Positions 1 through 64,000 of a stretch of DNA of 64,000 bases are shown here, piece by piece. Each line of letters opens with the position of its first letter. The stretch's first letter is position 1. Source of the stretch: Balanoglossus misakiensis (taxonomy: Eukaryota; Animalia; Hemichordata); assembly GCA_040954595.2 (NCBI GenBank), contig CM082586.2:4657125-4721124 (forward strand), in the 5' to 3' direction. The position numbers and the translations under genes are program-made. Below the pieces are notes generated by a model that did no database searches, was not told the DNA's origin, and saw nothing but the letters and a program-made list of their open reading frames with translations.

Positions 1-2727
1 CTCTGGGTTCATGCACGCATTTGGAATTCTCTACGTTGCATTTTTGGACGCATTTGGGGAATCAAAAGCGGCAACAGGTAAAAGTAAATCAGGAATTGAG
101 GTGGACTGTTTTTTATAGAAACAGCAATCACCGTATGCGCAAAATATGCGGGTCGGCTAGTGTCTATGGAAAGGCAACATTCAAAGCTTCATTAATTTGC
201 ATACAAGATGGCCGCTTGATGATGCCTACTTACTATCATGTGCGATATTGTGAAATAAACCATCTATTGTAAAGTGAGAAATGCAATATCTTGAAGATAT
301 ATTGTGCCCTCAATAGTCACATCTAACTACTGCCATGTATAACTTGCCAATGAATGTTGCATCATTCCATTCCAGCGTGGATCAATGGAATATTCACTAT
401 TGTCTGTGTAATTGCGTCAAGTCATGGCATAGCGTTGTCGAGAAGGTTTGGACACCGGAAAACAGTCATGGGAGCAGGCGTTTTGTCAGCACTAGGGATT
501 CTTGGCAGTGCTTTTGCCACAAACCTGTACCAGGTGTACTTCACCTATGGAATTGTGACAGGTATGGCTGTAGTATTGACAGTTTTATTGTACATATACG
601 CAATGACACAGAAGTTGGGTGTCATAGCATGGCCAATTCGTGTGTGTGCCCATGTACAATGTTTAAGCGCTCTGCTTTTGTGTTCGAACATGGTTTTGTT
701 CTTGTGAATTCCTGTTAACTCTGATTTCATAGCAGAGGTACGGTTCACAACTCGGACTTTATTTGATTTCGATTTCTTTTACACAGGAATTGGTTTTGGT
801 CTGGCGTATTTGAACTGTGTTGAAATGGTCAGTATTTACTTTGCGGGGCGATTTCCCCTTGCTGTAGGTTTGGCCATGGCAGGCAGTGGTGCGGGACAGG
901 TTATATTGTCCATTGTCGCCCAGATACTGGTGGATCAATACGGTTGGAGAGGAATGTTGTTGATTATGTCCGGATTCACCTCGCATTTACTGATAGCAGG
1001 CGCTCTGTTTCGACCGTTAAATGTGCAAGAGTTGATTAGACAAAAACCGAACAACACAGAATCCACGAAGACTGGAAATTCGAAGATTACTACAAGTGAT
1101 TGGTCAACTAAATTGTCAACAGAGCAAAATCAGCCAAATAATTGCCAACGCCTAAAAACGTGTTCCTCCTCTTTGAAGTCATATTGTATGACCGTATATG
1201 ACCTCTCCCTGTTCAAGAGCCCTGTCTTCATCATGTTAGGTTTGACTGCCGTTGGGCAGATCGCTGCCCTTCTTGCAAGTGCCGTCCATATTGTAAGTAC
1301 TTGTTGTAATGATGTTGTTTTTATTTACTTATAATATCGTCTTGTGAGAGCAACCTTTATTTGATTGAATTCCATACTCTGTCGGTCGAAAACTATGGTC
1401 ACGAATACGATGGTATCGCACCGTTATGTTATTCACTGTATACAAGTTTTGCAACCAGGGTCTCTGGTTTGGCACATGCCCATAAGACGGTTGTCGGCAT
1501 TTAACAAGTTCAAATTCTTTGCCTCTTGTAGGTAAGACGTGCTCGTGATTATGGTATATCGGACATTCAGAGTGCATACATACCAGCCGCCATGGGATTG
1601 GGACAGATGGTTGGCAGACCATGCTTTGGTCTTGTTGGCCATGTTACAAAGCTCAACCCGAGCATACCGTTTGCCTTTGCCCTGTTTGTTTGTGGCGTTG
1701 TACTTATTGTCAGCACGTATGCAAAATCCTTCACAGGTAATTACGCTGCATTATACTGATTTTCAGATAAAATTCCTGTTTTAAAATGGGTGTTTTGAAA
1801 TATACGAAATTATTAAAGCATTTACTGCTAATTTTTAGAAGAACTACTTTATTCCTTCAACGGAAAGCCTTTTTAGAAGAACTACTTTTATTCCTTGAAT
1901 GGAAAGCCTTAGCACACCAAACGACCACTACACACGCATACGATATGTATTCATACACACACAAGCCACCAGTAAGCTTGTACGTGGATTCTCTTTGTCT
2001 GCGGTTGAATTACAGTCAGATAATTCATTTTTCTACTTTCTTTCTCGTTTTACTGCAACATTGCTCATGATGTACAATTCTCTGTCCGAATTCGGTTTTT
2101 TTATGTCTCTTTATTTGTAATATCTCTTTGCCCATTCTTTACACGCAGCTCAAGTTATATTCATTGCTATATATGGTATGTGTGCGGGTGGTTTTATGGT
2201 ATACATACCAATAGTTGTGAAGCACTTTCTCGGTAATGACAAAATAGGCCACGGCATGGCTTTCGTGTTTCATGTCCAAGGAATATGTGGATTATTCATC
2301 GGGCCACTAGGAGGTAAACGATTTTGTTTTTGAAGATTAATTACACGTAACAATTTATCATGTCGTCAATTTGTATCAGAGATACAGTCGCCAAGAATGA
2401 GATTATATTCTGGCCTTTTTTTAAGCCACGTTTTTGTCACGTGAGCATCTGCATTGTATATTCTGTTTTGATGTGAAGCATGTGCCATTTGAATCTTATA
2501 CAGGTTGGGTACGTGATACTACAGGCGCCTATGACGGGACGTTCTGGTTTTCGGGGATGGCGGCGATCGTGGCAGCCGTCCTTGCACTCTTGCTCCCCGT
2601 AGTCGACCGATTGGCGAAACACAAACGGCGGAAAGTCAGACTTGAGGCAGAGGCAGAGATGGCCGACGATGAGAAGTCATCACTGCACGAAACATTTGTT
2701 GTTGCTGAATTTACAACAACCATCTAG
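1..2727 (+). CDS. Monocarboxylate transporter (SLC16/MCT family, MFS), 5' end outside the window
   Basis: Exons 1-77, 376-561, 787-1292, 1532-1736, 2149-2313 and 2504-2727 join in frame across GT-AG introns. The translation has MCT-type segments: FGILYVAFLDAFGESKAATAWI, LSRRFGHRKTVMGAG, YGIVTGIGFGLAY, YFAGRFPLAVGLAMAGSGAG, YDLSLFKSPVF, GPLGGWVRDTTGAY. AATAAA at 2855-2860. Confidence 0.93.
1832..1910. repeat. Imperfect tandem duplication of about 38 bp in an MCT intron
   Basis: ttagaagaactactttattccttcaacggaaagcct is followed by ttagaagaactacttttattccttgaatggaaagcct. Confidence 0.8.
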
Positions 2728-3572
2728 CGCGTGCATGATGGTGTAGATTGCTATGCTGTGGTGCAGTGTGTACATTTAATTTACCAATGGTGCGAACAAT
2801 TGCTTTCCACGTGACAAACCTGTATTCCGCTATTTGTCCAAAGTTTGGCGGGAAAATAAATGGTGCAAATATCTCCAGATGTTGTTTTTCACTTTTCGAT
2901 TGTATTATTTTGATTTCATGGATGCGTTTTACTCGAATTTGGTATTTACTTTAGCATGTTGATCAATTCACTGTTTAACACGGAAACCACTTGACTGAAT
3001 GACATGAGTTTCAGGCGTGGTTATTGAAGGATATTAAATCTGTATGTCATAAATTGTGTATATAAAAGTCTCCCATTGGGTTTGTTGTTCAGTAGGCCTA
3101 TTAACATATATATTATACTTGAATGATCGATTCTGATCAAATGGGAGGACAGGTCACTTGGTGCTATTTTGGGGTTTCCTGTCGCAAACATTGACAATGA
3201 AATGTTCAGTCCGAGTTTCTTGTCGATATTGTCTGTAATATAGTATGTATACATGTAGTGTACACCAATTCTCGTAGGTTGTCGTTGGACTTAATATGGT
3301 GCTATTGCGCAGGTGGAATGCCTATATCTTCTGTTGCTTGTGTCGCACGCCACCTTATGTATGAGTGTAGAGATATACTAGTAGTTACTGTTTGCCAACT
3401 TAGGATGACCTTTGAACGGTTTCGCGATGGGGTCGTCAGGTACGGCTTTTATCAGACTGCATGTATACGTAATTGTAATCAAAACATCTCAACGCTGTGT
3501 GAATACCAGTCAGCCAATTCTGCTTCTATCTTCGGAAGATACTACCATGAAATGCCTTCATTTTACAGATAC

Positions 3573-4990
3573 ATGATGTGGAGGTTGAGCCTGCGACGGG
3601 TGATCAGCGTCACCGTCATTGGCGTGACAATTTTTGTCGTTGTAGTTCTATGTTTCGAAAGCCAGCAACAGGCGGCGAAATCCCAAATGTTGTCCCTGCG
3701 TAGGCACAAGGTAAGTGCCTGACAAAGGACTAAATTATTAGTGTGTCTTTATCTGAGTAGGGACACCGATATGTAAACAGCAATCTGCCATGTGGTACTC
3801 GTCCAGATCTGTCTGTAAGCCGTGATATATTCGTTTGAGAGTGTTCTTACCCGCCATACTGTGTGTATGAAGCATCTGGGGGCAGCCTCAGACGAGGGTC
3901 AGCGTATAAGTATACTTAAGTTTCCCAGTACCAAGTCCCTATCAAATGTAGGCCAATAATTGTTCGGTTGCTTGGTATATTTGGTGTGCCAGTATATGGG
4001 TCTATGTTGTGGGTCCCCGATTGTGTATACATGCTAATTTTTTCCCAATATTGGAAATTATAGCTGCAAACACTTTAATAAACTGCATTTTTCTTACAGG
4101 GAAGGCCACGCGCAGTGTTGAACCCAGCTGATTTCGTTAATTTAACCATTGACAGACATGAGGTAATCGGCGCTTCAGGCAAACAGGGTGAGCGCTTTGG
4201 ACTTCTGAAACCGCAGGACAATTTCGTGGTGCCTAATATTGCCCATTTTGTATGGTTTACATGTCATCAGTTCAGATTCGAAAATTTGATCAGTCTGCTG
4301 AGTGTACACAGAATAATGAGAGCATCGACTATATATTTCCACACCGACTGCGAGCCCAACGGCAGATTGTGGGCAGAAGCGAAGTTACTGATTCCCACGC
4401 TAAAAGTGGTTCATCGCCCACGCCCGTCAGCGGTATTTGACGTGAAGTTAAATCCAATATGGCCGGAGCATTCGGCTGATGTTGCTAAGCTACAAATACT
4501 GATGGAAATGGGAGGCGCCTACTTTGATGCGGACGTGTTTGTCGTCGCGCCCCTCGAACCGTTACGTCACTACGACTACGTCGCCGGTCTGTCTGCGGAA
4601 GGGTCTCTTGACAGCGGAATCATTCTCGCCAACAAAGATTCAGAATTTCTGCGCCATTATTATGAAAGTTACAAACACTACAACAGTGATTGCTGGGACT
4701 GCAATTCAGTCGTCAAACACTACGAGCTGGCTCTGGTGAACAGTGCCCCCATACACGTAGAACCAGATAGTTTAAGTAAGCCTTCTCCTGATTTGTGGGA
4801 ACAGATGTTTTTGAGGAAGTACGATTGGCGACGTGAACACTTCACCATTCATTTGTGGTTTCGAAAATTTCGAGATGGTGGCAGGCGAAAATTCACTTTT
4901 TACCGCCAAAATATCGAACGGCTGGACACCAGCTTCGGAGAAATGTGTCGATATATATACTATGGCAGTCCAGATCTTTTAGAATCATAG
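3573..4990 (+). CDS. Type II membrane DXD glycosyltransferase (GT32 / alpha-1,4-glycosyltransferase-like), about 342 aa
   Basis: Exon 3573-3710 encodes a short basic N-terminus and signal anchor (VISVTVIGVTIFVVVVLCF) and ends at donor AAG|gtaagt. It splices in phase 0 to exon 4100-4990. Motifs: VPNIAHFVW, HSADVAKLQILMEMGGAYFDADV (DXD), SGIILA, IHLW. AATAAA at 5255-5260. Confidence 0.88.
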
Positions 4991-5640
4991 TAACATTCTG
5001 CAAGAATTCCTTGCACTCGGGGAAGATAGTAACCCTGTCTCGTGGAACTGTTCGTCTCAAAAACGACTTGCTTATTTGGTTAAGGTATAGTATTTTAGAT
5101 ATTTTGTTTTTTTAATACACATTTTATTAATTCATTTTGTGTTTGGGACTGTGTATCTATAAGGTGCGTCATTTTACTTTATTATATCATTCAAAGTTCA
5201 TAGGCATTGTGAGAATTACAGAAATGGTGAACGTTTGTCATCACACCTTGCGTCAATAAATAATTAATATCACGGTTCTAATGTTTCAAATGAATGAACC
5301 AAACAAATTTTGCATTACACGGTATCACAGGAAGATAAAAAAAACTGTCAAAAGCTAAGAATCCACATTACTCCAATGTACAATGTTTTTCAAAACGTAC
5401 TGCACTTTAAAACATACATTTTTAAATATCGTTTCAAAATTTAATATCTCATTCTGAACTAGAGCGGGGAATACGTTGACTTGCTTATAACTCTTACGAA
5501 TAGTGCCACATGGATCTACGAAATCATTATCAAAAATCAACTAGGTGTTTGAATCACCTGAGAGAATAGATCACTTTTCCAGTGATTTGAGTTTGGATGT
5601 ACTGTCAACAAGGCATTTCGGGCACATACTTATAGGGATG

Positions 5641-8600
5641 TCAGTTTTCAAACACGGCGTCATCATCCGGGTTCTTTTCCTGCTTGTGATCTTCCAGGGT
5701 CTCTGCAACACTGGCATTCACCGACGAAGCAAGTGCCACGTCATCGATTTTGCCGTCTGTTGCATTTTCTGAATCAGACGACGCCTTCAGTTCACCATCA
5801 GTGGTCGAATATTCACCGAGTGTAGATTCGGCGACTGTCGACAGAGTCTGTCCGCGTTTCTTGTCTGGGTGAAGTCTTCCTTCACCGCTACCACTGGGTG
5901 CTTCTGTGGTCGAGCGTTCTTCCTTTCTGTATCTATTGAGCTCTTCTTTCAGACGAGCGACTTCAAGTTTTAGCTCGCTGACGTCATCGTCGCTGATGCT
6001 GTCCTTTGTGTGCACTATTATGCTGCCGTCAACCTGCGAATCAGAGTAGAGTTTACTAAGTGATTCTCTTTCTCTGTACAGGCCATTTTCATGACCCCAA
6101 CATGACCTTATATCCTCGTACTTCCGTTGCATGAATCCATATAAAATCTCATGATAATTCTACAAATACTCGAGCTCTATAACAGTAGCTTTAGTCAATG
6201 AATTACCAATGTGACTCTTTTTCATACAACATTACTTGTTTCTGACCCCAAAATGATGGTTTTCGACACTGAATGTACACTTACCGTTCGGTACACATTG
6301 GATAATCTTCCCTCTTCTTTGACAACGCCCAGATAGACGCCGTTCTTGGAGAGCAGCGTCGTGGTATGGTGTGACTTGCGTGCATTTTCTCTGTTGGACA
6401 CGGTAACAGACGACACCGATTCGTTTTCATGTGACTGACTTCGCTGCACTTTGCGAGCACCCGATCGCCGCAGTTGTCGGCGTTCTGACGATTTTCGCAA
6501 CTTAGTCGTTTCGAAAAACTGTGTGCATAAAAACATACATACGTACATTATACATCTATAAATAAATATAATTGATGGGGATTTTTATTCTGATATGATA
6601 TCGTGCTGTCCGAGAAATGGCAGACTTTGCAATTCGGCGGAAGGTAGTCGGTGAGCCTCAACCCACGTCACTTGTGAATCGTTTCGTATCGAGTGTCGTT
6701 AAACGGTTTAAGATTAGGCGGGTTTGGAACAACTGTACCTTGATGACAGATAGAATGGCGACAGTGAAACATGCTGTAAACAATGTGCACGTTGCCGTGA
6801 TGCAAAACCCAATATTTGGATTGTTGTCGTTCAGCAGTATAAGCAATATGGCGCCAATAATTGTTGAAAGACCTGAGCCGTTCAGAAGTATCCGCATGCA
6901 CCTGGAACAAAAAAAGATATGGGTTTTACTTTAAAACTGTCACAGTCTAGACTATTCAACAAAGATCATGAGGCAGACAGGCAGGCAGGCAGAAAGACAA
7001 ACAAGCAAACAATGCTGGCATGCGGACAGCTAAGATACTTCATATACTAACACTCAGCAGACAGCCAGAGAGACAAAAACATAACAGTGTTCCCACCTGG
7101 TTTCATTCATGGTTTTGCTTGAGGTTATCTTACTCTTGTAAGACAGGATACATGCCACCACGATCAGTAAACCCTTGTAGGTACAGAGGATGATGGTCCA
7201 GTACCGCCACTCACTGTAGCACGACTTCTTGTGGAAACGCAGAACTTCGTCTTGACGAGTCTGTGAAGAGGGTGAAGAGAAAAGTGCAAGAAAGTCGTAC
7301 ATACATACATTTATACATACATACATACATACATACATACATACATACATACATACATACATACATACATACATACATACATACATACAATACATACATA
7401 CAATACAGTACAGTACGTACAGACAGACAGACGTATACATACATGATACGTATACATCATAGACAGTAGACAGTGTATGTATACATAGACATGTATCCAC
7501 CGAATGCCACCATACCTTGGTTCCGACTAGAATTTCCTGAACACTTGGCGGATCGTAGATTTGCCATGACAAAAGTATAGTGGTGTCTATTACCAGTAGG
7601 AGAGTCAGTGCTAAGTACTTCAGTTTAGTTTGCCTGACCTAAGGGAGGAAAGAACTAAAGTCAATCTCAAGGTTAGATGATTAAAAAGCAGGTAATATTA
7701 GCTGCCTATAGGAACTTGGAAAGGAACCATAGTGAATTGTTCTTAGATTAAAGAGAACTGAAAAATGGTGGGAAATGTTGATATCAATATCAATATAACA
7801 CAAGAAGGATGTGATATAGGAGGAGGAGGAGGAGGCGGAGGAGGGAGGAGGAGGAGCGAGACCTACCTGGTTAATCTTGAAGCTTCTCATTGTTGAAAAT
7901 GCTCTGTACATAAGTGCCATTTTGATGCACATGCTACCATATCCGAAGGTAAATGCAATGGATGTAACCCATGTACGAATCTGGAAAAAAAAAGTAAAAC
8001 TGGCGGTTAGTTAATAACAATTTCATGAATGAATGAACGAGCAGGCGGGCGAGTAAACAAAATACAAGCAAAGCTCAAAAACACTGACCTGGCACAAGAG
8101 TGACAAGTAGCGGGAGTGGACGATGCCATCGTCAAGACCATATAAGGCAACAACAGCAAAAGCAAGCTTGCATCCAAATATTGAAATATAATCGAGATTA
8201 CTGTATGGACCATATCTGTAAAAAGAATGACGCACGCCTTAGAACTTCATGACCAAAAATACTAAAAAATGGCCAGAGGATGTTTTCTTGACAAAATAAG
8301 AAATTTATACTTTTTGAGCTCTTTGTGTATACTATGTGTTAATAATTCCTAAGATGACGATATCGCTACGTAATTTGGCCTGAAATACCACCAGTGTCTT
8401 TGCAATGTTGTAAACATATACATGTAATTCTAAATGTATGTTCATACTTACAATGTTGGCCTGAGAAGACAGTACACAACTACTGATAAACAGGTAAAGA
8501 GTAGGAAAACGCCAGCCAGAATGTCGAACGTCAACACAAGAGGGAAATATAAGTAAAGTCGTTTCTCGATAATCTCCCGGCTGTCTGATGGAGTCCGATT

Positions 8601-11600
8601 GCCTGTATGTACAATAAAAATGAATGTGAAAATGATGGATACATATCAAATTTAGTTCAAGCTACTACACACGTACAAATGCCAAATATTGCAAACAACT
8701 TGGTCGAAATTTTGAAATGCACAATTATGAAATTGACATCTCGTTACCTACCCTGCCATTGGAACTCGTTTCCCGGTAATGTTATCAAACTGTCGTCCGC
8801 AGGAGAGTACATGAGAACTTCAGCCATTTTCTGTCCTGTTCAGTGAAAGAAATTGGGTGAAAAGAAGGGACAAAACTGAAGTCGACTCGTACTAAATATG
8901 GAGGGAAGAGAAAGCAGCAAAATGTGCAGAACATATGGGTTGGATGAAATGTTTGTACACAAGAACTTTCGCACATGCGCATAAGACGATCATCGGCCTT
9001 TAAGCCCGTTTACTTGCCTTGAAGTTGAAGAACCACGACAGGCATGACTCGCTCACCATTTTCATCGAACCTAACGTGACCCTTCAACAAATGCAATTAT
9101 GTTTATTATCAGTCCATTATGTTCTTACGGAAACAACTGAAGTTGTTAAATCATCATGTCCCATCTTGTTTTATAGCTTCCCAGTTTTAGCACGAGACAA
9201 ATTGCAATGAAGGTAATCGTCTCTGAGGTGCAGGTAACTTACCGTGCGTCCTTCAAACTCAACATTGGTCAGTGCTTGATATATGACGTCTGAAGGTAAT
9301 GAACGGTCGGTTGTACTATTCTCCCAAACATCCACTGGATTTGTGTGATCCTGAATGCACAATGCAGCAAAACTAGAAAGTATTAATTTCCCTGTGGTGT
9401 TCTCTTTTCACTTTTTCTCGTTAGCAATTTGAGTGAGATGTATACTCCCATGCAACATGAAACATGTCAGAATGAGATACGCATGTCTGGCCTTATCCGC
9501 TGCTCTAATCATATACTGGTCTGGTGTTGCGTAATATTGCGTAATATTACGCAATATTACGTAATATTAATATTAAACGTAATTTCTCGTTGTCTAAATT
9601 ATTTTCTAAGAAATTAATTAACTTAAGGAGGTAATATTTGTCAGTTTTCATGACATTTAATTGAAATGGAAGTACTTTCAATCGTGACATGTCAAAGTTA
9701 TCAGAGTTGAATATTACGATGGCCGAAGGTTTCGATCAACTGTTAAAGGATTGCTTGAAAAGTGTCTTTGCATCTGTCTGTCTCATTCTCCCTTCCCTCT
9801 CTCCCCCCTCCCCTTCCTTGCCTCCGTCCCTCATTTACCCCTCTCCTTACATTAGCGGTTGAAACAGCCGAAGTTAGGGCCAATGCCAGTGCCCATATTC
9901 CATCGTACACAGCGTCCAGATTGTAGATTTCTGTCATCTCGTGGTTTTGCTTATTCGCCATGTGCCTAGCTCTCTGCAAGGAAATATAGATTAATTTTTA
10001 GAGTGCCATATTACTATTTCGCCTGTTCTAATTAAAGGCACACTATTTCAGTTTCATAACATTTTACTGGCTTCATTCATTAAATGGGTCACGAATCAAT
10101 TTGTGTGAAAATAGTCTTATAAAAAAAGTGACAGCTGGACATCAACACACTTGCAACTCATCATTTTCGCCACTCTGCGTCGCCGCATTTCTGTCGTTAA
10201 TGGACGTCATTATGGATCCTTGAACCACTTGTAGAATATCCCGGATGTCGCAGTCGGGCACGGTGCCTTCCGTGGCGTTGAGTTCGGCTACGAGCGACGC
10301 CCGCAGCAGCCACACGTACCGTGCTCCGTAGAACTTGTCTCTGTACGCCTTTTGTGGGAGAGATGGAACATTCATAGTTGTTGCTTTACTATTAACAATT
10401 GATTATGAATCGATAGTGGGTTAAGTGGTTGCATTGGGTAACGCTGCCTGTAAAGACACAGTTGCCTTACGAGTAAAATCAAATATGTTGTTTGATTTTG
10501 TGAGTATACAAAGCAGTCAAATCGCACAGGTCAATTTAAATCTAGACTTGATGTGTACGTGTATAGGTGTACACACACTTGATGCAAAAGTAGTCCCCAC
10601 AGACAGACGCAATTTGAACCGCAGTCATTGGTGTCTCCAGAGTGTAAATCTCCGTAGATTACACTGTTTCACTTCTCACTCCATTATTATAAAAAAGCGC
10701 GATTAAAATGACTATTATTGTCCACTCACAGTGATAAAATTAGTATAATGTTACATCATGCTTACACGAGTACTTGTACTTGTGAATTATACTCATTTCT
10801 ACCCAATCCGTTGTCAACATTATACCGATTAGCTCACATTTGGAAGTTCACAATAGCCACGGCGTATCGTCCATGGAGAGGCATCGTTATCGGGTATGTG
10901 CTAAAGTAATTGTGCGATTCCCAACAGGAGACGCTTTCTCAATCAGTTGACATGTTTAGGTCAGTCACCCCCAAAAATCTGCATTTTGTACGTGTAGGGA
11001 AAACCTATTCGTCAGATGGTAGCAAATACTTGTTTAGAATCTTGCTTGTCTTTCATTTTCCTAAGACAATCAATAAGCTCAGTGAACGTATGTATGTGAC
11101 TTTACTTCTTGTGCTAATTTTAATTCTAAACCCACCTGACAGAAGAGTTCCGTTGCTAACTGAACCGAACCTTCGTAAATGATGACTCTGGAGTCGGTTT
11201 CCTGCAAATCAACACAGGGTGGGAGAGTTAGAGCCTCGCTCATAGATATCACCCAACGAGGTGAATCGTCACTATTAAAACTTTCTTGAAGACAACAAAT
11301 TTTGAAAATCACCTACCTCCAGCTCCCTGATCATATCTGACGAAAAACCTTGCAGAAAACCGCTAGTGAAATGTGTGGTAATGTTCTTTGCCATAGTTTT
11401 GTCCTGTAGATCCTGTATAATCTGAGAAAAAATACCAAGGGGGTTGAATTTTCCGTGCATCACTAAAATGACAGATTTTCACGTCTAGGATGCACACGTT
11501 TGTGCAGTGCAATCGTCCGTTTGTTGGCTCGTGTTGGAAACATTACAAACTAAGCATCGCCAACCTGTTCATATCCATGCGTTTCTTCGTAGATAGTTGC

Positions 11601-13184
11601 TATCTTCGTCCACCCGAAGAACTGCAGCACCCTGACCCTGGCGTCGTTGTGTAACACATCGGACCCGATGATGCGGCTTGTCAGAGGGACGCCGTCATCG
11701 AACAGACCGGGTGAAGATGTTCTCGTTTCCATCTTGTTCGTGAGAATTTTTGTACCATTGAGAAGAATGGCTATTGTTAGAGTTTTGTAAATTTTAATTT
11801 CAGCTTATATGATTTTATCGAGAAGTATCTATGGAGGTCTGGTCGGGACAAATTCTATTATTCGTGTAAAAGGTGGTCTTGTCTGATAAATAGTTATAAA
11901 TTGGTAACGTCGTTGCTCAGATATTCCGATAGGTTTTCTATGACAGTGAGTGACATAGTGAGTGAGTCGGGCTGAGTTGGTGTCTGGTTGGTTGGTTGGT
12001 CGGGTGAGTGGTTGGTTGGTTGGTTACATCGTATGTATGGATGTATCACTGGATGCGTATTAGCGTGTTGTGCTACTTGTACTTACCTGTACGAGGTTGA
12101 AATATCGAATGAATGGCGAGTAGGCATAGCTTGCCGCGGAACACGCTGCCCCTAAGATGGCTGATTTCTTCGGCGGCGTCGTTATGGCCTCAATCGTCTC
12201 CCGAACAACCGTGTCGGCGTCACACTAAAATGTTAACGGTACAGACGTTGTCGTTCACTGATTTTAATGCCCGTGCTACTTATCCCCCCCCCCACCCGAC
12301 ACACACACGTGCACGTTAGGTTACAAAACAAAAGTCGATATCCTTATCTATATTCACGTTTTCAAGAATATACAATCGAAGCATTGCAGATTTGAGATCA
12401 CGGCGCTGCCATTCAATAGGGCGTGGGCCAGTTGCCATGGTTCCAAAGGACGCACTTCATCCACCGCTGAAGGAGCACCATGAAAAAATCTGCAATCTGT
12501 TGTGGAATTATCTTCGTTCGATTCTCTTGTATAGTGTTATTCTTGCACGGAAATCTTCTGACTTTGGACAATTATTTGAATATCAAACTGTTTACGTGCA
12601 GGAGTTAAAAAAAACTGCATTGCAGATAGTAACTTTTCAAAGTTACATTAAATTTGTATGTGTTTTTTCAATATTTAAATGGTAATACAGTTGTACATAA
12701 TAACTGCTGTGCGGGGGTGAAACCAGAACACACAATAACGTCCGATATACATGACATTTTGTATAAAGCACCAGTTATAAAATGTATCTGAATGGATTTG
12801 GCCAACGGCGCCGCTGTTTATAAAATCAAACGATGCGGTTGTGAGTGTCTGAGAAATCGGCACTTTTGGCCGCAAATTACCAAATCACCAAGGCAACGGA
12901 TCATAGAATTTATCATGTAACGGTTGAATACTTACGTCGGAAACGATCCACGATATTTGGATGTCGATGTCTCCAGTGCTGCTGGAACTGATGTTACGGA
13001 AATCGTTGAGAGATCTGCCGGCAACGTCTTGCACTTCCCGCGGCGATGGTCCCCAGTCCCGCGTCACTATGCCGAGCACCGTCAGCGGCAGATGGGACTC
13101 GCAGCGTGCGGGTCGCGGCAGAAGGAACGGGAGAGAGACGGCGAGGGTCAGCCAGCCGATGCCGAAGCTGCGCAGACCACCCAT
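5641..13184 (-). CDS. Divergent GABA-B-receptor-like class C GPCR (signal peptide, Venus flytrap, 7TM, C-terminal coiled coil), about 965 aa
   Basis: 18 exons join in frame (2898 nt): 12936-13184, 12087-12224, 11565-11732, 11317-11421, 11136-11201, 10151-10348, 9851-9973, 9243-9350, 9018-9081, 8752-8835, 8452-8602, 8089-8215, 7867-7980, 7516-7638, 7097-7260, 6739-6901, 6285-6518, 5641-6159. GABA-B-type motifs: LGAACS, FGWTKIATI, YGARYVW, YDGIWALALAL, FEGRTGHVRFD, FTFGYGSMCIK, YKGLL, NETR. There is no Cys-rich domain between the flytrap and TM1. Confidence 0.88.
7298..7400. repeat. (TACA)n microsatellite in a GPCR intron
   Basis: Long acat/taca run read directly. It explains the spurious MYVCMYVC and HTYIHTYI ORFs. 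Confidence 0.97.
7818..7856. repeat. (GGA)n microsatellite in a GPCR intron
   Basis: aggaggaggaggaggaggcggaggagggaggaggaggag read directly. Confidence 0.9.
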
Positions 13185-13837
13185 ACTTTCGGCAAAACGA
13201 CCAAAAGTCTCCAATCCCAGCGTTTTGACAGCTAACAATTCGCCAACGGAGATGGATGACTTCTTAATGTCTTGCACAGAATCGCAACAAAAAAAACATC
13301 ACGAAGAGAGCGAAATTTGCTCGTGTTGTGTAGACAGCCGCCGGTTCCTGATATGTAGAATTATTAAAAAATCCCTTGTCGTTTTACAAAGCCCTTGTAA
13401 TGCGACTCCAGAGGCAAAAGTGATAATTGTGATAATTTTGTGTCATTACGCCTTTCCTGCACGCAATCACGTGATAGTTATGTAAATGTTTACTTTTATG
13501 TTTTCAACGCTCGCCAGCCCCTCGCCTGCACGTGTTTTTCCTAAGTTTTATCATACAATTAATTGCACCACGCCCAAGACGTTTATCAGTGACGGAGCAG
13601 TCAGCAGCATAATGTCATGAAAATCATACTCTGTATATATAGGCAGTGTAGATGTTTACTGAAGCAAGTGTTCTCCCTGGAGTCAGTTTATCTTTGAACG
13701 GTCTGTCTGCTTTGTTCACGGTTTAAAATTTAATCATTTTATTGAAAATGTTACTACAGAAGTACACGCACCGGTGAAACGATGATGAATGTTCATATGG
13801 AAACGCATCCTTACGAGTTGTTTTTATAAGATAAGGG

Positions 13838-14921
13838 TTAAACATTTATTGGCATATGTCCCAGTACACGATTGGCTGCTTTCTGCTCTTCGCTTTCCAG
13901 CACAGTGCGCCTGCGCTGGTACTCCCTGTAATCTTCATTGAGAACGTCGTCGTAGTAACGAAGGTAAACGTACTTCCCCCCAACGTATAAACAAGTTCCG
14001 TGTAGAGAAATTCTCGTGTCCGGGTCTTTGACAGTGATCAGCCACCTGAAGAAAATATCAGATATTTGTGATTCAAAACAACTTGAAAACAGCATTTATG
14101 TATGTCAATCTTTCCGTCTGTCTGTGTCTTTTTCTGATTCTTTTTCTGAAAGTGTAAAAAAGACGTTTACCCTACTCTACCTAACAGACAGCTTCAGCTA
14201 CCTGACCTCTCCATGACCCTCGTTGACGTACCTGTTATCTAAGCCAGCAGTTGCTATCATGACGTTCATTTCGACGAATTCCACCGTTTCAATGCGGTCA
14301 AGGTCCACTTGTCTGACGTCATTCCTGAGCGCTGCTATGACGTCACCGTGCGTCAGGTCAACGCCGGGGTAGGAAAAGCACAGCGTGTAGGGGTGTGGTT
14401 CTGGCGAGCCTATGAATTTTCTGATATTCCTGAAGGCGATGTCGTAGCCCTTCTTTTTCGCCCTGTCCTGTCGCCGTCTCTCACGCGCCTTTCTCCTGAC
14501 GTACTGCACCAAGTCGACGTCATCTTCAGAAGAACTGTTGCTAAAACGTTATCACAAGTGAAATTAGAGTCTACTAACTTAGAAACTGCCTTGCTAGTCT
14601 TGAAGTCACTCTTGCCCGGTAACGCCTGAGACGATGTATCACTCTCTCCGTGTATCTGTCCGCCTGTCTGTCTCTCTCTCTCTCTCTGGCACTCTCTCCC
14701 ACACATAAGCCAACGACAAGAAGTTTCACCAACATTGGAACAGATCTGCCTCACCTACTCTCACGCGGTTTACTCGAACTATCTTTGTGTTTCTCTGCAT
14801 TGTCGGTTCTTGAGTTGCGTTTACCTTCCCCCGGTCGTTTCTTCTGAAGCGTTCCTCCAACGGAACCGGAGGAGGTCACGTGCGTCTCGGCAAGGAGCTT
14901 TTTTCTCGAGGTGTTACTCAT
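13838..14921 (-). CDS. C19orf81-like uncharacterised protein, about 227 aa
   Basis: Exons 14755-14921 (MSNTSRKK..., donor ag|gtgagg), 14232-14540 and 13838-14045 join through two phase-2 introns. The core PHPYTLC...LTHGDVIAAL...EMNVMIATAGLDNRWLITVKD...LRYYDDVLNEDYREYQRR matches my recollection of the vertebrate C19orf81 family, which needs a search to confirm. Minus-strand AATAAA at 13738-13743. Confidence 0.75.
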
Positions 14922-15380
14922 CGGTTGCTGCTATCATTAATTTCTATAAAATATTGGGGGGGAAATCGTATGGAAATACGCCATGTATAAACTGTCTGTA
15001 TAAACAATAAAAAGTTCTGGAACACATTCCCGTATGCTGTTGCATAGCGCCAATATCGAACACGCGCCATGCATGGAAACTCGATCGAATAGAGGCGGGG
15101 ATTGGATTGTTTACTTTACGAATTTTGCCTACATAGTCGAACTTTCCTCAGACAATTTCTTTCAAATTTCAGGTTTATCAAGACGTAGTTTTCCAAGTAA
15201 GCATCTAACATGATTACCAAAAAATAATCGGGTCGAAATCATTCATTTTCAAAACGGAAACACCACTGTTCGAAATTGTCATTTGGAGCGCCCTCTCTCG
15301 GCAAGAGCCGAATATACTGCCGAACGAAACTGAACAACGCAGGCAAGGACAGGTAAACACTGTGATTGGCCAGAACTCAA

Positions 15381-15394
15381 TTTGCCATGGTAAC
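15381..15394. promoter_or_regulatory. RFX X-box-like motif about 460 bp upstream of the C19orf81-like ATG
   Basis: TTTGCCATGGTAAC, one mismatch from the GTTGCCATGGYAAC X-box consensus. Confidence 0.4.
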
Positions 15395-15551
15395 TGTAGC
15401 TAAATTTGCATAGGTGATCGCATACCTTTAATAATTCTCAAGAAAATGACACGGAGACAATATTATGACAGTAGTACATCTTGATTTATTCACAGACAGT
15501 TCCTACAAGCAGCTGGTACAAGTTTGATACATAACAATTCATCACATTAGA

Positions 15552-15851
15552 ATTCTTTGTTATCAAATGACGTCAGACGCGCTCAGGCGGCAGTTACGTT
15601 CGAATTAAAATTTCCAGATGACGGGCAACTTCAGCAACGTGGACTTACATGGTGCAGAGAAAACTGTGCAAACGAAATGCAATGAGGCTGATGAGGCACC
15701 ATACCTGATACATGTTACGTGTTTGGCGGTTCTAAAGTAAAAACATACTCGGAAAAACTTTTACTGGATGCCGAAATATTGCTTGCCCGTCATCTGGAAA
15801 TGACTGCGCCATGGGGAACATTGCCAGATCACGTGATTGATAGTAAAGAAT
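15552..15851. mobile_element. Degenerate palindromic (MITE-like) element of about 300 bp
   Basis: Perfect 19-bp inverted repeat: ATTTCCAGATGACGGGCAA (15610-15628) and TTGCCCGTCATCTGGAAAT (15783-15801). Imperfect outer arms: attctttgttatcaaatgacgtca versus the reverse complement of tcacgtgattgatagtaaagaat. Confidence 0.6.
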
Positions 15852-16451
15852 AGATACTGTATTTTATATCAAAATCAGATGATTTGACAATTGGTCATGA
15901 AATACAAAAAAGCACATTTGCGTGAAATATCTCAGGTCAAATAGCATGATCATTTTGTGAAAGTAGCAGTGATCTCAAGTTCAATGCAATCCCATGTTAA
16001 TTACAAATACATAATCTGTGAATAGGAAGGGTTTCTTTCTCTAGTGTTACAAAATATTTGAGTTATTTGAAAATTTAACAAATTAACACTCATTAAAATG
16101 TGTATCATTTTGATTAAAATCCATCAGCTTTTTGTTTACTTCCTAATACCTCTAAATAATCAAATGTTGCATTTAAAAAATGAACATGGAAATACACCCT
16201 CCATTCTAGAAGAAAATGCAAGAAAAGCTTAATAAAAGATTCTTCAGCTATTATCTCTTTAATAAAAGGAATAAAATGTGTAAATATCAGAATATTTATG
16301 AATGTTCATGTACTTTAGGTGTGTTTGTGAAAGAACTTTTTTTTTACTGATCCCTAAATTTCAAGAAATTGCCACAACCTGATCTGTATGATCTCTGTGG
16401 AAGTTTGGGTACTGTCGGATACAAAATCTACTCCAGTTGTTGAAATACCAT

Positions 16452-17446
16452 CTAGTCCACTTTCTCCATTTCAATGTCAAGGTTAACAGTCCGGGAACCT
16501 GAATGAGAGAAAATTAAAATTAATTCACCATCTTAGGCATAACGGATGTGGGTGTCAAAGATTAAACTGGTTTTCTTTCTAGCTCTTTTTCTGCCATCTT
16601 AAGGGGTACAGTTCTCTTCAAATGTTTTTTTGAAAATCATGTGAGGACATTGTAACTTTACTTACCCCATAATGAGGAGTTTATTTTCTCCCCAGTCAGA
16701 TACAACGCCAGCATGAACACTGCATTGAAGATGAAAAATAGAACGAAGTACGGCCCTGACAGAACTTTCATGAAGCCATAGACCCATATTTCCATGACAA
16801 AACCTAGGTATAAAATCCTGCAATTCAAAATAAACAAACTCTAGGTAAAAGATTAGAAAAAAATGCATAAAAATGAGAAACTGTCAGACCAACATTTGGC
16901 AAGAAAATTTGTGGTGAAAATTAATGAGACTGCATCCCTTTAACAATGCAACTTACCAAAACAAATAACTTAATCCTACAAAGAGTGTACCAGTGATTCC
17001 AGACTGCCTGGAGGGATATTTATGCCTCACAAAATACAACTCCAGCAGCAAGAAGGGTACGACTGTGGTGTGCATTACGTGGTTCAGCCAGGGTGGAAAG
17101 ATTGCGTCTAGGTGCGCTGGGAATACCAACTCTCTGTCGACAGCGTAAATAGCCCAGAACATGATCACCACAATCTGTCAATGGAAGGTAATAATGATTA
17201 GTGCACCAGTGATCTTCTCCCCAGGAATTTCTGATACAGTATTGGCTAATTTACATAACAATTTAATTAATTACATGTATAATAATGTTGAGACCACTCA
17301 AAACTTACCATGCCAAAAGGGAAAGCGATGGCTGCTAAAAACCAATCTCTGAAACTGCGAAATTTCGCTAAAGTTTTACTTCTTTTACTGCATGTCTCGA
17401 CCAAATCAATCAGGCAGCACAAACCAAAATAGAAAGTTTGAAAGTT
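16452..17446 (-). CDS. AIG1: AIG1/ADTRP (FAR-17a/AIG1 family) membrane hydrolase: four shared constant exons (184 aa)
   Basis: Exons 17309-17446 (NFQTFYFGLCCLIDL...RDWFLAAIAFPFGM), 16957-17174 (FWAIYAVDRELVFP...PPWLNHVMHT...HKYPSR), 16666-16817 (WVYGFM...GEKINSSLW) and 16452-16498 (SRTVNLDIEMEKVD*) join in frame. The first acceptor (ttcttttccctcag|AAC) is phase 0. Confidence 0.93.
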
Positions 17447-17858
17447 CTGAGGGAAAAGAAAAGAAAAAAGGGGTAATGGGTACCTGGTAGGATGGATATT
17501 GTTATGTGTGTATGTTTTGCTGTGCTCTGCTGATATACAGTTAGCAAGCAGGCATATGAGCTGTTGTTTACTCCCCAGAAAGTTGATCCAGCAGATTTGA
17601 TTTTGAAAACCAAACCCGTTTACGTTTGGGTCAAAGTGACTTTGGATGAAGCGTTCAGAGGTCGGCGTGACCTGTACCCAGCTAGGGTGTAATACGAACT
17701 CCAGTGCTCCATATTCCGCTGAGATCGCACTGTAGTGAAGTTACGCAAGCGCCATGAAATCAAACAGTAACATCAGATTTTGAATGGACGTTGTACCAGC
17801 ACGGATTTGTCGATTGTCTCTGCCTTTGGTTTTTTGGGTGGCTTTGCAAAATACTCAC

Positions 17859-18017
17859 CAAATTCCACGTTGTTAAATATTTTGCCCCGCCACCAAAGGT
17901 ATGCTTCCGCCGATGCGACACAAAAGACTCGTAAAAGTAATGAGTGTACATATAGACAATGAATATCGAAAAGTGTCCCAACTGAAGTGCGGGTACGCCT
18001 TTTCGGGTGGACGCCAT
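17859..18017 (-). CDS. AIG1: AIG1/ADTRP variable first exon V5 (proximal), 53 codons
   Basis: MASTRKGVPALQLGHFSIFIVYMYTHYFYESFVSHRRKHTFGGGAKYLTTWNL followed by donor gtgagt, phase 0. Confidence 0.88.
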
Positions 18018-18313
18018 GTTACACGCGGAACTCCGCCTACCTAGCGGGCGCGCTTCTCAACGTCGCGTCGGTTTCGTGAATGAAAGGTCATGTCACTTTG
18101 CCGGCGAGGCGTTCGACATGTTCAAGTGCATTGATTTTCTGAACATCTGTTAGTTTCCCAACACCAGTGCCCGATCCGCAGTTGCTGAACACCATACAAT
18201 ATCAGTCTCCTATCATGTACAAATCGGTTGATTTTCTGTGACCGATCGTGGAATTTGTGCCGGGGTCGATGCATGTTGACAAAAGAGATCATTCATTACA
18301 TTGTAAAACTTAC

Positions 18314-18460
18314 CAAATTCCACATCGTCAAAAATGCTGCCTTATTCCTCACTATTTCAGGCATGTACGGAGCTATGTTAATGTTATGGAAATATCTGGC
18401 ATAAATGTACACACAAAAGATCACCAAGTGGCCACACAGACGAAGTGGAAGGGACGCCAT
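18314..18460 (-). CDS. AIG1: AIG1/ADTRP variable first exon V4, 49 codons
   Basis: MASLPLRLCGHLVIFCVYIYARYFHNINIAPYMPEIVRNKAAFLTMWNL followed by donor gtaagt, phase 0. Confidence 0.82.
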
Positions 18461-19045
18461 TGTGAAATGTGCGCGTGTTTGCGCGCTTGCAATGTACATA
18501 TGTACGCAGGACGCGGGGCGCGGAGTCGTCGCCCGTGGGCGCACTGCACCGCAACACATACAGTATACAGTTGTATTTGTAGCTGCGCAGGACAGTTTTC
18601 CCCAGGGGTGGAGGGGGTGGGTACTTCATAGTCAGGGAGATAAATACGTGCTGTCCAATATCTGATTGGATTAATGTTCAGTGGTTTCATTTTCTTTAAT
18701 TTCATTTTAATATGGTACGATCAACTCGTGTTGCGACCGATCACAATAGTTCAGTGATCCGTGTTGCAGTTTCACCGAAAGAATAAAGAGGATTAAACTA
18801 TGAAGTTACATAACATAACACCGTCCTGCGATCCTAGTATTAAACAAGTTAAGTCCTGGTTTCTTCCACATAAAACTGTTATAGCACAAGAGTGAAAGGA
18901 AAAACACCTGTTATTGGCGTAGATAGACACAATTTTGCGTGAATAGGTCTACCTCAATTCCCCCCATAAGACATAATACGAGAACAAAGGATCACAAAAG
19001 AAAAGATTACGGGAACGTGTAAGCTTATATGCGTGATTAACCTAC

Positions 19046-19204
19046 CATATTCCAGAAGGTTAAATATTTAAAATTTCCACCGAACGTAATCCCGATTCTC
19101 TCTTTCACCCAGGCGCGCACGATGACAAGATCGTAGTAACAGGCGAACAAATACAGCCCTGTCACCAATAGGTGGTAGGGTGTCAGCAGCGAAGACCGAG
19201 ACAT
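19046..19204 (-). CDS. AIG1: AIG1/ADTRP variable first exon V3, 53 codons
   Basis: MSRSSLLTPYHLLVTGLYLFACYYDLVIVRAWVKERIGITFGGNFKYLTFWNM followed by donor gtaggt, phase 0. Confidence 0.9.
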
Positions 19205-20323
19205 TTTCGTGTCGAGTCGGCGGTGTGTGGCGAGGGCAACGACTTCTGGTTGCGCTATCTCTCCGATACGTACGTGTACAAATGACAACTGAAAACAACG
19301 TGGCTCTTTCATTAACGTAACATTGCACAACCAAGTTTGCATAATGACGCATCGATATATCGTTGTTCTCCTTGTATTATAAGAGCACTACCATCTTCCT
19401 TCATGAGCTCGAGGTTTATTATCGAATAATTTACTTTATACATGCAGTATGTTATCTCAGTTTCTGAGGGATGACTTAATCATCAATGTTTTCCGATATT
19501 ATCTGATAATTGAAAGTAGCACCGGGTATCTGTCACCTTTTCTCCACCTTCTAGGAGAATATCAGACGATATTATTAACTAAAGCCACCCATATCCGACA
19601 AAGTGATAATGATACAAACTGATATTAGACAAATTCGTAAAATACGCTAATATCATAATGCTCATACATTATAGAGTATTTATACAACATTAAGTGGGGA
19701 CTAATTCAGATTCAGGTACCCAACAGGCCCGTCCGACCGACCCCCTTCCAATACTAGTTTCTAACTTAGAACTTAGACCATAACTGTTTTATCCTACGTA
19801 TCCGATAAAACATCGTGTCGGGCGCCAGTCTCAGTTCCCTATCTAATATTCGACACCAGCTTTATAAGTTCGACGATAAAGGCCACGTCGCCCGGCGTCT
19901 CGGTTATTAGAGTGTAATACGAGAGTAGAGTTGAGACATGTAATGAAAAATAAGTTTTAAGCCAGACAGATCTCTCTGCCAGTCTTGTAGGCCTATCTGT
20001 CGATTTTCACGTCACTCATTCAGTTGTAAACACTAATCGATCCGCAACATGTAAAAACCTTTAGTACATGTGTGTACACGAGTGGCTAAATGTACACTTT
20101 CCGATTTCATCACGAACCTTGAATATAACAAAAATTGACAACACGCATGCGCACCCACGTTTGAGTCCAGCTTCGTATGTGGCTATGTGCCTGTGTTGTA
20201 TGCGCATACTGATGCATAGCTTGTCGATTATCACGATTCCACCAATGCGAACGGAAAAAAATCTGCGACTCATGCGTGGTATATTGCTTTTATTACACGT
20301 GCAAACAATCAGTCGTCACTTAC

Positions 20324-20476
20324 CAAGTTCCAAAATGTCAAATATTGCCAAGCACCGCCGAACTGATGGGCACTCTCCAGCAGGGGATTAACGTAGGCTG
20401 ACCTGTAGGCATACGAACCTACATAAACTACAAACGCGAAGAAATTGTAAGCAGCGATTGCCGCCCCTGCCTGCAT
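20324..20476 (-). CDS. AIG1: AIG1/ADTRP variable first exon V2, 51 codons (absent from the ORF track)
   Basis: Translated by hand: MQAGAAIAAYNFFAFVVYVGSYAYRSAYVNPLLESAHQFGGAWQYLTFWNL followed by donor gtaagt, phase 0. Confidence 0.88.
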
Positions 20477-21018
20477 TCTGCGTTATTTATATCGCTCCAA
20501 AGCTAACAGGTGACAGCCCGATGTTCTCAGTGTCAGTACCGACAAAATAGTAAAAACAAACGTGTGAACACTGGACTTGGAATGGTCATGTGACTGTCTG
20601 TGACCTTTGACACGCATGTCGGGGCCCTGCCGAATACATGTATAAGTACTAATTAGACTATATGTCCATGTCGTATGACCAATGACCGTGATACTGACCG
20701 ACTGAGTGGAATGACATCAGTTGAAAGGTCGATCTGAATGTCATATGACGCGTTAAGCTTATATCGTCCAATGCGATGTTGTTTTAAGTATTCCTGTTTA
20801 TCTCACTTTCGTACGATTCAGCACCAAATTATATTCGAGAACTAAAGAAACAGTGTTGATTGGTTTCCCCATTCAAATCAGTGTAAAAAGCTTCATTTTT
20901 CGTAGGGTCCGGGTACAAACAGTCAAACGTTTCCCCCTTCATATATAACACTCTTCCGGGCTTGACTTCACAACCTCGCAGTCTATCATACAGCACGTAC
21001 ACGTGACGCAACACTTAC

Positions 21019-21210
21019 CAAATTCCAAAAGGTGAGAAATTTCCACTTTCCAGCCCAAGCGGACGGCGGATGAAGCTGCTTCCCATCCGCCGGCCGTATT
21101 TGACGGTTTAGAAAACTATCGTAGTAGTAACCGATGGAAAATACACATAACGCTATAACGTGGACTATGGCACCTATCTGCAGATAGACCTTGACTGACA
21201 AGGCAGCCAT
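21019..21210 (-). CDS. AIG1: AIG1/ADTRP variable first exon V1 (distal), 64 codons
   Basis: MAALSVKVYLQIGAIVHVIALCVFSIGYYYDSFLNRQIRPADGKQLHPPSAWAGKWKFLTFWNL followed by donor gtaagt, phase 0. Confidence 0.9.
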
Positions 21211-23055
21211 ATTGAGTATTGTTGCATCTGTAAAGATTTGGGCTTTGACTGCATGTGTACCGTACCCGGCCTCGCTACATAGTCTGATAAGGGACTACTC
21301 AGTTTCTCTAGCCCAGGGGGTCGTGGTTGGCTATAGCCCTTATCAAAAAGCAACTGACGTGACACCCCTCCCTCCTGATCGAAAAAAAAGCAATGAGGAC
21401 GACACCCTGGCAAACACTGGTAACCCCGTGTTCTCCTAAGCACATAGAAACATAAAGTATGATGAACAAATAAACACATGTATGGCACGAATTTTTACGC
21501 AATGTGATTCGTTCGATACAGTATGTATATAGCGTAAATTTAAGCGACCCGCCGCGCCCGTAAACAGGTAAAAAAATGCAATTCAATGCTGGTATGATGC
21601 ATTGTTATATAATTGGGGGGGTATTTCGGTATGAAATGTGTGCGCGCTCAAAATTAGAGCCCATTGATCCCAATTGAGCATTTTTAAAATCGGTGACATA
21701 GGGACTTTAAACGGGGTCAAAGGTTAGAAAAAGTCGTCTGCTTCGATCTGCATCCTAGTGTGGTCGATGAGCAGATGTGTGGCCCAAAAGCAACCTAGAC
21801 CCTGGGGTGCATATATCTCTACTCAACTGGTCACTGATAAATAAAATCCATTGAACATTTTATATGCGGCTTGATTTTGTTCCCTAGTAAATCGGGGGAT
21901 TCTAGGTGCTATGGAGAGTTCACATCATTGAGTGCCTTGATAGAGAAAGAAATATTTGGGATAAGCTTAAACAACTAAGGCTTAGCTTGGTTATAAAAAG
22001 TATAAGTACATAACTTGATAAGGAAGTAAAAAACAAGGGTTTCTCCCCGTAGCACACAGCACAGGCTATTAAAAGTTGGCTGCGTGCCATCCTTTTGTTG
22101 ACATATAGGGACTACTATACTACCATAGCAAAGCAATCTATTACGTTTGCATTTGCGCGTAATGTTGTTGACGCGCAGACGCCGCAAATTATTTCGGAAT
22201 GCATGGGACATAAGTGAAAGTTACTTTTGACATTGGATGAAGAAAAAGTGACGAAGTGGTTCCCACATCCGTTTGTTTAGCTGGGCTGTGGTGTGTGACA
22301 TTGACAACCGTGTGACTCAGCGTCGGGTGCCAGCTTATTTAAATTTCTCGGCGACCTGTGCGCGCACGCCAAGCTGACGCGGCCTACTGCATCACAAGGT
22401 CGCTACAGGCCATTTACGAAATCTACATTTACATAACAATTCGTCCCTGGTTTGTGCACATGCGCGTCCGGCGAAAATGAAATTTGCACAGACAGATAAA
22501 ATAGTGCGGTTGTCACAGAAACGTCACCATCACATGACAATATTTTTAACACTACCTTTCAGTATTTGCAATTTTTCTTTTACACATTATTGTAGAAGTA
22601 TTGTTTTCACATAAGACAATAGTTTTATCGACGTATATTGACAAAGCCATTTTTATTTATTTCCTATACACATACTAAAACCGCACCAAATGTCGATTAC
22701 AATTCTCAAGTCTAAGAATTCAGTTTTTGAGAGTAAAAATGTTTGCACAAAAGTCGAATAGAACAGAACGTTAAAGAACAGAACAGGGGGTGACAAATTA
22801 CTTTATTTTTTTTAATTTGTTTATTTTTGTTTTAGATGTTGGACCGATCTCTGGAAAATGTGAATTATTTTCACTACCAGTCCCTTGACACAACGAATAT
22901 TAATGTATTTATGTTGAAACATTGGAATAAATGCATCAACTGTTACAATGTACACGCTGAACGCGTTTTGGAAAAACGGGGTATCCCTCTTCGGCGGAGT
23001 AATACAAAACGAAGCAATCGTGATGGTGACCGGGATATCCGTCTAGCCTCGGTCT

Positions 23056-23085
23056 GGGGCGTGGTATGGGCTCTAACTGACGTCA
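23056..23085 (+). promoter_or_regulatory. Candidate Schnurri proximal promoter motifs (Sp/KLF box and CRE)
   Basis: GGGGCGTGG at 23056-23064 and TGACGTCA at 23078-23085, about 200 bp upstream of the proposed ATG at 23280. Confidence 0.35.
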
Positions 23086-23279
23086 TTGCAATTCTAAGGT
23101 TTTTGTCTTTTCCAAAACCAGGCGAAATTCACCCAAATTGACCGAGGAATGTCACCAAGGTATCGCCAAGTGACGTTTATGATGTTAAGTTGGTAACCAA
23201 GTTCGCTGTCGTTCTGGTGATCGAGTGAAATTTTCGCAGATTGTTGGGGAATTCCCAATGCGTAGTAGCCGCCGTAGCT

Positions 23280-26200
23280 ATGCCACGTCAAAAACAGACC
23301 AAACCGAAGCGTCTCGAAGGTAAGCATTTTCGCACAATTTTTTGCATTTGAGAGTCAGAACAGATTTGCGAACACGCCCGCCTTGTCCAAGTCTGCCAGT
23401 GTGTGCCAGTTTTGAAGGTAAAACGCCTTGTGTGTTCGTAAAAATATCCGGAAAACATGAGGAATTTCGGGGGAACACCTCATCGTATGTCGTTGGGGTT
23501 CCCTCATTACATATTCACAGTTTTGTATGTAACAGATTCAATGAAGATGAGCTCGTTGTATTGGTCTCCATGGAGAATTTCGGCAACTATGTTGTGTTTT
23601 GATGCTACAGGTTCCATAACTTAGGTATTATGATAAGAGTTGTGTACATTTGTGGTCGTAATTTAGGAAATCACCGAAGGAAATTCGTTGGCGGAATCGG
23701 GAAAGCCTTTTTATAAAAAGCCATGTGGAACATTCCACACAACAGCGGGCGGCAAAGGGTGGCGAGCGAGGGACGTAGTTGTGGTTTTTGCAGTGTTGTA
23801 CCGTGTACACAACTGTACTTTTATGTTTATACTTAATATATTTCGTAACTAGGCGTCTTTTACAAATCATACTTTCACTGCGTCGATAAAATTTAATTTG
23901 CAATAAGTTATTAATTTTGTTTGAGAGTCGACAACCTGCCGACCCCGCGTTTGTGAATTACCAATGACGTCGGCGGGTTTTGTTGATTTCAGTACAACGC
24001 CTTGTTATGTTGAGCTGGTGTGTACGTTGCACATCAGGCCGCGGCCGGTTTGTTGAAGTTTTGCAAATAAGAAAAGAAGAACCTGTTTTATTATGAGAGA
24101 CCATGATGATTTTATGATTAATGATTTCAACCAGTGACGGCCCTGGAGAGTTTTCGCTTATCGAGTGCCCTGAGAGAATTTCACTAGCCGATGTGATATG
24201 CCCGTTATATGCTGATGTGTCTGTACGTACTGACTCACGAGCAATGTCAATGTGGGTGTCGTAAATGTGGTTTCCACACCCCTTTGTCGCCGAATTTGCT
24301 CTAGACCATACCTTTGCAGAATATAGCAATGAGAATCAATATTTATCAATAAAAATCCCACATTTCTCGTTTTGTACAGGCTGGTATGGTGAGCTAAAGT
24401 TTTGCATAATTAGGCATGTAAATATCATAAGTTGTCAATCAGATTTCAATGTCACCGCCCATACACTGCCATTGAGGGAATCCCACATTCGACATAACAT
24501 GACTGCATGTCTGTACTACAAAAAATTGTTGGCATACCAACAAATGGAATAACTGAAGGCCTTTTTCTGTCCTTAATTACCCACCATTACACTGGTAATT
24601 ACAGAAGTATGCTTTAGACAAAGCTATCCAGCAAAAGAAATTATTTCATTTGTTTATAATATGCTTCATCTTACTTTGTTTTCACTTTTTGTGCTGTAGA
24701 ATTGTATGATGGAAATTAATCGTAACAGAGAAATTCTCCAACTGATAATTTATTATTTTGAACATGTGGTTCTAGTTCGGAATATTGCTGTATGGGAAAT
24801 GACGACATATTGTGTCATAGACATGGAAGTATTAATGTATTATATTTTGTCAATATATAGGAAGAATTTGTTCAAATAAATTCTGGCTGCACTATTTTTG
24901 CATGTTGAACGCTTTATAAATTGTATATTTGAAATGTGTAATGTATAAAAATTAATATAAACTGGCATAGAATTAGAAGCAATAAAGTTTGAGTGAATGA
25001 TGATTATTTTTAGTACGCTACATTGTCCACGTACGGGTAAGGTGTTGAGGGACAGTTTTATTCTATGTCAGGGGTTGTATTAGCAGGTAAAGGATGAGTT
25101 AGACTGAAATCATAAATTTCATGTCGCGTTGCACGATACTAAGACATCATGTTGGCTTCATGGGTTGAAATAGAAATGACGAAAACAATAATCCATGGAA
25201 AGAACTTGCCATTTGTGTGGAGGGGAGGTATACAGGAAAACAAAATATTTATAGCAAAGTGGAGAGTGTATTCTCAGTGACAACAGACGTCACAGTTTCT
25301 CTATTTATAGAATAATGATCTGCTGTCCGCTGGAAATGTACATATACAGGTCATTGAGCAAGACTCCTGTTTTGTGCAAAATAATATTTTGAATCGAAAG
25401 AAAATATTTCCTCATTTCACACCACGGTATTTCAATGTGTGTTGAGTTCTGGTAATATTCTGTCAATCTCATTAAAATGAGAGTCACTACTGTTGGAAGA
25501 TTGCTTTCAGTCAGATGTGATAATTAATTGTCAAGTAGGTCGGTATTTATTGAGTGATCTATTTCATACAGGAAGATCCTGTTTCTCAAACGCCATATTG
25601 AAAATTGCCGTATTGTTGAACAATAGTTATTCAGTGCGCTATGATCGGTGACAGTGACTCATCAAAGGATGTCATTTCTGTTGTATGCAAATGAGTGGCA
25701 TTATGCAAATGAGTATGCTAATCATCAGACCGCACAGGCCTTGATCGGTTGTTTCAGATAGTGACATTTGCTTTCCTGTGTTATCGTAATGAATCATTGA
25801 TAGCCGTTAGAAACATGAAACTGTAATGTAAGGGATATACACCTGCATGTGAAGTTTGCTTTACATTTACCTTTGTACTTTTAAAATAATGATGAGATAA
25901 TTTTCCTTAATGAGTTTCATATTGCCAAATTTAATACGACAGTTGATATCACTGCCGATCAAATGTGAGCCCTTGTGTGCATAAAAAAAATGACCATCGG
26001 TTGATATCCCCATCTTAATCATACCTGCAAATGTGTGCAGTGTATACATTCTTTCTGAAATTATTTGCAATCATAACAATCAATTCTATACCATGGTATG
26101 ATACTTTACATGTACCAGTAGGTTTGTGTCAAATTTCAAATGTATGTGTCTTGTAATGAAAACTAACATAAAAGAAAAATAATACGTCCATTCATATTTT

Positions 26201-29200
26201 ATCAATGGAAATATATGCCCGGGAGATCTGAAGCACCTGTAATTGTATCTGTCCATTTCCGACATCACGGAATCAATTGAAAGAATGTGTATATAAGGAG
26301 CAACTTACTCAAATTGAGTCAGGTGATGATGATAACATGTACTTGATACTCGTACTTGCCCTGTGTTGCCTCGTTGGTGGCAAGGTTTTGATTGAAAATC
26401 AGAATTTGTTAGATGGTTAGATGATTGATTGATTTATTGATTGGGAATTCTTACAAGCTTGTGCAGATTGCATTCTTTTTCAGACTTGCAATTGTATTTA
26501 GAGAGATACTGTTTGTGTTGGTTACAATGTCGTTTAGACATTGTTGATTGGTTGCTGGTTGATGATATCAACATTAGGGTGTTAGTGTGTTGGTAATTTG
26601 TCACTTGTTTGGTGGTCAGACTATCTATAGTAGCCATAGAGTATATCAGTTCTGTGAGCCTTTGTGGTTTACTTTCATGAATATTCATAACATGAACTGT
26701 CAACATTGGAATTTGGTTTCGTTTTGTGCAATTACCTCAGTTTATTATGTTCTAAAATTACTTTCGCTTTAACATAAAACCGAATGCAAGTACCTATTAT
26801 ATCATATTATTAGTAATTAAATTTGTAGTTTCAGTGTCAGCAAAAAATGCAGGTTTTGAGTTGGAATTATCGGTGTAAAAGTATACAGCGATAGTCACTT
26901 TGGTTGTCTGTTTTGATATTTGTTTTGCGAAGTAATTATTGAAGTATATGTCTACTGTCTGTGTGATCAGTCAATCATAGATCATTGTAAGCAATCTCAA
27001 AACTTAAGCATTTTACCAGAAGAACTTTAGAAGGGATGAAACTAGTCATATGTACAACAAACTCAGTAACGTTTGATGAAATTCTCATGCGAAAAGATTT
27101 AAAGATATGCTGCTTGATTTGAATTTAAGTCTCATAGAGATGGATTGAGTCACCAAGCATGTAGCCAACAATGGCTTCTTTCAGTCAGGGCTTCCTCACT
27201 CAGTAGAAAGGTCAGCAGGGATTCCAGAGAGTTTTTGAAGTTTTGAGGTCAAAGGTCAGCTGGCTGGAGCCTAGCAACCCTGGCAACTTGCCAAGTTTGT
27301 ACACACAGCGTTGTATGTTAATCTCAGAAAATTACGACTGTGAGAAGGGGGGTACGTCCCGTCCCATATATAAATTGGGACAGCTGTGATCTTGCGTGAC
27401 CCAGAAGGAGAGAGACGGAGCCTTCGACATAAAATGTCGCTGTACCCCCCTGTATTTACAAATCTACACTTCCCCCTGGTAGGGCTTTCCCGCATTACCA
27501 AATATGGTGGCTGAATGCCAGTCCTGTGAATGCTCAGCTCCTTTCAGCCATGCCGTGGTTGTCACATGGCGTGTACCTGTGGGTTAGGATATGGTGTGAT
27601 GTGAGATCATAGTTCTGGTCAGGCCATGTCATGCTGTGATGATCTGCCTCTGTGAATGATAAGAGTTCATATCACTATCACCATTCCTAGGAATATAATA
27701 TCGTGGATTCAAGTGATTGATTATGTACAGGTTGCCCCCCATTCTGTACACCCTTGGAAAGAATTGATATTGTGTGTCACTAATAGTATTAGTAAAACCA
27801 GGACATTTGCCAGATGCATGTACTTATAATGCATCTGCTCTTGCATGTCAAGCTAGTCTGTGTGTTGTCCCCCTCCATCACCAAGCATGACCTTGCTTAA
27901 CCTACACTACAGCCACTGGGTTTCAGGTCAAGCTCGTCTACAGCCCCAATCTCTGAGGTCACCCAATTGGCCAAAGTCAAAAGACATGTCCCCATACTGT
28001 ATGCGAGCAATAAGACATGTTCTACATGTAACTGCACCACAGGTTTGGCAAAAAAGGTGGACCCTGATCTCACTAAACCAGCAATCTGGCCCGCTGACAA
28101 GAAATGCCTTGAAAGTTGGTTGACCCTTGCGTGCGTATGTACACATTGTGAAATGTTGAATTCTTTATTTATGAGTCATAGAGGGTGTTTCCTATATACA
28201 GTGTCCATGTATACCATTCATGTCGTGACCTGACACATTTAGATGAGTAGCCCCCATAGCCCATGCAAAGAGCACATTATGTATGTGGGTTTGTTATAAC
28301 AGTCAAACAATTAAAAGATGGACAACCATGTAATTTACAATATATTGTAAATCAACTTAGTACCGGTACATGTATATTTACAATGCATGGTTCATGTTGG
28401 ACACAGTAAATTTTAACAGGAAATGGCAAGTCTGAACTTTTGTCTGTTTCTCTCTTTATTGTAGATAAGCGAGAAGAAGCTAAAGGTCTCCTTAATTCTA
28501 AGGATGGCAAAGCAGGTGTGTGGATCTTCATTTTGAAATAAAGTGTACATCATTATGAAATGCTGTACAATGTACATTGTACATGTATTTGTTCCAACTT
28601 TCATGCATGGTTTTACTTAAAATGCAATTGATGTGCTCAGGTTGTCAATTTTCTTACAACATAAACATTTGTAAAACCAGTTCTTTTATAATTAATGTCT
28701 TTGTGTTCTTTTGTTTCTGTCAGGCAACAGTTCAAAGGACACTGGCGAAGCAGGATCTGATGGACCTACCCCGGCTAAAAAGCCGAGGATAGAACCTGTA
28801 AGAGCTAAACAGAAAGGGAGGAAGAAGGAACTAGCAACGTCTGGGAGATCAAAAGGGCGGCGTTCACAGAAGAATCTGAAAGCAGCCTTGAGGAGTCAAC
28901 CGAAGAAGATTGCTCCGAGTGAAAACGACGACGGGCAGGTCAGACATAGGACTCGCAGGTCTGCGGAGAGCGAGGTTTTGACACTGGGATTGGAGAGTAG
29001 TACTCACATGGACAAGTATGATCGTATCAAATCGCGATCTGCGAAGCTTCAAGAAGGCAAGGAGAACACGGACAAGAAGAAGCAGGAAAGTCTTTCTCCG
29101 GGTACGGAAAGAGAGAAGGCTGTGTGTGAACCGGAGCCAGGCGCCGGGTCAGATGTGGAAATGCCGATTTTACATCCGGTCACTTTACAAGAAGCTGTGC

Positions 29201-32200
29201 CGGACAAAGGAAAGGATCCGCGGGAAAGCGAGAACAAGCGGGAAGCGGAGGGCGAATCGAACCCCGAAGAGGACGTCTCGAGAAAAAATGCGCTGGAAGC
29301 ATTGCTGCAGATTACGCACAGCGAGTTGCACACCTTGTCAGCCAAGGAACACGAGCAGCAGATGTATTGCCAACATGCCAGAGACTCTGAGCAGTCGCAG
29401 CTGCTGCAGCAACAGATTGCGCAGCAACAGGAGGCGGTATTGCGGCACCAGCAGCAGCAGCAGCAGCAACAACAGCAGCAGCTAGCCAGGGATGATGCTG
29501 CAGCTAATGACGAGAGAGGCGCTGTCTCCGGCAGCTACAACAGATCCGCTGTGAAAGTTTCGGACAGCGACAAGGGCATTGTGAAGTACCAATTGAAATC
29601 AGACAGTCTTGAGGAGCAGGGACTGAAGTTAGTGTACACTGCACAGACAGGGGATCAAATCGAGCATAATCCTGTCAGCTATGGCGCTTACAGACCGAGG
29701 AAGTCGAGCAAGCCGTTAGACCCCATGAGGGAGGTCGTGAAAAAAGACAGTAAACCACCCAAGAAACCTGGCAGACATATCTGCCAGTTCTGTGGTAGGG
29801 GGTGTGCCAAGCCCAGTGTACTGAAAAAGCACATCCGATCTCACACAAATGAAAGACCCTATCCGTGTAACATTTGTGGGTTTGCGTTCAAGACCAAAAG
29901 TAACCTCTACAAGCACAAGAAATCGCACGCCCACGCCATCAAGGCGGGACTGGCTCCAAATTTGGACGAAGCCACCAAAATCATTGACTATGCGGATCAA
30001 GACAACCTCGATGACTCTGAGACGGATAGCGACGATGACGACAGCGGCACCGGTGGAAGTCCCGAGAGCAGCTTCTCCAGCCATCATGTGCCGAGACAAT
30101 GCGAGGGTGACGTGGACGATCAGACGTACCCTGAGAGAACGTGCGCGCCGATGACGCAGCAGTTTCTTCACGGACACCCCATGCAGGTACATCCCCACAT
30201 GCAAGGGGGCGCCATGCCAGTCTATCTCATGCCGCTGCAGGCGGTGTACTCGGGCGACGCGAGGTTGATGTACAACACTGTAGCTGGCCACGCCATGATG
30301 GGGCAGACGCTGGTGGAAAATCGGGCCGCGCAGGACAATCAAGTTGAGCCGGAAAAGGGAAGGCCGCTGCCTCCGGGCTTCTACGTTGAGCCAGCGTTTG
30401 AATCAAATGACAAATACCAGGACAGCAGAGTCAAACCCGAGGAAAGCCCGCCCGTGGTAAATGAGCAGAAGAAGGAAACGTGTGATGAAGCAGAGCAGAG
30501 TGTAGCCCAGGAAGAGGAGGTGGCCACCTCGAACAGTAAACCGGAGGAAAGTGAACAATCTGAGGCTCAGTCGGGCAAAGAAAACAGAAACTCTTTCCCG
30601 CCAGACAACGTGGCTGGATTTCAGATCGACATGCAGACGGGCAAAGCTGTGCCAGTGACGCACAATCTGACGCCGCAGTCCACAGCGCCCCCAGCGGGCA
30701 AAGTCAGCACGTCCGGGGATCCCGGTGCTGCCACCGAGGGCGCCGCACCGCAGACCCCCAAGAGTCTGGACAGGCAAAGCCTGACGGAGAGGATTAAGCA
30801 GCTGATCTCGCAGAACCAGGCCATCGTGGACAACCCGATTCTGGAGAGCGTGAAGCCCCGGCGGATGGCCGGCTCCAGGAGAGAAAGTGTGGACAACATC
30901 ATCATCACCACAGAAAGGGGAGACGGTACAGTCTCCGTGACGACGAGCAAAGAACAAAGCAAAGTGGGTGACTCTGTCGACCACAGAGCGGGCAACGATG
31001 CTCCGACGCAAGCAAAGGAGGTCAAGCCTAAGAAAGAGAGAAAGCGAAGGAAAGACAAATCGAAAGTTGTGGAGAACCCCGATACGAACCCAGAGTTGCC
31101 AGTTACAGTGCCACTTGATTCAAGATTAGCAGCTGAAATGCAGAGGGATGTCTCTGAGGCTATGATGCCAGGAAAGAAGGACGTCATCAGGAGTATCCTG
31201 ATGCAGGGACGGGAAGAACAACCACCCCACCTTTGTAGTGTTTCAGTGCCACAGACTACAGGGGTAAACATTGCCAGTCCTACACAGTACTTACATGTAG
31301 GCGAGAAAATGAAACTCTATCGGGAGATTCCTCCACCGAGTGCCTTTGACATGAAGAGTGTCCGTCATGGCGCTAAAGCTCCAGGTATGCCATTACTTGG
31401 GCCGCACATGATTCCCCACACCGGAGCAGAATTCCACTTGCAAGAAGTTCCGCCGGTTAAAAGGCAAGGCACCCGGAAACCAAGGAGAAGGAAAGAGAAA
31501 AAGGAGACCGGAACGAATGTTCCAAGCAGCGAGAGTTCGTGCCAGTCGGATCATTTCCAGGAGGCCCACAAAGAGATGTTGGCAAAGGTGAAACAAATAG
31601 CAGGACAGCACATTGCCGCCAAAACTCTAGCTCAGGAAATCTCCGTGATACAGCACACAAATGCAGTGCCGAACATTCAGGGCCAAGCCGATACCAACAA
31701 AAGAGGTGAACTCCAGGATTCTACAGGCATGAATCATGAGATAGCTCGACAGCCGTTAACTTTTCCAACTACTTCAAGCGGTCCTTACTTACAGCCATCG
31801 GAGGGGTCGGTTGAGGAGAATTCGTCCATATTGAAACTTTACGAAATGGCAGGGACGACGATTGAAAAAGCAGAGCCTGCTACCCAAAAGAAACCACTAG
31901 ATTTGAAACATTCTCCTACTTTAGAGAAGTCTGACGAACAATCATCAGTACAAGGAAACGTTCTTGTAGATGAAACTGTGCCTTCTAAATTCCAAGTGAT
32001 CAACCCAATCAAGGATGAGGAGAAAATGGGACAAGGGCGCATTATAGATTACTCACAACTGCCTCCATTAGACATTTCAAAACTTGCCTCTCCAAAGTAC
32101 AGAAGTTATGAACCACCTACAGAAGCCAATGTCATTTCTAAGCCTCAGCCTGTTGTTGACGGTGTAAGCCAGGCACCTGCTCAGTTACACCATAAAGTGA

Positions 32201-35200
32201 CTGACTACTCCAGGATAGCCCCACTGTCAGAGGACATTGTCTTTCCCACAAACAAGAAGGCAAAGAAACACAGAACAAGTTCGCTGACTTTGGAGATTCT
32301 AAGCACCCCTGTTTCAGAATCTGCAAAGGTGGACAGTTTGAAAGCCGTGGCCGTCAAAGCAAAGAGGATCTCAACAGATGTTTCCAGCACCGCTGTCGTG
32401 ACGCCAACAGCCATGACGGTGTTATCATCACCACCGATGTCCTTTCAGTTTGACGGGAAACCACCGCCAAATGCTGTCACTCCGGTCACGCCTCGAGCAA
32501 CAACGTTGCCGTCATTTGCAGTTCAGGCAGTCACGGTGTCTCCGGCTCAGACCCGGGGAACGCCACTCTCCCCTGCTGCCGGACATCCAGTATCCATCCC
32601 GCCAACTACCCTCTACGAAGTGTCCATTCCTTCAACCCCTGTAACGCCTGTCCCTGTCTTGTCCCCAGCTGTGTCTCTCCCAATCAACATATCCACAGTG
32701 TTATCGAAGCCTGTCTCTTCTCTTCCTGAGAGCCCTGCTCCGTCTCACCAGAGCAGACCTGTGGTCCTGTCGCCTTTATTGCCGAGGCAGTTATCAAGCG
32801 GTCAGATCATTGCCACTGTATCTCCCACAACCGCGACATCTGGGCAGGTCTTCAGTCTTGGACATGCGCCTGTGAAGACATCACCAGACGCAGCAGGAGG
32901 GCCAATTCCACCTAAACTTCTGATCTTCCGACCTGGCGAGCCGATTGCTGTGACGGCGCAGAGAATAACGACTCCAGTGACCCCAGGAACACCGGTCGGT
33001 ACAATTCTGTATGCCCATGTGCCGTATGGAAATACTCCAGCAACTCTGCAAGCGCTTACTCACGTGACTTTCTGCTGCCTGCAGCGACCTCAACCGATGT
33101 ACGTCGAGCAGGGAGCCAATCACGCCATCTCGATGTACTCCAATTGGAGGGTTGGGAATCAGAACACAAATCCCCTCGGCATGCCGACAAAAGTGCTGCT
33201 GTCGCTGTACAACTCCATGAGAAGGAAGAAGACGGGCTGCTTCTATGTAAGTGCCGCCATCACTCCACGCGGATCAGGCAATCTGACACATTCAAGCCTG
33301 TGGAACTATACCTACAGCACCAAAACTGAAGAGGCCGACGCTAATACGGAAACGGAATCAGTGAAGTCACCAACGACCTCTGAGGGGAACAGCGAGGTCA
33401 AAGCCGTCCCACAGCCCGAGCACCCTCAGGAGAATATGATGCAGGAGCTGATAGAAAGGAAAATCAAGGAACGGAAAATGAAAGAACTGCTGGAGAAAAG
33501 TGAGCCCAGTCGTATCCCCATCTTCGAAGGTGGATACAAGTCCAACGAGGACTATGTTTACGTGAGGGGGCGGGGACGTGGCAAGTACGTGTGCGAAGAA
33601 TGTGGCATTCGGTGCAAAAAGCCGAGTATGCTGAAGAAACACATCCGAACCCACACAGATCTCCGTCCGTACCACTGTAAATTCTGCAACTTTTCCTTCA
33701 AGACCAAAGGAAACCTGACAAAGCACATGAAGTCGAAATCACACAACAAGAAGTGTCTGGAAAACGGCATTCCCATTGACGGCGACCCGGATCATTCCTT
33801 TGACAGCTCTACGTCCAGGATGGACGGTCTGGATGACGACCACCAGTTCTCTGACGATGACGACGATGAGGAAGGAACGGACTCTGCTGATTCGGAATCC
33901 GAGGGAGAACACGACGACGATTATTCGGAGCAGCCGATGGAGATCGACTCGTCGTCATCGGATTCTACGTCCGCAAGACTCAAGCTGGATCACCAGCCAG
34001 CGTTTGTTGCCATGGCAATGCCGGGCGAATCGGCACCGGATATCAAGGAGCTGGCTGCACCTCACATGTCACTGTCATGTGCGCCGTCGTCCACCACCAC
34101 TACCATAGTGTCCGGACACAACTTTGGACAGGTGCAAATCAACCAAATGCCAGAGACCCTGTTAGATAGCACAGCCAATGCGGATGGATCTTCCCCCACT
34201 GGAGAAACGCCCAAGAAGGCGGGACGGCTCGGCGGTCTGATCGATGCCTTGAAGACCAGAACAAAGTCGCAGTTTGATCCTGTGACTGGCCAGGGCAAAG
34301 ATGATGACGCTGGTCAGGAGAGCGAGGCAAGCACTAGTGACGTTGCTGCCAAAAAGCCGGAACCGTCTCCGGAGAACCCAGCTCAGCCAACCGAGCGGAA
34401 ACTCACGAAATCTGAAGTCGTCGGGAAACTCTCGCAGCACCTGAGTAACAAACACCAGCTCAACCTCCAGAAGCAAATGGCAGACAGACAGATGATTCAG
34501 CAGTTGCTGCAACATCAGCAACAGCCGGACAGCCCGTCAACAGATGGCAGGTGGAACGCACAGCGATTAAATCCTGGGTACTCATCAGCGGTGGTGTTGA
34601 CTCCACACCAAGGAAGCCTAAATTCTGCAAACCCGAGACCCATCTTAGACAAGTACGGACACATCACTCCACCTTTGCCGTATCTGTCAAACATGTACGC
34701 GTACCGCGTCTCCACGAGGGTCAGCGACACGACTCTCGGCCAGCAGCTGGTCCAGTCCAAGCCGTCCGCCGCGTTGGAAGTGAAGAGCGACGGTACACCG
34801 ACAGAGAGCCAGAAACCAACCAGCCCAAGTGTGGTGAGAGCACAACTTGCGATGCCTGCCGTCTCGCTCAGCAGCGTCATGTTGACAACCCTTGTACCCA
34901 GCAGCACCACTCAGGCATCCCAGCCAGTCACCGATCAGACTAGAGTGTCTCAACCCCAGGTTTCAGTACCCATCCCTGTACAACAAGCTGCCACCACTGT
35001 ATCTACTGTCTCGGCTGTTTTCACACCACCTGTTAGCACGGAACCAAAACCTGTTGTATCGAATGTACCTCCGAGACGAGCATCTACCCCAGTGACACCC
35101 CCTGTTTCCTCTGCAGACATAGCAACAGATTTAAGCTCTAAACCAGTCAGCAGCACAGCATCATCCTCTTCCACACCTTCATCAGCTGCACAGACAGCGT

Positions 35201-38200
35201 TATTTTCACTCTCGCCAAGCAATCTCTCAACCACATTCATCCAAGGACCCAAAGTTATAGTACAGCCAGTGAACACAAACTCAGTTGCAGTGCAGTCTCT
35301 AGGCATCGGCTCGACAACAGTGGCATCCAGCACACTACCTCAAATTCCGTTAACCTTCACTGGGGGTAACATGGCCATGTCATCTGCTCCTTCAAGGCCG
35401 GTGAGCAAGGAAGAGACTAATCGACTGTATTTTCCACCAGGAGCTCATCGAGCAGGCACTTCTGCAGGCTTTGCTGTTCCAAGTCCTACTCTGGTCATGC
35501 AAGATTTTCCTCGATCTCACAGCGCCTCTGAGGAACCAAAGAAGGGTACTGTCGGGATTCCGAAGTCGAGCAACAGAAAAGGTAACACGAGGAAGGATGA
35601 AGCTGCCAAATCGCCTGATGTGAATATGCTAGGGCCTGCAGGAAAAGAATTGTACGACATGGCCAAAGTGAACGTTAAGAAAGAAAAGAAAGGTGCAGAG
35701 TCAGTCTATACCTATGAACAACCACAGCAGTCAGGGACTGTACATGGAAAGAAGAAGCGACCAACGTCGTTGTTGCCTGCTACTTCGACTGGCTTTGCCG
35801 TCCTGCAGCCTGCTGCTCCATCTACGAGTGTCAACACAACCCTACAGCAGGAGAGTCCACCGGGTACCAAAGCGAAAGTCCCACCGCCGGACACTGAACC
35901 GATCTCCGACGATGAGGAGACCACTACGCAGCAGGAGAGCAACTTGCAGTCATCCGGAAGAGGTGACGCCAGAGAAGAGGTTGTTTTGTCACAGAGCAAG
36001 CTACACAACCTGCCCATCCCGTATCACTTGTTAGGAGGAGCAGTGTCGTTGTCATTACCGCATCAGATGACACCGATCATGAGTACATCACCCATTCTTT
36101 CTGCGAGGGTATCTCAACAACCCCAGAACTTTGACCCCAAATCCAGTACTCTTCACAGCGACCAAAGACCAATAATGTCCATATCAGCTTCGTCACCGCA
36201 AGCGCAGTTTGCACACAGTGCTGCGAGCTATACACCCTACATGAAGGGAACAACATCGTTTCCCACACATCAGCAGGCGGTTGTGGAGACAGTATCCCTG
36301 TCTCAGACACAGATGTCAACAGGAGCGGCTGCACTTCCGTACCATCAGCATATCTTGAGAGCCACTGTGGCCCAGCAGAATTCACCAGGCCGACAAAAGA
36401 AACAGTTGCACCAGCCTGCTTCCTGCGAACCACAGCAGCATTCTATCATCGGAGCAGCACTGAGCCAACAGCAGACATCCCCTCCTGCGCAACATTCTAC
36501 AGGGCCAACGATTCTGCATCAGAACCAGTCCCAGCTCCGATCTGAACTGTCTCCGCTGCAGTCACCAAAGTCCAAAAAAGCATCAGAGCACGGTCTCTCT
36601 GACCAAAGCACAGCAGTGAGCCAATCGATGTCGGGAAGTCAGCAAAAATCACCCGAAAAGCCTCTGTCATTTAGTTTCCAGCAGCATTCTGCAAAATCAT
36701 CATCTGTGCCACAGTATGCATCTCCAGGACTTGTATATTCGGCTCCCAGGATGACAACGTCCATACAGCAGTCTGCACTATCACAACAGCAACTGTTAAA
36801 TAGGACAGCAACATCCACCGTTGAGCAAACGCCGTCGCAGCAGCATCATCCCATCATAGCAGCAGCACTGTCGCAGCCCCAGACATCTGCGCACACAACG
36901 TTGTCTTTTCAACCGATGTCACCAAACAAGGTTGGGACGCAGTCGCAGTCCATCATTGCTGCCACCCTCTCTCAGTCTCTGTCTCAGCAACCACAAACGA
37001 TCGGGGCCCACGTGCACAGGCCTGCCAGTGGACACCCCGCCATGATGGCTTCGTATCAGTTGGCCGCCGCTCTTGGTGTGACCTCCGTGCATCAGTCGGT
37101 GGGACAGACAAGCCAGTCGCAGTACAGTCTGCCAGTCAGCCAGCCCACGTCCACTGGGGTCCACGCAGCCTCCAGCCAGACGGTCATTCAGATGCAGATG
37201 GGGTCGGTCATGCTACCGCCAGAAGTCCGCATGACTCAGTCGCTGCAGCTGTCCAAGTCGCCCGGCTCCAGCGCGATCAAGCAGCTGCTGCTCTCCAGGC
37301 CCCCACCGCGTCAGCTCAGCCCCGAAGAAGCCCTGCCGGGCCGGATGCCCAGCACAACCCACCCGTCGACCGCGACGGACGCAGTGAATACAGTCTCGCA
37401 GCCTCTGGCCGTCACGTGTGGGCTCGGCATCCCCCGGATGGTGACAGTGGACAACGCATCTGCCAGCTTGCCGTTGTCGGGCGTCGCCGCACACGTGCTT
37501 CTGGACAAGTCGTCGCCCAAGCCCAGTGCACACGAGACTGCCGAGGATCTGTCCAAAGATCATCCGCCCGCTGCCCAGGGGATGCTGAAATGCACTGTGT
37601 GCTACCGAGACTTCCTGAAGCCCAGCCAGCTGCGTATTCACATGAGGATTCACGCAGATGATAGACCATTCACGTGCAAGGAGTGCTCGATATCATTCAG
37701 GACGAAGGGGCACCTGCAGAAGCACGAACGTTCACAGTCGCATCTATCCAAGGTGGAAGGTGTGGAACTGCCCACAGCGGACAGTCACGACCCTCGGCCG
37801 TTCAAGTGCAAAGAATGCCAGGTGGCGTTCCGGATACCGGGCCACCTGGCCAAACACCTGAGATCAAAGCTGCACTTCAACGCGCTGGACAGACAAGGCA
37901 AGGCGCCCCTGCACCTCCACGACAAGATGGACGACGACGCGTCGGAGAAGAGCCCCGCGTCCGATTCCGAACTGCTCGTGCTGAGCCCCAGCGGGGAGTC
38001 GTCGGACCGGTCCATGAAAACGCCGGATCTGGAAATACCGGATAGCTGCGAACCGCGGAACGAAAGCCGGGAGAATGCACGGGGGACCGTCTGCGGAGGG
38101 AGCAGCAACGAAGAGATGAACAAATCCGAGACGAGAGACGGCGGGGGGAAAGAGAACCAGGCGGGCAACATCCGGGAGGTGAATTCTCCGAGTGAGGTCA

Positions 38201-49900: not shown

Positions 49901-52900
49901 CGGAATGTGTTTTACTGTGTCAAATGCACCGAGTCCTATGGTTCCAAACCTCTGAATCAGGCATGTTGAACCGATGTCCTGTTTGTGTATGGCCAGTATT
50001 TGTATCATAAACAACTCGCTGAATTTTAAGTCCGCACTAGAAATCAATGATCGGCAGCAATCCGGGTCGTGTGTAAACAGACAAGCTTATTACAGGGCTT
50101 ATGTCTGGGTTTGCATGGAATTCAACTCGGGGACCGAATTAATAAGCAAATCGACATCTCATCATCCAGAGGCGTTCTTATTACTGTCGTAAACACACCG
50201 GGTAGTTTTTACGACACTGCAGCCAGTTTCAGCTGCTTTCCCGAGAACGTTAACCTCTAAATCATGGATATGGTGTGTCAGCGCTTTTTGGCAAGTGCTG
50301 TAAATCATCGTCAAAACAAGCAAAACCAAACTACTGACAGTTAAGGTGATAAGTTAGCAGCTAATTGTGCGTGAATAATTACATTAACGTGAAATATTTC
50401 TCGAACTCGCGATTGAATTTGATAAAACACAATGACATTTATTACTTCAGAGTAATTGTATTTTAGATATGTTTATCATTGATGAGCAATAGATCTGATC
50501 ATAGAAATCTAAGACATGAATCCGTGTAATTGTCTGGGAGGAATAACGCTGATGTCCTCCATTCACCCAGCCACCCTCGGGCCCATCATTACATCTCAGT
50601 GTTGAGGGCGCCACATCATCTTCAGGAAGGCAATCGTCTCTCTATTGAATATGACGTAACGACCTCTCTTGTTGACGATGCCGAAAAACACTCTACTCAG
50701 AATCAGCGGACATTGATCCATATATTGACGCCGATATTTCATTTGCACCGCGAAAAATTGCCGTAATCAATAAAAAATTACCGCCCACGTACTTGATGAA
50801 GTGTAAATTAGTGCGTTGACAATGAATAGCCAATCATATCACAGTAACCGATGGCAGTTTAATTTTAGATAATTGATTATCACATGGTGTGCTCTGGTAA
50901 TTGACACATCTGATTTTATTTACTTTAATTAGATCCTGCAGATATTTGCCAAACAAAAATTACCCAGATTCATCCGAAAACAAAGTTGATGGTCACCAGT
51001 GTCTAATGTATGGAAATACATGAATTAGGCTATTTATTCAATTTGCTTTGGAAAGATTAAGTTCTCTGGCTTACGAAGATGGGGATTAACAACCACTGCC
51101 ACAAAATCCTTCAAGTGTCGATAATGATCACTGCCCTAGTTTGGCGAGCGTTTTTTTTTAAATTATTTTTTTTTTCCAATTGCAGAGATGGGGTTGAGTC
51201 ATCTTCAACTTCCTGCTGGTGACCTCTGACCAGATTTTATATCGCTATCGTGATGTACTCTTGTAAATTTTTAAAATGCGCGATGGCCCTGGATTCTGTG
51301 ATCACACGAGTCGGTGAGTCACGCGTTAGTCAGAGTTTTAAGATATCTCTACTCATGTTAAATGCTTTTAATTTGAGTATCTTTGCACAACATAATAATT
51401 TGTAGTGAATGCATGCTTGCTGTCGGTGGTGAACGGCACCTGTCGGTGGCGGCGCCAGTCAACGTTCATTCCAAAGGCGAAAGTCATTACAGCCTCGAGG
51501 TCAGCTCCCATTTTAATTATCAGGTATTTTTCTCTCAGAAAATCCACCAGCCCTTTGCTGCTTTACAAACCTGTTGTTCGAGACAGCAACTTCATTTTGA
51601 ATGCGCTGGCTCAGCGCCTTTCAACGTTCATGCCACTCCAACACAAGTTCACAGAGTCGGCATTCTTTCCTCGCAGACATATTTCAATGAGGCTGAACCA
51701 GATTCACTTCCGGCCACGCGGCGTCGGGGCGTAACGGACATTCGTCTTTTTTGTCGCGATCTAAAAGCTTTACGCTGTACTTTCACAATCAGGACAATGC
51801 GTGAGCCAAGCCCCGATATAGGTCAACCACAGAGATCAAACCCCGAGCACAAAGATGTCTGGCCCAACTCCTGGTACTTTACACCATGCATTCATTTGAT
51901 GCATAGCATACTTAGCACTGATAAGTGTAGGAACACGAAATGATGGGTTTGTTTGACTCATAAAATAGTGTTCACACTAAGCGACCTAACGCGAAATTTT
52001 GCTTTGTAAGATAACGTAGGTGATATGGAATTTATGGGTGTTTAGGTTGTGCGTTGGGATAAGTAAGTTTGGCAGAGTGGTTGGGTGATGAACCGGTGTA
52101 CAGTTTAGTGTGTTTTGTTTGCGGATTACACTTGAGCGTTTGGAGAATACGACACTGTTTTGTCAATAGAGGGCAATTGTAAATTCCTCAATCAGAGGCA
52201 AAGAAGCGACTTTCACTAAAGGTGTAGACAGTATGCGACGCCATGATGACCGGGGGCGTGATTCCAGACAAACGTGCTTTGAGGAAATACAGAGCGATGC
52301 AATAGCAACGGGACTACGTTTTTAAAACTCAATCATTCCGTTGAAACTTTGTAATTTTAGCGCGTAGTCAGGTGTGCATGGACGCGTAGATTGACAGGGA
52401 AATCCTATCGTCACCAAGAAACGACGGCTGCAGGTATTTTGAAAATTCCAAATTTGCTGCAGTCACTTGCTCCACTGTGAGGATGGGTGGGCAATGAAGG
52501 CTGAAAATTCAGATTAATTGTCTTAAATCGTGACACGTCACCCGCGGCGTAGGCAAAGACGCAGTGTTGAACTGATTCGGCTATTCCGTGACGTGTGATT
52601 TACTGCGTCCGCGTTCCACAACCAGCGTACATGTATATCGTGACGTGACGACCTGCATGTGGATGACCGCAGCGCCAACCGTGTCTAATAAGTACGTATT
52701 ACAGTTAAAACACCAGTCGCATAAATCACCAAGGCCATCATTACTTTCACGATTTTGAAAACAGCCGACACAAGCATACCCGCACCGTACCCGTCCACCG
52801 TTCACAGTTTACAGGGCACGCTCACCTCTTTTCACACCCCGTCCTTTCATACCGACTGTACGCGTAGTGGAGTGTGACGGAAACAGTCGGTCACAGTAGC

Positions 52901-52974
52901 GACCCGAGGAACTATCAAGCGATAAATACCGCTTTCGTGCTGTAATTGTTTGTTTTTCTTAATAATATGCTTAC

Positions 52975-53217
52975 ACGACTTCGTATTAGCAGCTTATGTA
53001 GGTCAGATAGGCGTTGACACTTCGTGAGCAGAACGTCGACGTCAACCCGGATCGACTCCTGAGAGATGTCGGTAGCTTCCAACTGATATTTTTCGAACTT
53101 GTCATATACAAACCTATCGGTTACCAGGGATTGCACACTTCGTAAATATTTGCCAAATGATGACACTTTTCTAAAGATTTCGTCATACTTGATGATGCGT
53201 TCACACACGGACGTCAT
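52975..53217 (-). CDS. Putative ATG-initiated exon (81 codons), possibly upstream of the 43426-44301 exon
   Basis: ACCATG start, helical-looking peptide MTSVCERIIKYDEIFRKVSSFGKYLRSVQSLV...LHKLLIRSR, and donor CGT|gtaagc in phase 0, compatible with the acceptor at 44301. Confidence 0.4.
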
Positions 53218-53396
53218 GGTAACCGTGGTTCGTAATCAGATATGGTCCGCGAACACGGTATAAAAATGTCAACTCGTGAGTTACATACTCTTGGTATAAA
53301 CCTTACATTGTCATCATGCATATTGGGCCAAGGAGTGTTCGCGTAAAAGCATTCTATTTCTATTGAAAAGTAACACTACAGAATTACCATACCTAC

Positions 53397-53593
53397 CTCG
53401 TAATCGACCCGGTTGTCGGTCGAGTGGCCACGGTGGAAGTTTTCATCAATGTCTAGTGCCATGATCTTGCGCTCTAAATCGACCGACCCTAACGTCTTTG
53501 ACACCATCTGTCCCCGGAAAAAATCTCTAGACGGAATTCCGGTAACCTCTCGTGAAGTTACGTTCTCTTTCTCTGTTGGTTGTTCAGTCCCGG
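53397..53593 (-). CDS. Putative internal exon of an unidentified minus-strand gene
   Basis: Acceptor ctcttcttag| (phase 1), open frame GTEQPTEKENVTSREVTGIPSRDFFRGQMVSKTLGSVDLERKIMALDIDENFHRGHSTDNRVDYE, and donor GAG|gtaggt (phase 0). Confidence 0.3.
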
Positions 53594-54541
53594 CTAAGAA
53601 GAGCTATTTGCATTTTACATTTTACACCAAGGTGCATCCGTTTCGAGAAACAAAAGCCCCGTATGTGCAGTCTCGAGAAGTGGGATCACGCCATGCGGGT
53701 GCTGCTGGTACGTGGTCCTTGTGGCTCTGAAGCAGGCCCGGCTTTGAGGTGAGCCGCTCGAATTATCGGTTATTTCCTGTGCGTGCGACTTCCACGTGTG
53801 TGTCAACACAGAGGTTTTCACACAACTGTCGACGGACAGCGGAACTTACGCAACACACACCCGCTGAACAAAGTCCTGACAAGCCCGTTCGGCCTTTCCC
53901 CAAATACGCACCCCTGTTTGCGCGAACTTTGAACTGTGCGTCATTGACGTCACGGTACACAGTGACTTTAGGCGTTTAGACATGAACGATTCGTTTGACA
54001 CCGTCCGACGACTAGCCACTGAACAAAGCTAAGCGCAATACCCAAAACCCAATATCCGAAATTCACCGCACACAGCTCTACACACTCGCACGCACGCACG
54101 CACACACGCATATCATCATCACAAGTATGTGTATATGTATACACCATATTCACTGAATCATGTACATGTACTATGTGTGCGCGATTCCTCGATCAACAGG
54201 TGGTTGTCTAACTACTTCCCCCATGCTGTAGTAGTTGGCATCGCAAAGCTGCTCTGGCTCCGTCCTATTTTGGTCACATTTTAGCCAATTTCTTGGCAGA
54301 TCTCATAACTAGAAAAGACCAACGGACTACGAGTTTCTGAGCATGTAAACCGCCACGACTTTCGCCTTCTATACAGTCTTGCGTCCACTGAGGGCGCTAT
54401 TAATAAGAACATTGCCAGGCTCGACGGTACACAGCAAAATGGTCAGAGTATTCGAATTAGATATAAAGCCATAGTACGGTGAACTTCTGTTGCTTCTATA
54501 GTAACGCACGGATATAAGACCAAATTTACATAATGTAAAGC

Positions 54542-54556
54542 GTCTGTCTGACTGAC

Positions 54557-54595
<39 letters not shown>
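54542..54595. repeat. (TCTG)n microsatellite
   Basis: gtctgtctgactgactgtctgtctgtctg... read directly. Confidence 0.93.
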
Positions 54596-54596
<1 letters not shown>

Positions 54597-57500
54597 CGAG
54601 CGCCTGTCTAGGCTATCTGTACCTCTGTTACTCGGACTCGGTCAAGTGTGAGTTCTCCGCTGTGTTCACACACCCATATCTCTGACCCTTGATCTTTCTG
54701 TCATTTTTTTGAGAAGTTCAGAGTTGGAGACATAATCGGGGGCTTCCTTCCCGATGTACATGTATGTACCATGCTAATATCAGCCATATCCACCAGCTCA
54801 TCGAGTTTCAAAGACCCCGTTATCCTCCCACCTACACAATGTGACTCGGTCATCTTGACTGATTTGAAAATGATTCTAGTTACTTTTAATAACACGGTGA
54901 CCTTATCCCCGGTCTACTTTTTGAAATGCCACGGAGGTTACCCCGCTGTAAGTAACGTTTGATATGTTTTCATGTCCGGCCTCCGCGTGATGGCATAAAT
55001 GTTCTATTTTATGAAATTATGTCGTCCTGCGAAAGAAATCTGTAGTGTACACCACTTAAAGTGGAATTACATAGTACTTGCCATGAGCGCGTACTTCTGC
55101 GCCCTCAGCGTCAATGAAATGTCTGAGGATCACAGAGAAGTAACGCGCAGGCGCAGCCGGCTCATCAATCCGACCGGGCAGATCTGATCGCCGATGACCC
55201 CGGCGATCAAGGGTCGGTCAGGCAGCGCCGCTAATGAAAGTTAAAACCCGTAACTAAGTTCAATAAACGTCTGAAATAGGGTGATGGGGGAGATATGATT
55301 AGCCTATTCCCCGCGGACCTTAATTGCATAATCGAAGCTCCACCGACTAATGCACTTTTAAAATAATCTCAACGCCGAGAGCTTGTCAGAACCGGCTGTC
55401 ACTGCGGAAATCAGCCTTTCCCAAGGAAAAGGTCGCCGAGTTGAAAACGACACGGAAGACTGTCAGTTTGTAGATCCCAGGTATAGACTCGCACACTGAG
55501 AATATGCCTATTTGTACAGATTTTTAGCTTTGCGAATTCGGGTCACGTGACTTTGTATCGAAACCCCCGGGGGTCATTTAGACATTAAGTGATAATGTGT
55601 CGACGTCTCTATCATTGAGGTACTGTGGATAGAAGCGTCGTTTCCACCCACCATTTCTCAATTGTCAGTGAGATCTCCAACAAAAGTTTAATCGATGGGC
55701 GATAAAATCTCTCTCGCGAAAGAGAAAAGTTGACCCGCTGCGTCGTAGCAGCGCACGGCAGTCACAGTGAAATGACAAGTCGCGCTAATGGCTAGTTCAC
55801 GCTGTAATTGGTACTTTGGATAACGTGCGGTAGCACAGGGTCGGGCCGGGGAAGCCAGTGATGTGCTTTCGAAGTAGTTCACAAAATGTCTACTCCCACC
55901 AGAATTGTTAATTCAAATCGAGTCAGTGAATCGTGCACCCAGACGTCTAAGTAATCTTATTCGTTATACGAAATTAAGAAGTATATATTAGGTTTGTGAC
56001 CATGCAATCCGATTATGTAAGTGTCTTATAGCATCTTCTTGAAAGCAAATCCTTCAGTCACTGTCTGTCTTCACGCGTTCTGAAAAAAAACTGTTTGTAT
56101 TTCATTTCGGGAATAATTGACTATTTAATTTTGAAAGCAGATTTTGTATCACAAAGATAATGACTAACGCATGCAAGATACAGAAATAATGTGTGGATGT
56201 AGGACAGGGCTATAGTGTGTAGTTGTATAAGCGTGCTTTGGGGACATATAGGCAGATGGGTGGACGGACAGATTGACACAGACTGAAAGAATAGGGAGGA
56301 TGATAGGCAGCCTGGATGAACAAAAGCAGACTGATGCAGACAGGGAAAATGAAGGAGGCTCTATAAGGCTATCAGTTGGTTCCCATGAAGTAATTTGTGA
56401 ATTTTAATCCGCCAAAATGCAAAACAACGCAACACATTTACAACTATCCTGTGGCGATTAATTCTAAATCTCTGCGAAAACCCATGCGTGTAAGCACCAA
56501 TCAAATGCAAAGCGTATTAGGGTCTGCGATACTACGTCTAATCAGGAATTTTAATATGCATGGTATACGTGCGCACAAGCATGACTATCTCATTTTCCAA
56601 TAACATGGTAATAGTTTTAGTTAGCAGGGTTTTTAATCAGATTGCGAAGAGATACCATCTACCGCCGGGGGATTCCCGCTAAGAACACCGACTCGCTCGT
56701 CGCAGCGTTGGGTTTTCAGCTGGCTGAAGCTTATCTGAGGGCAATGACTTCGAGTGTGTGATTTTCAACGACGACGGCGGTTTCTGTCGTTCGTGACTAT
56801 TTGGCTATTTAAGGACGAACACTAAGAAACCACAGACAGCAGACGTCTTTTTGCCACTGATGCTTACGGGGGAAGAGGGCGCATGACAGTCTGCGCCATG
56901 ACAAACGAATGTGGACGTTAGTGGCGCTGTTGTTTCGGGAGATGGGCAACTTCGGAAAAAAAACCCGATCTTGCGCGGGAAGGGGCTGCATACTAAATGA
57001 CCAAACCCTTAAAAATAGAACCATCGAAACGAAACCACTTCAAAACAGCGTGAGACATTAACACCGGTCGAGAAATATCGGCTTATTATAAATTCAGTGC
57101 CAACCTGCGCGTTTTATGTATCCACTAGGGATGGCGAATGCTGCACCCTGGGAGTAGTGCTTCCACAAGATTTATGATTTTACTGATATGCTGCTCAACG
57201 GCACACCTGCCGGTAAAAGCTGGCTGAAAGCGAGCCGATGGTCCTGTGGCTTTTAATAGATACCGTTGATAAATTATCTTTGAAATTGAAACGTCAACAG
57301 AGAGATGGTTGTGATGTATGTCCCGGTGTGATGATGGCCACGCCAATTTGTTTTAATTGTTTGGTAGTCTGCAAATCTTCGATGGTTAACTCTCGACGTG
57401 TAGATGCTGTCGGCAAGGAGACGGCAGGGTAACCTGTTCAGCTTCAAAACTATTACCCTTGATTGAAACTGCACGAAAAATGCGCGCCATATGGTAACAC

Positions 57501-60500
57501 CCCCATAGTTACTTTTGATATAGGTAGAGCCACAGCAGACAATCGGCAACCAGCACGCGTTGATGAAGTGGTCTCTATTAGTTTTCTCAGAATTTGACAC
57601 CTGACCTCTGACGTCACAATTCCGTGTTGCACGAATGAAACGACACCCGGCGAACGCCGAAATACATGTTTGTTGTAAATCTTTTCCATAGTTAGACCCC
57701 CGATCCTTTTTAAGAATTATCGCTTCAAACATTGCCTCCGTCAAGTTTTCAGCTGGAGATCAAGTATAAAATCAAAATTTATGACGGAGACACCGAAACG
57801 ACCGACAGGGGAAGGGCAGATTAATAACCACATTAATAAAACAAGAGTGAGATAAGTAACGAATGAATATTTTAATAATTGATGCTATTCCGTCCCACCG
57901 GGGTTCACCTGTGCTGTATCATGATCTTTGCCTGATGCATTATTCCCTGTGCATCTGTTCACTCGTCCATCTGGTTGTCAAGTGTTGTCTAATACATTGT
58001 CATTTGCCACTGCACATATCTATCCATCTATCTCTCTATTTATCTGGTCTGTCTGTCGGTCGGTCGGTCCGTCCGTCCGTCCATCCATCCTCCATCTTTT
58101 TATTTCTATCTATATGTCTGTAACTCCACCGCTATTGTCCGGCTTGTCTATACACATCTATCGATTCAAATCTGCATCATGTTCGTATTTGTCTTATGTT
58201 TATTATATGCGTCACTTATCTGATTGTAGCCAGCACTGCAAGCTTGCTAGAGAGGCAACACTGACGGATTACGAAAATGAAAAGTCTTGTTCGTTTTCTT
58301 TGAATGTGAAGGAATATATAGGACCATGCAACCTGAGATTGTCCCTATCTCAAAATGAAATCTGAAACGGTCCCCAAAATTTTGTCACGTGTAGTGTTTG
58401 AAACATTGCCATGCAGCGAAGGCAAGCAACGACAACATATCTCACTCGCTTGAGAGTTTGAAAATCCAGGCTTAATTCTTAAGTGAATATGTCCGGGAGA
58501 AAGTACTGGATTCAGTATCCTTGACGACTACATTCTAGTCGGTGCCTTTTCGCGCATGCAGTAACCGTATCAATTCGCCGCGCTGGGATTCACACACCGG
58601 CTGCACAGCGTGCAACCTTCCGCGCACCTTGGCTAGCCAAGCGATCTGTAGTCAACGGGGAATATTCTCTTCTGAACACTGAAACGGTCGACCAAGTGGC
58701 GATGGGTAGCACGACGCCTTTTGCGCAGACTCAACTGCACCATTTCCCCGAAACTCCCTCCACTTTTTTCGACCTTGCGCATGCCCTTAACAAACTTAGT
58801 CCTGTCGGGGGGGGGGGGGTAATCTGCAATCTCATACATTTGATCCAATCAGATAAACTGCACAAATCAAAGTCTCTTTGAAGTTTTTAATAATGTAGAT
58901 GGAACCTCAAAAATAGGGTTCGCCTATTATTGGGGAAGGGGAGAGAGGGGAGACACCGATAGCTACCTGGGATTAGCGAGGTAAGGCGTGTAATCGAACA
59001 CTCCATGCATTGGGCAGGTTGGAATGAATGCAGCGTTATCTCGGATTTGTAAAGTACGACTGGAGGAAAATTATCGATGGCCAATTTCTCTGAAAACAAG
59101 ATCACCGACGTACATTATCAATAATGGATTATCGGAGACAGGGCCGCGCGTCTCTGAAGACGCGCAGCGGTAACTCGACAGACTGTGTTTACACAGGTGT
59201 CGGCGCGGTCATATAACATCGTACGTGTCATCCTTATGATATGTAACCACATATTAATTTTATTACTATAAAATTTAACTTGAACGTGAAAATTACAGAA
59301 GATACCAAATGCCTGTGGTAATATTCCTCCTACAAGCAATGTCTACGGCCGTACTTATTGACAAAAAAACTGGTCGCCATCTTTAACTTTTCTTGCCACT
59401 GTAGCGTACATCCCCGAATCAAAAATTCAAGTCATCGTCGCGAAAACTATTCACATCGATCGGCGCTATCTGCGGATCTTAAAGTTATTGCCTAAGTCGT
59501 CTGGGGAATTGCACGCTTTGATTTTTCATGTTGGCCGTCTAGCTCGCCATTAATTTATAATCCATTTTGAATCGAGGAATGTGCGAAACATGAACAAAAT
59601 GGATTGCAAAGATACATTTGCCGTCACAAGATATTCTGGGCTCAGCCTGGGGTGAATGCACTCTCATTACTATCAATTAGTACTCTGCAAATAAATTCTT
59701 AAATTCATGTTGGTTGCACACCAACCGTCATCAATCCGAAAACCACCTTCCTTCTCTCATAAAATAAGAAGGACGGAAAAAGTTGTCAGCTGTTCAGTTA
59801 CTTTGGCTAAATTTCAACCCAAGTATATTCCCAACACTTGTCTCGCCTGATCAGACGAATAAGCAATGATAATGGTCAAAAGTAACCAAAACAGGAGATG
59901 TTCTGTCGCGACAAATAGTCAATGTTTAGAAATGTTTAGTGTCCTTATTTTAGGGTCATTGACTAAGAGACTGTCGGCTCCTTTTGAAGCCTGGAAACTC
60001 ATCAATATCAGTGACATCAAGAAATATCATCAAGGAGATCAATCGACAATGTATTTGGTCTTGTTTGCGGAGCAATTAATACTGATTACGCAGAAAATTT
60101 GTCCAGACTTATAAACAGCAATGTTCTGGCGACTTGGGAGATAGCTAATCATGTCTTTTGACTCGCCATTCTGCGGTGTCAGGCTTTGTTGAAAATTATG
60201 ACAGAAGAGTGCGCTCCGCTCATCTCGAGCAGACGGCATGACGTCAGCATGGGACTCTTCTTGAGGGATGTTCTTGGCTAATTTATAAGTTATTGGAAAC
60301 TAAAAAAAACAAAAGCACATTTTAGTGTTTTTAGTTCTAAATCATGGCAATGTCCGTGACACGTATATCTATCTCTCAAGACGTTACTGGATAACGTTGT
60401 CAGACAAACAAGCTGTGTCTGTTGTTTTTGCTGCGAACTATTTACAGTTCAGGTCTATGTGAAGAGATGTACAGCGTACTACAAATAAAATCTTCCAGGA

Positions 60501-62380
60501 TTTTTCCCCATGCGATGAGTCGTTGTTTTGTCGAGTAGCGCATTCTCTGGGGATGACGCAATGAATCAAAGAGTACGCGAGACCTGACCAACTCATATCA
60601 CTTTTATGACGGTTATTATTATTATTGCAGACTGAGGTACCGTTCTCTTGAACCCATGTGATTTAAGGGCATCGTAAATCTAATACGCGCGCACAACTGC
60701 CGCACCGTCGTCATGAGCTGTGTGTTCTTCTGGTCGAAGATGTCTGGAACAAGTGACATCGAACCAGTGGTGTAGGTTCTTGTCTGTTACCTGCTCCTTT
60801 TATTTCAGGAAGATGGCATAACATAGTTGCCGTCAATTGGTAGTTCGTAGACAGGCGAGGATTACGCTCATTTTGTTGGACCGTGGAAATTGCAGGAAAT
60901 TGCTTATTTCTACTCCCAAATTATGGCAAATAGTTGTATGCCGGCTCACGAAAGCGCTTCACAGCCCACGAACGGAATCGCAAAACAGCGGAAAATTGCT
61001 CCAAATTGGCGAGAAATTAGAATCATTAATCAAAGCCACGGCTTGTATAAAGGTTGCGGGTGCGCTTATTTAGGGTAACTTTAGTAAATGACGTTTTTCT
61101 CTCCCCTAATTGCCGCCGGATAACCTACAGATAACAACCGGCTTTATCCAAACTATTACAGTGATGCATGCCTTCTGTAAACCTGAGTGGCTGTATACCC
61201 ACGAAATGGCGGGAAAATTCGACGGCCGTTTGTATACTGCGACGGCGCAGACTTTCCAAATGTCACATTGTCGCCATTCGGCTCTGCAACACCTTTGAGT
61301 ATCGTCTGACAAGTTTCTCATTTTGGCGTCGTCTGGTTTCCTCTGAACTGTTTCTGGAGCTGTTTATATAAATCATTGAGAACTAATTGATTTTTAAAGA
61401 TTTTCATAGAATTTTTTCATTTCAGTAATTATTAATATATCTTAATTGTAGACGAGACAGAAATACCATCTGATCTTCTCGAAGAATTAATTTGGAACCT
61501 GATCGCGTTTGCTCTCCCCAGCTTAAAATCCGTATTTGGAATCCCTTCTCAAACTCACGCCAATTTTATAGGGACCTAATGATTGTGTCCCACGTGTCCT
61601 ACCGAAGACAGGATGGTGAAAGTCAAGTTTATGTCGGTAGCGGGCGCTGTGGCCATAGCACACACGTAGGCTTTGCTGCGAAGGGAATCGTCGAATGATC
61701 GTTGTCCCCGTGCTGGCTACTTTGTCTTTGTTTTGCGTTCTGCACATCCGCAGATCCGACCCCCGCGAAGCAAACAACGGGTGCATCGACCCGCCTTACT
61801 TCAAAAGAAGGGTCTATTAAAACCAGACACCCGATTTAATTAAAGGGTCTATTTTTTTTCTTTCGAGTCAATCTGCATTGGCACGAAAGCCTTTGGTCAG
61901 TTCATCAGAAATAAATAGAAAGAAGTGTGTCTCAATTTTAAATGGCGTTTAAAATGGCGCCGATTGAACGACGGCGAACTTCACTTCACTTTTTACTTGT
62001 GTCGGCTTTTCCGCCCACGATTGGATTTTGATTTATTATATTCATATCATGTTAATTAAATTTGATGCCAGCGACTTCAATTTTTAATCAAAGTCATTCC
62101 AATCGATAATAATCTATTCATTCCTTCCATAAACAATTTCCATGGTATTTGAAGCTGGGTCGAGAGCGGCAATTGGAATCTGTAAAAGTCCCGAATCGTG
62201 TGTGGAGATTTCATTTGTCAATTATTGATCTCTGAAATAAGTACTGAGTGACGTGTGTGTATATTCTTTCTGATTACGCAGTACATGTACATGACTGTTA
62301 TAGAAAAAAATTAAGTACCCCTCCCCCTTTTTCGAATGTCGGTGAAGTTTTATGGTCTAACAGCAGAGTCATTGACGTTA

Positions 62381-62540
62381 CAGCACAGAAATCCACATAA
62401 CAACACAAAAATCGACATAAAAGCACATTAATTGATATAACAGTAAAGAAATTGACATACTAGTAATAACATCACAGAAATCAGCGTGACAACACAAAAA
62501 TCGGCATAAAAGCACAGAACTCGACGTGTCGGCACAAACC
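62381..62540. repeat. Degenerate 20-bp minisatellite (about 7-8 units)
   Basis: Units in register: cagcacagaaatccacataa / caacacaaaaatcgacataa / aagcacattaattgatataa / cagtaaagaaattgacatac, then a short insert and three to four further units. Confidence 0.75.
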
Positions 62541-63035
62541 GCATATGAACTTCTGGCTATCATTATTTGGATGATTCAATTAGACTTCAGGTCCTGTTGC
62601 CGGTAATTGATTCGGCTGTCAGCAATAACAGTAGCAAGATGCGAGTATTTCTAACTGACGGAAGACGAAAACTCTCCATACAGCACTTTGCTGCAATCTT
62701 GAGCGTTTTGTCGGGAATGGCAGTCAAACTTATCGGTCTTTACAAAACGCACCGCCGATTCGACAAAGTTCTCTCTTTTTTCCGTTTCCCGTCTTTCCCT
62801 TTTTAGATGATTATCCCATCCAGAACACCCGTATTAAACAGCCTTCGATGACTACGTCGTTGCGGCATACACGTTTGAAATAACTGCTTTTGTTTCCTAA
62901 TTGATGCGGCCAGCGTCTTTGGAGAAGCTAAAATTGCGATCAGTTTTTTCTTCTCTCGGTCACATTAAAAACTTAACGCTGCGTTCTGATTGAAGAAACA
63001 ATTACCGCGCGACCGTGGATTGTGTTCGCGCAGCG

Positions 63036-63049
63036 GTTGCCAGGGTAAC
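63036..63049. promoter_or_regulatory. RFX X-box motif in a locally GC-rich patch
   Basis: GTTGCCAGGGTAAC fits the X-box consensus. No linked gene is visible in the window. Confidence 0.35.
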
Positions 63050-64000
63050 CGCAGCTCCCGGCGAGCGGCCCTGTGGGATTAATTCCTGGAGTGTTGTTGT
63101 CACTCATCTGGAATGCGTCACCGTTGCCGTGGCAATCGTCACATTGCAGAAGATGCCACCGAAATAGACACGGCGTGATGGGGTTTTATTGCGGGCCATA
63201 AAAACGCCCTGTAAAATGAAGCAGCGCGCTTTCCATGTGAAATGAGCACGCTTCTTTGTGCGCTTCTTCAGGGAAGCGACGCTGACAAAGCGCGAAGTAT
63301 TCAGATTTTTTTTTATGATTTCGTCCGTGTCGTTGTTTGAACGCCCTTTGAAAGAAGCCAATGGGTAACACGAATGATTGTCCGCGCGGAATCAATTCCA
63401 CCGAGGCCGGCAATTGAGGCTTGGGCAGCTTAGTGAGGCATCGTCAAACGGAGTCCAATTAAACTGCTTAAATTCTGTCGATTTCAATAGTTTCCGTGGC
63501 AAGCCAATTCGCTTCCCCATCGAATTGTTCCACGTGAAAGAAGACCGGAAAACGACCTTTAAAAAATCAAGCTGAATTCTGAGAATCGTTTATTATCAAA
63601 CCTTGTCCTATACACTCTGAAGGTTTTTTTGTTTGCTGTGTTATAAGTACGCGTGTAAATTTGTACAAAGACAACCCCAGACGTGTCAGCCTATTTACCG
63701 TCTATTTACAAGACGGTTAAGTTTGATAAATATCGTAATTTAGGCCAATTTACGGTAATTTTATATGCAAATGTCATTAGACTGTGCTGATGATCACCAA
63801 GACGTGTGACTTCAGCTCGCCGAGATTCGTCATTTTGTCGCTTCCCTGGTGCAGTTCAACGATAGTAATATTCTGTCGTAAAGGAGTACAGTCACCTCTG
63901 ATTTACATACGCCCGTATGGTTTGTTACGATTGTACTACAAATGCATATAATTTAAATATCAGTGGTGGATGAACAATAAGGGTGTACGTCATTAACATA

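What the first reader, a model, noticed from the sequence alone, without database searches (positions are those of the whole stretch)
16452..21210. Variable/constant AIG1-ADTRP locus: five paralogous catalytic first exons share one constant region
Seen: five tandem minus-strand exons (21019-21210, 20324-20476, 19046-19204, 18314-18460, 17859-18017). Each has an ATG, one hydrophobic helix, a variable loop and the motif [FY]LT[FTM]WN[LM], followed immediately by a strong phase-0 GT donor. I found no copy of the downstream exons between them; one set of four constant exons starts with a phase-0 acceptor at 17446. This predicts five proteins of 233-248 aa. Established: AIG1 and ADTRP are transmembrane threonine hydrolases for FAHFA lipids, using a Thr nucleophile in the FLT motif and a His base in the NHxxH segment. 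UGT1A and clustered protocadherins use a variable-first-exon layout. Inference: the active site is assembled from a swappable Thr-bearing module and a fixed His-bearing module, giving isoenzymes with different substrate or tissue specificity from one gene. All five frames, Thr codons and donors are intact despite heavy divergence, which argues for selection. I know of no report of this arrangement in this family but cannot search the literature.
Basis: partly seen in the sequence, partly recalled or inferred. Interest (0 to 1): 0.92.

Follow-up and report, generated by a model that had tools for sequence, protein, structure and literature searches.

The report
Swappable catalytic exons in AIG1 enzyme
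One acorn-worm gene for a membrane lipid-cutting enzyme carries five alternative first exons, each with the threonine that is catalytic in the human enzyme, ahead of one shared remainder, so it likely makes five enzyme versions; database gene models show the same layout in many invertebrate groups, and our literature searches found no description of it.

Summary
Five minus-strand first exons (ATG, helix 1, loop, Thr, phase-0 GT) precede a single four-exon constant region with the catalytic His; 5 motif matches against 0.03 expected. The gene is an enteropneust AIG1/ADTRP relative lying head-to-head with a HIVEP-type gene, as in vertebrates. No RNA run was listed for this species, so its splicing is inferred. 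Indirect support is strong: the Ptychodera flava RefSeq gene has six isoforms with one identical constant region, five of them one-to-one orthologues of the window's exons (47-65% identity, against 24-45% off-diagonal). Trees cannot separate one ancestral array from repeated origins. Different substrate specificity is untested (about even odds); by analogy with TMEM164 the acyl-chain pocket would be constant. Verdict: a new variant of the known variable/constant cluster design, present in databases as isoforms but not found in print.

The parts
21019..21210 (-). Variable first exon V1 (64 aa; Thr60, codon 21033-21031); orthologue of P. flava isoform X1
   Evidence: (47% identity, score 129 vs next 61); Pfam PF04750 E 0.0029
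20324..20476 (-). Variable first exon V2 (51 aa; Thr47); orthologue of P. flava X4
   Evidence: 65%, score 183 vs 49; 99/91 support; PF04750 E 0.0014
19046..19204 (-). Variable first exon V3 (53 aa; Thr49); orthologue of P. flava X2
   Evidence: 55%, score 145 vs 76; PF04750 E 0.00063
18314..18460 (-). Variable first exon V4 (49 aa; Thr45); orthologue of P. flava X6; lacks the usual Gly-Gly before the Thr motif in both species
   Evidence: 59%, score 164 vs 90; 99/95; no Pfam hit alone at E<=1
17859..18017 (-). Variable first exon V5 (53 aa; Thr49); orthologue of P. flava X5
   Evidence: 49%, score 107 vs 74; 95/82; PF04750 E 0.0038
17309..17446 (-). Constant exon C1 (138 nt, phase 0/0): rest of helix 2 and start of helix 3; its acceptor is the strongest scored in 16.4-22.5 kb
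   Evidence: (E 9.9e-6)
16957..17174 (-). Constant exon C2 (218 nt): holds the NHxxH segment; the second His (codon 17072-17070) aligns with AIG1 H134
   Evidence: (E 8.3e-24)
16666..16817 (-). Constant exon C3 (152 nt)
   Evidence: E 4.3e-8
16452..16498 (-). Constant exon C4, coding part to the stop codon
   Evidence: C-terminus matches P. flava and Glandiceps models
28696..38307 (+). Neighbouring gene, context only: long reading frame of a HIVEP/Schnurri-type zinc-finger gene, head-to-head with the AIG locus; it bounds the array upstream
   Evidence: best PDB sequence match of a finger pair is human MBP-1, 1bbo, E 1.8e-32 (MBP-1 = HIVEP1 is recalled)

Best explanation
This is one AIG1/ADTRP-family gene with five tandem, paralogous first exons ahead of a single four-exon constant region; each first exon is likely transcribed from its own promoter and likely spliced to the acceptor at 17446, which is predicted to give five six-helix membrane threonine hydrolases that likely differ in where they are expressed and in how the catalytic chamber is tuned. 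Shown in sequence: each variable exon encodes helix 1, the following loop and the first turn of helix 2 with the Thr; the His lies in constant exon C2. Inferred: transcription from promoter i makes exon i the cap-proximal exon, its donor skips the downstream variable exons because they have no strong acceptor, and the Thr pairs with the constant His as in AIG1. Inferred, about even odds: exon-specific residues near the Thr alter substrate preference or activity rather than expression alone. The conserved phase-0 intron four codons after the Thr makes exon 1 an easily duplicated module, which would explain why such arrays are common in invertebrates.
For: Sequence: intact frames, A at -3 of all five ATGs, consensus donors, one constant region, strongest acceptor at 17446. 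Orthologue: six P. flava RefSeq isoforms XP_070534434-39 share an identical 184-aa C-terminal part and differ only up to this junction; five match V1-V5 one-to-one; the window's five exons as one clade are rejected, p-AU 0.0005, so they are older than the split of the two species. Decay model: at 0.25 substitutions per site, which gives the observed ~59% identity, the chance that all five keep ATG, frame, Thr and GT is 2e-7 (substitutions only, assumed distance). Breadth: 33 of 41 species. Short Logan contigs (1.1-1.7 kb) with whole reading frames join two different first exons to one oyster constant region (P0214 and P0217-P0220 vs P0230), which implies spliced sequence. Thr47, His129, His132 invariant in 140 of 140 aligned family members (rows chosen by me). 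Fold: pLDDT 92.5, top match TMEM164 9lw1, Z 13.8, rmsd 3.5, 186 aligned. CpG o/e 0.42 in the constant region vs 1.12 in the variable region, as expected if the constant part is a methylated gene body. Exon-specific residues are shared by orthologue pairs at otherwise conserved columns, for V2, V3, V4 and V5 but not V1.
Against: No splice junction was observed for this species, and I did not see the RNA support behind any RefSeq model. No promoter was shown; the variable region's CpG level is close to the window average (0.95), and a fair acceptor lies 164 nt upstream of the V1 ATG (21374), with weaker ones before V2 and V4. P. flava exon X3 has no counterpart in the window, so exons are gained or lost. 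In TMEM164 the residues that select the acyl chain (F217, F221, M238, P241, A256) are C-terminal, i.e. in the part that is constant here. No dN/dS could be computed. Eight of 41 species showed only one first exon.
Confidence: 0.8

Rival explanations
1. Regulatory multiplication only: all five exons are spliced, but they serve as carriers of different promoters; the five proteins are biochemically equivalent and the loops drift.
For: The acyl-chain pocket of TMEM164 is built from C-terminal helices; helix 1 and the loop are the least conserved part of the family (mean top-residue share 0.28 vs 0.55 in the constant part); V1 shows no conserved exon-specific change at conserved columns.
Against: A new promoter needs only a non-coding exon, yet coding exons were duplicated and kept. 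V2, V4 and V5 keep exon-specific residues next to the Thr or at the end of helix 1 in both species, and V2's Arg and Gln recur in a third, unnamed hemichordate-like sequence. In TMEM164 the helix that likely corresponds to helix 1 lines the catalytic chamber and carries E106.
Confidence: 0.35
2. One shared upstream non-coding leader and mutually exclusive splicing choose the variable exon, rather than separate promoters.
For: Acceptor-like sites lie at 21374 (score 20), 20626 (16.5) and 18543 (15.5), upstream of V1, V2 and V4.
Against: No acceptor among the 25 best lies within 250 nt upstream of the V3 or V5 ATG; the three true downstream constant acceptors score 19-21 and C1 24.5; 150-nt stretches upstream of V3-V5 are CpG-rich (o/e 1.2-1.6). 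The score is my own crude one.
Confidence: 0.12
3. Only one exon is used; the others are relics of duplications or pseudo-exons.
For: No RNA was seen for this species; P. flava X3 has no partner here.
Against: One-to-one orthology with five annotated P. flava isoforms, intact signals in all five, decay probability 2e-7 or less.
Confidence: 0.04
4. Assembly artefact: a tandem array of whole genes was collapsed onto one constant region.
For: Read depth could not be checked; some molluscs and a midge do hold whole-gene duplicates.
Against: Four of the five gaps (542, 585, 296, 412 nt) are shorter than the 995-nt constant region and the fifth (1119 nt) has no similarity to it; no N and no DNA-level repeat among the exons; independent assemblies of many species give the same layout.
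Confidence: 0.02

Closest known systems
Human AIG1 and ADTRP (Pfam PF04750, FAR-17a/AIG1), Thr/His FAHFA hydrolases
   Same: Domain, Thr (AIG1 T43) and His (H134) positions, six-helix core, neighbourhood of a HIVEP-type gene.
   Different: Vertebrate clusters examined (shark, frog, tarpon) show one first exon; vertebrates diversify by three paralogue classes (PMC8394805). FAHFA activity is untested for any protein here.
Vertebrate UGT1, UGT2A and GCNT2 multiple-variable-first-exon clusters (PMC1885805, abstract)
   Same: Tandem paralogous first exons, one constant region, an enzyme whose variable exon carries a catalytic residue (UGT1A1 H39) and birth-and-death turnover of exons.
   Different: There the variable exon encodes a whole substrate-binding domain and the organisation is described as vertebrate-specific. 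Here it is about 50 residues, the junction falls inside a transmembrane helix, the two residues of the dyad lie on opposite sides of it, and the layout is found in invertebrates of both bilaterian branches.
Clustered protocadherins and chelicerate sDscam 5' cassettes (PMC4835542, passages)
   Same: Tandem 5' variable units spliced to constant exons; promoter choice is shown there.
   Different: Cell-recognition proteins with tens of variable units; sDscam cassettes expand species by species, whereas these exons keep one-to-one orthology between species.
TMEM164, ATGY superfamily (PDB 9lw1; PMC12830759; bioRxiv 2022.07.06.498872)
   Same: Same fold (Z 13.8, rmsd 3.5, 186 residues); nucleophile on core helix 2, His on core helix 4.
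   Different: Cys nucleophile, acyltransferase, 8% identity; used here only as a guide to which helices line the pocket.

Membership tests
AIG1/ADTRP (PF04750) | Far-17a_AIG1 domain | tested here: met
   C1, C2, C3 each pass the curated cut-off; 4 of 5 variable exons hit profile positions 3-43 below the cut-off, V4 alone does not
AIG1/ADTRP (PF04750) | Thr nucleophile at AIG1 T43 | tested here: met
   All five exons; aligned to a 238-aa bird AIG1 with T43; residue numbers from PMC8123165
AIG1/ADTRP (PF04750) | His base at AIG1 H134 | tested here: met
   Second His of the NHxxH segment in C2; invariant in 140 of 140 rows
AIG1/ADTRP (PF04750) | Six-helix ATGY fold | tested here: met
   Modelled on the P. 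flava orthologues X1 and X4, not on the window's own isoforms: pLDDT 74 and 92.5, TMEM164 top match Z 11.9 and 13.8
AIG1/ADTRP (PF04750) | FAHFA hydrolase activity, fluorophosphonate reactivity | not testable with these tools
   Needs expression and assay
Variable/constant first-exon cluster (UGT1, Pcdh type) | Tandem paralogous coding first exons with same-phase donors | tested here: met
Variable/constant first-exon cluster (UGT1, Pcdh type) | Single shared set of constant exons | tested here: met
Variable/constant first-exon cluster (UGT1, Pcdh type) | Each variable exon is spliced to the constant region in transcripts | tested here: inconclusive
   Not observed for this species; met indirectly by P. 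flava models and oyster Logan contigs
Variable/constant first-exon cluster (UGT1, Pcdh type) | Own promoter before each variable exon | tested here: inconclusive
   CpG profile and acceptor scan only
Variable/constant first-exon cluster (UGT1, Pcdh type) | Isoforms differ in expression or specificity; diversifying selection | not testable with these tools
   No expression data and no orthologous DNA for dN/dS; exon-specific conserved residues are a hint

The most novel reading that the evidence does not exclude
AIG1/ADTRP is a bilaterian-wide variable/constant enzyme locus: since the last common ancestor of protostomes and deuterostomes, or repeatedly in each phylum, animals have diversified this lipid hydrolase by swapping the nucleophile-bearing first module onto a fixed His-bearing core, giving isoenzymes with different substrates; vertebrates dropped the array and use paralogues instead. 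The arrays would then be a natural panel that maps what sets specificity in a family with no solved structure and no known invertebrate substrate.
Probability: 0.4. Interest if true: 0.85.

Novelty: new variant of a known kind. Interest (0 to 1): 0.68.

Why it matters
Variable/constant clusters are a textbook device known from a short list of genes. This adds an integral-membrane enzyme whose catalytic dyad is split across the junction, in hemichordates, echinoderms, lophotrochozoans and insects. The one family phylogeny I found removed alternatively spliced sequences before analysis, so the real enzyme repertoire of invertebrates has likely been undercounted. Because isoforms of one locus differ only in about 50 residues, they allow a clean test of what helix 1 and its loop contribute to substrate choice in AIG1/ADTRP enzymes, and beetles, mosquitoes and oysters offer tractable systems.

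Tried and rejected
No genome is held for the window. No RNA holder was listed, so no reads were laid; this is no evidence either way. A sixth exon, the partner of P. flava X3, was sought and not found; a weak profile hit at 26089-26304 lacks the Thr motif. Homodimer prediction, prompted by the TMEM164 dimer, gave no verdict. Trees of 51 columns do not reject monophyly of the exons of hemichordates (p 0.11), echinoderms (0.31), Ambulacraria (0.51), lophotrochozoans (0.51) or insects (0.55), so one ancestral bilaterian array is neither shown nor excluded. Per-species monophyly was rejected for 4 of 4 insects (p 0.002-0.027) but for 0 of 5 lophotrochozoans (p 0.05-0.24). The tblastn queries had a frame slip in the joined constant exons; corrected. 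Parsons et al. 2016 was not held. Earlier scan notes held nothing on this layout.
Full report
OBSERVATION. The five exons are as described: ATG, open frame, length divisible by three, Thr-x-Trp-Asn-Leu/Met at the end, then a consensus donor. The codon pattern with GT occurs 5 times against 0.03 expected, 0 of 100 shuffles reaching 5. All five ATGs have A at -3. Four constant exons give 184 codons and predicted proteins of 248, 235, 237, 233 and 237 aa. The window holds one constant region and no sixth variable exon. The exons are only 22-39% identical to each other as protein and show no DNA-level similarity, so they are old.

IDENTITY. The constant exons and four of five variable exons hit Pfam PF04750. 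The closest protein is an AIG1-like protein of Ptychodera flava (86% in exon C2; 78% over the constant region), then Glandiceps, so the window is from an acorn worm. A 3203-codon zinc-finger frame lies head-to-head upstream, its best structure match being human MBP-1; AIG genes next to HIVEP-like genes are reported for lamprey and cartilaginous fish (PMC8394805). Alignment with a 238-aa bird AIG1 puts the Thr at T43 and the second His of NHxxH at H134, the residues named catalytic in PMC8123165.

IS IT SPLICED? No RNA run was listed for the window, so this is inferred. The P. flava gene has six RefSeq isoforms (XP_070534434-39) with an identical 184-aa constant part and six different N-termini ending at the same junction. 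V1-V5 match X1, X4, X2, X6 and X5 at 47, 65, 55, 59 and 49%, against 24-45% for the other 25 pairs; X3 has no partner. Holding the window's five exons in one clade is rejected (p-AU 0.0005). That RefSeq isoform models normally rest on RNA alignments is recalled; I did not see that support. Independent of gene prediction, Logan contigs of 1.1-1.7 kb carry whole 240-aa frames that join two different first exons to one oyster constant region (P0214, P0217-P0220 vs P0230), and two Logan contigs do so in a sea cucumber (P0035, P0005). I infer these are spliced RNA; their run type was not shown. A substitution-only decay model gives 2e-7 for five intact exons at 0.25 changes per site and less at larger distances.

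HOW WIDESPREAD. Among 41 named species for which I retrieved two or more models, 33 have two to six different Thr-bearing first exons on a constant region that is identical or nearly so: Ptychodera 6, Amphiura 6, Lingula 5, Apostichopus 4, Haliotis up to 4, Crassostrea 4, Patiria 3, Patella 3, Agrilus 3, Periplaneta 3, Magallana 3, and 2 in Glandiceps (both short at the 5' end), Asterias, Owenia, a chiton, clams, a mussel, Tribolium, Harmonia, Anoplophora, two orthopterans and two mosquitoes. Eight showed one: two bugs, two Musca, a spider, a shark, a frog and a tarpon. The set is biased, since I chose clusters with several members, saw only the best 120 of 371 and of 403 hits and at most 15 members per cluster; counts per species are lower bounds and a single exon is not proof of absence. 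Amphioxus, tunicates and cnidarians did not appear among named hits.

ONE ORIGIN OR MANY. A tree of 90 first exons (51 columns) is weakly resolved. Exon classes cross species inside groups: for 52 of 71 exons the best match in another species of the same group beats the best paralogue; per-species monophyly is rejected in 4 of 4 insects and 0 of 5 lophotrochozoans, although the lophotrochozoan tree splits into two halves (82/82) with each of seven multi-exon molluscs but one represented on both sides. Monophyly of each larger group is not rejected. So the arrays are old within groups and turn over by birth and death; a single bilaterian origin is open. Repeated origin is plausible because exon 1 with its promoter and a phase-0 donor can be duplicated without disturbing the frame (inference).

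MECHANISM. A deep-alignment model of the V2 orthologue (pLDDT 92.5) shows helix 1 at 4-32, a short loop, helix 2 at 46-70 starting with Thr47, and His132 ending helix 125-132; the exon junction (51/52) falls inside helix 2. Its top match is TMEM164 (Z 13.8, next 9.0), in line with the ATGY superfamily, where the nucleophile is on core helix 2 and the His on core helix 4. In the TMEM164 structure the catalytic chamber is lined by TM2, TM3 and TM5, TM2 also forms the dimer interface, and acyl-chain selection is by residues 217-256. The aligned ranges (model 3-221 on chain 85-280) suggest that helix 1 here is TM2 there; I had no residue-level superposition. The variable exon would thus change one wall of the chamber and the loop above it, not the acyl pocket. 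Orthologue pairs keep exon-specific residues at otherwise conserved columns: V2 four (including Arg for Asp at -23 and Gln for Lys at -3), V3 two, V4 three, V5 four, V1 none. This hints at tuned chemistry but rests on two species. For exon choice, the acceptor at 17446 is the strongest of the region and V3 and V5 have none nearby, which favours separate promoters; CpG depletion is confined to the constant region. Both are weak tests.

WHAT IS KNOWN. Variable/constant clusters are known from UGT1, UGT2A, GCNT2 and protocadherins (PMC1885805, abstract) and sDscam (PMC4835542, passages); duplicated initial exons occur in Drosophila genes (PMC3228551, passages, no mention of AIG). UGT1A1 already has a catalytic His in its variable exon. 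For this family I found no description in nine searches (listings only unless named). PMC8394805 (first seventh of the text and passages) removed alternatively spliced sequences and contains the word 'isoform' 0 times; its supplements were not opened. Also read as passages: PMC8123165, PMC12830759, bioRxiv 2022.07.06.498872. CG3625 as a fly homologue is recalled; its six listings were not opened. Subscription journals and exon databases such as Kassiopeia were not searchable, so a catalogue entry may exist.

VERDICT. Real, and broader than reported. The architecture is secure, splicing of all five exons is likely (about 0.9), separate promoters likely (about 0.8), different substrate preference about even. 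It is a new variant of a known kind, visible in RefSeq but apparently undescribed. Interest 0.68.

Noticed in passing
P0246 and P0303 (Owenia fusiformis); P0055 (Pinctada imbricata): The two Owenia models differ in the His-bearing segment as well as in the first exon, and the Pinctada model holds two copies of that segment: the other half of the dyad may also be duplicated in some lophotrochozoans.
   Followed up: partly
P0005 (unnamed Logan protein, constant region like Holothuria leucospilota): An alternative first exon with Gly at the Thr position: a possible catalytically inactive isoform.
   Followed up: no
P0237/P0253 (Pecten), P0009/P0113 (Nucella), Babylonia and Elysia models: Different first-exon types sit on different constant regions, i.e. 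separate genes; shared-constant arrays and whole-gene duplicates may interconvert.
   Followed up: partly
P0001 (Clunio marinus, 974 aa): A fused gene model with two first exons before the first constant region, followed by three further AIG-like units.
   Followed up: partly
window 28696-38307 +: A 3203-codon uninterrupted frame of a HIVEP/Schnurri-type gene, head-to-head with the AIG locus; the vertebrate AIG-HIVEP linkage appears to predate vertebrates.
   Followed up: partly
window about 5641-13298 -: A class C GPCR-like gene downstream (weak 7tm_3 hit).
   Followed up: no
window 354-1334 + and 4082-4990 +: An MFS transporter fragment and a DXD-motif glycosyltransferase frame.
   Followed up: no
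P0022, P0049-P0053 (Nezara, Halyomorpha): These bugs vary the last exon instead of the first: three different C-terminal tails.
   Followed up: no
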